A DNA stretch of 64,000 bases from Myxococcales bacterium (GCA_020633315.1 JACKDV010000004.1:448071-512070); one strand, 5' to 3'; counted from the first letter of the stretch, positions 1-64,000 are shown. Notes: generated by a model not told the origin, from the sequence alone. Program-made: numbers and translations.

Positions 1-597
1 GGCGACAACGACGAGTTCACCGTGGTGTGGCAGTCGGCGGGCGGCCAGGACGGCGACCTGGTGGGCATCTTCATGCGCCGCTTCACCGGCGGGGGCGCGG
101 TGATCGGCGGGGCCGAGACCCAGGTCAACCAGTTCACGGCGGGCAACCAGCAGGGCCCCTCGATCGGCATGAACCCGCTCGGCGAGTACGTGGTGGCCTG
201 GTCCAGCGAGGGCCAGGACGGCAGCTCCACCGGGATCTACGCGCGCAGCTTCGGTCCCACCGGCCTGCCCTCCACGCCGGAGTTCGCCGTCAACACCACC
301 ACCATCGGCGCGCAGAACAACCCCACCGTGGCGCTCAACGCCGACGGCGACTACGTGATCGCCTGGCAGACGGCCGACGACGGGGTGCTCACCGGGGTGT
401 TCGCCCAGCGCTACGACCAGGCCAATGCGCCCTACAACGCCGAGTTCACCGTCAACCCCACCGTGATCGGCCTGCAGGAGGAGCCCGACGTGGCGATCCG
501 CGGGCTCGACGAGATCGTCGCGGCCTGGAGCGAGGGCGACGTGGGCTTCACCGATCGCAACATCCGCCTGCAGCGCTACGTGGGCGAGTTCCCGTAG
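1..597 (+). CDS. C-terminal fragment of a secreted tandem-repeat protein (5' end lies outside the window)
   Basis: The frame is open from the window edge to the TAG stop at 595-597. The protein is built of ~48-aa imperfect repeats (DGDYVVAW..QDGS.TGIFARRF..AEFTVNTT.IG.Q..P.VA). Composition is balanced, unlike the Arg/Pro-rich alternative frame. Confidence 0.6.
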   Translation, partial: GDNDEFTVVWQSAGGQDGDLVGIFMRRFTGGGAVIGGAETQVNQFTAGNQQGPSIGMNPLGEYVVAWSSEGQDGSSTGIYARSFGPTGLPSTPEFAVNTTTIGAQNNPTVALNADGDYVIAWQTADDGVLTGVFAQRYDQANAPYNAEFTVNPTVIGLQEEPDVAIRGLDEIVAAWSEGDVGFTDRNIRLQRYVGEFP

Positions 598-644
598 GCC
601 ACGCGGGGGCGCTCGCCCGACCGCTGCGATAGGCTGGCTTCGCC

Positions 645-1883
645 ATGACCGTGCTCCATCGTCGCTCGTCTCGTGCCCGGCGCTCGGGCGCGGCCCTGGT
701 CCTGCTGCTGGTCGCCTGCGGTGGCGGTGGCGCGGACGCGGGCCCCACCACCACGGGCGACGACGCGGCCGCGAGCACCAGCTCGAGCGGCGGCGAGGCC
801 ACCACCGGCACCGGCACCGGCGAGGACGAGACCGGCGACTCCAGCGGGGCCGAGCCGCTGCCGCCGGCCAACCTGCTGCTGATGGAGAGCGTGATCTTCT
901 ACGACGGCTACGCCGAGACCGTGCGCGAGCCGGTGCCCGAGGGGATCATCCGCCACCGCAACTCGCTGGTCGCCACCCGCCTCGGCGACGAGGAGCTCGA
1001 CCTCATCCAGTCGAACCTCCAGATGCAGGTGCTGATCGGGGCGATGTGCGACAACTACGATCGCATCGGCTCGGTGCTGCTGGCCCTGGCTCCCAAGGGC
1101 GCCGAGACCTACGACCCCGCCGCCGTCCCGCGGCTGGAGCTGGCGCGCTTCATCACCCCCTTCATGAACAAGAACAAGGAGCCCGACACCGTCCCCTACG
1201 AGTGGGACATCGACGGCGTGGCCGCGATCCTCACCGACCCCGAGCTGCGGGCCCAGCACGACTTGTGGATCGAGCTCGAGGTGTTCGGAGTGCCCTACGC
1301 CGCCAACACCGAGGTGGTCGGCTGCGCGGGGCGCAACGACGTGTTCCGCGGCTGGCTCGCGCTCTACACCGACGGCAGCGACGAGCCCGCGGGCTGGCAG
1401 CGGCTCCAGCCGCTGGCGGTCGAGGAGGCCTTCAACAACTACCAAGAGGGCGCCAGCGACAGCGTGGGCCTCACCCGCAAGACGATCGAGATCACCCTCG
1501 ACGAGGATGCCGTCGACGCGCAGCTCGTGCTCATCACCTCCAACCACGGGGCCAACGCGGGCGGCGAGGAGTACATCCGTCGCGACCACTTCGTGTACCT
1601 CGATGGCGAGCTCGCGCTGCAGTACAAGCCGGGGCGCGAGAGCTGCGAGCCCTTCCGCATGTACAACACCCAGGGCAACGGCATCTACGGCACCTCGCCC
1701 ATGACCGACGAAGAGTGGCAGTCGTTCAGCAACTGGTGCCCCGGCGACGTGATCGACACGCGGGTGATCCCCTGGGGGCCCGTGGACGCGGGCACCCACG
1801 AATTCGTGATCGACGTGCCCGACGCCCAGTTCGTGGGCGGGCAGGGCGACTTCCCGTTCTCGCTGTACCTGCAGGCGCGGTAG
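645..1883 (+). CDS. Secreted lipoprotein of unknown function; globular C-terminal domain, possibly a glycosidase-like (PNGase-F-like) fold
   Basis: 412-aa ORF with an N-terminal signal peptide and lipobox (LVLLLVAC-GGG), then a G/S/T/D/E-rich linker and a W/Y/F-rich globular part. No family motif could be assigned with certainty. Confidence 0.75.
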   Translation: MTVLHRRSSRARRSGAALVLLLVACGGGGADAGPTTTGDDAAASTSSSGGEATTGTGTGEDETGDSSGAEPLPPANLLLMESVIFYDGYAETVREPVPEGIIRHRNSLVATRLGDEELDLIQSNLQMQVLIGAMCDNYDRIGSVLLALAPKGAETYDPAAVPRLELARFITPFMNKNKEPDTVPYEWDIDGVAAILTDPELRAQHDLWIELEVFGVPYAANTEVVGCAGRNDVFRGWLALYTDGSDEPAGWQRLQPLAVEEAFNNYQEGASDSVGLTRKTIEITLDEDAVDAQLVLITSNHGANAGGEEYIRRDHFVYLDGELALQYKPGRESCEPFRMYNTQGNGIYGTSPMTDEEWQSFSNWCPGDVIDTRVIPWGPVDAGTHEFVIDVPDAQFVGGQGDFPFSLYLQAR

Positions 1884-1897
1884 CGGGGCGGGCGGGC

Positions 1898-2404
1898 TCA
1901 GGGCTCGTCGCTCGTGGGCTGGGCCGCGTCGACGAAGGCGGCGGATGGGGGCACGGGCAGGGCCAGCGGCTCCACCCACTGCCCCGGGCCGCGCTGCATC
2001 GACAGCAGGTGCAGGGTGGCCGCCTCGACCAGCGCCTGCTCGGTCACGAAGGCCAGGGTCAGCTCCACCGCCTCGCCGGGCGGCACCGTGGTCTGGGCCG
2101 CGAGCGCGCCGGCCTCGGTGTCGACCAGCGGGAACTCCAGCTCGCCGTACTCCAGCAGGATGCCCTCGCGATCGAGGGTGAGCGGGGCCGTGCCGCGGTT
2201 GCTGAGCTTGGCCTGGAGCTCCACCCGGTCGAGCTCGTAGCGGGCTCCCAGCAGCTCCACCGCCACCTCGTGGCCGCGGGTCACTCGCTGCCCCGGCGGG
2301 AAGGTGGTCTGCTGCGGGCCCGGTCCGCTCGAGCCCGAGCAGGCGGCGACGAGCAGCGCCCCGAGCAGGGCACGGCGCAGCGAGGAAGCGGGACCGCGGA
2401 GCAT
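1898..2404 (-). CDS. Hypothetical lipoprotein
   Basis: An internal ATG gives MLRGPASSLRRALLGALLVAACSGSS, a lipoprotein signal. The 53 codons upstream in the track ORF (to 2563) are Arg/Pro-rich and look non-coding. The stop lies 15 nt after the convergent gene at 645..1883. Confidence 0.6.
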   Translation of the reverse strand: MLRGPASSLRRALLGALLVAACSGSSGPGPQQTTFPPGQRVTRGHEVAVELLGARYELDRVELQAKLSNRGTAPLTLDREGILLEYGELEFPLVDTEAGALAAQTTVPPGEAVELTLAFVTEQALVEAATLHLLSMQRGPGQWVEPLALPVPPSAAFVDAAQPTSDEP

Positions 2405-2561
2405 CGGGCTGCGATGGTACAGGACCCGCGGGCGCGGCTCGACCCGTCGCGGCGGCCCTCCGTCCTCGCCGCGAGCGCGGCCATCTCTCGCGACCAGGGC
2501 CGGGGGCGTGGGCCGTGCCGCGCGTTGACCCCGGTCGCGGCGCCTGGCTACGCTACGCGCC

Positions 2562-2942
2562 ATGATCTGCTCTTGCTCCCTTGCCTACCACCACGCGGAT
2601 GGCGATTGCCGTCGCCGGGGTGGCGCGCGTCGGAGGGGTGCTCGCGTCGGGGCGAGCCTGCTCGGCCTGGTGGCGGGGCTGATGCTCCTGGGCTGCACCG
2701 ACGACGACTCGAGCGCGACCTCCAGCGGCAGCTCGGGCACCACGAGCCCGATGACCACGATGACCACGATGACCACGATGACCACCGCGACGCCCGAGAC
2801 CGACTCGAGCTCGAGCGGCTCGGGGGGAGCGAGCGGCTCGGGCTCCTCGACCGCGGCGGACACCGAAGGCAGCAGCGGCACGAGCTCCGCGAGCACCACC
2901 GCGGCGGACACCGAGGAGACCACCTCCGGCACCTCCGGGTAG
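2562..2942 (+). CDS. Possible small S/T/G-rich lipoprotein (low-complexity)
   Basis: Signal-like LLGLVAGLMLLGCTDDD followed by a Ser/Thr/Gly tail. It contains an ATGACCACG x4 microsatellite (MTTMTTMTT). Low-complexity composition makes the call uncertain. Confidence 0.3.
   Translation: MICSCSLAYHHADGDCRRRGGARRRGARVGASLLGLVAGLMLLGCTDDDSSATSSGSSGTTSPMTTMTTMTTMTTATPETDSSSSGSGGASGSGSSTAADTEGSSGTSSASTTAADTEETTSGTSG
2751..2786 (+). repeat. ATGACCACG x4 microsatellite (encodes MTTMTTMTTMTT)
   Basis: Perfect 9-bp tandem copies read directly in the sequence. Confidence 0.8.
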
Positions 2943-2943
2943 G

Positions 2944-3023
2944 CCGAGCTCCTCGTGCTCGCGGGCGCGGGGCAAGCGTGGCGTCGGGAGGGGCACCACC
3001 GTCCGAGCTCCTCGTGCTCGCGG
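2944..3023. repeat. Two copies of a 21-bp element CCGAGCTCCTCGTGCTCGCGG, each containing the hairpin CGAGC-N7-GCTCG, 38 nt apart
   Basis: Direct repeat between the convergent genes 2562..2942 and 3110..3499. Confidence 0.7.
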
Positions 3024-3109
3024 CGCGGGTCCTGGTCTGAGGCACGGCGCGAGGTCGAGGAGAGCCATCGCGTGCGAGCACGCGGAGGGCCCGGCCGGGG
3101 CTGGGCTGT

Positions 3110-3499
3110 CTATCCGCCTTCGCTCATGCGGGCGCGCACGGCCTCGGCGATCGCCGCCGAGAGGTCGTCGATGCTGCGGCGGCTGGGCTCCACGTCTGCC
3201 ACCAACCCGCCGACCACCGCGTGATCGTCCTCGGTGTCGACCCGCTCGGTCACCATCGCTCGACCGTCCGTGGTCCCGAGGATCACGGCGAGGCGTACCG
3301 ACGAGCCATTGGTGAAGCCACGCACTCGCCAGGCGATCATCGAGGCCTCGACCGGCTCGGCGCGGAACACCTCGAGCACCGCGCCGCCCTCCAGCGCCAC
3401 GCGTACCGTGGGGATCGTGGGCTCGTCGGGATCGAGCCCCGCCGCCAGGGCCTCGAGGGCCGGCCATAGCCGAGCGGCCGCGTCCTCCGCCTTCGTCAC
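3110..3499 (-). CDS. Hypothetical protein (129 aa)
   Basis: Balanced composition with no low-complexity stretch. It sits immediately downstream of the LuxR-HTH fragment on the same strand. No recognisable domain. Confidence 0.55.
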   Translation of the reverse strand: MTKAEDAAARLWPALEALAAGLDPDEPTIPTVRVALEGGAVLEVFRAEPVEASMIAWRVRGFTNGSSVRLAVILGTTDGRAMVTERVDTEDDHAVVGGLVADVEPSRRSIDDLSAAIAEAVRARMSEGG

Positions 3500-3541
3500 G
3501 ATCGGAGGATTTCATTGGCCGAGCACGGGTGCAACGACTGG

Positions 3542-3718
3542 TCATTCGCGACGCTGGTCATTCGTCGAGGGGTGGAGCACGGCCAGGCGTGCCTCGAGCA
3601 GATGGAAGGCGCTGATCCGCGCGGCGACCTGGGCCACCCGGTTGCGGGTCGTGTGGGGAGAGCTGCCGAGAGCCTCTCCGATCTGCGCGTTGGTGTGACC
3701 CAGGGCCACGTGCTCCAC
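3542..3718 (-). CDS. LuxR/GerE-type HTH fragment; either a 58-aa GTG-initiated ORF or a remnant of a larger regulator
   Basis: A frame not listed in the track translates to ...PPRQRRVVEHVALGHTNAQIGEALGSSPHTTRNRVAQVAARISAFHLLEARLAV..., a complete LuxR-type HTH signature. Upstream the frame is closed by TAG with no ATG/GTG before the helix-1 region, so only a GTG at 3716-3718 can start it. Confidence 0.3.
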   Translation of the reverse strand: MEHVALGHTNAQIGEALGSSPHTTRNRVAQVAARISAFHLLEARLAVLHPSTNDQRRE

Positions 3719-3912
3719 GACCCGTCGTTGCCGAGGGGGAGGCGCCCACGGGCCGGCGGGCGAGCGGGAGCGCGGTGGCCTTGTGCCACCGCGACCCTTC
3801 GCCTACGATCGAGAGCACACCCGTGGCAGGGCGATCCGAGAGGGTCGCCCTTTTTCGTGCGCGCGTTCCCGGACTCGGGGGCGCGCGCGTTTCATTGGAG
3901 CGACATCACATC

Positions 3913-4425
3913 ATGGCTCGAGCCCACCTGCTGATCGGCCCCGTGGGGGCCGGCAAGTCCACCCTCGCCCTTCGCCTGTGCCGGGAGCACCAGGCGCTAC
4001 GACTGACCCTCGACGACTGGATGACTCGGCTCTTTCGTCCCGACCGCCCCGACGCCGGGGTGGTGGAGTGGTACGTGGAGCGAGCCGAGCGCTGCCTCGA
4101 GCAGATCTGGCGGGTCGCCCAGGATGCGCTCGCGGCCGGGACCGACGTGGTCCTGGAGATCGGCTTGATCCAGCGGCGCGATCGCGAGGCCTTCTACCGT
4201 CGGGTGGACGAGGCCGGCGTGGCGCTCGTGGTCCACCTCGTCGATGCGCCCCGCGAGCTGCGGCGGGAGCGGGTGGCCCAGCGCAACCTCGAGCGCGGCC
4301 AGACCTTCTCCATGGAGGTGCCGCCTCCGTTCTTCGAGCTGGCCAGCGACCTGTGGGAGCCGCCCGACGAGCTGGAGCAACGAGAGCGGGCCATCCACGT
4401 CTGGTCCGCCCCGGGGGTGCCCTGA
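3913..4425 (+). CDS. P-loop NTPase / small-molecule kinase-like protein (AAA_33 / zeta-toxin-like fold)
   Basis: Walker A motif LIGPVGAGKSTLALRL sits directly after an internal ATG at 3913. The 46 upstream codons in the track ORF are junk. 170 aa. Confidence 0.75.
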   Translation: MARAHLLIGPVGAGKSTLALRLCREHQALRLTLDDWMTRLFRPDRPDAGVVEWYVERAERCLEQIWRVAQDALAAGTDVVLEIGLIQRRDREAFYRRVDEAGVALVVHLVDAPRELRRERVAQRNLERGQTFSMEVPPPFFELASDLWEPPDELEQRERAIHVWSAPGVP

Positions 4426-4531
4426 GGGCGCACCGCGGGGCGCGAGCGCGGCTCGGCGGGTGGCCGCTCGGGATCGAGCCCGCAGCGGCGTCGCGCCGGG
4501 CTATCATCGTCGCATCGATCGCCTCGAGAAG

Positions 4532-6061
4532 ATGCGCCGCCGCCTGCCGGTGGTGGACCGGCTGCCCGCCCCCGGGTCGCGGCGGGCCCTGCCGCTTGCG
4601 AAGGGCGAGGCCCCCACCCCCACCTTCGCGGTGTGGGAGCTGACGCTGGCCTGCGACCATCGCTGCCGTCACTGCGGCCCGCGGGCGGCCAAGGCCCGGC
4701 CCGACGAGCTGAGCACCGACGAGTGCCTGCGCCTGGTCGACGAGCTGGCCGAGCTCGGCGTGGGCGAGGTGGTGCTGATCGGCGGCGAGGCCTACCTGCG
4801 CGACGACTTCCTGCTGGTGATCCGGGCCTGCCGCGAGCGCGGCATGTCGGTCACCATGACCACCGGCGGGTGGGGGCTGACCCCCGAGCGCTGCGCCGCC
4901 GCCAAGCAGGCCGGGCTGCGCGGGGTGTCGGTGTCGATCGACGGGCTGCGGGAGAGCCACGACCACGTGCGCCGCCCCGGGAGCTGGGACCGGGCCTTCG
5001 CCGCGCTGCGCCACGCCAAGGCGGCCGGGCTGCCCATCGCCTCCAACACGCAGATCAACCAGCGCTCGGCGGGCGAGCTGCTGCCGCTGCTCGAGCTGCT
5101 GGGCGCCGAGGGGATCCACGGCTGGCAGATCCAGCTCACCATGGCGCACGGCAACGCGGCCGATCACCCCGAGCTGCTGGTGCAGCCCCACATGCTGATC
5201 GAGCTGTACCAGAGCATCGACACGGTGATCGATCGCTGCGACGAGCTGGGGATCCGGCTGTGGCCGGCGAACAACATCGGCTACTTCGGCCCCATCGAGC
5301 AGCGCCTGCGCTTCCACCAGACGGGGGGGCGCCACTTCAGCGGCTGCAAGGCGGGGCTCCGCACCGTCGGCATCGAGAGCAACGGGACGATCAAGAGCTG
5401 CCCCAGCCTCGGCGGCCCGGTCAACGACGGGGGCTCGTGGCGCGAGCACGGGCTGCGAGCGCTGTGGGAGCGGGCGCCCGAGATCGGATACACGCGCCAC
5501 CGGACGCTCGACGATCTGTGGGGGTACTGCCGCGAGTGCTACTACGCGAGCACCTGCATGGCCGGCTGCACCGCCACCTCCGAGCCTCTGCTGGGTCGAC
5601 CGGGGAACAACCCCTACTGCCTGCACCGGGCGCTGGAGATGGATCGCATGGGGCTGCGCGAGCGCATCGAGGCGGTGCGGGGGGCCGAGGACGTGCCCTT
5701 CGGCGCCGGGCTGTTCCGGCTGATCCGCGAGCCCAAGGATCCGGCCGCGCGCGGCGAGCCGGGGGCGTGCCAGGTGGAGGAGCCGCGGGTGGATCGACGG
5801 CAGGAGCCCCATGGCCCGGGGCGGCCGGCCGCTGAGCGAAGGAGCCACCGAGGGGAGGAGGACGGCTACGCCGTGGTCGTCCCGCCCGAGCCCGAGCCGC
5901 TGCCCGTGTCCCCGCTGCCGCTCCCCGAGCCCTCCGAGCCCGAGCCGCCGTCGCTGGACTCCGAGCCCGAGCCCCCCGAGGACGAGCCCTCGGCCGCGGT
6001 GGTCGAGTCGTCGTCGGGCGGCGTGGTGTCGAGCGAGGTGTCGACCTCGGGCCCGGCGTAG
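4532..6061 (+). CDS. Radical SAM enzyme with SPASM domain (peptide/protein-modifying maturase class)
   Basis: CxxxCxxC cluster (LTLACDHRCRHCGP) and a C-terminal SPASM motif CRECYYASTCMAGC (C-x2-C-x5-C-x3-C). The internal ATG at 4532 follows 96 junk codons. The last ~110 aa are a P/E/S-rich tail running to the stop at 6061. Confidence 0.8.
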   Translation: MRRRLPVVDRLPAPGSRRALPLAKGEAPTPTFAVWELTLACDHRCRHCGPRAAKARPDELSTDECLRLVDELAELGVGEVVLIGGEAYLRDDFLLVIRACRERGMSVTMTTGGWGLTPERCAAAKQAGLRGVSVSIDGLRESHDHVRRPGSWDRAFAALRHAKAAGLPIASNTQINQRSAGELLPLLELLGAEGIHGWQIQLTMAHGNAADHPELLVQPHMLIELYQSIDTVIDRCDELGIRLWPANNIGYFGPIEQRLRFHQTGGRHFSGCKAGLRTVGIESNGTIKSCPSLGGPVNDGGSWREHGLRALWERAPEIGYTRHRTLDDLWGYCRECYYASTCMAGCTATSEPLLGRPGNNPYCLHRALEMDRMGLRERIEAVRGAEDVPFGAGLFRLIREPKDPAARGEPGACQVEEPRVDRRQEPHGPGRPAAERRSHRGEEDGYAVVVPPEPEPLPVSPLPLPEPSEPEPPSLDSEPEPPEDEPSAAVVESSSGGVVSSEVSTSGPA

Positions 6062-6267
6062 GCGGCCACTCCCATCTCGGTGGTCGTGCCCGTCCCCGCG
6101 CCCTCGTCTCCGCCGTCGTCGCCCGGGCACCCGGCGAGGGTGAGCCCCAGCACGGCCGTCGCCATCGCGGGACCGAGCGCCGAGCCGCGCGCGAGCGAGG
6201 CGTCGCAGAACGGACAGTGGCGATGATCGGTACGAACGAAGCGACGACACTCGGGACAGGGGATCAT
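5866..6267 (-). CDS. Small zinc-ribbon + single-TM protein; candidate anti-sigma factor for the adjacent ECF sigma
   Basis: From the internal ATG: MIPCPECRRFVRTDHRHCPFC (C-x2-C...C-x2-C), then a TM/lipobox-like segment MATAVLGLTLAGC and a G/S/T/D tail. It lies 73 nt downstream of the ECF sigma gene on the same strand. The tail overlaps the 3' end of the radical SAM gene. Confidence 0.45.
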   Translation of the reverse strand: MIPCPECRRFVRTDHRHCPFCDASLARGSALGPAMATAVLGLTLAGCPGDDGGDEGAGTGTTTEMGVAAYAGPEVDTSLDTTPPDDDSTTAAEGSSSGGSGSESSDGGSGSEGSGSGSGDTGSGSGSGGTTTA

Positions 6268-6340
6268 CGCTCCCAAGGTACCACGGAGGAGCACCACGGG
6301 GGCTCGCGCGATCGGACCGCCCGATGGGCACCCGCGCGCG

Positions 6341-7237
6341 CTACCGCGGAATGGCCTCCACCAGCGCCTCGAGCCGCGCCGCGAGGCCACGCCCGAGCGG
6401 CTCCTGCATCGAGCGCAGCAGCGCCCCCAGCGATGTGCCTGCGCTCGCGCTCGGTCGCGGAGCCGCAGCGGGCGGAGGCGCAGCCCCGCCCCGTCCACCC
6501 GGGATCGCGCCGCTGGATCCGGGCGGCGGAATCGCGGGCGGCCGGGCGGGCGCAGGCGGAGCGGCTCGGGGCGGCGGCGCGGTGGCGCGGGCCGACGCCG
6601 GAGCAGCGGCCATCCTCGACCTCGTCGACCGAGCTCGACCCTGCGAGATCTCGCGACGCAGCGGGTCGGGCTCGGCCCGCACGCGTGCGCGCCGGGCCCC
6701 TTCGCGGGGCGGCTCCTCGAGGGCCTCGCGCATCACCGCCAGCGCCCGGGACACCCGCATGCGCACCGTCCCCGGCCGCAGCCCGAACGCCTCCGCCAGC
6801 TCGTCGTAGCCGAGCTCGTGCTGGAATCGCAGCACCACCAGCGCGCGCTGGGACTCGTCGAGCACCCGCAGCCCTCGCTCCACCAGGGTGCGGTTGGTCA
6901 GCCACGACGACGGCAGCGGCTGCTCATCGGGCGCCTCCTCGGCGTCCACCTCGTCGTCGATCCCCCACGGCCGCGCCTTGCGTCGGCGGAGGTGATCGAT
7001 GCAGCGGTTGCGCGCGATGGCCAGCAGCCAGGTGCGGGGCGAGGCCTCGCCGCGGTAGCTGGCCAGCCCGGTGAACGCCCGGCCGAACGCATCCTGGGCG
7101 AGGTCCTCCGCGGTGGCCGGGTCGCGCACCATCGCGCGACACAGGCCGAGCACCTCGGCCCCGTGCTCGAGCACCAGCCAGCGCGCCGCTCCGCGCACGT
7201 CGCCCTGCTCCAGCCTCGAGACGAGCTCCGTCCCCAT
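6341..7237 (-). CDS. ECF-type RNA polymerase sigma-70 factor with a Pro/Ala-rich C-terminal extension
   Basis: Regions 2 and 4 are recognisable (AEDLAQDAFGRAF ... LRFQHELGYDELAEAFGLRPGTVRMRVSRAL). Start is the internal ATG at 7235-7237. Confidence 0.85.
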   Translation of the reverse strand: MGTELVSRLEQGDVRGAARWLVLEHGAEVLGLCRAMVRDPATAEDLAQDAFGRAFTGLASYRGEASPRTWLLAIARNRCIDHLRRRKARPWGIDDEVDAEEAPDEQPLPSSWLTNRTLVERGLRVLDESQRALVVLRFQHELGYDELAEAFGLRPGTVRMRVSRALAVMREALEEPPREGARRARVRAEPDPLRREISQGRARSTRSRMAAAPASARATAPPPRAAPPAPARPPAIPPPGSSGAIPGGRGGAAPPPAAAPRPSASAGTSLGALLRSMQEPLGRGLAARLEALVEAIPR

Positions 7238-7449
7238 CGTCACCAACGGTAGCCAGCCCGCGCGGGAAATTCGATCGCACGCGGGGCGCCCGGCCTCGGA
7301 GGTCGACGAGCGAGGCCGCCGTTCGTCACCAACGATTTCGATCTTTCCTCCAATCCATTGATATTGCTCGGCTATCGACGACCCTTTCAAGACCGCCGTG
7401 ACGCCCCCCGCCCCTGGCCGGTCGATCCACGCGAAAGGCCAGCGAGCCC

Positions 7450-8475
7450 ATGACCATCACCATCGACAACGACACCATCCGCTTCGGCCGTCGAGGCCTC
7501 ACCCTCAGCTTCCAGCGGACCCTGCGCATCCCCGACGACGGCAAGAGCTACCCGCTGCCCCCCGGCCTGGGTCGCTTCCCCGTGCGACGCGTGGACGACT
7601 ACGCCGAGCGCGTGCCGGCCGAGTGGGTCGAGCACGGCGGCGTGTTCCTGCCCATGTACCAGCGCGAGGCGATGTGGATCTCCTTCGGTCGCCAGGACCA
7701 CCGACCACGTGCGGTGAAGCTGGCGGTGGGCAAGGTGTGTGCGCTGACCGGCAAGCCGTGGTCCGAGTCGCTGCACGCCTCGCCGCAGGACTACCTGGTC
7801 ACGCCGCCGCAGCCGTGGCTCGACGGCATCTACGTGCGCGAGGGCGCGATCCGTCAGTTCATCGCGATGCCGCTGGGACAGGGCTACACGGTCGAGGGCC
7901 AGGTCACCGGGCAGGAGGTCCACGGCGGCCTGCAGATCGAGGTGCTCGAGCCCAAGGCGGGGCGCTTCCCCGAGCCGCCGCCGCGACGAGCCGAGGGCCG
8001 CACGCGCTCCCGCGCCACGATGGCCAGCGCCGGCGCAGCCCCTGCGCCAGCGGCCCCCTGCCGAGCCGCTCCCGGGGGCGCGGCCATGGGCCTGGCCGCG
8101 GGCGGACACATGAAGCAGAAGGTCTACCCCGATCCCCACGGCCTCGACACCTGGGATCCCCACAACACCCACCGCCTGTTCGTGCACATCTGCAACAGCA
8201 TGCAGTGGCGGGAGATCACCGGCGAGGAGGCGCCGCGCACCCCGGTGAGCGCCAAGAGCTACGCCTCGCACGGCCTGCCCTGGTTCGACCTCTACGACGA
8301 GGGCCTGGGCTCGCTGTCGCCCTCCTCCACCCTGGCTGGGGTGGCCTCGGTCAAGGACAAGGACCTCGAGCTGTTCGGCGTCGTGCAACAGGACGACGAC
8401 ACGGTGCAGCCCGGCCCCACCAAGGCGCTGTGGACCTCGGTGGCCAAGGGCGTGGTGCGCGACGGCAACTGGTAG
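7450..8475 (+). CDS. Conserved-looking hypothetical protein (341 aa)
   Basis: Balanced, W/Y/F/H-containing sequence (LPMYQREAMWISF, HICNSMQWREITGE) with one Ala-rich linker. Divergent from the ECF sigma gene. No family assigned. Confidence 0.65.
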   Translation: MTITIDNDTIRFGRRGLTLSFQRTLRIPDDGKSYPLPPGLGRFPVRRVDDYAERVPAEWVEHGGVFLPMYQREAMWISFGRQDHRPRAVKLAVGKVCALTGKPWSESLHASPQDYLVTPPQPWLDGIYVREGAIRQFIAMPLGQGYTVEGQVTGQEVHGGLQIEVLEPKAGRFPEPPPRRAEGRTRSRATMASAGAAPAPAAPCRAAPGGAAMGLAAGGHMKQKVYPDPHGLDTWDPHNTHRLFVHICNSMQWREITGEEAPRTPVSAKSYASHGLPWFDLYDEGLGSLSPSSTLAGVASVKDKDLELFGVVQQDDDTVQPGPTKALWTSVAKGVVRDGNW

Positions 8476-8538
8476 CCACCCTCGCGGCGCCGCGCGGACA
8501 TCCCCGTGGCGCCGCGATATGCTCGCCTCGCTTCGTCG

Positions 8539-11364
8539 ATGGGCATCGAGCGCGAGCAGATCACCGGGACCACCGACGCGACCGACCTGGGGGGATCGGG
8601 GCCCACCCGGGCCCTGCACCGCGAGGACCCGTCCCCGGCCGACGGCCGTGCGCCCGAGGGTGGGCGTCCCTCGGGGCGAGGCCCGGGTCGGACCCTCGGC
8701 CGCTACGTGGTGCTCGAGGATCTCGGCGCCGGCGGCATGAGCCTGGTCTCGGCGGCCTACGATCCCGAGCTCGATCGGCGGGTGGCCCTCAAGGTGATGC
8801 GCGCCGACGTGGGCGAGCGCCCCGAGCGAGCGCAGGCCCGGCTGCTGCGCGAGGCCCAGGCGATGGCCCGCCTCGCGCACCCCAACGTGGTGCGGGTCTA
8901 CGACGTGGGGGTGATCGGCTCGCAAGTGTACATGGCGATGGAGCTGGTCGAGGGCCGGACCCTGCGCGACTGGCTGCAGGCGCGCCCGCGGAGCTGGCGA
9001 GAGATCGTGGCGGTGCTCGTGCGGGCGGGCCGGGGCCTGGCCGCCGCCCACGACGCGGGCCTGGTGCACCTGGACGTCAAGCCGCGCAACATCATGGTGG
9101 GCGATGCGGGCGAGGTGAAGGTGGTCGACTTCGGCCTGGCCCGGCCGCCGCGTGCCTACGACTCCGAGTCCTTCGACGGCGTGCTGCTGCCGGAGGCCGA
9201 CGACACGATCACCCACGCCGGGCTGGTGATGGGCACGCCCGGCTACATGGCTCCCGAGCACCTCGAGGGCTCGCCCGACGCTCGCTCCGATCAGTTCTCG
9301 CTGTGCGTGACCGCCTGGGAGGCGCTGTACGGCCAGCGCCCCTACGGAGGGCGACGCCTCGACGTGTACCGGGGCGCGCTGCGGGCGGGGAAGCTCGCAG
9401 AGCCGCCGACCGAGGCCCGGGTGCCCGCACGCGTGCGACGGCTGCTCGAGCGGGGGCTGAGCATCGCGCCGGCGCAGCGCTGGCCCTCGCTGTCGCCCTT
9501 GCTCGACGCGCTGGCCGACGATCCCTGGCGACGACGCGTCCGCTACGGCGTGGTGGTGGGCATCGCGGGCGTGGCCGCGGTGGGGGCCTGGGCGCTGGGG
9601 CGGGGCCAGGCCGATCCCTGCGGCGGCGTGGACGAGCACCTCGCCCAGACCTGGGACGAGGGGCGGCGCGAGGCCGTGCGCAGCCACCTCGCGCGCGCGG
9701 GAGGCCAGCACGCCGAGGCCACCGCCTACGAGGTGGCCCAACTCCTCGACGACTACGCCGCGGACTGGAGCGCCGAGTGGACCGATGCCTGCCGGGCGGC
9801 CCAGGTGGAGCAGCGGCAATCGGCCGAGCTCCGGGACCTCCGCGACTACTGCCTGCGGCACCGGCTGCGCGCCCTCGACGGGACGGCCCGCGCCATCCTC
9901 GACTCGGAGCCCGAGACCGGCACCTCGTGGCGCGACGCGGTGCTGCGCCTGCCGTCGATCGATCGCTGCCGCGACCTGGGCTCGGTGCACGACGTGGGGC
10001 AGCCCCCCGCCGACCCCGAGCTACGCCGCGAGGTGGAGCGCATCGACTCCGAGCTCGCGCTGGCCCGCGCCCTCTACTATGCCGGGCACAACGAGGCCGG
10101 CGCGCAGAAGGCCCGCGAGGCGCTCGCCGAGGCCGAGCGACTCGATCATCCGCCGCTGCTGGCCGAGGCCAAGCTCGCCCTCGCCGAGGCGCTCAACCTG
10201 CTCGACCAGGCCGACGAGGCCGAGCGCCTCGCCTTCGAGGGCATGTGGGCCGCCGACGCGGCGCAGCTCCACGGCCTGCGCGTGGAGGCGATCATCGGCC
10301 TGGTCTACAACGTGGGGGTGCTCGGAGGTCGCTTCGAGGAGGCCGAGCACCTGGCCCAGGGCGGCATGGTGCTCGAGCGCGAGCTCGTCCACGACCCCAC
10401 GCTGCGCGCCCAGCTGCTCAACCACCTCGCGGCCGTGCACGCCACCGCGGGCGACCCGGCCCGGGCCCAGCAGGAGTACGAGCAGGCGCTTCGGATCCGC
10501 CGCGACCACCACCTGCCCGCCGACCTCGACGAAGGCTCCTCCCTCACCGGCATCGGGGCCACCGCCCTGCTGCTCGGCGACTACGAGCGCGCGCTCGCGG
10601 TGCAGCACGAGGCCTACGCGCTCTATCGCGACAACTACGGTGCCGACCACCCGGGCACCCTGGTGATCCACGAGAACGTGGCCACCACCCTGCTGGGCAT
10701 GGAGCGCTTCGAGGAGGGGCTGGCCGAGGTGGAGGAGCTGCTGCAGATCGCCCACCACGCCGGCCTCGACGACAAGACCATCGCCACCGCCGAGGCCACC
10801 CACGGGGCGGCGCTGCTCGAGCTGCGGCGCTTCGACGAGGCCCGCGAGGCGCTCGAGCACTCTCGCCGCAGCCTGGAGTCGCCGCTGCGGCGGCCGGTGC
10901 TGCTGGGGGTGGTGCGCGGGAACCTGGCGCTGGTGGCCCTCGAGCAGCGGCGCTTCGACGATGCGAAGGCGGAGGCCAACGCCGCGCTCGAGCGGCTGGG
11001 GCCGCTGCTGCCCGAGGACAACCTCTATGTGGTGTGGGCCAAGCTCGCGCTGGCCCGCGCGGAGCTGGGCCGCGGCGAGCCACGGGAGGCGCTGCGGCTC
11101 GCGAGCGAGGGCTGGGCCGTGCTGGAGACGCTCGAGGATCCGATCGGCCCGGACTTGCGCTCCGATGCGGCGCTGGTGTTGGCGCGAGCGCTGGAGGATC
11201 CCGAGGTGCTCGCGGAGCCCGGAGTGATCGAGTCGCTCGGGGGTGGGCGCTCGTCGACGCAGTGGGGCGCCCGCGCGCTGGCCGAGGCCCGCAGCGGCGG
11301 GCGCTCGGCGGAGCCGATGCGGCGACGCGCCGAGGCTTGGAAGCGCCGGCACGGCAGGCCGTGA
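8539..11364 (+). CDS. Ser/Thr protein kinase with C-terminal TPR-repeat domain
   Basis: Hanks kinase motifs are present (GAGGMSLV, VALKV, HLDVKPRNIM, DFGLAR, GTPGYMAPE), followed by a TM segment and ~550 aa of TPR-like repeats. The first ATG is 8539; the track ORF starts at an upstream GTG. Confidence 0.85.
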   Translation: MGIEREQITGTTDATDLGGSGPTRALHREDPSPADGRAPEGGRPSGRGPGRTLGRYVVLEDLGAGGMSLVSAAYDPELDRRVALKVMRADVGERPERAQARLLREAQAMARLAHPNVVRVYDVGVIGSQVYMAMELVEGRTLRDWLQARPRSWREIVAVLVRAGRGLAAAHDAGLVHLDVKPRNIMVGDAGEVKVVDFGLARPPRAYDSESFDGVLLPEADDTITHAGLVMGTPGYMAPEHLEGSPDARSDQFSLCVTAWEALYGQRPYGGRRLDVYRGALRAGKLAEPPTEARVPARVRRLLERGLSIAPAQRWPSLSPLLDALADDPWRRRVRYGVVVGIAGVAAVGAWALGRGQADPCGGVDEHLAQTWDEGRREAVRSHLARAGGQHAEATAYEVAQLLDDYAADWSAEWTDACRAAQVEQRQSAELRDLRDYCLRHRLRALDGTARAILDSEPETGTSWRDAVLRLPSIDRCRDLGSVHDVGQPPADPELRREVERIDSELALARALYYAGHNEAGAQKAREALAEAERLDHPPLLAEAKLALAEALNLLDQADEAERLAFEGMWAADAAQLHGLRVEAIIGLVYNVGVLGGRFEEAEHLAQGGMVLERELVHDPTLRAQLLNHLAAVHATAGDPARAQQEYEQALRIRRDHHLPADLDEGSSLTGIGATALLLGDYERALAVQHEAYALYRDNYGADHPGTLVIHENVATTLLGMERFEEGLAEVEELLQIAHHAGLDDKTIATAEATHGAALLELRRFDEAREALEHSRRSLESPLRRPVLLGVVRGNLALVALEQRRFDDAKAEANAALERLGPLLPEDNLYVVWAKLALARAELGRGEPREALRLASEGWAVLETLEDPIGPDLRSDAALVLARALEDPEVLAEPGVIESLGGGRSSTQWGARALAEARSGGRSAEPMRRRAEAWKRRHGRP

Positions 11365-11395
11365 GCGCTCCGATGCCGGGCTGCCCCAGCGAGGC

Positions 11396-11923
11396 TCAAG
11401 CCTCGGCGTCGGCCATCCACTCCGGCATCACGCCATCGAGCCACGGCCGCTGCTTCTTGCCCACCACCTCCACCGCCACCTCGTCCCCGCGGCGGCGAAA
11501 CACCGCGTAGGGGGTGTACGCCTCGAGGAAGTCCATCTCCTGGTGGCAGTCCTCCTCGCAGAACGCGGCGAACAGGCTGATCGCCTCGCCGTTGTCGTCC
11601 CATTCCATGATGTAGCCGGGCACGCCCTCGCTGGGCTCGTCGGGGCGGCGCCCGGGGGTGTTGACCTCATCGGGCTCGTCCCAGCCGCAGGCCCGCGCCG
11701 CGTCGAGGTCGGGCTCGTCGAGCACGCTGAACACCACGGTCCCGTGCACGGCATCGTCGGCCTCGTCGCACCAGTACTGGGCGACCAGCAGCATGGCGCT
11801 GCGCAGCTCGGGCGCGCGGGCGAGGCCCCGGCGCACGTAGGGCAGCACGAGCTCCCGTAGGTAGCGCTCGCGGCCGGCCGCGGCCTGCTCGGGGCTCATG
11901 GATCGCTGGATCTCGTCGCTCAT
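11396..11923 (-). CDS. Hypothetical protein, paralog A (176 aa, unknown family)
   Basis: Internal ATG (MSDEIQRSMSPEQ...). It shares extended similarity with the protein at 12588..13112 (RYLRELVLPYVRR.LAR.P.LRSAMLLVAQYW.DEADDAVH..V.FSVLDEPDL.AARA..W). The start overlaps the stop of the upstream TIM-barrel gene (ATGA). Confidence 0.7.
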   Translation of the reverse strand: MSDEIQRSMSPEQAAAGRERYLRELVLPYVRRGLARAPELRSAMLLVAQYWCDEADDAVHGTVVFSVLDEPDLDAARACGWDEPDEVNTPGRRPDEPSEGVPGYIMEWDDNGEAISLFAAFCEEDCHQEMDFLEAYTPYAVFRRRGDEVAVEVVGKKQRPWLDGVMPEWMADAEA

Positions 11924-12594
11924 GGGGTCTGCCTCAGGATGCCGAGCTGCTCGCGTCGCTGCGCCGCGTCGAGGCGATGCAGGTAGCTCTCGAGGATGGT
12001 ACGCGTTCCCGCGCGCAGGCGCTCGCGGGCCCAGCCCAGGCCAAAGGTACCGGGGGCAATCGGTCGGTGGGTGTCGTGGCGCCCCGCGTTGGCCGAGACG
12101 TGCACCTCGGCGATGCGATCGTGCTCCCGCAGCCTCCGCCAGGTGGGCTCTCCGACCACGCCCTGCCGGAGCTGGATGTACAGGTGCGAGACGTCGACGG
12201 CCAGCGAGAGCCCGGCCTCCATGGCCAGCTCGAGCTCGTCGCCGCGGCCCAGGCAGTAGCCGGGGTGCATGGTCTCGAACACGGTGGCCGGCCGCGCCCG
12301 CGCGGTGTCGATCCAGGTGGCCGCCGCCGGGGCGTGGCGCTTGGGCGGGTGCACCGAGTCGGAGGCCACGCACAGCGAGCCGTCGTCGGCCCACACCCGG
12401 GTCCGGTAGGCCCGCGGCGTGAACCCGTGGTGCGTGCAGGTGACCACGCCCCGCGCGGTCAGCCAGCCCTCGAAATCGGGGGTGGGCACGTTGCCGGGGG
12501 TGAGCTGCAGACCGTCGGGCCCCAGCGCCAGCAATTCCTCGGCCGCGGCCTGCATGGGACGCCCCTGCAGGCAGCTCAGCGCCAGCATCAACAT
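11920..12594 (-). CDS. Xylose-isomerase-like TIM-barrel protein (sugar phosphate isomerase/epimerase family), short form
   Basis: Motifs AVDVSHLYIQ and IAEVHVSANAGRHDTHRPI. Start is the internal ATG at 12592-12594, 1 nt after the stop of paralog B. Confidence 0.65.
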   Translation of the reverse strand: MLMLALSCLQGRPMQAAAEELLALGPDGLQLTPGNVPTPDFEGWLTARGVVTCTHHGFTPRAYRTRVWADDGSLCVASDSVHPPKRHAPAAATWIDTARARPATVFETMHPGYCLGRGDELELAMEAGLSLAVDVSHLYIQLRQGVVGEPTWRRLREHDRIAEVHVSANAGRHDTHRPIAPGTFGLGWARERLRAGTRTILESYLHRLDAAQRREQLGILRQTP

Positions 12595-13112
12595 CCGGCC
12601 TCCCCCTGCGGCATCACCCCGTCGAGCCAGGGACGCTTCATCGTGCCCACCACCTCGATGGCAATGCTGCCGTCGATGCAGCGCAGCAGCGCGTAGGGCG
12701 AGTAGGCGTCCAGGTAGCCCATGTCCTGGTGGCAGCCCTCGTCGCAGAAGGCCGCGAACAACGAGATCGCCTCGCCGTTCTCGTTCCAACCGAAGAGACC
12801 CTCATCGTCGTCGAGGTCGTCGCTGAGCACCGAGGAGTGACGCCCGGGGGTGTTGACCTCGTCCCGCTCCCAGTCCGCCGCGCGGGCGGCCTCGAGATCG
12901 GGCTCGTCGAGCACGCTGAACAGCACCTCGCGGTGGACCGCGTCGTCGGCCTCGTCGTTCCAGTACTGCGCCACCAGCAGCATCGCGCTGCGCAGGTCGG
13001 GATGCCGGGCGAGCACGCGGCGCACGTAGGGCAGCACCAGCTCTCGCAGGTAGCGCTGGCGCCCCGCCTCGGCCTGCTCGGGGGTCAGCTTGGTCTGGAC
13101 CGCGTCGCCCAC
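12588..13112 (-). CDS. Hypothetical protein, paralog B (about 175 aa)
   Basis: Paralogous to 11396..11923. The start is ambiguous: a GTG around 13112 (VGDAVQTKLTPEQ) aligns with the paralog's N-terminus, while the ATG at 13283 adds 57 non-conserved residues. Confidence 0.6.
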   Translation of the reverse strand: MGDAVQTKLTPEQAEAGRQRYLRELVLPYVRRVLARHPDLRSAMLLVAQYWNDEADDAVHREVLFSVLDEPDLEAARAADWERDEVNTPGRHSSVLSDDLDDDEGLFGWNENGEAISLFAAFCDEGCHQDMGYLDAYSPYALLRCIDGSIAIEVVGTMKRPWLDGVMPQGEAGC

Positions 13113-13267
13113 GGAGAATCTTGCCGCAATCCTTATACCCGAGGGGCGCTCCTCGGCGTTGGGGCCGTTGGGATGGTTTGGCGCACACGAGGGAACCTTC
13201 TGGGCGCCGACGCGTATGTACGGTCCGAGGGTGGGGGACGTGGGGTGCCCCCATGCGGAGGTGTGGG

Positions 13268-15283
13268 ATGGTCCGAGGCACATTTCTACTCCTGGGGGCG
13301 CTCGTGCTCGCGTCGCCGTCGTCCAGCGCGGCTTCCGAGCCCGAGCCCGCGGTGGCGAGCACCGGGCGGATCGCCGGGGTGATCCACGACGGCGCGGGCA
13401 AGCCGGTGGCCGGGGCCACGGTGACCCTGCTGTGTAGCTGCCTGACCAAGGCGACCTCCACCAAGACCAAGGCCGACGGCACCTACGTCTTCGAGGGCCT
13501 GCCGCCGGGGGTGTACTCGGTGCGCGTGCGCAAGGGCGGGCGCGACGTGGTGCAGCACCTCACCCTCGGTGAGGGCGAGCGGGTGAGCACCACCATCGCC
13601 CTGGCCTCGCCGCCCAAGGAGGAGCCCGCGACCAGCAAGCCCGCCAAGAAGTCCAAGGGACGGGTGGCAGCCAAGACCGTCGATCCCATGGGGCTGCTCG
13701 ATCCGAGCGCCTCGACCAGCCGCTCGACCTCGCGGGCCGCCCGCAAGCGCGACGCGGCCGGGGTCGCGGGCGGAGTACCCGGGGGAGTGGTCGGCGGCAC
13801 GCTGGGAGGCCGCAGCGCCGGCGTGGCCGCGCTGCGCGTCCCGGTGGAGCCCGCCAACACCGAGGGCTACGCCCACATCCGCGAGAACGACTTCGTCGCC
13901 GTCTCCGATGCCCCGCTGTCGACCTTCTCGGCCGACGTCGACACCGCCTCGTACAGCAACGTGCGGCGCTTCCTCTCGCAGGGCCAGCGCCCGCCGATCG
14001 ATGCGGTGCGGGTGGAGGAGCTCGTCAACTACTTCGAGTACGACTACGTCACCCCGCCCGACGACCGGCCGGTGACCGTCAACTGGGAGGTCGGCCCCTG
14101 CCCGTGGAACGAGGACCACCAGCTCGTTCGCATCGGGCTGCAGACCAAGCCGATCGCCGACGCCGAGGTGCCCCCGCGCAACCTGGTGTTCCTCGTCGAC
14201 GTGTCGGGCTCGATGCAGTCGCCCGACAAGCTGCCCCTGCTGGTGCGCTCGATGGGCCTGCTGGTCGACCAGCTCCGCGAGCAGGACATGGTGAGCCTGG
14301 TGGTGTACGCCGGCGCCTCCGGGCTGGTGCTGCCGCCCACCTCGGGCGCGTACCGGGACCGCATCCGCGACGCGCTGGCCGAGCTGACCCCGGGCGGCTC
14401 GACCAACGGCGCGGCCGGGATCCGCCTGGCCTACCAGCAGGCCCGCAACGCCTTCATCGAGGGCGGGATCAACCGGGTGATCCTCGCCACCGACGGCGAC
14501 TTCAACGTGGGCACCACCAGCGACGGCGACCTGGTGCGGCTCATCGAGCAGGAGCGCGAGTCGGGGGTGTTCCTGTCGGTGCTGGGCTTCGGCCAGGGCA
14601 ACCTACAGGACGCCAAGATGGAGCAGCTCGCCGACGAGGGCAACGGCAACTACGCGTACATCGACGACCTGCACGAGGGCCGCAAGGTGCTGGTGCAGCA
14701 GGCGGGCGCCACCCTGGTCACCGTGGCCAAGGACGTCAAGCTCCAGGTGGAATTCAACCCGGCCCTGGTCGCGGAGTATCGGCAGGTGGGCTACGAGAAC
14801 CGCCGGCTGCGCGACGAGGACTTCAACGACGACACCAAGGACGCGGGCGAGATGGGGGCGGGGCACTCGGTGACCGTGCTCTACGAGATCGTCCCCGCCA
14901 GCGGAGGTGAGGGGGGCGGCACGGCGCCGCGCCGCGTGGATGCGCTCAAGTACCAGGGTGAGCGCACCACCACCGCCGCCGCGGCCAGCGACGAGCTGAT
15001 GACGGTGAAGGTCCGCTTCAAGCGTCCGCAGGGCAGCAAGAGCCGGCTGATGTCGGTGGCCGTGCGCGGCACGCCCTCGACCTTGGCGAAGACCTCGGAC
15101 GACTTCCGCTTCGCCGCCGCGGTGGCCGAGCTGGGGATGATCCTGCGCGACTCGGAGCACAAGGGCAGCGCCACCCTCGAGTCGGTCGCGATGCTGGCCC
15201 GCAAGGCCCAGGGCAAGGACCCGCACGGTCACCGCAAGGGCCTGCTGGAGCTGGTCGAGCAGGCGCGCGCCGTGGGGTACTGA
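13268..15283 (+). CDS. Secreted vWA-domain protein (YfbK/BatA-like: carboxypeptidase-regulatory-like domain + vWA + DUF3520-type C-terminus)
   Basis: Signal peptide MVRGTFLLLGALVLASPSSSAASEP. The ATG at 13268 is preceded by GGAGG. The MIDAS motif is VFLVDVSGSM. Confidence 0.85.
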   Translation: MVRGTFLLLGALVLASPSSSAASEPEPAVASTGRIAGVIHDGAGKPVAGATVTLLCSCLTKATSTKTKADGTYVFEGLPPGVYSVRVRKGGRDVVQHLTLGEGERVSTTIALASPPKEEPATSKPAKKSKGRVAAKTVDPMGLLDPSASTSRSTSRAARKRDAAGVAGGVPGGVVGGTLGGRSAGVAALRVPVEPANTEGYAHIRENDFVAVSDAPLSTFSADVDTASYSNVRRFLSQGQRPPIDAVRVEELVNYFEYDYVTPPDDRPVTVNWEVGPCPWNEDHQLVRIGLQTKPIADAEVPPRNLVFLVDVSGSMQSPDKLPLLVRSMGLLVDQLREQDMVSLVVYAGASGLVLPPTSGAYRDRIRDALAELTPGGSTNGAAGIRLAYQQARNAFIEGGINRVILATDGDFNVGTTSDGDLVRLIEQERESGVFLSVLGFGQGNLQDAKMEQLADEGNGNYAYIDDLHEGRKVLVQQAGATLVTVAKDVKLQVEFNPALVAEYRQVGYENRRLRDEDFNDDTKDAGEMGAGHSVTVLYEIVPASGGEGGGTAPRRVDALKYQGERTTTAAAASDELMTVKVRFKRPQGSKSRLMSVAVRGTPSTLAKTSDDFRFAAAVAELGMILRDSEHKGSATLESVAMLARKAQGKDPHGHRKGLLELVEQARAVGY

Positions 15284-15363
15284 AGCAACGGGCCGGAGAA
15301 CGACGAAGGGCCGGGCCGACCTGCGGCCCGGCCTCACGAAGGCCGGAGCGAGGAGCGAGGCGC

Positions 15364-17454
15364 TCAGCTCGGCGGGGGCAGCCCCTTGCCGCCCAGCTTC
15401 TCCGACGAGCGGCACAGCGGCGGGAAGCGGGTGCGAGTGCAGGCATCCTCGTAGAACGCCCGGGCGATGCCCTGGTCGACGGCCTCGAGCTGCTTGCCCA
15501 GCGCGGTGCAGGACGAGACGTCCTTGTCGTCGCAGGCGCGGCGCAGGATCTGCTCGGCCTTGGCGGGATCCTTCTTCAGCCCCTTGGCGCCCTTGGCATG
15601 GATCGCGGACAGCTCCACGCAGGTGAAGCGGCGGTGATCCGAGCAGCCGCGCTCCAGCACGGCCACGGCGTCCTTGGCCGTGCCGCCGCCCTTGCCCGCC
15701 TGGTAGAGCCCCGCCAGGGTGGTGCAGGCCTGCGACGACAGGGAGATGAAGCGGGCCCCGGGCTCGGGCGTCGGGCAGCCGCGCTCCAGCAGCGCGACCC
15801 CGGTCCGGAGGTCGCGCTTGATCGGGGCCTTGCCCTCCACGAGCTCCTTGCCGGCGCGACCGCAGGCGCTGGTGTTGCCCAGGTCGCAGGCGCGCCGATC
15901 GTGCTCCAGCGCCCGCTCCGGTCGCTTGCCCGCCGCGCTGCGGCCCATGCGGTGGATCATCGCCAGGTCCACGCACTCGTTGGCCTCGCCGCGCTCGCAG
16001 CCGAGCTCGAGCATCCGCAGGCCTCGCGGCTCGTCGAGGTGGAGGTCGACGAGGTTGATGGCCAGCGAGCGGCACGAGGAGGAGCGCCCCATGCCGCAGG
16101 CACGCTCGAGCAGGGCGACCCCGCGCTCGGGAGCGGCCGTGAGCTCGTCGCGACCCCGCAGCAGCGTGTAGCCCAGGGTGTCACAGGCGGCCGAGTCTCC
16201 GCGATCGCAGCCGCGCTGCAGCACCTCGGCGTAGGGCTTCCATTGCTTGGCGCGGCTGAGCTCGAACGACGCGGCGGTGCACGCCTTGGCGGGCCCGTCG
16301 TCGGCCTTGCAGGCGGCGAGGAAGCGCTGCTGGGCCAGCTCGGGCTGGCGCTCGCGCCCCGAGCCGCCCGAGCGGAGCATCACGCCCAGGTTGTAGCAGC
16401 TCGGCCCGTTGCCGCGCTCGCACTGCTGGGTGCACTGCTCGAAGTCCATGGGGGCGCACTGGAACGAGGCCACCTGCTGGGGCGGCGTGCACTTGCCCCC
16501 CGCCCGCACGAAGCCCGACGGGCACTTGGTCTCGAGCGCCTCCACCTCGGGCGGCGCGGACTCGCCCGAGCCCTCGTCGTCGCCCTGGGCCACCGCCGGG
16601 CGCTCCTCCGCGATGGGGTACAGCTCGATGGTGATCGCGGCGCGGCACTGCTCGGGCGGCGCGGAGTCGCCGGGCTTGGCGTTGTTGCAGTCCTCGGGCT
16701 TGCCGTCGCGGTTGGCGACGCGGCGGTTGGCCTCGCTGCCCGCGGCCGCCCCGGCGCCGAAGATCTCGGCCGCGGCGCGGGCCTTGCCCTGGGTGCCCTT
16801 CTCCACCGCGAAGGCGCCCACGATCGCCGAGCGCACGAAGTGGGTGGCGCCCTCGCAGCCGGGGCCCTTCAGATCCTCGCGCGCGACCATGTCGTCGCGG
16901 ATTGACTTGCGGCCCACCATCACCAGGCCGATGTCGATGGCGGCCCCCGAGGTGACCTCGCCCTCGAGCTGGACGGCGCTGGCGGGGAGGTTGGCCCGGA
17001 GCTGATCGATGGTGTCGATCTGCACCTGGTCCTCCTTCATCGACACTCCCACGAAGGTGTAGGGATCGACGGCGCTGCCCACCGTGCACCCCCGCAGCAC
17101 CTCGAGCCCGTCGCAGTCGTAGCGGACCACGGCGATGCCCTCGGACATCACCGCCTCGAGGTGGCTGCGGTCGGCCCCGCGCAGGTCGACCACGTAGGGC
17201 TCGGCGACGGTGCTGGTGTTGGTGCAGGTGATGGTCTGCCCCAGCGCATCGGTGGCGCTGGGATCGGGGGGCGCGAGCTTGCTGCCCAGGTTGTTGGTGC
17301 CGCAGCCGGTGCCGCCCCACAGACCCAGGCCCAGCACGAGGCCGAGGCCGGCGAGACGACGGAGCCCGAGCGAGCCGGGCCCGCGGGCGGGCGCTCGCGC
17401 CGAGGCACGGGGAGGAGCGGGGCTGGTCCAGGGGGGAGCCGCGGAGGTTGACAT
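15364..17454 (-). CDS. Cysteine-rich Sel1-like repeat (Hcp-like) lipoprotein
   Basis: Lipoprotein signal ...LVLGLGLWGGTGCGT. It has multiple repeats of the RGCD.GD..AC..LG...L.G.G / ERAC..G...C..L type, as in Sel1/Hcp proteins. 696 aa. Confidence 0.75.
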   Translation of the reverse strand: MSTSAAPPWTSPAPPRASARAPARGPGSLGLRRLAGLGLVLGLGLWGGTGCGTNNLGSKLAPPDPSATDALGQTITCTNTSTVAEPYVVDLRGADRSHLEAVMSEGIAVVRYDCDGLEVLRGCTVGSAVDPYTFVGVSMKEDQVQIDTIDQLRANLPASAVQLEGEVTSGAAIDIGLVMVGRKSIRDDMVAREDLKGPGCEGATHFVRSAIVGAFAVEKGTQGKARAAAEIFGAGAAAGSEANRRVANRDGKPEDCNNAKPGDSAPPEQCRAAITIELYPIAEERPAVAQGDDEGSGESAPPEVEALETKCPSGFVRAGGKCTPPQQVASFQCAPMDFEQCTQQCERGNGPSCYNLGVMLRSGGSGRERQPELAQQRFLAACKADDGPAKACTAASFELSRAKQWKPYAEVLQRGCDRGDSAACDTLGYTLLRGRDELTAAPERGVALLERACGMGRSSSCRSLAINLVDLHLDEPRGLRMLELGCERGEANECVDLAMIHRMGRSAAGKRPERALEHDRRACDLGNTSACGRAGKELVEGKAPIKRDLRTGVALLERGCPTPEPGARFISLSSQACTTLAGLYQAGKGGGTAKDAVAVLERGCSDHRRFTCVELSAIHAKGAKGLKKDPAKAEQILRRACDDKDVSSCTALGKQLEAVDQGIARAFYEDACTRTRFPPLCRSSEKLGGKGLPPPS

Positions 17455-17691
17455 CGCGGCGGGTGGTTCCGAGATCGGCGTGGCGGTTTAAGGCGACGGT
17501 CGAATTTCAGCTGAGCGGTGCCGAGCCCCGCCCCGGCGCCCGTGAGCGCGCAGAGCTCCCGAGGGGCACGAGCGCGAGGGTGATCGAGCGAGCCGCGCGT
17601 CCGTGGTCGCCGCGCCCACGAGCGCACCGCGCCCACCCCCTCGATTCGTGCTTGAAACCCCCACCCAGGTGCGAGACCGTCGGCCCGGGGC

Positions 17692-18432
17692 ATGGGCAAG
17701 GGACTCGCAGCCGGGCTCGTCGTAGGCGTGCTGCTCGGGTGCTCGGGAGGGAACGCGGACTACGATCCCTCCGAGGGCGACGGGGACGGCTCGCGGGGTG
17801 ATGGCGTGGAGACCGGCGTCGGCTCGGGCCACGAGGCCACGAGCGCGGCCGAGGGCACCACCGAGAGCGTGGACGAGCCGCAGGTCGAGCACCTGCAGAA
17901 CGCACCGCAGGGCACCTGCGAGCTGCCGCTGTGGTGCTTCGTCAACGGCAACGTCTGGAATCCGCTGGGGGCCCCGATCGCCGCCCAGGAGTGCTTCGAG
18001 TCGAGCCTGACCCCGCCGCTGCGGCTGCAGACGGTGCACGCGGTGGTGGCCGCCCGCACGCCGAGCCTCGGCCCGGTGTTCCTGCGGGTGCGGAGCTGGG
18101 GCGACGACGAGCGTCCCGGCGAGGTGCTGGCCGCGGTGCAGCTCGCTCCCCAGCAGGTGGAGACCGGCGACGACGAGCTCCGCATCGACGAGCTGGCCGC
18201 CCCCATCGAGATCGACACCAACCGCTTCTGCGTGGGCCTGGAGCTCGACGACGGAGGCTTCGGCTCCGCGCTCGGCATGAGCGTGGACCAGGGCTCCACC
18301 CTGGTCGGCTCGTCGTTCCTGCGCATCGACGGTCCCGGCGACTGCTCGATCCCGGCCTTCGTCGACGTCATCGCCCGCATGCCGTACCCCACCGGCAACT
18401 GGTGCATCGACGTCGAGGTGAGCGCCCCGTAG
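17692..18432 (+). CDS. Hypothetical lipoprotein
   Basis: MGKGLAAGLVVGVLLGCSGG lipobox, acidic linker, globular C-terminus. Confidence 0.65.
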   Translation: MGKGLAAGLVVGVLLGCSGGNADYDPSEGDGDGSRGDGVETGVGSGHEATSAAEGTTESVDEPQVEHLQNAPQGTCELPLWCFVNGNVWNPLGAPIAAQECFESSLTPPLRLQTVHAVVAARTPSLGPVFLRVRSWGDDERPGEVLAAVQLAPQQVETGDDELRIDELAAPIEIDTNRFCVGLELDDGGFGSALGMSVDQGSTLVGSSFLRIDGPGDCSIPAFVDVIARMPYPTGNWCIDVEVSAP

Positions 18433-18541
18433 TCGGGCATTGCTCGTCGGCCCACGCTCCTTGGCCCACGGCCTGGCTCGACCTGGCACCTCCTCGATGG
18501 AGGACGGCGAGGCGGCAGGCCGCTCGCCCTGCGGGTCGGCG

Positions 18542-19855
18542 CTACCCCAGCTCGATCGCGTCGTCGCCCCGCGAGGCCGCCTGCTCGCCGGCCTCGCCCA
18601 CCTCGCCCATGCTCGGCCGCTCGTCGGGCAGCGGCAGCGGCCGCCCGTCGTCGTCCTTGCGGTAGGGGCTGAAGCGCGCGAGCTGGCCCATGTACTGGCC
18701 CACCTCCATCGCCTCGCCCCGCAAGAAGCGCTCCACGCCCTCGTGCAGCCCGGGGTGACGCATCCAGTGGTTGCTGAAGGTGGGCGCGGGCATGAAGCCG
18801 CGCAGCAGCTTGTGCTCGCCCTGCGCCCCCGCCTCGAACAGCGGCAGGCCCTCGCGGATGCAGTGCTCGATGCCCGCGTAGTAGGCCACCTCGAAGTGCA
18901 GGAAGGGGATCTCCTCGCAGCAGCCCCAGTAGCGGCCGTAGAGCGCGTGCTCGGTCTGGAAGCACAGCGCCCCCGCCACGATCTGGCCGGCCCGGCGCAC
19001 CCGCACGAAGCGGGCACGCTGGGGCATCATGCGGGGCAGCAGCTCGAACAGCTCGGGGGTCAGGTAGCCCTCGTTGCCGTGCGCATAGCAGGTGCGGCGG
19101 TAGAAGGACTCGAGCCGCGCGATGTCGTGGCGCGTCCACTCGGCCGCGGGCACGAATTCCACCGGACCATCCACCGCCGCGAGGGCCCGCGCCCGCTCCT
19201 TGCGGATCTGCTTGCGCTTGCGCGAGCTGAGGGTGGCCAGGAACGCGTCGAAGTCGGCGTAGCCGTGGTTGCGCCAGTGGAACTGGAAGCTCGCGCGCGG
19301 GCAGAAGCCGGCCTCGGCCAGGCGCCCGTGCTCGCTCGCGCTGCAGAACAACCAGTGCACCGAGCTGCAGTCGAGCTGGTCGGCCACCGTGCGCACGCCC
19401 TCGACCAGCGCGGCCTCGATCGCCACGCGCTCGCTCGGCGCGAGCGAAGGGCTCAGCAGGATCCGCCGTCCGGTGGCGGGCGTGACCGGGGCCGCGACGA
19501 CGAGCTTGGGATAGTAGGGCAGCCCCGCTCGCATGCAGGCCCGCGCCCAGCCGAAGTCGAAGATGTACTCGCCGTAGCTGTGGTCCTTGCGATAGGCAGC
19601 CACCGCCCCCACGAGCGTGCGTCCCTGACTCGGACTGCCGGCGTCCTCTGCGCTGGGATCCTCGGGCTCGGCCTCCACCAGCACGTAGTGCGGCTCCCAG
19701 CCCGTGCCCGGCCCCACCGAGCCCGACAGCTCGAGCGCCCGCAAGAAGCCGTGCTCCGTGAACGGGCTGGGCCCGTGATCGAGGGCATCCCACTGCGCGG
19801 GATCGACGCCTGCGAGATCCGGGACGACGCGAGTGACGAGGCGCACCGCGAGCAT
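18542..19855 (-). CDS. DUF482 / FemAB-like GNAT-fold acyltransferase family protein (COG3146-like)
   Basis: Family-typical HSYGEYIFDFGWA, plus WGCCEEIPFLHFEVAYY. Start is the internal ATG at 19853-19855. Confidence 0.75.
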   Translation of the reverse strand: MLAVRLVTRVVPDLAGVDPAQWDALDHGPSPFTEHGFLRALELSGSVGPGTGWEPHYVLVEAEPEDPSAEDAGSPSQGRTLVGAVAAYRKDHSYGEYIFDFGWARACMRAGLPYYPKLVVAAPVTPATGRRILLSPSLAPSERVAIEAALVEGVRTVADQLDCSSVHWLFCSASEHGRLAEAGFCPRASFQFHWRNHGYADFDAFLATLSSRKRKQIRKERARALAAVDGPVEFVPAAEWTRHDIARLESFYRRTCYAHGNEGYLTPELFELLPRMMPQRARFVRVRRAGQIVAGALCFQTEHALYGRYWGCCEEIPFLHFEVAYYAGIEHCIREGLPLFEAGAQGEHKLLRGFMPAPTFSNHWMRHPGLHEGVERFLRGEAMEVGQYMGQLARFSPYRKDDDGRPLPLPDERPSMGEVGEAGEQAASRGDDAIELG

Positions 19856-19986
19856 CCTGACCGTGTGATCGGGGAGGTGCAAACCCCGGCCATCGGCGCG
19901 GGCCCGAGGCCCGGCCCTGCCCGTTCGGGCGGGGGGCATCGATCCACGGGCCTGCTAGGATCGACGCCGAAGGAACCCGACGGCCC

Positions 19987-20320
19987 GTGAGCGACAAGCG
20001 CGAAGAGCAGAACGAAAGTGGAGTCGCGACCCTCGAGCGCACCAAGAAGAAGCTCAAGCGCCCGCGCATGTACCGCGTCGTCCTTCACAACGACGACTAC
20101 ACCCCCATGGACTTCGTGGTCCGGCTGCTCGAGACGGTGTTCCACCGCAGCGAGTCCGAGGCCACCCGCATCATGCTCCACGTGCACAACCACGGGTCCG
20201 GCGTGGCGGGGATCTACACCCACGAGATCGCCGAGACCAAGGTCGCCCAGGTCCATCTCCTGGCGCGGAAGAACGACCACCCCTTGATGGCCTCGATGGA
20301 GCCGGAAGACGACGGCGAAG

Positions 20321-20331
<11 letters not shown>
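19987..20331 (+). CDS. clpS: ATP-dependent Clp protease adaptor ClpS
   Basis: 114 aa: KRPRMYRVVLHNDDYTPMDFVVRLLETVFH...ATRIMLHVHNHGSGVAGIYTHEIAETKV. Confidence 0.95.
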
Positions 20332-22774
<2,443 letters not shown>

Positions 22775-22859
22775 GGCCGACCGCGGGGGGCTCGGCGAGG
22801 CCGGAGGCGCGGCCGCCCCGGCCTCGTCCGCGGGGGGCCGCGTCGTCGTATGCTGGGCC

Positions 22860-23495
22860 GTGGCCCGCCCCACCTGCTACCGCTGCCTGCGTCCGCGGGT
22901 GAGCTGCGTGTGCGGCCTGATCACGCCGGTGGACAACCGCACGCGGGTGGTGATCGTGCAGCACCCCCGCGAGCGGCGGCACCCCTTCGGCACGGTGCGG
23001 CTGGCCCGGCTGGGGCTGCGCAACGCCGAGCTGCACGTGGCCTCGCGAGACGACGACGAGCGCACCCGCTGCCCTCCCCGGGCCCCGCCCGGGGCGGCCC
23101 TGCTGTACCCCGGGCCCACGGCGCGGCCGCTGGGCGAGGACGAGCCCCCCGCCGCGCTGGTGGTGCTCGACGGCACCTGGCCCAGCTCGCGGGTGCTGCT
23201 GCGCGACAACCCCTGGCTGCAGGCGCTGCCGCGGGTGTGCCTGCGGCCGGCCGGCCCCGGGCGCTACCGCATCCGCCGGGCCCCGCGGCCGGGGGTGCAG
23301 CTGTCCACCATCGAGGCGATCGTGGGGGCGCTGCGGATCCTCGAGCCCGACACGCCGGGCCTGCTGGAGCTGCTGGCCGCCTTCGACGGCATGATCGACC
23401 ACCAGCTCGCCCTGGCCGCGGGCCGGGCCGCGGCCGGGGAAACCTCGCGGCCCCCGGCGGACACCAAGCCTCCCGAGGCCCTGCCCCCATCATGA
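22860..23495 (+). CDS. DTW-domain protein (TapT/YfiP-like tRNA aminocarboxypropyltransferase family)
   Basis: N-terminal Cys cluster CYRCLRPRVSCVCG and the VLDGTWPSS (DTW) motif. 211 aa. Confidence 0.75.
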   Translation: MARPTCYRCLRPRVSCVCGLITPVDNRTRVVIVQHPRERRHPFGTVRLARLGLRNAELHVASRDDDERTRCPPRAPPGAALLYPGPTARPLGEDEPPAALVVLDGTWPSSRVLLRDNPWLQALPRVCLRPAGPGRYRIRRAPRPGVQLSTIEAIVGALRILEPDTPGLLELLAAFDGMIDHQLALAAGRAAAGETSRPPADTKPPEALPPS

Positions 23496-24823
23496 CCAAG
23501 CTCCCCCCCGGCCCACGAAACACGGCATGGACGATGCTCCGCTACCTCCGTGATCCGATGGGGGTGATGCCCAAGCTCGCGGCCAAGCACGGCGACCCCT
23601 TCACGATCCCCGGCAAGGAGCCGCTGGTGTGCACGGGCGATCCCGAGGGGATCAAGGCGATCTACTCCGCCGACCCCATGTCGCTCGAGCCCTTCAACGT
23701 GGACCTGGCGTTCATCCTGGGCCCGGAGTCGCTCATCCTCATCGGCGGCCCCGAGCACCGTCGCAAGCGCAAGCTGATGATGCCGCCGTTCCTGGGCGCG
23801 CGCATGCGGGCGTACGGCGAGGCGATGCGCCGACTCACGCGCCAGCACCTGGCGGACTGGGAGGCGGGTCGCATGGTGAGCGCCTCGGCGACCGCCCAGC
23901 GGATCTCCCTCGACGTCATCCTCGAGGCGGTGTTCGGCGTGCACGACCCGCAGGGGCGCCACGAGCTGGGCCAGGCCCTGCTCGAGCTCGTCGAGGGGTT
24001 CTCGCCGCTCATCGCCTTCATCCCCGCGCTGCGCCGCGAGCTCGGGGGCATCGGCCCCTATGCGTCGTTCCGGCGGCGTCAACGAGCCGTCCACGCCCGG
24101 CTCGACGCCCTCGTGGCCCAGGCCCGCCGCGAGGAGCCCCGCGACGACATCCTGAGCCTGCTCGTCGCCGCTCGCTACGAGGACGGCGAGCCGATGACCG
24201 ACGACGACATCCGGGCCCAGCTCTTGCTGTTGGTCGTGGCCGGGCACGAGACCACGGCCATCTCGATCGCCTGGGCCCTGTACGCGCTGCACCGCCCCGA
24301 GAACGCGGAGGTGCTCGAGCGCCTCCGCGAGGAGCTCGACACCCTGGGCCCCGAGCCCGAGGTCGACGTGCTGGCCAAGGCGACCTACCTCGACGCGGTC
24401 TGCAACGAGACGCTGCGCCGATTCCCGCTCGCCCCCGCCCCCGCCCCGCGGCGCCTGCTCGCGCCGCTCGAGCTGATGGGCTACTCGCTGCCCGCCGGCG
24501 TGGGGGTGGGCGCGGCGATCGGCGTCGCGCACCTGCGGGAGGAGACCTACCCGGAGCCGCTGCGCTTTCGCCCCGAGCGATTCCTCGAGCGCAAGTTCTC
24601 GCCCTTCGAGCTGCTGCCCTTCGGCGGCGGAGCCCGGCGCTGCCTGGGCGCGGCCATGGCCGCCTACGAGATGCGGGTCGTGGTGGGCACCATCGTCGGC
24701 GACCTCCGCCTGCGGCTCGCGTCGCTGCGACCGGATCCCGGCAAGGTCCGGGCGGCCAACGTGGGGCCGGCCCACGGGGTGAAGCTGGTGATCGAGGGCC
24801 GCCGCACGCCGGGCACCAGCTGA
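23492..24823 (+). CDS. Cytochrome P450
   Basis: Internal ATG (MTKLPPGPRNTAW...), I-helix AGHETT, EXXR (ETLRR) and heme-binding FGGGARRCLGAAMA. The start overlaps the DTW gene stop (ATGA). Confidence 0.85.
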   Translation: MTKLPPGPRNTAWTMLRYLRDPMGVMPKLAAKHGDPFTIPGKEPLVCTGDPEGIKAIYSADPMSLEPFNVDLAFILGPESLILIGGPEHRRKRKLMMPPFLGARMRAYGEAMRRLTRQHLADWEAGRMVSASATAQRISLDVILEAVFGVHDPQGRHELGQALLELVEGFSPLIAFIPALRRELGGIGPYASFRRRQRAVHARLDALVAQARREEPRDDILSLLVAARYEDGEPMTDDDIRAQLLLLVVAGHETTAISIAWALYALHRPENAEVLERLREELDTLGPEPEVDVLAKATYLDAVCNETLRRFPLAPAPAPRRLLAPLELMGYSLPAGVGVGAAIGVAHLREETYPEPLRFRPERFLERKFSPFELLPFGGGARRCLGAAMAAYEMRVVVGTIVGDLRLRLASLRPDPGKVRAANVGPAHGVKLVIEGRRTPGTS

Positions 24824-24971
24824 GCCAGGCATGCACCAGACCGGCGAGCCACCGCAGGACCGGTGGCACGGCGCTCGCCGGCGTCAGAGATCCCATTGCA
24901 TCGCCCTTCACCGCGTCCGCGGCCGTGACCTTTCCCTTGTGGCGCCCGAGGCCACGTGATAGCCCCGATCC

Positions 24972-27368
<2,397 letters not shown>

Positions 27369-27377
27369 CCTCACTCG

Positions 27378-28175
27378 ATGTGGGATTCTAGAATACCAAT
27401 TCTCACTTCGATGCTGCTCGCCGGGGGGCTCGTCGTCGGGGTCGGCTGCGGAGCGCAGCCCGACGACGAGCTCGAGGAGCTCGAGTTCCGCGAGGACACC
27501 ACTGCGCGCAAGGGCTCGTCGTTCGGCTACATCAACAACGGCCTGCACGATCCCGAGCTGAGCGGGCTCGATCCGGCCTACTCGCTCGCGCTGCAGGGGC
27601 TCGAGGGCAGCCGGCTCGACTCCCCCGATCGCCTGGCCACCGCCGTGTACGCGGTGGAGTGCGCGCTGCCGGCGGGTGAGCGCGTCACCAAGATCGTCGA
27701 CGGCGAGAGCGTGGACTTCGAAGGGGCGCTGGGCCTGGCGCCCGAGTGGGCCGAGGGCCCGTGCGACACCGACTGCCAGGAGTGGGTCTCCGCCTGCCTG
27801 CTCGCGCGCACCAACGTGAGCGAGCAGGAGGTGGAGCTGTGGCTGCAGGCCGATCACCCGGCCCTCGGCTTCGACTCGAGCCCCGACTACCCGACCTACG
27901 AGGCGAGCTTCTTCGGCAACCTGTTCTCGGGCCCGGACCACGAGTACGTGTGCCCGTCGAGCACGCTGGTGGGGCCGCTGCTCGCCCAGCTACAGGGGCG
28001 CACCTGCTCCTCGGCGATCGGCGGCTGCGAATTCAGCTCGTACACCGGCTGCGAGCTGCACCGCTGCAGCTTCGTGGGCCTGCTGCAGCCCACCGCGGTG
28101 GGCTGTCGCGCGGGGCTCTTGCCCAGCGGCCCGCGGCTGAACACCATCAGCACCTACGTGGCCGCGCCGCTGTAG
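27378..28175 (+). CDS. Cysteine-rich secreted lipoprotein, unknown function
   Basis: MLLAGGLVVGVGCGAQ lipobox with 12+ Cys in the mature part. It starts 10 nt after the kinase stop, in a locally AT-rich stretch. Confidence 0.65.
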   Translation: MWDSRIPILTSMLLAGGLVVGVGCGAQPDDELEELEFREDTTARKGSSFGYINNGLHDPELSGLDPAYSLALQGLEGSRLDSPDRLATAVYAVECALPAGERVTKIVDGESVDFEGALGLAPEWAEGPCDTDCQEWVSACLLARTNVSEQEVELWLQADHPALGFDSSPDYPTYEASFFGNLFSGPDHEYVCPSSTLVGPLLAQLQGRTCSSAIGGCEFSSYTGCELHRCSFVGLLQPTAVGCRAGLLPSGPRLNTISTYVAAPL

Positions 28176-28287
28176 CGGGTCGAGCCGGCCACCGCCCGGT
28201 CGTCTCGGCCGGGCCTGCACGCGCGTTCCCAGTGGATCCGCCGTTTCTTTGGTGCGCCCGAGAAACTGTGGGAATGGGTAGGACAAG

Positions 28288-29403
28288 GTGGCACACCAAG
28301 CCGAGACCCACTCCCCCGCGCGCTCCCCCCTTTCCGCGGACCCCGCCCGCCGCAAGAAGGTGATCCTCTTGTGCTCCGAGGAGCTCCGCTTCGTCGCCTG
28401 TGGTCTCGAGGAGGCGCTGCGCAGCCGGGGCTGGAACGTGTGTGCGGAGTTCGGTCGGGATGCTCGCCCGTGGATCCAGCAGACCCCCGTGGAGCGACCG
28501 TCGCTGCGCGTGCTGTGCATCCCCGGCTCGGTCGACCGCGAGCTGGCGGACAAGCTGCGCGCGGCCTATCGCCCCGAGCCCGACGCCGACCTCCACATCC
28601 TGGGCGTGGACGACTCCCGCGGGCTGGTGCAGGAGGTCGAGCGCCTCGCCGGCGTGCGGACCCTCGGGCGCCGCCCGCTGAGCGCCGCGCCGCGTCTGGC
28701 CCACCCCACCCTCGTGGAATCCACCGTACGATCCGATCGCGGCTGGCGGATCGGAGCCGCGGCGGCGGTGGCTGCCTTCGCCCTGGTGATCGGCGGGGGG
28801 ATGCTGGCCCGGGGTGGTGACTCGGGCATCCGCACCTCCGTGCTGCCCGCGGGTATGGGCAGCGCCATCACCCAGCCCGTGACCCAGGAGCCCGCGCCCA
28901 GCTCGGCGCAGGCGCGGGCCGACGCCACCGTGTTCTCCAACCTGAGGCCCTACGACTTCGAGGAGGCCTACGAGCTCGACCCCCTGCCCGAAGAGGAAGA
29001 GGAGCTCATCATCATCCTCGAGGACGACGAGCCGGAGCTCGACGCCCCGGTTGAGCGGGTCTCGATCGGCGCGCCCTCGGGCCTGCCCTCGACCTCGGTG
29101 ACGACGCCCCTCGAGCTCGGCGAGGCCCCGGTGACCGACAAGAGCGGCATCGAGCTCCCCCGCGGCTTCCTTCCCGTGGCCGGCCTGGGCGTGGCCGAGC
29201 CCGGCCCCCAGCTCCCCGCCGGATTCCTGCCCGTGGCCGGCCTGAGCGTGCGCCCCGGCGAGGACCCGGTGAGCCTCGGAGGCCTCGTGGCCGTAGTCAC
29301 CGTCGACCCCTTCACCGAGGAGGGACCGGTGACCGCGAGCGACCCGAGCGAGGTCGCCACCGTCGATCCCTTCGTGTCGCTCTCCGACGTCTCCGCTCCG
29401 TGA
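28288..29403 (+). CDS. Membrane-anchored hypothetical protein: N-terminal cytoplasmic domain, one TM, acidic repeat-containing C-terminus
   Basis: GTG start. N-terminal domain KKVILLCSEELRFVACGLEEAL..., TM segment IGAAAAVAAFALVIGGGML, and internal repeats LPRGFLPVAGLGV / LPAGFLPVAGLSV. Confidence 0.6.
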   Translation: MAHQAETHSPARSPLSADPARRKKVILLCSEELRFVACGLEEALRSRGWNVCAEFGRDARPWIQQTPVERPSLRVLCIPGSVDRELADKLRAAYRPEPDADLHILGVDDSRGLVQEVERLAGVRTLGRRPLSAAPRLAHPTLVESTVRSDRGWRIGAAAAVAAFALVIGGGMLARGGDSGIRTSVLPAGMGSAITQPVTQEPAPSSAQARADATVFSNLRPYDFEEAYELDPLPEEEEELIIILEDDEPELDAPVERVSIGAPSGLPSTSVTTPLELGEAPVTDKSGIELPRGFLPVAGLGVAEPGPQLPAGFLPVAGLSVRPGEDPVSLGGLVAVVTVDPFTEEGPVTASDPSEVATVDPFVSLSDVSAP

Positions 29404-29419
29404 GACCATCGCGGCGCCC

Positions 29420-30319
29420 ATGCCCGCGCCGTGGACCGCCGAGCGCGTCGTCTCCCCCGCGGAGGCGCTCGCGCTCGTTGCCGCTGCCCACCCCTCGCTG
29501 TCGGCCTCGCGCATCGAGGCCCTGGGCGAGGGCTGGGACAACACCGCCTACCTCGTCGACGACACCTGGGTGTTCCGCTTCCCCCGGCGCCAGATCGCGG
29601 TGGAGCTGATCGAGATCGAGTCGCGGGTGCTGCCTGCGATCGCCGGTCGGCTACCGCTGCCGATCCCGGTGCCCGAGTTGCTCGGCGAGCCGAGCGAGAG
29701 CTTCCCGTGGCCGTTCTCGGGCTACCGACGGCTCCACGGGCGCACCGCCGACCGAGCCGCGCTCGACCCCACGCGCAAGGCCGCGCTGGCCGAGCCGCTC
29801 GCCGAATTCCTGGCGGCCCTGCACGCGGTGGACGGCCGCGCGACGGGAGCCCCCGTCGACACCCTCGCTCGCACCAACACCGAGCGCGTCGTCCCCGTGG
29901 TGCGGTCCGGGCTCGAGGCCGCCGTCGCGGCGGGGCTGATCGACGACCTCCGACCCTACGAGCCGCTGCTGGCCCAGGTCCACGGCCCGCTGCCGCCCCG
30001 CGCCGTGCTGGTGCACGCCGACCTCTACGTGCGGCACGTGCTGGTCGACGACGCGAGCCGGGCCTGCGGGGTGATCGACTGGGGCGACGTGCACCTGGGC
30101 CACCCCGGCCTCGACCTCGCCCTGGCCTTCAGCCTGCTGCCCCCCTCGGCCCGGTCGCGCTTCGCCCGGGCCTACGGCCCCATCGACGACGAGTCGTGGG
30201 CCCTCGGACGCCAGCGCGGCCTGCTCTACGGCGCGGTGCTGTGCGCCTACGGGCTGGACATCGGCGACTCGGCCCTCGTGGCCGAGGGCCAGCAGGCGCT
30301 GCGCTGGGTGCTCGAGTAG
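29420..30319 (+). CDS. Phosphotransferase enzyme family protein (APH/choline-kinase-like fold)
   Basis: Brenner/catalytic motif VLVHADLYVRHVLVD and DWGDVHLGHPGLDLA. 299 aa. Confidence 0.8.
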   Translation: MPAPWTAERVVSPAEALALVAAAHPSLSASRIEALGEGWDNTAYLVDDTWVFRFPRRQIAVELIEIESRVLPAIAGRLPLPIPVPELLGEPSESFPWPFSGYRRLHGRTADRAALDPTRKAALAEPLAEFLAALHAVDGRATGAPVDTLARTNTERVVPVVRSGLEAAVAAGLIDDLRPYEPLLAQVHGPLPPRAVLVHADLYVRHVLVDDASRACGVIDWGDVHLGHPGLDLALAFSLLPPSARSRFARAYGPIDDESWALGRQRGLLYGAVLCAYGLDIGDSALVAEGQQALRWVLE

Positions 30320-30322
30320 CGC

Positions 30323-31051
30323 TCAGGTGTTGCCGTCGACCGTCAGCATCCACTGGGCCGGCGGCGCGCACATGTCGTTCTTGGCCACGACCTCCACCGC
30401 GACCCAGGCGCTGTCGTCGACGCCGTTGGCCAGCAGGCCCTCGCCCCAATTCATGGTGACCTCGTCGATGCCGCCGCCGTTGGTGGACGACTGCATGAAG
30501 CCGCCGCAGCCGGTGCCGCCGCCCTCCACCCCGCGATACACGTAGAGGTCGAAGTCGGCCCCCGGCGGGCTGGTGAGGGTCACGGTGAAGGACATGCCCG
30601 CGCCGTCGATCGAGTCGTCGTCCTCGGTCACGCGGAAGGTGAGCCAGTCGGGCTGCGCTCCGCTGCCGTCGAGCCCGGGCGAGCCCTGGTCTCCGCTCAC
30701 GCTGCCCAGCGAGCCCGCGCTCTGGCAGGTGCCGGGATCGGAGCAGTTGCCCATCGGGCCGTCGTCGCCCCCCGAGGACTCGCCGCCGTCGGTGGTGCTG
30801 CCGTCGTCGCCGGGGCCCGTGGTCCCCTCGTCGGAGGGACCGGTGGTCAGCGGCGCGTCCTCGCCCGAGCCGTCGGGCACCCCGAAGGTGGCGCCCTCGT
30901 CGTCGCCGCTCATCGTGGTCGCGCCGTCGTCCGACGGAGGCCCGCTGCCCGGCGCCGGACCGAAGGTCGTGGTGTCGTCGGTCTTGGCCCCGCCCGCGCA
31001 GCCGAGCGCGAGGATCGTCGCCAGCCAGAGCCATCGCCTGCGGTGCACCAC
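30323..31051 (-). CDS. Hypothetical lipoprotein with D/G/S/T-rich linker and ~100-aa C-terminal beta-rich domain
   Basis: RRRWLWLATILALGCAGG lipobox. The start is uncertain: a GTG around 31048-31051 or an ATG 28 codons further upstream. Confidence 0.55.
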   Translation of the reverse strand: MVHRRRWLWLATILALGCAGGAKTDDTTTFGPAPGSGPPSDDGATTMSGDDEGATFGVPDGSGEDAPLTTGPSDEGTTGPGDDGSTTDGGESSGGDDGPMGNCSDPGTCQSAGSLGSVSGDQGSPGLDGSGAQPDWLTFRVTEDDDSIDGAGMSFTVTLTSPPGADFDLYVYRGVEGGGTGCGGFMQSSTNGGGIDEVTMNWGEGLLANGVDDSAWVAVEVVAKNDMCAPPAQWMLTVDGNT

Positions 31052-31459
31052 CGCGATCAGGATACCACTGCTGCTCGGGCTCCGAGCCTCACGCCAGGCG
31101 CCACACGTCACGGGTGCGGTGGGCCAGCGCATAGAGCCCATCGCCGGCAACCACGATTTCGTCCGCAGCTCCCCCCGGGCGGGGGGTCCGCGGCCGCCCG
31201 GTAGTCCAGCGCCGCGTAGACCATGCCCCCCGCGCGCCCCTCGATGCACAGCCGCCAGCCGTGGGGCGGCGGGGCCTCGATGCGGGCGTCCGGGAAGCCG
31301 TTGGGGAAGCGGAAGCCGTGCTCCGCCGCGCGGAAGCGAGGCGGAGCACGGCCAGGCGCAGGGGCACGAGGCACCGCGGGGCTCGACTCGGACATGGCGG
31401 GGCCGAGCCCACGCGACCGCCTTTCGTCGGCGCCCCGCGGCCGATCGCCGCGCGCCGGT

Positions 31460-32743
31460 CTACGGCAGCCGCGACAGGATGCCCGCGGCCATCGACGCGA
31501 ACGCGGGCCCGAAGTCCTGGTCGCAGATCGAGTGCAGGTTGCCGGGGCCGCTCACCGACTGGACCAGGTGCCGGATCCGTACCGGCGGGACCGCCCGCCC
31601 GCTCAGCGACGAGCAGCCGGGGCCGATCCCGAAGTCCTCCTGGAACTGCGGATCCTCGAGCGAGTCGGCGTAGATCACCGAGCCGCCCGGCCCCACGCCG
31701 TTGATCGCCATCACGTACGCGCCCCGATCGCTCAGCTCCTCCACGTAGCCCGCCAGCGGGCGCATCACCGCCTCGATCTCGGGGTCGCCCGCCACCGGGC
31801 TGCCGTCCTCGTCGAGGTTCACCGGGAGGCAGTCGTCGTAGGGGCTGGTCCCGGTGCACTGCACCCCCGCGTTCCAGCACACGGCCGAGCTCGGGGCCGG
31901 AGTCCCCGGGTCGGACCAGAACACGCGGTTGCCGTCGGGCAGGAACACGGTGTCGTGGGAGGGATTGGTGGAGCAGTCGACCTCGTCGGTGACCAGCACC
32001 ACCGCCAACAGAGCGCCGGGGCGCAGGAAGCCCGCGTTGGGATTGCCGGGACTCTCGGCGCGCAGCAGCGCCATCGACAGCGACTCCAGCGGCTGCTCGA
32101 AGCCGCAGCCGTTGATCCCCTGCGGCAGCAGGCAATGCAGCGCCGACGCCACGTCGCCGCCGGGTGCGTTGGTGGTCCCGGTGCTGCGCGCCACATCGAT
32201 CCACGGCACGCTCAGCCCCAGGTTCTCCTGGTCGCACACCGACAGGCAGGCCTCCTCGGTGGAGTCGATGACCGTGGCCCCCTCGAACACGAAGTCCGAG
32301 GAGCGGCTGCGGCAGCTGGTGCCGCGGAAGGTCCCCGCCTCCGGGGTGGTGGTCTGACACCAGGGATTGCCGTTGTCGGTGGTCGTCACCGCGATGCGGT
32401 AGTCCACCGGCGGCACCGCCCCGTCGAGCGCGTTCACCAGCGCATCGACGCCCTGCACCAGCTTGGCCTGCTCCTCGCCCATCGAGCCGGAGTTGTCCAC
32501 CACGAACACGATGTCCACCGCACGCTCGGTGGGCACCACGCCCGTGTCGCTGCCGCCGTCCGAGCCCTCGGAGCCGTCCGAGCCGTCGCTGGTGGCCGAG
32601 GGGTCGTCGGCGCCGGAGTCGGCGCTGCCGCCCGTATCGCCCTCGGTGGTGTCGGTGTCGCCCTCGGGATCGATCAGCACGATGCAGCCGGGCAGCAGGG
32701 CGAGGGTGAGCGGCAGGGCGTGGACGGAGCGGAAGGAACGCAT
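31460..32743 (-). CDS. vWA-domain lipoprotein
   Basis: Internal ATG: MRSFRSVHALPLTLALLPGCIVL (lipobox), acidic linker, then VFVVDNSGSM (MIDAS). Confidence 0.8.
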   Translation of the reverse strand: MRSFRSVHALPLTLALLPGCIVLIDPEGDTDTTEGDTGGSADSGADDPSATSDGSDGSEGSDGGSDTGVVPTERAVDIVFVVDNSGSMGEEQAKLVQGVDALVNALDGAVPPVDYRIAVTTTDNGNPWCQTTTPEAGTFRGTSCRSRSSDFVFEGATVIDSTEEACLSVCDQENLGLSVPWIDVARSTGTTNAPGGDVASALHCLLPQGINGCGFEQPLESLSMALLRAESPGNPNAGFLRPGALLAVVLVTDEVDCSTNPSHDTVFLPDGNRVFWSDPGTPAPSSAVCWNAGVQCTGTSPYDDCLPVNLDEDGSPVAGDPEIEAVMRPLAGYVEELSDRGAYVMAINGVGPGGSVIYADSLEDPQFQEDFGIGPGCSSLSGRAVPPVRIRHLVQSVSGPGNLHSICDQDFGPAFASMAAGILSRLP

Positions 32744-32968
32744 GGAGGGCCTCGAGGGGAAGGGGGAAATCGGAGGCAGGCGAGGAGACCGCTCCTCGTC
32801 TTCGGCCCCGCCATGGCCGGCTCGCCGAGAATCCGTCAGAAAAAAGCATCGCCCCGCCCGAGGCCCCCGCCGACCCACGCGGGCGCATCACCGCGCCTCG
32901 CCGGCCCTCGAGCGGATCGAGCCCGTGACCATCGGCGCCCCGGCGCGTATGAAAGGAAGGGATCGGCC

Positions 32969-33361
32969 ATGGACGCGCTCGTCGACCAGACCCACGCCCA
33001 GCACCTGGCCACGGCCGCTCGCTGGCTGGGCTTCGGGGTGGCCTCGCTGCCCGTGCTCGACCTCGCTGATCGCGCTGGCCTGTTCGTCCTGCTCGCCTCC
33101 CCCTCCTCGCTCGAGCTGGGCGGGCTGCTGCTGCCCCTGCTCCAGATCGCCTTCTTCGTGGCAGTGGGCGTGGGCGCCAGCATGGTGCTCCGACGCCACC
33201 GCCCGCCTGCGCGCCCGTGGTTCTTCGCCGGCTGCGTGCTGCCGGTGATCGTCTATGTGCTGTCCACCGGCCTGCGCCTCGCGGCGGTGGCGTCGCTCGT
33301 CGCCCTGTGCCTCGCCTTCGTCCAGCTGCGGCTGGCGCGGAGCACCGAGCCCTCGCGATGA
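32969..33361 (+). CDS. Small polytopic membrane protein (130 aa), unannotated sub-ORF
   Basis: ATG preceded by GAAAGGAAGG 9 nt upstream. The translation MDALVDQTHAQHLATAARWLGFGVASLPVLDL...LLLPLLQIAFFVAVGVGASMVL...FFAGCVLPVIVYVLSTGLRLAAVASLVALCLAFVQL has 3-4 TM helices. In the track it is buried in the artefact ORF 31223..33361. Confidence 0.55.
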   Translation: MDALVDQTHAQHLATAARWLGFGVASLPVLDLADRAGLFVLLASPSSLELGGLLLPLLQIAFFVAVGVGASMVLRRHRPPARPWFFAGCVLPVIVYVLSTGLRLAAVASLVALCLAFVQLRLARSTEPSR

Positions 33362-33495
33362 CATGAGGAATGTCTCGCACCGCGCCCCAGCGGTTGCGCG
33401 ACCACGACTCGTCCCCGCCCTGCACCCCGAGGGAGGCGACGATCGACGTCTCCGTGGTCTTGAAGCTTCGGTGGTAGTGCTCCATACATGAGCCG

Positions 33496-34929
33496 ATGCT
33501 CCGCCGCCTTCGCCTGCCCTTCGTGATCGCCTGCACCCTCGCTTGGCCCGCGGCAGCGCTCGCCGCCACGCCGAGCGCCGAGGCGCAGTCGAGCGACGAC
33601 GAGCCGGTGGGGGTCTACGGCGGCGACTTCGTGCAGGACTGCGGCTGGCCCACCACCGTCTCGATGGAGGGCCAGTGCACCGGCACCCTCATCCACCCGC
33701 AGGTGGTGGTCTACGCGGCGCACTGCGGCAGCAACTACGGCAGCGTGCAGCTCGGCGAGGAGATCGCCCCGGGCCACGCCCGCTCGGTGAGCACCGAGTA
33801 CTGCCGCACCTACGGCAACTTCGACGCGGGGGCCGGCACCGACTGGGCCTTCTGCGTGCTGTCCGAGCCGCAGGACGACATCGCCATCGTGCCGCCGCTG
33901 ATGGGCTGCGAGCTCGACGTGCTGGAGCCCGGCACCCCGGTGACCATCGTGGGCTTCGGCCAGGCCGAGACCGGCTACGGCAGCAAGAAGGAGGTCACCA
34001 CCGAGTTCGGCTTCTTCGCGGGCGACGAGGTGTTCCTGGGCGGCGGCGGCGAGGATGCCTGCAGCGGCGACTCGGGCGGTCCCGTGTTCGTGCAGATGCC
34101 CGACTCGGGGAGCTGGCGGGCCTTCGGCATCACCTCCTACGGCTCGGCCAACTGCCTTCAGGGCGGCTACTACTCGCTCATCCCGCTGGGCATGCCCTGG
34201 TTCGAGTCCGAGACCGGCTTCGACCTCACGCCCTGCCACGACGCCGACGGCAACTGGACCCCGGGCCCGCGCTGCCAGGACTTCCCCCTCATGCCCATGA
34301 GCGCGGGCGGAGCCTGGGCCGACGGCTGCGATCCGGGCGACCTCGGGGGCGCCGAGTCCACCTGCGGCGCGGCCTTCGATCCCTCCGACGACACCGTCGC
34401 GCCGATCGTCGCGTTCGTGCAGCCCCCCAACGAGAGCCGCTTCGAGAGCGACCCCGAGACCGGCACGGCCAACGTCGCCATCGAGATCAGTGCACAGGAC
34501 GAGGGCTACGGCGTGGACACGGTGGAGCTGCTGATCAACGGCAGCAGCATCCCCGGCGGCGTGCTCGAGGTGGAGCCCTACACCTTCAACCTGCTGCTGC
34601 CGCCCGGCAGCTACGAGCTCGATGCCATCGCCACCGACTTCTCGGGCAACCAGGGCGAGGCCGAGCCCCTCTACGTGGGCGTGGACATGGATCCGGTGGT
34701 GCCCGATCCCGAGCCGGCCGACGACAGCGGCGGCACCGGGCTCGACACCGGCAGCGAGACCGACGGCCTGCCCGGCGGCACCGGGAACGACGGAAGCGGC
34801 AGCGGCAACCCCGGGGCCGACGGCGACGCGAGCGGCTGCGGCTGCCGCAGCTCCGGCTCGAGCCCGGGCGCGCTGGTCCTCGGCCTGCTGGGCCTGATGC
34901 TGGTCCGCCGCCGTTCGTCGGCGGCCTAG
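33496..34929 (+). CDS. Trypsin-like (S1) serine protease with MYXO-CTERM sorting tail
   Basis: Signal peptide, TGTLIHPQVVVYAAHC (His) and GDSGGPVF (Ser). The C-terminus GCGCRSSGSS-PGALVLGLLGLMLVRRR is MYXO-CTERM. Confidence 0.9.
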   Translation: MLRRLRLPFVIACTLAWPAAALAATPSAEAQSSDDEPVGVYGGDFVQDCGWPTTVSMEGQCTGTLIHPQVVVYAAHCGSNYGSVQLGEEIAPGHARSVSTEYCRTYGNFDAGAGTDWAFCVLSEPQDDIAIVPPLMGCELDVLEPGTPVTIVGFGQAETGYGSKKEVTTEFGFFAGDEVFLGGGGEDACSGDSGGPVFVQMPDSGSWRAFGITSYGSANCLQGGYYSLIPLGMPWFESETGFDLTPCHDADGNWTPGPRCQDFPLMPMSAGGAWADGCDPGDLGGAESTCGAAFDPSDDTVAPIVAFVQPPNESRFESDPETGTANVAIEISAQDEGYGVDTVELLINGSSIPGGVLEVEPYTFNLLLPPGSYELDAIATDFSGNQGEAEPLYVGVDMDPVVPDPEPADDSGGTGLDTGSETDGLPGGTGNDGSGSGNPGADGDASGCGCRSSGSSPGALVLGLLGLMLVRRRSSAA

Positions 34930-34985
34930 TCCTGGGCCTGCTGGGCCTGGTGCTGGTCCGCCGCCGTCCTTCGGCCGTGGTCTAG
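34873..34985 (+). repeat. Tandem ~57-bp duplication of the MYXO-CTERM tail coding segment
   Basis: The second copy begins at the protease stop codon and encodes LVLGLLGLVLVRRRPSAVV* in another frame. The first copy encodes LVLGLLGLMLVRRRSSAA*. Confidence 0.75.
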
Positions 34986-36283
34986 CCCTCGGCCTGCTTG
35001 GCCTGCCAGCGCCGCGCCGCCGGCGAGTCGAGCGGATCGCCGCCGGTGGTGAACAGGGTGATGCCCTGCGCGCTCGCGGGCGGCCCCGCGTGCACGATGT
35101 GGTGCACGCTGCCCACGAAGGGCTGGGCCAGCCACTGCTGGAAGTTGGCGATCGGCTGCACGTTGTAGCGGTAGTCGTCGTTGGCCGCCTTGGCGGTGAT
35201 GGTGCGCAGCAGCACCGCGTCGTCGGCCCACGGCAGCGAGGCCACGCTCTGCCGGAACACGGGAGAGTAGCGCTTCCAGTACTGCTCGGCGTTGCTGAGG
35301 TAGAGCACCCGCAGCGGGACCCCCAGGGCCTGGGCCGCCTCGCCGATGCCGGCGAGCCCCTCGCGCTCGAGCAGGTTCACCCGCAGGGCCCGGATGCGCC
35401 GCTGCTCGAGCATCAGGCGCACGTAGTCGTAGGTCTCCTGGTCGTCGAAGACCGTGGGCACGCCCACCTTGGCCATGCGACGCCGGACCGCCCGCAGGCG
35501 ACCGTGGATCCGCCCGCTGCCGCTGCGGTACCAGTAGCGGAGCTCGCGAGCGCGCGGCTCGGGGTGGGCGGCGGCGATGATCTCGAGCGCCCGGGGTCGC
35601 CCGCCCTCCGACCACAGCGCGACCATCTCCTGGGGCGTGTCGGCGTGGAGGAAGAACAGGCGATACAGCTCGTGGATCTCCTGCACCGCGGGGTCGTAGT
35701 CCACCAGCCACGCGAGCTCCGAGCGGGCCCAGCCCACGAACAGGTAGCCCTGGTCGGTGCCCACGCCCAGGTACCCGCCGCCCACGCCCGCAAGCGCGGA
35801 GTGGAACGCATCGAGGGCCTTCTCGTTGCTCGACAGGTAGTGCTTGTTCTCCTGCGAGGGCGCCACGCCGCCGCGGTGCACCGGCACCGGATCCTCGGCC
35901 GTGCCGAACAGGATCGCAACCTGCTCCTCGTCGAGCGGGACCAGGCCGCCCGCGCTCGGGGTCGCGGCCGCGACCTCGGCCGACGGCTCCACCCTCGCCG
36001 ACGGCTCCACCCTCGCCGACGGCTCCACCCTCGCCGACGGCTCCACCCTCGCCGACGGCTCCACCCTCGCCGGCGGCTCGGCGGGAGCCTCCACCGCGGC
36101 TCGCGGCTCGCGGGGGCTCGGGGCCTCGGCGACGGCGGCAGCCTCCTCGGGCCGTGGCCCCCCGTCGGGGCTCGTCGCTCCCCCCTGCGCGGTGCAGGCG
36201 AGCAGGCCGAGGACGACCAGGGCGGAGGCGAGGGGGCGGTGGCTCACCCGAGATCTCATGCGCCCACCCGTCGCGAAGCGCAA
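34982..36283 (-). CDS. Hypothetical lipoprotein with (ARVEPS)x5 repeat
   Basis: ASALVVLGLLACTAQGG lipobox and a Pro/Ala/Glu linker containing 5 tandem 6-aa repeats. The conserved-looking C-terminal domain has YLGVGTDQGYLFVGWARSELAWLVDYDP. Confidence 0.7.
   Translation of the reverse strand: MRFATGGRMRSRVSHRPLASALVVLGLLACTAQGGATSPDGGPRPEEAAAVAEAPSPREPRAAVEAPAEPPARVEPSARVEPSARVEPSARVEPSARVEPSAEVAAATPSAGGLVPLDEEQVAILFGTAEDPVPVHRGGVAPSQENKHYLSSNEKALDAFHSALAGVGGGYLGVGTDQGYLFVGWARSELAWLVDYDPAVQEIHELYRLFFLHADTPQEMVALWSEGGRPRALEIIAAAHPEPRARELRYWYRSGSGRIHGRLRAVRRRMAKVGVPTVFDDQETYDYVRLMLEQRRIRALRVNLLEREGLAGIGEAAQALGVPLRVLYLSNAEQYWKRYSPVFRQSVASLPWADDAVLLRTITAKAANDDYRYNVQPIANFQQWLAQPFVGSVHHIVHAGPPASAQGITLFTTGGDPLDSPAARRWQAKQAEG
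35982..36071. repeat. 18-bp x5 in-frame tandem repeat (GACGGCTCCACCCTCGCC) inside lipoprotein gene
   Basis: Five perfect copies plus a degenerate sixth. They encode (ARVEPS)5 on the minus strand. Confidence 0.85.
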
Positions 36284-36354
36284 GCTTCCGGCGAACGGAG
36301 CAGGCCCGGGTGGTATGGTGCATCACCCCGCGCCCGGAGGGACGGGGACCTGCC

Positions 36355-36831
36355 ATGCGGATCGTGTGCATCTCCGACACGCACGGACGCCACGCGCGGC
36401 TGGAGGTCCCGCCCTGCGACCTGCCGATCCATGCCGGCGACGCCACCCGCCGCGGTCGCCTCGAGGAGCTGCGCTCCGCCCTGGCCTGGATGTCCCGCCG
36501 CTTCCGTCGCATGGCCTACAACCGCGAGCGCGGCCCGGAGATCGCCGCACACTGGGCCGCGATCCCCGAGGGCCTCGACCTGCTGCTCACCCACGGCCCC
36601 CCGCGGGGGGTGGGCGACCGGGCGATCCTCGGGGTGAACGCGGGCTGCGACGACCTGCTGGCGCGCGTGCACCTGGTGCGGCCGCGGGTGCACGTGTTCG
36701 GGCACATCCACGAGGCGGCCGGGGAGTACCGCCTGCCCGGCCTGCCCACGCGCTTCTACAACGTGGCGAGCAGCCGCCTGCTGGGCTGGACCCGCGCGCC
36801 GGTGGTGCTCGAGCTGCCGCCCTCGTGCTAG
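36355..36831 (+). CDS. Metallophosphoesterase (calcineurin-like, YfcE/MJ0936-type)
   Basis: Internal ATG after GAGGGA: MRIVCISDTHGRH, IHAGD, LLTHGPP, VFGHIHE. Confidence 0.8.
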   Translation: MRIVCISDTHGRHARLEVPPCDLPIHAGDATRRGRLEELRSALAWMSRRFRRMAYNRERGPEIAAHWAAIPEGLDLLLTHGPPRGVGDRAILGVNAGCDDLLARVHLVRPRVHVFGHIHEAAGEYRLPGLPTRFYNVASSRLLGWTRAPVVLELPPSC

Positions 36832-36842
36832 ATGCCACCGCG

Positions 36843-37859
36843 ATGACCTCGAACCGCAGCTTCACCCTCGTCTCGCGCCCCCAGGGCGAGCTCGCCGATT
36901 CCGACCTCGCCTTGCACGAGGCGCCGATCGTCGCGCCCGCCAAGGGCCAGATCCAGGTGCGGACCACCTGCATCTCCCTCGATCCCACCAACCGCATCTG
37001 GATGAGCGACGTGCCGCAGTACATGCCGCCGATCGCGATCGGCGAGGTGGTGCGAGCGCTCGGCGTGGCGGTGGTGGAGCAGTCGGCCCACCCCGACTTC
37101 GCGGTGGGCGATCGCGTGGTGGGCCTGCCCGGCTGGGCCACGCACCCCACCATGGATCCGGCCGCGGCCGCGTTCCAGAAGCTCCCGGCCGGGCTCGACA
37201 TGTCCGACGCCAAGGTGCTCGGCCTGCTCGGCACCACCAGCGGGATGACGGCCTACTTCGGCCTGCTCGACGTGCTCGAGCCCACGGCGGGGCAGACCCT
37301 GGTCGTCGACGCGGCGGCGGGCTCGGTGGGCTCGCTGGTCGGACAGATCGCCAAGCTCCACGGCTGCCGCGTGGTGGGCATCGCGGGCGGCCCCCGCAAG
37401 GTCCAGTACCTCACCGAGACCCTCGGGCTCGACGCGGGCATCGACTACAAGAACGAGGACGTGGGCGCCGCGCTCGACCGGCACTGCCCCGACGGGATCG
37501 ACCTGTGCTTCGAGAACGTGGGCGGCCCGATCTTCGACGAGATCCTCATGCGCATGAACAACCACGGCCGCGTGTCGCTGTGCGGGCTGATCTCCGGCTA
37601 CAACGCGGCCGGCATCGAGCGGGTGCCGGGCCCCTACGCCTTCGGCATGATCCTCATGCGTCGGCTGCGGGTGCAGGGCTTCATCATCCTCGACTACGCA
37701 CCGCGCTTCGCCGAGGCCACGGCCACGCTGCTGGAGTGGGGCCAGCAGGGCAAGCTCGTCACCCTGGAAGACGTGCGCACGGGCTTCGACCAGCTGCCCG
37801 AGTCGCTGCGCCAGCTCCTTCGCGGCGAGAAGCACGGCAAGATGGTGCTCGTGCCGTAG
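36843..37859 (+). CDS. NADP-dependent oxidoreductase, MDR superfamily (CurA/YncB/PTGR-like)
   Basis: Internal ATG 11 nt after the preceding gene. Rossmann motif AAAGSVGSLVGQIAKLHGCRVVGIAGG. 338 aa. Confidence 0.85.
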   Translation: MTSNRSFTLVSRPQGELADSDLALHEAPIVAPAKGQIQVRTTCISLDPTNRIWMSDVPQYMPPIAIGEVVRALGVAVVEQSAHPDFAVGDRVVGLPGWATHPTMDPAAAAFQKLPAGLDMSDAKVLGLLGTTSGMTAYFGLLDVLEPTAGQTLVVDAAAGSVGSLVGQIAKLHGCRVVGIAGGPRKVQYLTETLGLDAGIDYKNEDVGAALDRHCPDGIDLCFENVGGPIFDEILMRMNNHGRVSLCGLISGYNAAGIERVPGPYAFGMILMRRLRVQGFIILDYAPRFAEATATLLEWGQQGKLVTLEDVRTGFDQLPESLRQLLRGEKHGKMVLVP

Positions 37860-38037
37860 CGCCCGCGATCGCACGGGCCCCCGTCGATCGCGCCGGGCGC
37901 CCGCGAGGATCACCCTCCCGCCTCCGTCCTCGCCGCCTGCGCGCCGTCTTCGCCGAAGCCCGCGAGATCCCTCGATCATCGGCTCGTTCGGCCGCCGCGC
38001 CGAGCTCGCTGGCGATACGTTCCGCGCTCTCGTACCG

Positions 38038-38694
38038 TTGTCCATCCCAGTGAGCCGACCGAGCCTCTTCGCCTCTGCGAGCTTGCCCGCGGCTGCCGCC
38101 GCGGACGGCAGCGTGTGGGTGTGGCCCGCGGAGGCAGAGCCGGAGGCCCCCGATGCAACGCGGGCCGAGCCCGTCGACGAGGTGCCCTGGGACGACATGA
38201 TGCGTCGCCACGGCCGTCGCGTGGTGGTGGCCCTGGTCGCGCAGGGCGTGCCGCTCGAGCGCGCCAAGGAGCTGGCCCAGGATGCGTGGCTGCGGGTGAT
38301 CGATCGTCACCGCCGCGGCCACATCACCGACCTGCAGCTGCCGGGGCTGGTGATCGCCCAGGCCGGCTTCCTCGCCCGCGACGACATGCGTCGTCGCGAT
38401 CGACGCTCGCGGCTCGACGAGCCGCACCGCCAGGCGGCCGCCAACGACCTGAGCCTCGATCTCGAGGATCAGCTCGACGCGCGGCAGCGGCTGCGAGTGG
38501 TGCGGAGCGTGCTCGACCGCGCCTCGCCCAACGCCCAGCGGGTGTTCGGGCTGCTGTACGGCGAGCGGGCCATGAGCCCCGCCGAGGTGGCGACCGAGCT
38601 GGGCCTGTCGGTCCAGCGCGTACGACAGATCGTCTGTGAGCTCCGCAAGCGCATGCGGGCGGCAATCGCCGAGCCCGGGAGGAAGCTGCGATGA
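38038..38694 (+). CDS. ECF-type RNA polymerase sigma factor
   Basis: Region 2 (ERAKELAQDAWLRVIDRH) and region 4 (MSPAEVATELGLSVQRVRQIVCELRKRM). The start is uncertain: the track start is TTG, and the first ATG is around 38197. Confidence 0.8.
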   Translation: MSIPVSRPSLFASASLPAAAAADGSVWVWPAEAEPEAPDATRAEPVDEVPWDDMMRRHGRRVVVALVAQGVPLERAKELAQDAWLRVIDRHRRGHITDLQLPGLVIAQAGFLARDDMRRRDRRSRLDEPHRQAAANDLSLDLEDQLDARQRLRVVRSVLDRASPNAQRVFGLLYGERAMSPAEVATELGLSVQRVRQIVCELRKRMRAAIAEPGRKLR

Positions 38695-39284
38695 AGGTCA
38701 TTGTCCTCGATGGCCATCCTCGTCAAGAGGAGCTGGCCGACTACGTCAGCGATGCACTGTCCGCCGCGCAGAGCGAGCGGCTCGAGGAGCACCTGCTCGA
38801 CTGCCCGCGCTGTGCCGCTCGCCTGCAAGAGGCCGCGAGCTTCCAGCTGCTCCTGCACGAGGCCGCCGAGTCCCTCGAGTCCGATCGCCGCGCGCCGCCC
38901 TCGAGGCTCCGCCGCGTGGGTCGACGCCTGGGCGCCGTGGGCGGGCTGTGGGGTGCCGCGGCTGCGTTCGCGCTGGTGCTCATGCGACCGCCCACCGACG
39001 ACACCGAGCCGGTGCCCGTGGTGACCCTGGCCGACGATCCCTCGCCCGAGCGCTCCGACGATCGCCGCTGGAGCGGGGAGTGCGACCCGACCGACATCGG
39101 CTGCGCCGAGGCCCTGCTCGCCAGCGTCGATCCCCTCGAGAGCGTCGACCCGCTCTCCTCGTGGCCCGACGATCCCCTGGTGCGCTCGGTGTTCGACTCC
39201 GAGCCCAGCCTGGAGCCCTGCGGCTCGGGCGAGGACGGGGGCATGCTCGTCTGCCCGGTGGACGACGATCCGTTCTCCGGCTAG
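38691..39284 (+). CDS. Anti-sigma factor, zf-HC2 (ZAS) type, single TM
   Basis: EEHLLDCPRC matches H-x3-C-x2-C. The TM segment is LGAVGGLWGAAAAFALVLM. The start overlaps the sigma gene stop (ATGA). Confidence 0.8.
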   Translation: MKVIVLDGHPRQEELADYVSDALSAAQSERLEEHLLDCPRCAARLQEAASFQLLLHEAAESLESDRRAPPSRLRRVGRRLGAVGGLWGAAAAFALVLMRPPTDDTEPVPVVTLADDPSPERSDDRRWSGECDPTDIGCAEALLASVDPLESVDPLSSWPDDPLVRSVFDSEPSLEPCGSGEDGGMLVCPVDDDPFSG

Positions 39285-39550
39285 CGCCTGCTGCAGCGCC
39301 GCACCGAAGGCGGTCTGCACCGGACCCGCCGAGCCCGCCACGACCGGCGGGCAACCGAGCCATGGCTCGCACGGGGGCACTCGGGGCACGCGGGGGCACG
39401 CGGGGGAAAAAAGTAGAGCCCGTCGTGCGCGAGACCGAGGCGCATCGAGCGGCATCATGCTCCCGAGCGCCCGGGATCCCGCATTTGCTCCCACGACCGC
39501 GACGACCGAGCCCGATCGCTTGACCGCGCACACGCCCGCACCTAAAACCG

Positions 39551-42478
39551 ATGGTGCGGATTCGCAGGTTCGTTGTGAATAGAACGCTTGCCCTCGCTCT
39601 CGTCGCCGTCCTGTGGCCTCTCACCGCGGAGGCGATCGAGGCTCCCACGGGCGCCCTCGCGACCGGCCCCGGTCGCCTCGAGCTGGCCGATGGTCGCGTG
39701 CTCGTGCCCGCCGTCCCGCATCGCTGGCGCGCCAGCGCGGCCGCGCCCTCGCAGGCCCGGGCCTTCGATGCCCTGGTCGCGGAGCTCGGTCCCACCTGGG
39801 CCACCTGGGATCCCACCGGCGAGCACCCCCGCCAGATCCTCACCACCGGGCTCGAGGCTCCGGGCACGGTGGCCCACGCGGCCGAGGCCGAGCGCTTCGC
39901 TCGCGAGCTGCTCGAGCGCCACCTCGAGCTGCTCGCCCCCGGCACCAGCCCCGGCGACTTCGTGGTGATCGCCAACGAGCTGTCGGGGGGCCTGCGCAGC
40001 GTGGGCTTCGCCCAGCGCTCGGGCGGTCGCGAGGTGGTGGGCGGACAGATCGGCATGGTCTTCGCCCACGACCGCCTGGTGATGATCAACAGCCTGGCGC
40101 AGCCGCACGTGCTGGTGCCGACCACTGCCTCGCGGATCTCCGACGCCACCGCGCGCGACCGGGCCCAGCGCTGGATCACCGACGACCTGGCCGCCGCCAC
40201 CCTGCGCACCCGCCCGACCGTCGAGGGCCCGCTGGTGCTGCCAGTGGGCGACGCGAGCGGGCCTCGCTACCGCGAGGTGCTGCGCGCCGAGGTCCGCACC
40301 GAGCAGCCGCTGGGGCGCCTGTGGGTCTACCTCGACGCCGAGACCGGCGAGCCCGTGGCCCGCGAGTCGCGGATGCACTACGCCAGCGGGCAGGTCGTCT
40401 ACGACACGCCGCAGCGCAGCCCCACCCTCGGGCGCATCCTCGTGCCGGCGCCCTTCACCGAGCACGTGGTCGGCGGCTTCGCCCAGGTCAGCGATCCCTC
40501 GGGCTTCGTCACCTTCCCCGGCCCCACCACCAACGTGCAGCCCGGCCTGCACGGCCCCCTCGCGGCGGTCACCGACGAGGCGGGCCCGCTGGCGAGCTCC
40601 TCGCTGTTCCTCCCCGACGGCGGCAGCGCGACCTGGAGCGCCGCCACCAGCGAGCTCGCCGACGCGCAGCTCACCACCTACGCCCACACCCTGGCGGTCA
40701 AGAGCTACGTGCGGGCCTTCGCGTCGGACCTCGCCTGGCTCGACCAGCAGATCAGCACCACCGTCAACATCGACGACGTGTGCAACGCGATGTCGGACGG
40801 CGACTCGCTGTTCTTCCTGCGCTCGAGCCCCGCCTGCGAGAACTCGGGGCGGATGCCCGACGTCGTCTACCACGAGTTCGGCCACTCGGTTCACCATCAG
40901 TCGCTCATCCCCGGCGTGGGCCTGTTCGACGGCGCGCTCTCGGAGGGCATCTCGGACTACCTGAGCGCCACCATCCAGAACGACTCGGGCGTGGGGCGTG
41001 GCTTCTTCTACACCAGCGAGCCGCTGCGCGAGCTCGACCCCGACGGCTTCGAGTGGACCTGGCCGCAGGACAACGGCGAGGTGCACGACGCCGGCCGCAT
41101 CATCGGCGGCACGCTGTGGGACCTCCGCACCCTGCTCATCGCCAAGTACGGCCAGGCCGAGGGCGTGCGCCAGGCCGACACGCTCTACTACCAGGCCACC
41201 CGCCGCGCGGTCGACATGCCCTCGATGTACGGCGCGGCCCTCATCGCCGACGACGACGACGGCGACCTGGGCAACGGCACGCCCAACGTGTGTGAGATCA
41301 ACGCGGCCTTCGGCGCCCACGGCCTGTTCTCCAGCAGCGATCCCGGGGCCGAGCGCATCTACGCCGACGAGCTGCCCGAGGGGCTGCACGTCTACGTGGC
41401 CCTCGACCTGCCCAACTTCGAGGCCTGCCCCCTGGGGGCCTCGGTGCAGATCGAGTGGGGCCCCCGCGACGGCGACGGCACCACCCAGGTCGCCGAGATG
41501 TTCCCCATCGAGGGCGGCTTCCAGAACGTGATCCCGCCGCTGCCCTCCGGGCAGGTGATGCGCTACCGCGTGCACGTGCGCTACGACAACGGGGCCGAGC
41601 GGCAGGTGCCGGCCAACCTCGGCGATCCCTGGCTCGAGCACTGGTTCGGCGAGGTCGAGCCGATCTACTGCACCAGCTTCGCCGACGGCACCAGCGACGG
41701 CTGGAGCGCGCCCGCCCCCTGGGACGTGGACGCCCCGCTGGGCCTGGCCGGCGATCCGGCGGCCACCGCCGGGCCCGATCCCTTCGTGCTAGGCCTCGAT
41801 CTCAACGGCGACGGCTACTACCTGCCCTGGTCCACCGCCACCGCCGAGAGCCCGGAGATCACCATCCCGCGGGCCTACGAGTCGATCCGCCTGCACTACC
41901 AGCGCTGGCTCACCGTGGAGGACGGCTTCTACGACCAGGCCCACATCCTGGTCGACGGCGACGAGGCGTGGAGCAACTACGCCAGCCCCGACGACTTCAA
42001 CGGCGCCACCACCCACCACCGCGACGCCCAGTGGGCGTTCCACGACGTGGACATCACCGAGTGGGCCCTGGACGGCTCGGTGCGCCTGGGCTTCACCCTC
42101 GCCAGCGACGGCGGCCTGGAGATGGGCGGCTGGAACGTCGACGAGCTGTGCGTGGTGGGCTACTCGCCGCTGGGCGAGCCCCCGCCGCCCGGCTGCGGCG
42201 ACGGGGTGGTCGACGCGGGCGAGGAGTGCGACGACGGCAACGTGTTCGACGGCGACGGCTGCAGCTCGCAGTGCCTGATGGAGGGCACGGACGACGGCGA
42301 TCCCTCGAGCTCGGGCGACGACTCCGGGGGAGGCGGGGGCGGCAGCGGGGGCCTGGTGGACGGTCACCTCATCGATCGCGGCTGCGCGTGCCAGGCCGAG
42401 CCGGGCGGCGGCCGCGGGCGCTGGGGCCTCGCCCTGCTGCCGCTGCTGTGGGCGGCGGTGCGTCGGCGCCGACGCTGA
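39551..42478 (+). CDS. Secreted thermolysin-like (M4-type HExxH...E) zinc metalloprotease with Myxococcus cysteine-rich repeat and MYXO-CTERM
   Basis: Signal peptide, VVYHEFGHSVHH plus GALSEGISDY (third zinc ligand, as in thermolysin), CGDGVVDAGEECDDGNVFDGDGCSSQC repeat, and the ending GCACQAEPGGG...LLPLLWAAVRRRRR. Confidence 0.85.
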   Translation: MVRIRRFVVNRTLALALVAVLWPLTAEAIEAPTGALATGPGRLELADGRVLVPAVPHRWRASAAAPSQARAFDALVAELGPTWATWDPTGEHPRQILTTGLEAPGTVAHAAEAERFARELLERHLELLAPGTSPGDFVVIANELSGGLRSVGFAQRSGGREVVGGQIGMVFAHDRLVMINSLAQPHVLVPTTASRISDATARDRAQRWITDDLAAATLRTRPTVEGPLVLPVGDASGPRYREVLRAEVRTEQPLGRLWVYLDAETGEPVARESRMHYASGQVVYDTPQRSPTLGRILVPAPFTEHVVGGFAQVSDPSGFVTFPGPTTNVQPGLHGPLAAVTDEAGPLASSSLFLPDGGSATWSAATSELADAQLTTYAHTLAVKSYVRAFASDLAWLDQQISTTVNIDDVCNAMSDGDSLFFLRSSPACENSGRMPDVVYHEFGHSVHHQSLIPGVGLFDGALSEGISDYLSATIQNDSGVGRGFFYTSEPLRELDPDGFEWTWPQDNGEVHDAGRIIGGTLWDLRTLLIAKYGQAEGVRQADTLYYQATRRAVDMPSMYGAALIADDDDGDLGNGTPNVCEINAAFGAHGLFSSSDPGAERIYADELPEGLHVYVALDLPNFEACPLGASVQIEWGPRDGDGTTQVAEMFPIEGGFQNVIPPLPSGQVMRYRVHVRYDNGAERQVPANLGDPWLEHWFGEVEPIYCTSFADGTSDGWSAPAPWDVDAPLGLAGDPAATAGPDPFVLGLDLNGDGYYLPWSTATAESPEITIPRAYESIRLHYQRWLTVEDGFYDQAHILVDGDEAWSNYASPDDFNGATTHHRDAQWAFHDVDITEWALDGSVRLGFTLASDGGLEMGGWNVDELCVVGYSPLGEPPPPGCGDGVVDAGEECDDGNVFDGDGCSSQCLMEGTDDGDPSSSGDDSGGGGGGSGGLVDGHLIDRGCACQAEPGGGRGRWGLALLPLLWAAVRRRRR

Positions 42479-42512
42479 GGCCTCGATCTCCCTCCTGCGA
42501 CCAGTCGTCCCC

Positions 42513-43451
42513 ATGAAGCTCATCGGTGCATGCCAGCCTCGCTCGGGGACGATGTCCCTGCTGACCGCCATCGAGCGGATGGGCGGGCGCTGCTACCACA
42601 TGAAGGTCGTCCTGCAGAACACGCTCGAGGGGCGGGGCGACCTCTACAAGTGGTTCCGCATCGCGGCGCTCGAGCCCTTCGACGCGGAGCGCCTGCGGCT
42701 GCTCCGGGAGCTCTTCGCCGGCTACGACGCCTGCGTCGATGCCCCCGCCTGCTACGTCTACGAGGAGCTGCGCCACCTCTTCCCCGACGCGCGCGTGGCC
42801 CTCACCAAGCGCGATGCCTCGAGGTGGCTCGCGTCGGTGTGCGACACCGTCCTGCGTCCGCACCGCTTCGCCCAGCGGCCGCTGGTGCGGGTGTGCATGG
42901 CCATCGTCGACCTCGTGTGGCGGATCCCGGTCGTGGGCGGCATCGGCATCATCGGCAAGATCGCCGCCCTGCCCCCAGCCGTCGCGATGCGCCCCTACCT
43001 CGACGAGCACGGCGAGCTGCTGGATTTCTACGACGAGCACAACCACGACGAGATCCGGGCGCGCTACCACCACTACATCGAGGGCGTGGAGCGAGCCGTG
43101 CCCGCGGACCAGCTCGTCGTGCTCGAGGCGCCCTACGAGGATGCCTACCGCGAGCTCGGCCCGATCTTCGGGGTGGAGATCCCCGCCGACGAGCCCTGGC
43201 CCCACGTCAACGACCGCAAGGACGTCAACCGCAGCCTCGACATCGTGATGGCCTTGCTGGTGATCGTGCCCCTGACCTTCGTGGGCGCCCTGCTGGCGCT
43301 GGTCTACGCGCTGCTCACCGCGCCGCGGCTCGCGGTGGTGGTGGTGGCCGTCGTGGTGGCGACGATCGTCGGGGTGCGGTGGTTGCTGCGGTGGCTGCTC
43401 GCCCGGGTCGGCCAGCACGACGCGGCCAAGCGCAGCCCCGCCCCACCGTGA
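42513..43451 (+). CDS. Sulfotransferase-family protein with C-terminal TM helices
   Basis: PAPS 5'-phosphosulfate-binding-type motif CQPRSGTMS. The hydrophobic C-terminus is LLVIVPLTFVGALLALVYALL.... Confidence 0.65.
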   Translation: MKLIGACQPRSGTMSLLTAIERMGGRCYHMKVVLQNTLEGRGDLYKWFRIAALEPFDAERLRLLRELFAGYDACVDAPACYVYEELRHLFPDARVALTKRDASRWLASVCDTVLRPHRFAQRPLVRVCMAIVDLVWRIPVVGGIGIIGKIAALPPAVAMRPYLDEHGELLDFYDEHNHDEIRARYHHYIEGVERAVPADQLVVLEAPYEDAYRELGPIFGVEIPADEPWPHVNDRKDVNRSLDIVMALLVIVPLTFVGALLALVYALLTAPRLAVVVVAVVVATIVGVRWLLRWLLARVGQHDAAKRSPAPP

Positions 43452-43472
43452 GCCCGCGAGCGGGCGTCGGCG

Positions 43473-45761
43473 CTACGACCCCGGCCGCGGGTGCTCGGCG
43501 AGGAAGCGCGCCAGCACCTCCGGCACCGGGCCGGGCTTCGCGATCGCCTCGAGCAGGTCGAGCTGGTACCGCAGCGTGTCCAGCTCGCCCCGCCCCACGC
43601 CCCACCAGCGCATGCGACCCCAGCCGTAGGACAAGAGCTGGTTGTCGTCGGTGACGGCCTCCTCGAGCTGGGCGTAGCGCTCGAGCGCGTCGGGGCCGTA
43701 GCGCAGGCGCGCCGCCACCTCGGCCGGCGCGAGGTCTCGCGGCACGTCGCGCTCCAGGCCGGGGAACAGCGGGCCCTCGCCCTTGCGCCCCACGAGGATC
43801 CCGGTGCCCTCGGGATCGATCCACAGGAAGCCCTGCGGAAAGTGCTGGAGGAAGGCCCCCACGATCGCGGCGGACTCCTCGGGAGACACCAGGTGGAAGG
43901 GCAGCCACTGGGCGATCACGCCGTCGGCCGCGAGGCGCTCGTATGCGAGGGCGTAGAAGTCCGCGGAGTAGAGCGCGTTGGAGCCAGCAAAGGTGGGCGG
44001 CATGGGCTCGAGGGTGATCACGTCGTACGCGGTGTCGGTGCGCCGCAGCCACGCCCGCCCGTCCATCACCCGCGGGGTGACGCGGGGGTCGTCGAGCACG
44101 CCCTCGTTCTCGGGGAAGTGCGGGGCCATCTGCAGCACGGTGCCGCTGACGTCCACCACGTCGAGGTGGGCGGGGCCCTCCTTGCGCACCGCGTTCGCGG
44201 TCTGGCCGGTGCCGAAGCAGATCACCAGGGCCTGCCGGGGATCGGGGTGCATCAGCATGGGCAGGTGCCCCATCCACGGCATGTAGTGCGAGCCCGAAGA
44301 GGTGGTCGACGCGTAGAAGCCGTCGATCACCAGGTGCCGCCCGCCGTCGGCGTGCTCGATGACCGAGACGGTGGCATCGGGGCCCTCCTTCGAGGCGATC
44401 ACCACGTGCGCCTCGTCGAGGTTGGTCTGCACCCGCAGCGTGCCCACCTCGCTGGCCCCGGCCACCGCCACCACCACGCCGAGCCCGGCGACCACCAGGT
44501 GACGGACGCGACGGGAGCGGTCGAGCAGCAGCGCCGCGCCGGCGAGCACCGCCGCCGCCACCCAGGCCGTGCGGGCGAAGCCGATGCCGGGCAGCAGCAC
44601 CCAGGCGGCGAGCAGCGAGCCGAGGGTGGCCCCGAGGGTGTTGAGGGCGTACAGGAGCCCCACGCCCCGCGAGTCGCGGGTGGCCTCGAGCACCCAGGGC
44701 AGGCCCACCCCGATGAGCGCCATCGAGGGGCCGAGCACGGCGAGCGCGAGCCCCAGCCGTCGCGCGACCGCATGGGTGAAGGTGCTCGGCTCGGAGGCGC
44801 CGACCAGCACGAGGTCGATGCGCTCGATCACCGGCGTGGTCACCAGCACCACGAAGGCCGCGGCGACGAGGATGGTGCCGAGCGAGGGGCGAGCGCGTCG
44901 GGCCAGCCAGGGAGCCACCGCGCCGCCGAGGGCCAGGGGCAGCAGCACGCCGAAGAGCACCAGCGCGAAGCTGTCGGTGGTGGCCTGGTAGGCGGCGCGT
45001 AGCGATCGGAACCACGCAACCTCGAGCGCGAAGGTGGCGAAGCCCGTGCAGAGCACCACCGTCCGCGCCACGCGGGGTGGCAGGGGAGCGATCGGCGAGC
45101 GATCGGCGGGCTCGGCCTCGCGGCGGTCGGGCTCGGCCTCGGCCTCGGCGCGCGCCCGCACCCGTGCCCGCGCCCGCGCCCGCGAGGCCAGCCCGAGCAG
45201 GGCCGCCCCGATGAGCCCGTCGATCAGGCTGGCGATCGAGACCGTGAGGCTCACGCCGACGGCGGGGATGAAGACGAACGAGGCCGCGATGATCCCCACC
45301 GCCGCCCCGGCCACGTTGGCCGCGTACAGGCGCCCGATGGAGAGCGCGCGCTGCCTCGCCACGCCCGCGAGCACCGGGATCGTGGCGCCCATCAGCGCGG
45401 CGGGCACGGTCAGCAGCAGCAGCATGCCGGCGAGCTGGACCAGGGGAGCCAGGCCCGGCGAGCTGCGCCACACCGCGGTGTCGAGCTCGGCCAGCGCCGC
45501 GAAGCCGGGCTCGAGGGCCTGGCCGCACAGGGCGACGCCGATCTCCAGCGCGCCCCACAGCGCGAGCAGGCTCGCCGCGGGGTGTCGCGCGAGCCAGCGC
45601 CCGCCGAGCTCGGCTCCCAGCGCCAGGCCGATCGAGAACGCCACCAGGGTGAGCGCCGCCCCCTGCGACGAGATCCCGAGCGAGAGCGCCGTGTAGTGCA
45701 GCCACAGGAGCTCCCACGCCAGCCCGGCCACGCCACCGAGGGCCGCGATCGCGTAGAGCAT
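43473..45761 (-). CDS. Polytopic membrane protein fused to spermidine-synthase-like (class I SAM MTase-fold) domain
   Basis: About 8 N-terminal TM helices, then a PABS-like core (LVICFGTGQTA, DVITLEP). Paralog of 53937..56399. Confidence 0.75.
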   Translation of the reverse strand: MLYAIAALGGVAGLAWELLWLHYTALSLGISSQGAALTLVAFSIGLALGAELGGRWLARHPAASLLALWGALEIGVALCGQALEPGFAALAELDTAVWRSSPGLAPLVQLAGMLLLLTVPAALMGATIPVLAGVARQRALSIGRLYAANVAGAAVGIIAASFVFIPAVGVSLTVSIASLIDGLIGAALLGLASRARARARVRARAEAEAEPDRREAEPADRSPIAPLPPRVARTVVLCTGFATFALEVAWFRSLRAAYQATTDSFALVLFGVLLPLALGGAVAPWLARRARPSLGTILVAAAFVVLVTTPVIERIDLVLVGASEPSTFTHAVARRLGLALAVLGPSMALIGVGLPWVLEATRDSRGVGLLYALNTLGATLGSLLAAWVLLPGIGFARTAWVAAAVLAGAALLLDRSRRVRHLVVAGLGVVVAVAGASEVGTLRVQTNLDEAHVVIASKEGPDATVSVIEHADGGRHLVIDGFYASTTSSGSHYMPWMGHLPMLMHPDPRQALVICFGTGQTANAVRKEGPAHLDVVDVSGTVLQMAPHFPENEGVLDDPRVTPRVMDGRAWLRRTDTAYDVITLEPMPPTFAGSNALYSADFYALAYERLAADGVIAQWLPFHLVSPEESAAIVGAFLQHFPQGFLWIDPEGTGILVGRKGEGPLFPGLERDVPRDLAPAEVAARLRYGPDALERYAQLEEAVTDDNQLLSYGWGRMRWWGVGRGELDTLRYQLDLLEAIAKPGPVPEVLARFLAEHPRPGS

Positions 45762-45927
45762 TCCTCGACGATATCAACCCCGCGGGCCCGAGCCCCCGCC
45801 CGGCACCCTCGCCCGCAGGCACGACGGCGGGCCTCGGTCGCCGCGACCAACGACGAGGGGCCGGGGTGGCACCCGAGCCCGCGGCCACGGCCGCGGCCCG
45901 CGGGGCGCAAAGCACCGGCCAAGCGGG

Positions 45928-45953
45928 GAATTTCGCCACGAGCCGCGAAATTC
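45928..45953. promoter_or_regulatory. AT-rich perfect palindrome GAATTTCGC-N8-GCGAAATTC in divergent intergenic region
   Basis: 9-bp perfect inverted arms in a 72% GC background, 53 nt upstream of the DUF481 gene start. Confidence 0.4.
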
Positions 45954-46005
45954 GGGCTCGACCGCGGGAAGCCGGCCGGGAACACGAGTAGGATGGGCGC
46001 CGCTC

Positions 46006-46944
46006 ATGCGACGACGCCTCGCAATCGCCGCGGCCGGGCTCGCGACCTCGCTGCTCGCCAACGTGGCGGCCGCGGCCGGTCCCGCCGAGTCCGAGCCTGC
46101 TCCTCCGGCCGGAACCGCCACCAAGGACCCCGCCACCTCGGGCTCGACCGAGCTCGCCGGACAAGGCTCGTTCGGCACCGTGGCCACACAGGACGAGGAG
46201 GCGGGCGACACCCTCGAGTGGGACCTGTCCTTCGGCGCGCTGCTGAGCACCGGCAACGCGCGCAGCACCGCGATCACCGGCGGCACCAACTTCCTGCTCC
46301 GCCGCGGCCGCCACCAGATCTACGCGACCTTCCTGGGTAACTACGGCCGCGCTGCCGCGAGCGTGAACGACGAGGTCGTCGACACGGTGGGCAACCTGCA
46401 GGGCCGCGCCCGCTACGACCTGTTCGTGGGCAAGCGCTGGTCGGTGTTCGGCATGGTCACCGCGCGCCACGATCCCTTCCAGCGCCTCGACCTGCGGCTC
46501 AACGTGGACCCGGGCGCCGCGCTCTACGTGATCAACCGCGCCAAGGAGCAGCTCCGCTTCGAGGCCGGCTACGACTTCCAGCTCGACGTCCGCGATCCCG
46601 ACTCGGCGGTGGAGCTCGAGGCCGACGGCTCGCCGGTGTACGACGCCCAGGGCAACTTCATCCCGCTGGACCACACCCGCATCACCCACGCGGCACGCCT
46701 GGCCGCGGGCTACAGCAACAAGGTCAACGAGGCCGTCGGCTTCTCCACCGAGCTCGAGTACCTGCAGAGCCTGCTCCAGGCCCAGCGCTGGCGCCTCAAC
46801 TGGGTGACCAGCCTCTCCACCGTGCTCGTGCGCAAGCTGTCGCTGTCCGCCACCTTCAACCTGCGGATGGACAACGACCCCCTGCCCGGCGTCAAGCACC
46901 TGGACACCATCACCTCGGTCAACCTGGTCTATCGCTTCTTGTAG
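46006..46944 (+). CDS. DUF481-family outer-membrane beta-barrel protein
   Basis: Signal peptide and alternating amphipathic beta strands. C-terminal ...VNLVYRF-L, typical of OMP beta-barrels. Confidence 0.7.
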   Translation: MRRRLAIAAAGLATSLLANVAAAAGPAESEPAPPAGTATKDPATSGSTELAGQGSFGTVATQDEEAGDTLEWDLSFGALLSTGNARSTAITGGTNFLLRRGRHQIYATFLGNYGRAAASVNDEVVDTVGNLQGRARYDLFVGKRWSVFGMVTARHDPFQRLDLRLNVDPGAALYVINRAKEQLRFEAGYDFQLDVRDPDSAVELEADGSPVYDAQGNFIPLDHTRITHAARLAAGYSNKVNEAVGFSTELEYLQSLLQAQRWRLNWVTSLSTVLVRKLSLSATFNLRMDNDPLPGVKHLDTITSVNLVYRFL

Positions 46945-47021
46945 GCGCGACCTCACGGGCCGCCACCCGCCCGAGACGTCCCGGTCGCTCCGTCGTCACC
47001 TCGTCGCGAAAGAGTCCACCC

Positions 47022-48473
47022 GTGCTCCACCGATCGCTCCCGCCCCTGGCGGCGCTCGCCCTCGCCGCTGCCCTGCCCGCCAAGGCCACCGCCGCCCCCG
47101 TCGAGCTGGTCGAGCTCGGCGAGGACGGCGAGGTCGCCGAGGAGGAGGCTCCCGATCCCGCGCTGCAGCGCCCGTGGATCCGCCGCTACACGCCGCGCCG
47201 CGGCATGTGGGAGACGGGCTTCTTCGGCGGGGTGTGGCTGCCCTCCGACGTCATCGAGCTGCACGACCGCAACCTGCCGCCCATCCGCTATGACCTCGGG
47301 GCCGAGCTCGGCCTGCGCCTGGGCTACTACCCGCTGCGCCACCTGGGGCTCGAGGGCGAGCTGGCCATGATCCCCACGCGGGTGGAGACCGAGCAGCGGG
47401 CGTTCGTCTCCACCGCCCGCGCCGGCGCCGTGGTGCAGCTCGGCCTGTTCCGCCTGGTGCCCTTCGCGGTGATCGGCGGCGGCGTGATCGCGGTGCGCAG
47501 CGAGCCCGACGCGGCCGGCCGCAACGGCGACGAGATGCTCTACGTGGGCGGCGGCCTCAAGTACTTCGTCAACCAGCACATCGTGCTGCGCCTGGAGGGG
47601 CGCGACATGATGTCGCCCAAGGAGGGCCGCACCCCCGCCGCGCCCGCCCACAGCGGCGAGGTGCTGCTGGGCTTCTCGCTCGCCTTCGGCCCCCGCGGCG
47701 CCGACGAGCCCCCGCCGCCGCCCGACAGCGACGGCGACGGCTTCCTCGATCCCGACGACGCCTGCGTCGACGAGGCCGGCATCGCCCCCGACGGCTGCCC
47801 GGCTCGCGACGCGGACGGCGACGGCTTCCTCGACGCCGAGGATGCCTGCGCCGACGAGGCCGGCACGGCTCCCGACGGCTGCCCCGTCCCCGACAGCGAC
47901 GGCGACGGCTTCCTCGATCCCGACGACGCCTGCATCGACGAGGCGGGCGAGGAGCCCGACGGCTGCCCCATCCGCGACGAGGACGGCGACGGCCTGCTCG
48001 CGCCGCAGGACCAGTGCCCCCAGGAGCCCGAGACGGTCAACGGCTTCGACGACGACGACGGCTGCCCCGATGAGCTGCCCGAGGAGGTCAAGAAGTACAC
48101 CGGGGTGATCGAGGGCATCTTCTTCGACACCGGCCGGTCCTCCATCCGCGACGAGTCCTTCCCCACCCTCGACGCGGCGGTGAAGGTGCTCGCCGACTAC
48201 CCCTCGCTGCGGGTGGAGATCAGCGGGCACACCGACGACCGCGGCAAGCGGGACAAGAACCTGGGGCTGTCGCAGGATCGCGCCGACGCGGTCAAGCAGT
48301 ACATGGTCGACAAGGGCATCGACGCGGGGCGCATCACCACCCGCGGGGCCGGTCCCGACGAGCCGATCGGCGACAACAAGACCAAGGCGGGCCGACAGCA
48401 GAACCGACGCATCGAGTTCAAGCTGATCACCGAGCCGGCGAAGGCCACCTTCGTCGCGCCCGAGCCCTCGTGA
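47022..48473 (+). CDS. OmpA-family protein: N-terminal beta-barrel, thrombospondin type-3 (Ca-binding) repeats, C-terminal OmpA peptidoglycan-binding domain
   Basis: GTG start. It has four DSDGDGFLDPDDAC.DEAG..PDGCP repeats. The OmpA-like motif is ISGHTDDRG...NLGLSQDRADAVKQYM. Confidence 0.9.
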   Translation: MLHRSLPPLAALALAAALPAKATAAPVELVELGEDGEVAEEEAPDPALQRPWIRRYTPRRGMWETGFFGGVWLPSDVIELHDRNLPPIRYDLGAELGLRLGYYPLRHLGLEGELAMIPTRVETEQRAFVSTARAGAVVQLGLFRLVPFAVIGGGVIAVRSEPDAAGRNGDEMLYVGGGLKYFVNQHIVLRLEGRDMMSPKEGRTPAAPAHSGEVLLGFSLAFGPRGADEPPPPPDSDGDGFLDPDDACVDEAGIAPDGCPARDADGDGFLDAEDACADEAGTAPDGCPVPDSDGDGFLDPDDACIDEAGEEPDGCPIRDEDGDGLLAPQDQCPQEPETVNGFDDDDGCPDELPEEVKKYTGVIEGIFFDTGRSSIRDESFPTLDAAVKVLADYPSLRVEISGHTDDRGKRDKNLGLSQDRADAVKQYMVDKGIDAGRITTRGAGPDEPIGDNKTKAGRQQNRRIEFKLITEPAKATFVAPEPS

Positions 48474-48477
48474 TCCG

Positions 48478-48498
48478 CGGTGTGTTGAAACACCGTCG
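48478..48498 (+). terminator. Hairpin CGGTGT-GTTGAA-ACACCG 5 nt after the OmpA-family gene stop
   Basis: 6-bp perfect stem with no U-tract. Confidence 0.25.
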
Positions 48499-48656
48499 CA
48501 GCACTGCAACGCCGACGCGCTCGACCTCGGATCCACGTATCGTGCCAGCTCCTGCCCCGGGGGTGCGACCGGGCGCATGAGGCCTCGACGCGCTACAGTG
48601 TTGGCATCGAAGACGCCAAGGACAATCCAGAGCAACCACATGGCTGGCGGGCCATC

Positions 48657-49004
48657 GTGGGCAGCGATCCCCGCGAGGTGGGCAAGGAGCCCGACTACCG
48701 CTTCAGCCTCGCCAACGAGCGGACCTTCCTCGCCTGGATCCGCACCTCGCTCGCGCTGCTGGCCGGCGGCCTGGCCGTGGCCAAGTTCCTCCCCCTGTTC
48801 GGAGGGAGCCTCGCGCTGTCGCTGCTGCTGATGGCCCTGGGGCTGATCCTCGCCGCCACCTCGTATCGCCGGTGGTCCCGCACCGAGATCGCCCTGCGCA
48901 CGGGCGCCCCGCTGCCCACCTCGCGCCAGCCCGTGCTCCTCGCCCTCGGCGTCACGCTGGTGGGCCTGGCCACCGCCGTGCTCATCGTGTTCGGGGCGAA
49001 GTGA
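48657..49004 (+). CDS. DUF202 (YidH-like) small membrane protein
   Basis: NERTFLAWIRTSLALLAGGLAV signature and two TM helices. GTG start. Confidence 0.7.
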   Translation: MGSDPREVGKEPDYRFSLANERTFLAWIRTSLALLAGGLAVAKFLPLFGGSLALSLLLMALGLILAATSYRRWSRTEIALRTGAPLPTSRQPVLLALGVTLVGLATAVLIVFGAK

Positions 49005-49336
49005 GGCACACCCAGCCCAACAAGGTCTTCGACTCGGGCCTCCAGCAGGAGCGCACCGCCCTCGCCTGGGACCGCACCGGCCTGTCGATGATGGTCGCGG
49101 GCGCGGTGCTGCTGCGCTCGCCCTCGAGCACCTTCATGTTCCTGCCGATCATCGTGGGCGGCGTGGTGGTGGTGACCGGCGCGTGGCTGACCCTCGTGGC
49201 CCACCTGCGCTACAGCAAGCTGCACCGCGTGCTCCGTGCGGAGCAGAGCATCCTCAACCCACGCCTCATCCGCTGGGTCGGCTTCACCACGATGGCCCTG
49301 GCGCTCGCGTCGATCCTCGACGTGCTCGCGATGTGA
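49001..49336 (+). CDS. DUF202 (YidG/YidH-like) small membrane protein, second of a pair
   Basis: QERTALAWDRTGLSMMVAGAVLL signature. The GTG start overlaps the preceding TGA (GTGA). Confidence 0.65.
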   Translation: MRHTQPNKVFDSGLQQERTALAWDRTGLSMMVAGAVLLRSPSSTFMFLPIIVGGVVVVTGAWLTLVAHLRYSKLHRVLRAEQSILNPRLIRWVGFTTMALALASILDVLAM

Positions 49337-49428
49337 ATCCGAAGGCGCGAGTCCTCGACTGCCGGTGGTGAGGCGCTCACGCGAGCGTCGACGAAGCCCG
49401 GGCGGGCGGGGCCAGGGCGAGCGGCGTC

Positions 49429-50862
49429 TCACCCCCTCGTCGCGCCGCCGCGGCCGAGCGCGCCCAGGTCGATGCGATCGAGCACCTCCTTGGTCACCGG
49501 TCGCTTGGCGTCGCGGAACACCAGCGCCCGCAGCAGCGCCCGCACGGGCTCCGAGCGCAGCCCGGCCAGCGCGACGCGAGCCCGGGCCTCGTCATCGAAG
49601 CCGATGGAGTAGCAGGTGTCGTCGAGCAGCGTGGGTCGGCCCTGCGCATCGGGACCCACCAGGGTGAAGGCCGGCTGCTTGGCGAGGCCCGAGATCGCGA
49701 CCTTCCACGGCGCAAAGGAGTACTCGCCCAGGCCGAACACGCAAAAGCGCGGTCGATCACGATAGATGGTGCTGCGCCGGGCGTCGAGGGCCTCCGCGTG
49801 CCCACACAGGTAGCGCCAGGCCCGAGGCGCACGCTCGGCCAGCCGCGAGGTGTCCTCGCCCAGGCGGCGCTGCGGCAGCAGCAGCCACCGCCGCACGCGG
49901 GGCAGGTCGTGGCCGCGCAGGTCCGAGGTCTTGAGCAGCGGGAAGATCACCGCGTCCTCCACCTCCACCCGCTCGCCCAGGCCGTTGACGAGGCCCTCGC
50001 CGTCGCGCCGCAGCTCCATCACGCGGGCGCAGTCGTGCTTGATCCCCGAGCGCCACGGCGGGTCGGCCACGCCGAGCACGGGGCGCGCCCGATCGTAGGC
50101 CGCGGCGTCGGCCACCAGCGTGCCGCCCCGGACGGCGATCTCGCCCTCGGCCCGCTCCGCGTCGAGCTCGGCGTGCACCGAGCAGGCGATCGCGGCGGCC
50201 CGCCGCGTGCCGAAGCAGAACAGGCCGGCGTCCACCGCCGCCCCGAAGCTGGCGCGCGCGTCGATGCGGTGCAGCGAGGCGTCGTGCAGCGCGAGCTCCC
50301 GGCGATGGGCATGCTCGAGCACCCGCCGCGCCACCGCGGTCTTGACCAGCATCGCCACCGCGAGCTCGCGCCCCTGCCCCAGCTCGAGCCAGCGCCGCAG
50401 CATCCAGGTGGAGACGTCGAAGTTGGACTTGCCGGTGAGCGCGGCCAGGCCGGGCAGCCCATCGTCGTTGGTGCGGGCCGGCCGATTGTCGATGCCCAGC
50501 ACGGTGAGCGCCGCGTTGGTCACCCACGGCGGATTGCCCAGCACCAGCACCGGGGGCTCCCAGCCGGCGAGGCGCTCGGCCCAGGGCTCGGTGAAGGCAT
50601 CGCCCACGCGCACCTCGGCGGCGGAGCCCGCTCGTCGCAGCCGCTCGCGAGCGGTCGTCGCCCGGCCGGCGTCGATCTCCAGGCCGAAGCCGCGCGCCCG
50701 CGGGAAGGCCTCGGCCGCCGCGAGCAAGAAGGCTCCCTCGCCGCAGGTGGGCTCGACCACGGTGGCCGGGGCGTGCCCCCGCCGGGCCAGCCATGCGCAC
50801 ACGCGTCGGGCCAGCGCGAGCGGGGTCTGGAAGTCGCCGTAGGCGGCCTTGGCCGTGCTCAC
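49429..50862 (-). CDS. Gamma-class N6-adenine DNA methyltransferase (M.TaqI/Eco57I-like), apparently orphan
   Basis: Motif X YGDFQTPLALARRV, motif I VVEPTCGEGAFLLAA, motif IV LGNPPWV. The GTG start is preceded by GGGAGG 7 nt upstream. Upstream of it in the 873-aa track ORF is junk. Confidence 0.8.
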   Translation of the reverse strand: MSTAKAAYGDFQTPLALARRVCAWLARRGHAPATVVEPTCGEGAFLLAAAEAFPRARGFGLEIDAGRATTARERLRRAGSAAEVRVGDAFTEPWAERLAGWEPPVLVLGNPPWVTNAALTVLGIDNRPARTNDDGLPGLAALTGKSNFDVSTWMLRRWLELGQGRELAVAMLVKTAVARRVLEHAHRRELALHDASLHRIDARASFGAAVDAGLFCFGTRRAAAIACSVHAELDAERAEGEIAVRGGTLVADAAAYDRARPVLGVADPPWRSGIKHDCARVMELRRDGEGLVNGLGERVEVEDAVIFPLLKTSDLRGHDLPRVRRWLLLPQRRLGEDTSRLAERAPRAWRYLCGHAEALDARRSTIYRDRPRFCVFGLGEYSFAPWKVAISGLAKQPAFTLVGPDAQGRPTLLDDTCYSIGFDDEARARVALAGLRSEPVRALLRALVFRDAKRPVTKEVLDRIDLGALGRGGATRG

Positions 50863-51557
50863 GGCGAGGCCTCCCGACCGGCGAGGGTGATCTCGCCCTC
50901 GGCGTCGATCCACAGCTCGAAGGCGAGGGGCTGCTCCCCCCTGCGCCCTCGCTCGCGGCGAAGGTGGTGCACCCCGTGGAGGCGCGCCCGGTACTCGCCC
51001 TCCCCGATCTGCTCGTCGCTCACGCAGAGGTCGGCGCCGAGCTGCCAGTAGCTGCGCACCACGCCCGCGCGCAGCAGCAGCTCGAGCACGCCGCGATCGC
51101 CCAGGGCCTCGCGGGCGTGCGCGGTGACCCGGCCGATCGACTCCACCGCGCCCGGCGCGACCACGGTGGCATCCACCGCCCGCAGCGGCGCAAAGGCAGC
51201 GCCGTCGAGCACCACCACGTCGAGCGCCTTGCTGTACCAGGCGATCGGGCGGCCCTCGATGCCCAGCCCCGCGGTCGCGCTCACCGGTCGCTGCTCGGCC
51301 GGATCGATCTCGGCGGCGGGGAAGCGCGGCTGGAGGTCGCTCCCGCCCCCGCCGAGCTCGCGCAGCTCGGTCGAGGGCGAGTCCTCGTGATCGAGGGTGT
51401 AGGTGGCCCGGCACTCCCCCTCGCCGAAGCGGTGGGGATCGCCCAGCCCGCGGGCACAGCCGAGCGCGAGCAGGGCCAGCGCCACCAGCCAGGCTCCGGC
51501 CCCCTGGGACCGGAACCGGCTCAGCAGTTGGCGTTCTCCTCGCAGGTCGCGACCAAC
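50859..51557 (-). CDS. Hypothetical lipoprotein (start approximate)
   Basis: ...AGAWLVALALLALGCARG lipobox. The stop overlaps the MTase GTG (GTGA). Start codon choice is unclear (GTG/CTG region 51527-51593). Confidence 0.5.
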   Translation of the reverse strand, partial: VGRDLRGERQLLSRFRSQGAGAWLVALALLALGCARGLGDPHRFGEGECRATYTLDHEDSPSTELRELGGGGSDLQPRFPAAEIDPAEQRPVSATAGLGIEGRPIAWYSKALDVVVLDGAAFAPLRAVDATVVAPGAVESIGRVTAHAREALGDRGVLELLLRAGVVRSYWQLGADLCVSDEQIGEGEYRARLHGVHHLRRERGRRGEQPLAFELWIDAEGEITLAGREASP

Positions 51558-52201
51558 GAAGCGTTGTCGACTTGGTCGAAGATGCAGTCCCATGAGTCGC
51601 AGGAGGCGAACGAGACCGCACCGTAGACCCTCGTGGCCTCGTAGAAGCACAGGTCGAGGGAGTCGTCGTTCGTCCGCCACATCGTACCGTCGGCCGCCAC
51701 GTGATAGCGCGAGCTGGTGAAGATCGAGATGTTCCGGGTCTCGTGCCCGAAGCCGAAGGCCACGCCGTCCGCGTCGGCCTCGAGGATGCAGGCCACCACG
51801 GCCTCGTTGGCCGAGGCCAGCTCGGCGCACTGCTCGGCCAGACCGTCGTCCGTGCTCTCCTCGCCACCGCCGGAGCTCCCGCCGTCGGAGCCACCGCCGC
51901 CCGTGCCGTCGGAGCCACCGCCCGTGCCCCCACCGCCGCCCGTGTCCCCGCCCACGTCCGTGCCGCCCTCGTCCGTGGCGCCGTCGCTACCGGCCTCACC
52001 CCCTCCCACGCTCTCGCACTGCAGGTCGTGGTTCTCCACGTAGGTTCCACAGTCCCGCTCGGAGGCCGAAGGATCGATCGCGGAGCACTCGGGGGCCGAG
52101 CCCGCGTCCTCGTTGCCCTCCTTGGTCGAGCCGCATGCGAGCAGCAGCCCCAGCGACAGAACGATCATCGAGCGAGCGCTCGTGCTCATGGTCATGGTCA
52201 T
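51521..52201 (-). CDS. Hypothetical lipoprotein with Gly/Asp/Thr-rich linker and Cys-containing C-terminal domain
   Basis: MTMTMSTSARSMIVLSLGLLLACGS lipobox. The C-terminal domain has ~8 Cys (DCGTYVENHDLQCE...CDSWDCIFDQVDNASLVATCEENANC). Confidence 0.65.
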   Translation of the reverse strand: MTMTMSTSARSMIVLSLGLLLACGSTKEGNEDAGSAPECSAIDPSASERDCGTYVENHDLQCESVGGGEAGSDGATDEGGTDVGGDTGGGGGTGGGSDGTGGGGSDGGSSGGGEESTDDGLAEQCAELASANEAVVACILEADADGVAFGFGHETRNISIFTSSRYHVAADGTMWRTNDDSLDLCFYEATRVYGAVSFASCDSWDCIFDQVDNASLVATCEENANC

Positions 52202-52377
52202 GGGTACGTCAATCCAGTCTGGGGCGGAGCCCCGCAAGTCTTGGGCGAACGCTGACACGACGACCCGAGGCCGTCGAGCCATGCACCCCCTACCAGACGC
52301 GACCGCGGGCCAATCGATCGCTCGGGACCCGACGATTCCTCGGCGCACGGGCAGCGCAGCTTGCGCTTCGCTCGGCT

Positions 52378-53838
<1,461 letters not shown>

Positions 53839-53936
53839 ACGGTCGCCCCGTCGCGGTCGTCGCGCGGGGCTCGATTCGCCAGAGCGCGGGCCGTTGCCGT
53901 ATCCTCCGCTGCGACCGCTCCCGCTGCCGCCGCCCC

Positions 53937-56399
53937 ATGGATCACCGCAAGACCTACGCCGGCGTCTTCCTCGTGGCGCTCTCGACCCTGGTGCTCGAGA
54001 TCCTGCTCACCCGGATCACCTCGGTCGTCGCCTGGTACCACCTGGCGTTCTTCGTGATCTCGCTGGCCATGCTGGGCATGACGGCAGGCGCGGTGATCGT
54101 GTTCGTGCGCCCCGAGTCGTTCCGCGACGATCTCGTGCCCCGCCGCGCCACCGAGGCCTGCCTGGCCCTGGCCGCCACCGCGCCCGTGGCCATCGCGGCC
54201 GCGCTGGCCATCCCCCTGCGCCCCATCACCTCCACCGAGGGCTTCGTGGCCATGCTCGGCTACGGCGGGGCGCTGGCCGTGCCCTTCACCCTCAGCGGGA
54301 TCGTGCTCACCCTGGTGCTCACGCGGGCCGGGCTGCCGCCGGGGCGGGTGTACGGCGTGGATCTGGTGGGCGCGGCGGCGGGCTGCGGCGTGGTCATCCC
54401 CCTGCTCGACTGGCTCGATGCTCCCAGCGCGGTGCTGGTGGCCTCGGCCCTGGCCGCCCTGGCCGCCCTGGCCTTCGCCCTCGCCCGCGACGACGCCCGC
54501 GCGCGCCCCCACGCCCGCTTCGCCGGCTTCCTGAGCCTGGTGCTGGTGGTGCTCGGCCTGCTCAACGCCACCGCCGACTCGCCGTGGCTGCGACCGCAGC
54601 AGGTCAAGGGCGAGGCCGAGGATCCCTCCGACTTCCTCTACAACGGCTGGAACACCTACTCGCGGGTCACCGTGGACGACACCCTCGTGATGCCGCCCGC
54701 GCTGTGGGCCGGCGGGCGGCTCACCCCGCTGGAGGTGCTGCGCCCCCTGCCGCAGCGCGCGATCAAGATCGACGGAGCCGCCGGCACGGTGATGGTCGAC
54801 TTCGATCGCGACCCCGACGACGGTCAGCCGGCCTCGCTCGCCGCCCACGACTACCTCGAGTGGGACGTGACCTCCTTCGCCCACCGCCTGCGCCCCACGG
54901 GCCCGGCCGCGGTGATCGGCGTGGGCGGAGGCCGCGACGTGCTGGAGGCGGCGCGGGTGGGGCACCAGCCGGTGGTGGGCCTCGAGCTCAACGCGCTCAT
55001 CGTGGGCCTGCACCAGGGCTCGATGCGAGAGTTCAGCGGCATCGCCGACCTGCCCGGCGTGCGCCTGGTCAACGACGAGGCGCGCTCGTTCATGGCCCGC
55101 GACCGCCAGCGCTACGAGGTCATCACCATGTCGCTCATCGACACCTGGGCCTCGACCGGCGCCGGTGCCTATGCGCTCTCGGAGAACGGCCTGTACACGG
55201 TGGAGGGCTGGCAGATCTTCCTGCGCCGCCTCACCCCCACCGGCATCTTCACCGTCTCGCGCTGGTACAAGCCCGACTCGCCCGGCGAGACCGCCCGCAT
55301 GCTGGCCCTCGCCATGGAGACCCTGTGGTCGCTGGGGGTGGAGGAGCCGCGCCGACACATCATGATGCTGCAGAGCATGAGCATCGCCACCATCCTCGTC
55401 ACGCCCACGCCCTTCACGAGCGCCGACGTGATGACGATGCAGAAGGAGGCGGTCGCGCGCGGCTTCAACATGCTGCTGGCCCCCGGGCGCCTGCCCATCA
55501 ACCCCATGCTGCGCGAGCTGGCCCAGGTCCCCGACCGCGCCGGCATGTGGGCCTGGGCCACCAGCCAGTCCCTCGACCTCACCCCGCCCACCGACGCGCG
55601 GCCGTTCTTCTTCAACATGATCAAGCCGGCGACCTGGCTGTCGGAGCCCGAGCAGGTCGACGAGCTCGACTACGCCTTCCTCGGCAACCTCCACGCCACC
55701 CGCACCCTGGTGTGGGCCATCGCCATCAGCGCGATGCTCACCGCGGTGGCCGTGCTGCTGCCCCTGTGGTCGCGACGCCGCGATCTCAACGCCTACGCCG
55801 GCGCCGACGTGATCGCCTCGAGCTCCTACTTCGCGCTCATCGGCCTGGGCTTCATGTTCGTGGAGATCGGCCTGCTGTCGCGCCTCAACGTGTTCCTGGG
55901 CCACCCCACCCTGGCCCTGGCCGTGCTGCTGGGGGGGATCATCTTCTTCACCGGCGTGGGCAGCATGGCGAGCGGGCGGATCCCGCTCCGGCGGCCGTGG
56001 GTCGCCCGGCTGTACCCGCTGCTGCCCGCGGCGCTGGTGCTGGTGGTGGCCGCCCTGCTCGACCCGGTGATGGGGGGCCTGGTGGCCGCGGGCACGGCCG
56101 TGCGCGTGACGGTGGGCCTGGGGCTGGTGGCCCTGCCCGCCCTGGGCCTGGGCCTGTGCTTCCCCCTCGGCCTGCGTCTGGTGGAGGGGCTCGCGGGCTC
56201 CGAGGCGCCCTCGATGGGCCCGTGGATGTGGGGGATCAACGGCGCATGCGGGGTGGTGGCCAGCGGCCTGGCCCTCACCTCGTCGATGGCGTGGGGCATC
56301 GGCACCACCCTGCTCATCGGGGCGGGCTGCTATGCGCTGCTGCCCTTGTGCACGAGCCGGCTGCAGCGCTCGCAGGCGCGGTCGGGCGCGCCTGCGTGA
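53937..56399 (+). CDS. Polytopic membrane protein fused to spermidine-synthase-like domain (paralog of 43473..45761)
   Basis: Internal ATG (MDHRKTYAGVFLVALSTLVLEIL...) and N-terminal TM bundle. The PABS-like core has VIGVGGGRDV and EVITMSLIDTW, followed by a C-terminal TM bundle. Confidence 0.8.
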   Translation: MDHRKTYAGVFLVALSTLVLEILLTRITSVVAWYHLAFFVISLAMLGMTAGAVIVFVRPESFRDDLVPRRATEACLALAATAPVAIAAALAIPLRPITSTEGFVAMLGYGGALAVPFTLSGIVLTLVLTRAGLPPGRVYGVDLVGAAAGCGVVIPLLDWLDAPSAVLVASALAALAALAFALARDDARARPHARFAGFLSLVLVVLGLLNATADSPWLRPQQVKGEAEDPSDFLYNGWNTYSRVTVDDTLVMPPALWAGGRLTPLEVLRPLPQRAIKIDGAAGTVMVDFDRDPDDGQPASLAAHDYLEWDVTSFAHRLRPTGPAAVIGVGGGRDVLEAARVGHQPVVGLELNALIVGLHQGSMREFSGIADLPGVRLVNDEARSFMARDRQRYEVITMSLIDTWASTGAGAYALSENGLYTVEGWQIFLRRLTPTGIFTVSRWYKPDSPGETARMLALAMETLWSLGVEEPRRHIMMLQSMSIATILVTPTPFTSADVMTMQKEAVARGFNMLLAPGRLPINPMLRELAQVPDRAGMWAWATSQSLDLTPPTDARPFFFNMIKPATWLSEPEQVDELDYAFLGNLHATRTLVWAIAISAMLTAVAVLLPLWSRRRDLNAYAGADVIASSSYFALIGLGFMFVEIGLLSRLNVFLGHPTLALAVLLGGIIFFTGVGSMASGRIPLRRPWVARLYPLLPAALVLVVAALLDPVMGGLVAAGTAVRVTVGLGLVALPALGLGLCFPLGLRLVEGLAGSEAPSMGPWMWGINGACGVVASGLALTSSMAWGIGTTLLIGAGCYALLPLCTSRLQRSQARSGAPA

Positions 56400-56570
56400 T
56401 GGCGTAGGCGCGTGGTCGGCCCGGGTGGACCCGAGGGCGCGCTGTGGCTCCGCACCGAGCTGCGCTACTGAACGATCGTCCCGTCGGCTCGCTCACGCAC
56501 CGGCGCCCCGGGCCGAAGGGCCGGGTCGATCGATCGGTGCGTCGCGACGCCTCCCGCGGTATGAAGGGTC

Positions 56571-57389
56571 GTGGCACTGCTTCGTACGGACTGGAAGGAC
56601 GAGATCAAGGCTCCCACCAAGGCGATCGCCAGCGGGACCAAGGGGGAGTGGGCACGCAAGGTACAGGAGTGGCTCAACCTGCACCGCTACCACACGCCGC
56701 GCTTCAAGGTGGGAATCTCGGTCGACGGCGACTACGGGGCCGCCACCGAGTCGGCGGTGAAGAAGTTCCAGAAGGTCACCAAGCTGCCGATCACCGGCAT
56801 CGTCGACGCGGAGACCTGGAAGGTGCTGGTCGCTCCGATGGTGCGGGCCTTCGACGACGTCGACCTTCCCTCCGATGCCTCGTTCCGCAAGACGGTCCTG
56901 CACGTGGCCGCCCGCTTCGAGAAGGAGCACCCCACCGAGCTGCGCGGCAACCGGGGCCCGTGGGTGCGCGCCTTCATGAAGGGCAACGACGGCGACGACT
57001 GGGCGTGGTGCGACGGCTTCGTCTCCACCGTGCTCGACCACACCTGCAACCACCTCGGGCGTCGCCTCGACTCGGTGATCCCGTGGAGCATGTCGTGCAC
57101 CAAGACCCGCCGCTACGCCGAGTCGGGCGACTACGCCTGCGCCTGGATCGATCCCGAGGACGTGGAGGCCAACCCCGGCCAGGTGGTGCCCGGCGATCTG
57201 ATGCTGGTGGTCAAGCCCGGCAGCAGCAACGCCCGCCACATCGGCATCGTGACCGAGGTGAGCGGCAAGGTGCTGCACACCATCGAGGGCAACACCAACG
57301 ACGAGGGCTCGCGCGAGGGCTACGAGGTCTGCGAGCTGCGCCGCAACACCGCCTCGGGCAAGTACGGCGCGGTGCACTTCACGCTGTGA
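56571..57389 (+). CDS. Peptidoglycan-binding (PG_binding_1) + CHAP-like cysteine peptidase/amidase, no signal peptide
   Basis: ARKVQEWLNL...DGDYGAATESAVKKFQ (PG-binding), then WAWCDGFVS (Cys) and ARHIGIVTE...HTIEGNTN (His). GTG start. Local GC is visibly lower than in flanking genes. Confidence 0.75.
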   Translation: MALLRTDWKDEIKAPTKAIASGTKGEWARKVQEWLNLHRYHTPRFKVGISVDGDYGAATESAVKKFQKVTKLPITGIVDAETWKVLVAPMVRAFDDVDLPSDASFRKTVLHVAARFEKEHPTELRGNRGPWVRAFMKGNDGDDWAWCDGFVSTVLDHTCNHLGRRLDSVIPWSMSCTKTRRYAESGDYACAWIDPEDVEANPGQVVPGDLMLVVKPGSSNARHIGIVTEVSGKVLHTIEGNTNDEGSREGYEVCELRRNTASGKYGAVHFTL

Positions 57390-57440
57390 GCCGCCGGCCC
57401 GCGCCCGGGCACGCCGACCGCCGCCCGCCCGGCGATGGGC

Positions 57441-59894
57441 TCACGGCAGGCTGAGCGCTCGCGTGAGCCGCTCGGCCTCGAAGTTCCAGGTGAGCTCCAC
57501 GGCCCAGGCCACCTCCACCACGCAGTCCGTCATCGCCCGGCTGGCGCGGCCGGTGGCCTGGACGTCGACGATCTCCTGCGAGGTGGTCTCCACCGCGAGC
57601 TCGAGGCCCCAGCCCTCGGCGGGGTGGTGCGCGGCCACGCAGGCCTCCACGCCGGGGGCCATCAGCTCGGCCAGGGTCCAGCGCTTGCGCGGGCCTCCGC
57701 CCCCGCCGCCCTTGCCGATGAGCCCCACGCCGCCCAGGCCGATGGTGCCCTCGCCCGAGCCCCCTCCCCCCGCGCCGCGCCCCTCGATCCCGATGGTGGA
57801 GGGGCGCACCCCGGGCTCGACGGCGAGGTAGGAGGTGACCGGGGAGACCGCGCGCCCCCGCATGGCGATCTTCATCATCTGCTCGGGGCTCAGGTCGTGG
57901 TGCTCGTCCTCGGAGAACACGAAGGCCGCGGTCGCGTCGCCGAAGCCCCGGCTCGATCGCACCACCCGACGGAAGTCCCGGCCCCAGATCTTGCCGTGGA
58001 GCAGCAGGCGGCCGGGGGCACGGGCGGACTCGATCATGAAGCCGTAGCTGGTGCCCTCCGCGAAGACCTCGGGCGGCTCGGGGGCGAGGGTGAGGTCGAC
58101 CCCGTCGATGGAGAAATCGTCGATCGCGATGGGTCGCACCAGCGCCAGCGCGCCGGGCTCGAGCGCCTTGTCCTCGTGGAGGCTCCGCAGGCCGAAGAGC
58201 ACGCCGCCGCTGGCCGCGGGGATGGGAGCGAGCGGGTGGCCGTCGTCGCGCTCGAGCAGCTCGGCGGCCCGGGAATCGCCGGGCACCACGAGGTGGGCCA
58301 CGGTGTCGCGCGGGGCGAGCTCCAGGCCGCGCAGGCCGTCGTCGAGGGCGAAGCGCGAGCGCAGGCGGGCGTCGGTGAGCAGCACGATGCGCTTGGGCCC
58401 CGCGCGGCCCCGCAGCGCGCGGCCGGCCACCCGCAGGCCCTCCTCGAGCGCGCTGCCGTTGCCGAGCTCGAGGCGCCCGGCCGTCTCGGCCCGCTCGAGC
58501 TCCGCCCACAGCTTCTCGGCGGGCAGGAAGTCGCCGGCGATGCGCTCGGCCTTGCGTCGGAACAGCACCACCTCGGCCTCGGCATCGGGCACGTGGGCCA
58601 TGTAGGCGCGAGCGAGCCGGAGCTGGGCGAGCACGTCGTCGGCCACCGAGCGCGAGGCATCCACCACGAACACCACCGAGGCCTTGCGCGGCAGCGCCTG
58701 CAGCTCGGGCGCCACCTCGAGCTCCAGCCGCAGGAAGTGGGAGTCGGCGTCCACCTCCACCCGCCCGTAGCGCGCCGCGAGCTCGTCGATCGGCCCCGGC
58801 GCGATCTCGATGAGGGCCAGCCCCTCGTCGCGATCGCCCTCGGGCGCGTCGGGGATGAACACCGGCAGGTCGGTCGCCGCCCGCTCGTGGAAGCCCGGCG
58901 CGGCGGGGTCCTCCCCCGCCGCGAGCTTGAGGCTCCAGGCGTCGATGGTGCCCACGTCGAGGCCGGCGTGATCGGAGACCAGCAGGTGCCAGGTGCCGCG
59001 GGCCTCGGTGTCCTCGGGCAGCTCCACGTCGAGGTCCTCGCTCACGTCGTTGTCGCTGCCCTCGAAGTCGGCGAGCGCGATGTGGGTCCCGGCCGGGGTG
59101 ACGAGGGTGGCCCGCAGATCGCCGCGGTAGGTGTGATCGAGGTCGAGCGAGACCCGGGCCGAGCGCACGGAGCCGTCCTGATCGATCTCGACCCGGCTCC
59201 ACGCGTAGCCCACCCTGGGGTCGGGCTCGCCCTCGCCGATCCACGGCGGCCGCACGGGAGGCCCGAGCACCACCGGGGTGTCGGGAGCGACGGGGGCACC
59301 GTCGATGCGCACCATGGTGGTGGCGTCGCCGTGCCCGGGATCGACCCGCAGCACCGGGGTGGCGAGGGCGAGGGCATCGTTGCCCGTCGCGATCGCCCGC
59401 GGATACGAGAGCACGTAGCGCCCCTCGCGGTAGTGCAGCGGAGCGGTGAGCGTGTACTCCACCGTGCTGGTGCCCGCGGGCAGCACGGGGAACACCTGCA
59501 GGTGCATGCGATCGGCCCACACCCACTGCAGCAGCGCGGGGTCCTTGGGCTGCCAGGCTCCCATCGAGGTCAGCTCGTGGTAGCACTGGGCGGCCTCGTC
59601 CGCCTCCATGAGGTCGGCGTCGTACCAGCGGTCGCGCGCCCGGATCCGCAGCCCGGTGACCGCCGCCCCCATGGGCAGGTCGATGTCGAGCTGGGCTTCG
59701 TCGGCGCGCCCCCCCGGGTTGGCGAAGGTACGTCGCACCACGTAGATCGCGGTGCCGTCCTCGATGCGCAGGTCGACGGAGTGCGAGACCTCGGCCAGCG
59801 GCTGCGAGAGGGTAGCGTTCAGCTCGTCGCCCATCGCCGTGCGGGGAGCGGCGATCACGGCGAGCGCGACGAGCGAGACGCCCCATCGGCTCAT
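57441..59894 (-). CDS. Secreted VIT-domain + proprotein-convertase-type P-domain + vWA-domain protein
   Basis: Internal ATG with signal peptide MSRWGVSLVALAVIAAPRTAMG. P-domain signature GDLRATLVTPAGTHIALADF...GTWHLLVSDHAGLDVGTIDAWSLKL. vWA MIDAS VVFVVDASRSV. Gly-rich C-terminal segment. Confidence 0.8.
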   Translation of the reverse strand: MSRWGVSLVALAVIAAPRTAMGDELNATLSQPLAEVSHSVDLRIEDGTAIYVVRRTFANPGGRADEAQLDIDLPMGAAVTGLRIRARDRWYDADLMEADEAAQCYHELTSMGAWQPKDPALLQWVWADRMHLQVFPVLPAGTSTVEYTLTAPLHYREGRYVLSYPRAIATGNDALALATPVLRVDPGHGDATTMVRIDGAPVAPDTPVVLGPPVRPPWIGEGEPDPRVGYAWSRVEIDQDGSVRSARVSLDLDHTYRGDLRATLVTPAGTHIALADFEGSDNDVSEDLDVELPEDTEARGTWHLLVSDHAGLDVGTIDAWSLKLAAGEDPAAPGFHERAATDLPVFIPDAPEGDRDEGLALIEIAPGPIDELAARYGRVEVDADSHFLRLELEVAPELQALPRKASVVFVVDASRSVADDVLAQLRLARAYMAHVPDAEAEVVLFRRKAERIAGDFLPAEKLWAELERAETAGRLELGNGSALEEGLRVAGRALRGRAGPKRIVLLTDARLRSRFALDDGLRGLELAPRDTVAHLVVPGDSRAAELLERDDGHPLAPIPAASGGVLFGLRSLHEDKALEPGALALVRPIAIDDFSIDGVDLTLAPEPPEVFAEGTSYGFMIESARAPGRLLLHGKIWGRDFRRVVRSSRGFGDATAAFVFSEDEHHDLSPEQMMKIAMRGRAVSPVTSYLAVEPGVRPSTIGIEGRGAGGGGSGEGTIGLGGVGLIGKGGGGGGPRKRWTLAELMAPGVEACVAAHHPAEGWGLELAVETTSQEIVDVQATGRASRAMTDCVVEVAWAVELTWNFEAERLTRALSLP

Positions 59895-59943
59895 GGAGGG
59901 CTTGGACAGCGCGCCCGAGCAAAGGTTCCGCCGCGGGGGCGGA

Positions 59944-60900
<957 letters not shown>

Positions 60901-61032
60901 CGGGACGCGAGATCGTAGCCGAAGCCGGGAGCCTCGTACGAACCGCCCAAGCTACCGGAATTCATGGGGGATCACACGGCACGATGCGGGACGCTGATCA
61001 TCCGGCTCGGGTGAGCACGACGGCTCGCGGCC

Positions 61033-61863
61033 TCATGGCTGGGCTCGGGGCGCCCCATTGGCGGACGAGGGAGTCGGGCGAAAGAAGCCCGGGAGGCCGA
61101 ACAAGCGCCCCGGGCCGGCCTGCTGGTGGCAGCCCGAGCACGACTCGATCGCCCCCACCGCGCTCACCGTCATCAGGTCGGGCTCCACGGTGGCGTAGAT
61201 CCAGCCGGCGTCGGTGCCGGGGAGCTCGCCCTTGGTCTGCATCATGATGAACAGGCCCTGGCGCTCGCCGGGCACGAAGCGCTGGCCGTCGCGGATCGCC
61301 GGTCGTAGGTCGCTGAAGAAGACGCCCTTGGCATCTTGGGCCTCGTCCCACGGCACCGGTCGGAACGACTCCTTGACGATCACCTGCTGGAGCTCGGGCA
61401 GCTCGGGCGAAACGCCCGGGCGCAGTGCCGACGGCTCCGCCCCGTAGGCCACCGGATCCATCGCATAGACGGTGTAGAGCTTCTCGCCGTGGGTGCCTCG
61501 ATCGTCGCTCTCGCTGATCCGAGCGGAGGCCGGCAGCGGCATGCGGCACAGGAACGGCGCCCACCGAGCCTCGTCGTCCACCCGCCCCCAGGCCGAGTAG
61601 GTGCCGACCACCTGCCGCACGGCATCGACCCAGCGCGGATCGTAGGGACGCTCGGGCTCTGCCGCCTCGGCCTCCGCCGTCTCGGGCTCCGCCGCCTCGG
61701 GCTCGCCAGGGCTCGCCGCGAGCTCGGCCCTCGGTGACTCGACCGCCACCATCGCCTGCTCGTCCGCCGGGGGCGTCCCGGGCTCGTCCGAGGACAGCTC
61801 CCCGGCGCAACCAGCACCGAGCAGACCGAGGAGCACCGGGGGCGACCACCACGCACGCGTCAT
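61033..61863 (-). CDS. Lipoprotein with C-terminal CxxCH haem-binding motif (possible cytochrome P460 / c'-beta family)
   Basis: Internal ATG: MTRAWWSPPVLLGLLGAGCAG lipobox. A single CSGCH lies ~35 aa from the C-terminus, the placement typical for P460/c'-beta. Confidence 0.6.
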   Translation of the reverse strand: MTRAWWSPPVLLGLLGAGCAGELSSDEPGTPPADEQAMVAVESPRAELAASPGEPEAAEPETAEAEAAEPERPYDPRWVDAVRQVVGTYSAWGRVDDEARWAPFLCRMPLPASARISESDDRGTHGEKLYTVYAMDPVAYGAEPSALRPGVSPELPELQQVIVKESFRPVPWDEAQDAKGVFFSDLRPAIRDGQRFVPGERQGLFIMMQTKGELPGTDAGWIYATVEPDLMTVSAVGAIESCSGCHQQAGPGRLFGLPGFFRPTPSSANGAPRAQP

Positions 61864-62046
61864 CGCCCCAGCATACGCACGAGGGCCCCGACGCGGTGGA
61901 TCGCCGCGACCCCTTCGAGCCCCGCGCCTCAGTGAGAGGACGCGTTGCGCAGGAACCGTGAGATCCGCAGCCACGTCGACTCGAAACCCCGCGGGCCGGG
62001 GATCAGGATCACGTGGGCGGCGGACATCGGCGACAGTGCCCCGAGT

Positions 62047-63060
62047 CTAGGACACCCGGATGCAGATCTTGCCCTGGTGCGCGCCCGATCTCAGGTGCTC
62101 GAACGCGGTCCGGGCCTCGTCGAAATCGAGCACGCGATCGACGAGCGGCCGGGTCTGGTGCAAGGAGAAGGCCCGGCCCATGGCCTCGAAGCCCTCGCGA
62201 TGGCCCACGAAGATGCCCTGCACCCGGACCTGGTTCATCAGCACCGGGGTGAGGGAGAGGTCGGCCCCGCCCGCCGCGAGCACCCCGATGAGGCTCACCG
62301 TGCCGCCGGGTCGCACCGCTCGCAGCGACTGCGCCATGGTCCCCACGCCCCCCACCTCCACCACGTGGTCGACCCCGCGGCCGCCGGTGAGGCTGCGTGC
62401 GGTCTTGCCCCACTGCGGATCCTGTCGGTAGTCGATGACCCTCCAGGCCCCGCGCGCCAGCAGGTCCTCGGCCTTGGCGGGCGAGCTGGTCGTCGCGATC
62501 ACCCGCGCCCCGTGCATGCGGGCGATCTCGAGCGCGAAGCTGCTCACGCCGCCCGTGCCCTGCACCAGCACCGTGTCGCCGGCCGCGATCCGTCCCTCGC
62601 CGACCAGCGCGCTCCAGGCCGTGAGCGCGGCGCAGGGCAGCGTGGAGGCCTCCACGTCGTCGAGGTGCTCGGGCACGCCGACCACCCCGCCCGCCTCGAG
62701 CACCACCTGCTGCGCCAGCATCCCGTCGAGCGGGCCGCCCAGGGTGCTGCGCTGGGCCTCGGCGCTGGGCGAGCCGGCCACCCAGCGCTGCACGAACAGG
62801 CCGGCCACGCGCTCGCCCACCTTCACCCCGCGCACGCCCTCGCCCACCGCATCGACCATGCCCACGCCATCGGAGCAGGGCACCAGCGGCAGGGGCTGCC
62901 GCGGGTTGTAGCGCCCCTCCACCATCATGAGATCGCGGTAGTTGAGCGAGACGGCCCGCACGCGCACGCGGACCTGACCGGGACCGGGCGTGGGCTCGGG
63001 TCGCTCCACGCGGGTGAGGTGGTCCAAGCCGAAGGCGTCGCGGATCTCGTAGGCCTGCAT
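62047..63060 (-). CDS. Zn-dependent alcohol dehydrogenase / quinone oxidoreductase family (MDR)
   Basis: VLVQGTGGVSSFALEIARMHGARVIATT Rossmann motif. 337 aa. Confidence 0.85.
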   Translation of the reverse strand: MQAYEIRDAFGLDHLTRVERPEPTPGPGQVRVRVRAVSLNYRDLMMVEGRYNPRQPLPLVPCSDGVGMVDAVGEGVRGVKVGERVAGLFVQRWVAGSPSAEAQRSTLGGPLDGMLAQQVVLEAGGVVGVPEHLDDVEASTLPCAALTAWSALVGEGRIAAGDTVLVQGTGGVSSFALEIARMHGARVIATTSSPAKAEDLLARGAWRVIDYRQDPQWGKTARSLTGGRGVDHVVEVGGVGTMAQSLRAVRPGGTVSLIGVLAAGGADLSLTPVLMNQVRVQGIFVGHREGFEAMGRAFSLHQTRPLVDRVLDFDEARTAFEHLRSGAHQGKICIRVS

Positions 63061-63106
63061 CGCCGGGGACCTTAGCGACCCGGGGCGAGGGCGTCGACGG
63101 TCGGGC

Positions 63107-63946
63107 TCAGCCGCCCGCCCCCTCGCCCGTGGGCTCGAGCCGGGTGCGTCGACGCTCGAGCCGGGAGGCCATGGTCCCGCCCTCGCCGACCAGGGGATGG
63201 GGACGGAATTCCACCGACATCTCCATGATCTCCTCGTGCTCCAGCAGCACGCCGCGCTGGGGGTCGATCCACAGGTGCCCGTGCAGGCCCAGCTCGGACT
63301 CGCCGATCACCGTGGCCATCGCCGGGGTGGGCTCGAGGGTGCCCTCGCCCCGCAGCGCCACCACCACCATGGTCGGGGTCACGCTGCTCACCTCGTACTG
63401 GATCTCGTAGCGGACCGTGGCCTGGAACAGCGAGGGCACCCGCATGCGCTGCGTCCAGCTCGTGCCCTCCACGACGGGCTCGCTCGGCAGCGGGGGGCGC
63501 AGGCCCTGCTCGCTGACCCGCACCGCCAGGCTGCGCAGCTCGATCTCGAGGGCGGCGCGGGCATCCTCTTGCTGCTGGGGAGGCTGCGCCCCGGCCAGCG
63601 CCTCGAAGCGGGTCCGCACCGCGGCGACGTAGGCCTCGGCGTCGTGCACCTGCTCGACCGCCCCGCGCGAGGTGATGCTGGCCACCAGCGGGACGTCGAG
63701 GTGCGCCAGCTTCTGGGCAGCGAGGCCGTCACGCAGCTCCGCCGCCGCCGTGCCCTGATCGAAGCTCTCCTCGCGCCCCCCCTCGTGGATGGTGACCTTC
63801 ATCGACACGGGGGTCCGCGACAGCCGAGCGCGGGTGTCGGTGGCCTCGAGCACCTCGAAGCGCTCGACGATCTCGGTGAGCATCACCGGCTGCTCGGGAT
63901 CCACGCTCTGCTTGGGGTGCCGCAGCAGGAACATCCGCTCGCGCAC
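63107..63946 (-). CDS. Hypothetical protein (279 aa)
   Basis: Balanced composition with no recognisable motif. The N-terminus is near the window edge, so the start is uncertain. Confidence 0.5.
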   Translation of the reverse strand: MRERMFLLRHPKQSVDPEQPVMLTEIVERFEVLEATDTRARLSRTPVSMKVTIHEGGREESFDQGTAAAELRDGLAAQKLAHLDVPLVASITSRGAVEQVHDAEAYVAAVRTRFEALAGAQPPQQQEDARAALEIELRSLAVRVSEQGLRPPLPSEPVVEGTSWTQRMRVPSLFQATVRYEIQYEVSSVTPTMVVVALRGEGTLEPTPAMATVIGESELGLHGHLWIDPQRGVLLEHEEIMEMSVEFRPHPLVGEGGTMASRLERRRTRLEPTGEGAGG

Positions 63947-64000
63947 CTGCTCCTGCCATTGCTCACCCGTCCCGAACGACCACTGCAGGCGAAGACCAGC

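Follow-up and report, generated by a model that had tools for sequence, protein, structure and literature searches.

Dam and CcrM, together with the clade-conserved solitary enzymes that have emerged from methylome surveys, are persistent orphan DNA methyltransferases (MTases), Dam belonging to the alpha class and CcrM to the beta class. The systems closest to the locus analyzed here are the NspV-type restriction-modification (RM) systems, such as PD1667-PD1668 of Xylella fastidiosa and that of the Aeromonas hydrophila plasmid pAhW39. NspV recognizes and cuts TTCGAA, and the Xylella NspV homologue pair has been tied to TTCGA(6m)A (PMC2779907; bioRxiv 10.1101/2022.09.01.506293). The NspV family has been placed under the PD-(D/E)XK endonucleases (PMC2441816).

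In the window, that is, the whole 64-kb stretch of myxobacterial DNA that was analyzed, the MTase gene encodes a full-length homologue of the NspV-type modification enzymes (PADLOC profile PDLC03310, E 6e-125), being 42-55% identical to members linked to an RM system and 38% to the copy on the Aeromonas plasmid. It shares with them the motif order, the invariant blocks of the target-recognition domain (TRD) and a start codon placed a few nucleotides from the stop of the upstream gene. The locus differs in that the 217-aa PD-(D/E)XK endonuclease (PDLC03454) is absent, without remnant, in that the upstream gene encodes an unrelated lipoprotein, and in that the MTase gene holds a syntenic chromosomal position across its clade instead of residing on a mobile element. 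In common with the persistent orphans, the MTase lacks a cognate endonuclease, keeps to one locus across a clade of family rank and is under purifying selection. However, it is of the gamma class, its Pfam matches at E <= 0.01 do not include the Dam or CcrM families, it appears to have left its RM family recently enough for the RM-linked relatives to retain the identity given above, and it is missing in two relatives (loci L006 and L094). A third point of comparison is MmeI (PDB 5hr4, Type IIL/IIG), whose MTase domain and TRD align with the model of the present enzyme over 544 columns (E 1.4e-12; query-normalized TM 0.51), although the sequences are only 13% identical and the fused N-terminal endonuclease domain of MmeI has no counterpart here.

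Organization of the locus and assignment of the methyltransferase

The third-position GC frame plot resolves three successive coding frames on the minus strand across 49429-52201. The features of the region and of its immediate flanks are:

48657..49336, plus strand: pair of DUF202 (YidH-like) membrane protein genes, 48657-49004 and 49001-49336 (Pfam DUF202, E 1.3e-17 and 1e-11)
49429..50862, minus strand: predicted orphan Type II gamma-class N6-adenine DNA MTase, 477 aa, GTG start, GC3 0.94
49450..50170, minus strand: C-terminal target-recognition half, about aa 230-470 of the MTase (alignment, Foldseek)
50524..50535, minus strand: motif IV, catalytic NPPW, aa 110-113 (read from sequence)
50725..50760, minus strand: motif I, SAM-binding loop VVEPTCGEGAFL, aa 35-46 (read from sequence)
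50821..50838, minus strand: motif X, GDFQTP, aa 9-14 (read from sequence)
50859..50862, minus strand: GTGA junction, the MTase GTG (50862-50860) overlapping the lipoprotein 2 TGA (50861-50859)
50870..50875, minus strand: Shine-Dalgarno-like GGGAGG within the end of lipoprotein gene 2, 7 nt 5' of the MTase GTG
50859..51593, minus strand: lipoprotein gene 2, 244 aa from ATG 51593, GC3 0.89-0.94
51521..52201, minus strand: lipoprotein gene 1, 226 aa, GC3 0.90
52378..53838, minus strand: Old Yellow Enzyme-type NADH:flavin oxidoreductase (OYE; Pfam Oxidored_FMN, E 1.3e-36)

The length of 477 aa is also that given by independent gene callers, the GTG start agrees with the N-termini of the aligned homologues, and the GGGAGG sequence would serve as the ribosome-binding site. 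An 873-aa ORF covering 49429-52050 was rejected on the frame plot as a spurious upstream extension of the kind typical for a 73% GC genome. The earlier note had described a 477-aa enzyme in gamma order whose start overlaps the stop of a lipoprotein gene, and both points hold: motifs X, I and IV and the target-recognition half follow one another in that order within a single high-GC3 frame, and the GTGA overlap is as listed. In a family alignment of 20 sequences, G9, D10, Q12, T13 and P14 of motif X, E37, C40, G41 and G43 of motif I (within EPTCGEGAF, aa 37-45) and all four residues of motif IV (N110, P111, P112, W113) are invariant. Of the 120 listed homologues 118 have GNPPW, among them every listed member of the orphan clade. 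The target-recognition half holds the family-invariant blocks WRSGIKHDC, LDDTCY and KRPVT.

Pfam, NCBIfam and PDB sequence searches gave only sub-threshold matches to generic SAM-dependent MTases (in Pfam at E <= 0.01, Methyltransf_25, Methyltransf_31 and N6_Mtase, all below cut-off), so that the PADLOC model was required to place the protein. This REBASE-derived Type II DNA MTase model (MTase_II, PDLC03310) is matched over its full length, residues 4-466 aligning with profile positions 7-472 of 475 at 415.6 bits. Models of RNA and protein MTases give partial matches of at most 24 bits. In the AF2 model (pLDDT 87.2) a second domain comes after the Rossmann half, and the top PDB match of the model in Foldseek is MmeI, with both the MTase and the TRD halves aligned. 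The full-length score as against the partial ones, together with the MmeI match, bears out the earlier reading of a DNA rather than an RNA or protein MTase. The data support the assignment of the gene product as a predicted gamma-class N6-adenine DNA MTase, which would transfer methyl groups to the N6 of adenine. Matches to the PADLOC Type IIG models are weak and partial, lying within the target-recognition half (from aa 296 or 299 to 449), and mad2 is matched over aa 5-115 only (E 2.9e-13); none of the multi-gene defence systems that carry a gamma MTase (BREX PglX, DISARM, MADS, Type IIG) was recognized from these matches and the neighbours within about 10 kb.

The family is very large, with more than 3,700 members (over 3,761 homologues were found). 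Some of these carry the source name "modification methylase NspV", and one on a plasmid goes by "NspV homolog"; the designation M.NspV family is taken from such annotation names. From the names of homologues 47-52% identical to the MTase and from the NspV literature, both methylating activity and TTCGAA specificity are predicted, and the family-invariant TRD blocks suggest that one specificity is shared across the family. TTCGAA occurs once in the 64-kb window against 2.8 expected, a difference that is not significant and has no statistical power, and the counts in relatives are mixed. The literature searched yielded no relevant work on a TTCGAA methylome or an orphan MTase in myxobacteria.

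Both upstream genes encode predicted lipoproteins with a lipobox-type N-terminus and its Cys, as called by pattern inspection of the N-termini; that of lipoprotein 1, MSTSARSMIVLSLGLLLAC, ends in LLLAC. This part of the earlier description stands, while the claimed overlap between the two genes hinges on which start codon is taken. With ATG 51593 they overlap by 73 nt; with GTG 51485, preferred by the gene callers (208 aa), they do not overlap. Since GTG 51485 leaves 9 residues ahead of the lipid-modified Cys, an implausibly short leader, the upstream start, and hence the overlap, is likely. The lipoprotein 2 family comprises 47 homologues only and is restricted to the clade. Its leaders are charged, then hydrophobic, then end in the lipobox, the signal peptide running to L-A-[AG]-C in 41 of the 47 and to a similar ...AC in most others. 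An AF2 model of lipoprotein 2 (pLDDT 88.6) found no significant match in the PDB. Lipoprotein 1 combines a linker rich in Gly, Thr and Asp with a Cys-rich C-terminal domain. A homologue (46% identical) exists in relative L001 only, the gene being missing from L002, L004 and L007, and we regard it, as judged from gene content, as an insertion of variable occurrence that separates OYE from lipoprotein 2.

The conserved OYE gene heads the same-strand cluster formed with the lipoprotein genes and the MTase, and precedes lipoprotein 2 in every relative with upstream sequence (L094 begins inside lipoprotein 2). Gene spacing suggests that the MTase is co-transcribed with the upstream genes. Consensus scans of 48400-54200 returned neither promoters nor terminators, such scans being uninformative at 73% GC. 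The DUF202 pair is convergent with the MTase and absent from the syntenic L001, L002, L004 and L007. It has a GTGA junction of its own at 49001-49004, which makes this kind of coupling unexceptional locally. The remaining genes identified within about 10 kb encode DUF4215, sulfotransferase, spermine-synthase-like membrane, DUF481, OmpA, large membrane, PG_binding and VIT/VWA proteins and a Ser/Thr kinase; no defence partner of the MTase is among them.

The restriction partner of the family and its absence from the clade

In 57 of 74 distant loci a 217-aa ORF, intact in 50, lies directly upstream of the MTase gene. The ORF matches PADLOC REase_II PDLC03454 (E 5e-104) and has invariant D66 and D73-x-K75; this partner is, as predicted from these features, a PD-(D/E)XK restriction enzyme (REase). 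Among 49 intact RM loci, the R and M genes overlap by 4 nt in 19, are separated by 1-5 nt in 29 and by 12 nt in one; the annotation of pAhW39 places R at 174-836 and M at 833-2245. Because the REase adjoins the MTase so closely in the 57 loci, the tight junction is the native architecture of the MTase family, and the overlaps and short gaps imply that translation of the MTase normally follows, in tandem, on that of the ORF ahead of it. The coupling to the upstream lipoprotein gene, which had been called odd, therefore reflects a property of the family, whose members natively adjoin whichever gene precedes them. The REase is absent from the other 17 distant loci and is frameshifted or fragmentary in L014, L018, L029, L039, L065, L069 and L073. 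A series of R-gene decay can be followed within the one family, from intact to frameshifted genes, to a 30-aa remnant, to nothing.

The REase family profile found no match in the six-frame translation of all 64 kb (best full E 1.5), and neither tblastn with 26 REases nor hmmsearch detected an R-gene remnant in it. No REase is present in L001-L010, and the syntenic relatives have none within 8 kb on either side. Hence, a complete NspV-type RM system, with an adjacent PDLC03454 REase, is found neither in the window nor in L001-L010, and the orphan status that had been proposed is confirmed over this range. The C-terminus of lipoprotein 2 is not longer than that of the L006 copy, beside which there is no MTase. 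Nor is lipoprotein 2 related to the REase, the hhalign probability against the REase family being 0.1%. By comparison of gene orders, the lipoprotein gene occupies the position of the presumed lost R gene. Loss of R within this clade is argued from phylogenetic nesting, since no R remnant is seen in the clade, and the arrival of an already solitary M gene fits the data equally well.

The OYE-lipoprotein-MTase order is found in eight loci (the window, L001, L002, L004, L007, L093, L095 and L096), and in the gene calls of L001, L002, L004 and L007 lipoprotein 2 likewise overlaps the MTase by 4 nt. The earlier note had asked whether the lipoprotein-MTase coupling is conserved, and within the clade it is kept. 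A metagenome scan with the lipoprotein profile gave four loci only, so that the count is limited to about 10 directly inspected loci, with some 13 further lipoprotein/MTase pairs weakly inferred from contigs of identical length. In a neighbour-joining tree the MTases linked to the lipoprotein group as one clade, which lies inside a wider clade of Myxococcota (Labilithrix, Polyangium, other Nannocystaceae) that also lacks the REase; in the rest of the tree, MTases without an REase are singletons and scattered. The cultivable relative Paraliomyxa miuraensis (GCA_026337845.1) carries the syntenic gene (L004). The MTases of the orphan clade retain the catalytic and TRD motifs, with dN/dS values of 0.32-0.42, which indicate moderate constraint only, dS being probably compressed by the extreme GC3. 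Identity among the relatives is 73-85% for OYE, 63-77% for the MTase and 46-63% for the lipoprotein, and MTase identity tracks that of OYE and of the lipoprotein (Spearman 0.53 and 0.49). The MTase is thus a solitary gene at a fixed locus, as the eight loci show, and is dispensable in some lineages, given that L006 and L094 carry lipoprotein 2 without it. Downstream of the lipoprotein/MTase genes lie ScoMcrA_N, TGT and DndB in L004, an AAA_21 ATPase and GmrSD_C in L007, and, 3' of the lipoprotein gene, an AAA ATPase in L094; the region looks like a variable defence-gene region.

A model for the origin of the solitary gene

Taking these data together, we consider it probable that the gene encodes a solitary M.NspV-family Type II gamma m6A MTase derived from an R-then-M cassette. 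In the model, an RM cassette would have landed 3' of the conserved OYE-lipoprotein pair, in the variable region, in the ancestor of a Nannocystaceae-like clade. The endonuclease gene would then have been lost, a loss that can be tolerated whereas loss of M alone cannot, and the MTase start would have come to overlap the stop of the lipoprotein gene. With this overlap the MTase would be expressed as the last cistron of an envelope/redox cluster, from its own GGGAGG site. The enzyme would methylate the adenine of TTCGAA, a rare site in this GC-rich genome. The most likely benefit would be that, with these sites already methylated, NspV-type RM systems, which are widespread and plasmid-borne, could no longer attack or addict the cell; regulation, if any, would be secondary. 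From the single clade, the retained motifs and the dN/dS values we conclude that the MTase is probably a functional orphan enzyme of RM-cassette descent.

Alternative readings and biological meaning

The alternative that survives best, though we hold it unlikely, is that the MTase is a domesticated epigenetic regulator, methylation of a few hundred genomic sites steering expression or the cell or developmental cycle as with Dam and CcrM. It has persisted as a single clade, in synteny, across a group of family rank, the REase is missing from the wider clade of Myxococcota too, as opposed to the scattered singletons elsewhere in the tree, and the gene, with all motifs intact, is under purifying selection and more conserved than the adjacent lipoprotein gene. 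These facts have to be set against its absence from the same locus in two relatives, its location in an apparent defence-gene region, Pfam matches that are generic and below cut-off rather than to known regulatory MTases, and a single TTCGAA in 64 kb, which lends no support to a regulatory placement of sites. The bolder version, in which Polyangia-type myxobacteria acquired an NspV-family MTase long ago and kept it solitary across families (Nannocystaceae-like, Labilithrix, Polyangium), with the enzyme of the window's clade wired to the OYE-lipoprotein cluster as a lineage-specific epigenetic regulator, we regard as distinctly improbable.

Only 64 kb of a genome of about 10 Mb were inspected, and TTCGAA is slightly, although not significantly, under-represented, both of which would suit an active RM system whose cognate endonuclease is encoded elsewhere in the genome. 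Such a split arrangement is very unlikely: each of the 57 loci with a detected REase has it directly ahead of the MTase, the syntenic relatives have none within 8 kb on either side, and RM systems are seldom retained at a syntenic position across genera.

It is scarcely credible that the lipoproteins, possibly with the DUF202 pair, act with the MTase in an uncharacterized system, as the earlier note had suggested, in spite of the 4-nt overlap being kept in at least eight clade loci. The lipoprotein is predicted to be exported whereas the substrate of the MTase is cytoplasmic DNA; the MTase family occurs almost everywhere without a lipoprotein and normally paired with an REase; lipoprotein 1 is found in two lineages only; the DUF202 genes are convergent and not conserved; and tight junctions are native to the family and common locally. 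As lipoprotein 2 occurs without the MTase in two relatives, the two do not form an obligate module, and comparative gene order indicates that lipoprotein 2 goes with the OYE gene and not with the MTase.

Finally, an RNA or protein N-methyltransferase with a (N/D)PP(Y/F/W) motif, of the PrmC/HemK or RlmL type, can be dismissed almost entirely. In NCBIfam, PrmC, RlmC and small-molecule MTases are matched weakly (18-24 bits, E 1e-5 to 1e-3), over aa 17-118 only and far below cut-offs, and the many Foldseek matches to RNA MTases cover the Rossmann half. Over its full length, by contrast, the protein matches a Type II DNA MTase model; its C-terminal half can be aligned in structure with the domain by which MmeI recognizes DNA, and family members are paired with a restriction endonuclease.

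The RM-derived solitary MTase is, then, an ordinary orphan methylase, the remnant of a common mobile RM system, notable only for its retention across a group of marine myxobacteria. The outcome is routine because RM systems commonly decay to orphan MTases. It does account for the lipoprotein coupling, another gene having taken the place of the endonuclease ahead of a tandem-translated MTase, and the family provides a clean example of R-gene decay. Moreover, an REase-less MTase lineage that extends across several myxobacterial families is a candidate in which m6A regulation at rare sites could be weighed against immunity to RM addiction. If the epigenetic-regulator reading were true, the MTase would be a new case of the Dam/CcrM kind, in a group with complex development, with its expression tied to the OYE-lipoprotein cluster.

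Gene layout around the methyltransferase

The GC content of the window is about 73% throughout, and the third-position GC frame plot reveals three successive minus-strand genes within the interval flagged by the earlier note. An 873-aa ORF from the mechanical ORF list was rejected as an artefactual extension.

Genes of the region
48657-49004 and 49001-49336, plus strand: tandem pair of DUF202 (YidH-like) membrane protein genes, convergent with the methyltransferase (MTase)
49429-50862, minus strand: MTase (GC3 0.94, frame plot)
50859 to ~51593, minus strand: lipoprotein gene 2 (GC frame plot)
51521-52201, minus strand: lipoprotein gene 1 (GC frame plot)
52378-53838, minus strand: Old Yellow Enzyme (OYE)-type flavin oxidoreductase gene, upstream of the lipoprotein genes (Pfam Oxidored_FMN, E 1.3e-36)

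The MTase start GTG (50862-50860), with GGGAGG located 7 nt upstream, overlaps the TGA stop of lipoprotein gene 2 (50861-50859), as originally read. The claimed overlap between both lipoprotein genes depends on the start of gene 2: it holds, at 73 nt, with ATG 51593 and disappears with the callers' GTG 51485, although the latter would put only 9 residues ahead of the lipobox Cys, too short a leader to be plausible. The window lipoprotein is 100% identical to the H6712_11200 product of a 'Myxococcales bacterium' MAG. In lipoprotein 1, a long low-complexity linker rich in Gly, Thr, Asp and Ser leads into a Cys-rich C-terminal domain in which several Cys are conserved; the protein has no match in Pfam, NCBIfam or PADLOC. 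The region is bracketed by genes for two very large polytopic membrane proteins, at 43473-45761 (minus; C-terminal spermine/spermidine synthase domain, E 2.9e-13) and 53751-56399 (plus; no Pfam match). At the position of the latter, divergent from the OYE gene, loci L002, L004, L006 and L007 of related genomes carry a Pfam-negative ORF of ~820 aa, the likeness being positional.

The MTase family and its endonuclease

The sequence and the identical calls in independent assemblies confirm a 477-aa product with gamma motif order: X (GDFQTP), I (EPTCGEGAF) and IV (NPPW), with a conserved C-terminal half after them. Sequence searches against Pfam, NCBIfam and PDB gave only generic, sub-threshold matches; PADLOC model PDLC03310 ('Type II methyltransferase'), which is derived from REBASE, covers the protein end to end (E 6e-125). 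The AF2 model (pLDDT 87.2) best matches the MTase and target-recognition domains of MmeI (E 1.4e-12). An RNA or protein methyltransferase, the refutation proposed by the earlier note, was rejected, since structural matches to such enzymes were in all cases confined to the Rossmann half and the full-length match is to the Type II DNA MTase model.

More than 3,761 homologues were retrieved in a large protein search, including proteins 42-55% identical in Chloroflexota, Planctomycetota, Verrucomicrobiota, Gemmatimonadota-like and Proteobacteria MAGs; several homologues bear the source name 'modification methylase NspV'. By sequence, the protein falls among the NspV-type Type II MTases and is predicted to act as a gamma-class m6A DNA MTase; it belongs to none of BREX, DISARM, MADS or Type IIG. 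NspV recognizes TTCGAA (PMC2779907), and SMRT data link a Xylella pair homologous to NspV with TTCGA(6m)A (bioRxiv 10.1101/2022.09.01.506293); TTCGAA would also be the specificity of the window enzyme. The family is also plasmid-borne, in small Aeromonas plasmids and in Nostoc, Klebsiella and lactobacillus plasmids. A 37%-identical member with no endonuclease (L053, 5098-6489) comes from a 7.2-kb contig assigned to a Promethearchaeota (Asgard) MAG, through gene transfer between domains or else an artefact of binning.

Neighbouring ORFs of 80 distant MTase loci were clustered. The MTase is immediately preceded, in the same orientation, by a conserved 217-aa ORF (mean column identity 71% across phyla) with invariant D66 and D73-x-K75, which matches PADLOC REase_II PDLC03454 (E 5e-104); Orlowski and Bujnicki place the NspV family under the PD-(D/E)XK superfamily (PMC2441816). 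Among the 74 loci with enough upstream sequence, the endonuclease profile was positive in 57 (50 intact, 7 degraded) and 17 had no endonuclease. Decay is graded within the family: the gene is frameshifted in two pieces in L014, L018, L065 and L069, 5′-truncated in L039, and reduced to a 30-34-aa C-terminal remnant abutting the MTase in L029 (5884-5973, a Nannocystaceae MAG) and L073 (3685-3786).

In 49 intact systems the endonuclease stop and MTase start overlap by 4 nt (19 systems) or are separated by 1-5 nt (29) or 12 nt (one), and an annotated Aeromonas plasmid pair (endonuclease 174-836, MTase 833-2245) overlaps likewise. The tight upstream junction is therefore the normal architecture of the family and nothing particular to the window.

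Synteny and retention in Myxococcota

The order OYE, lipoprotein 2, MTase is shared by eight loci: the window, L001, L002, L004 (Paraliomyxa miuraensis), L007 and the metagenome contigs L093, L095 and L096. The 4-nt lipoprotein 2/MTase overlap is present wherever genes were called, and MTase identity to the window is 77% in L001, 69% in L002, 65% in L007 and 63% in L004. Two relatives have lipoprotein 2 without the MTase: in L006 (an 11.1-Mb genome) a convergent radical-SAM gene follows the OYE-lipoprotein pair, and in L094, whose contig begins inside the lipoprotein gene with OYE off contig, an AAA ATPase gene (655-1947) follows directly. Beyond the MTase, L004 carries ScoMcrA_N, TGT-like and DndB genes (9495-15954) and L007 an AAA_21/AAA_15 ATPase, small partners and a GmrSD_C protein (10063-15872). 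Hence, the conserved core is the OYE-lipoprotein pair and the DNA 3′ of it is variable, in what looks like a defence-gene hotspot housing the MTase.

A module of the MTase with lipoprotein 1 or the DUF202 pair can be dismissed, since lipoprotein 1 was found only in the window and L001 (3538-4131; 46% identity) and the DUF202 genes, on the opposite strand and joined by a GTGA overlap of their own, are absent from the syntenic loci.

In a neighbour-joining tree of 120 family members, the lipoprotein-linked MTases form a single clade nested in a larger endonuclease-less Myxococcota group (Nannocystaceae L009, Labilithrix L046 and L067, Polyangium L058); endonuclease-less MTases elsewhere are scattered singletons amid members linked to restriction-modification (RM) systems. 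GNPPW is kept by all listed clade members and five other diagnostic blocks by almost all. Pairwise dN/dS is 0.32-0.42, probably overestimated because GC3 compresses dS. Identity among syntenic loci is 73-85% for OYE, 63-77% for the MTase and 46-63% for the lipoprotein, and that of the MTase correlates with those of OYE and lipoprotein (Spearman 0.53 and 0.49; pairs non-independent). This pattern is consistent with a working enzyme that has been kept through long vertical descent. Solitary and conserved across its clade, the MTase is in these respects like persistent orphan MTases. TTCGAA would be a rare site here: the window holds one, against 2.8 expected in 64 kb, too few to judge avoidance or placement.

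Endonuclease absence and a proposed origin

Lipoprotein gene 2 occupies the endonuclease position in the window lineage. The absence of a nearby endonuclease, already noted, extends to the whole 64-kb window (tblastn with 26 endonucleases; six-frame hmmsearch, best E 1.5), and the profile search found no trace in close relatives L001-L010. The window MTase thus differs from a complete NspV-type RM system, where the endonuclease is adjacent. In the sister lineage L009, a 55%-identical endonuclease-less MTase (8001-9419) lies 6 nt after a gene (6975-7994) whose 339-aa product matches HATPase_c (GHKL ATPase) weakly (E 7e-4), and in both Labilithrix loci a conserved 550-580-aa ORF is positioned upstream; the orphan therefore recurs tightly behind unrelated genes.

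Taking together the family assignment, the usual partner and its absence here, the synteny and the constraint, the MTase appears to be an orphan descended from an endonuclease-then-MTase cassette. In the model we propose, the cassette would have inserted 3′ of the OYE-lipoprotein pair and lost its endonuclease afterwards, the MTase being expressed as terminal cistron by means of its own SD and its closeness to the lipoprotein stop. The tandem-translation architecture native to the family, together with the proposed loss of the endonuclease, accounts for the seemingly odd coupling of a DNA MTase to a lipoprotein gene.

An MTase on its own can give protection against an RM complex, and the benefit we favour, speculatively, is that the chromosome would be immunised against widespread mobile NspV-type systems. 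The main alternative, also speculative, is a putative regulatory role as in Dam and CcrM, to neither of which the window MTase is homologous. The remaining interest lies in an endonuclease-less MTase lineage that persists in several myxobacterial families.
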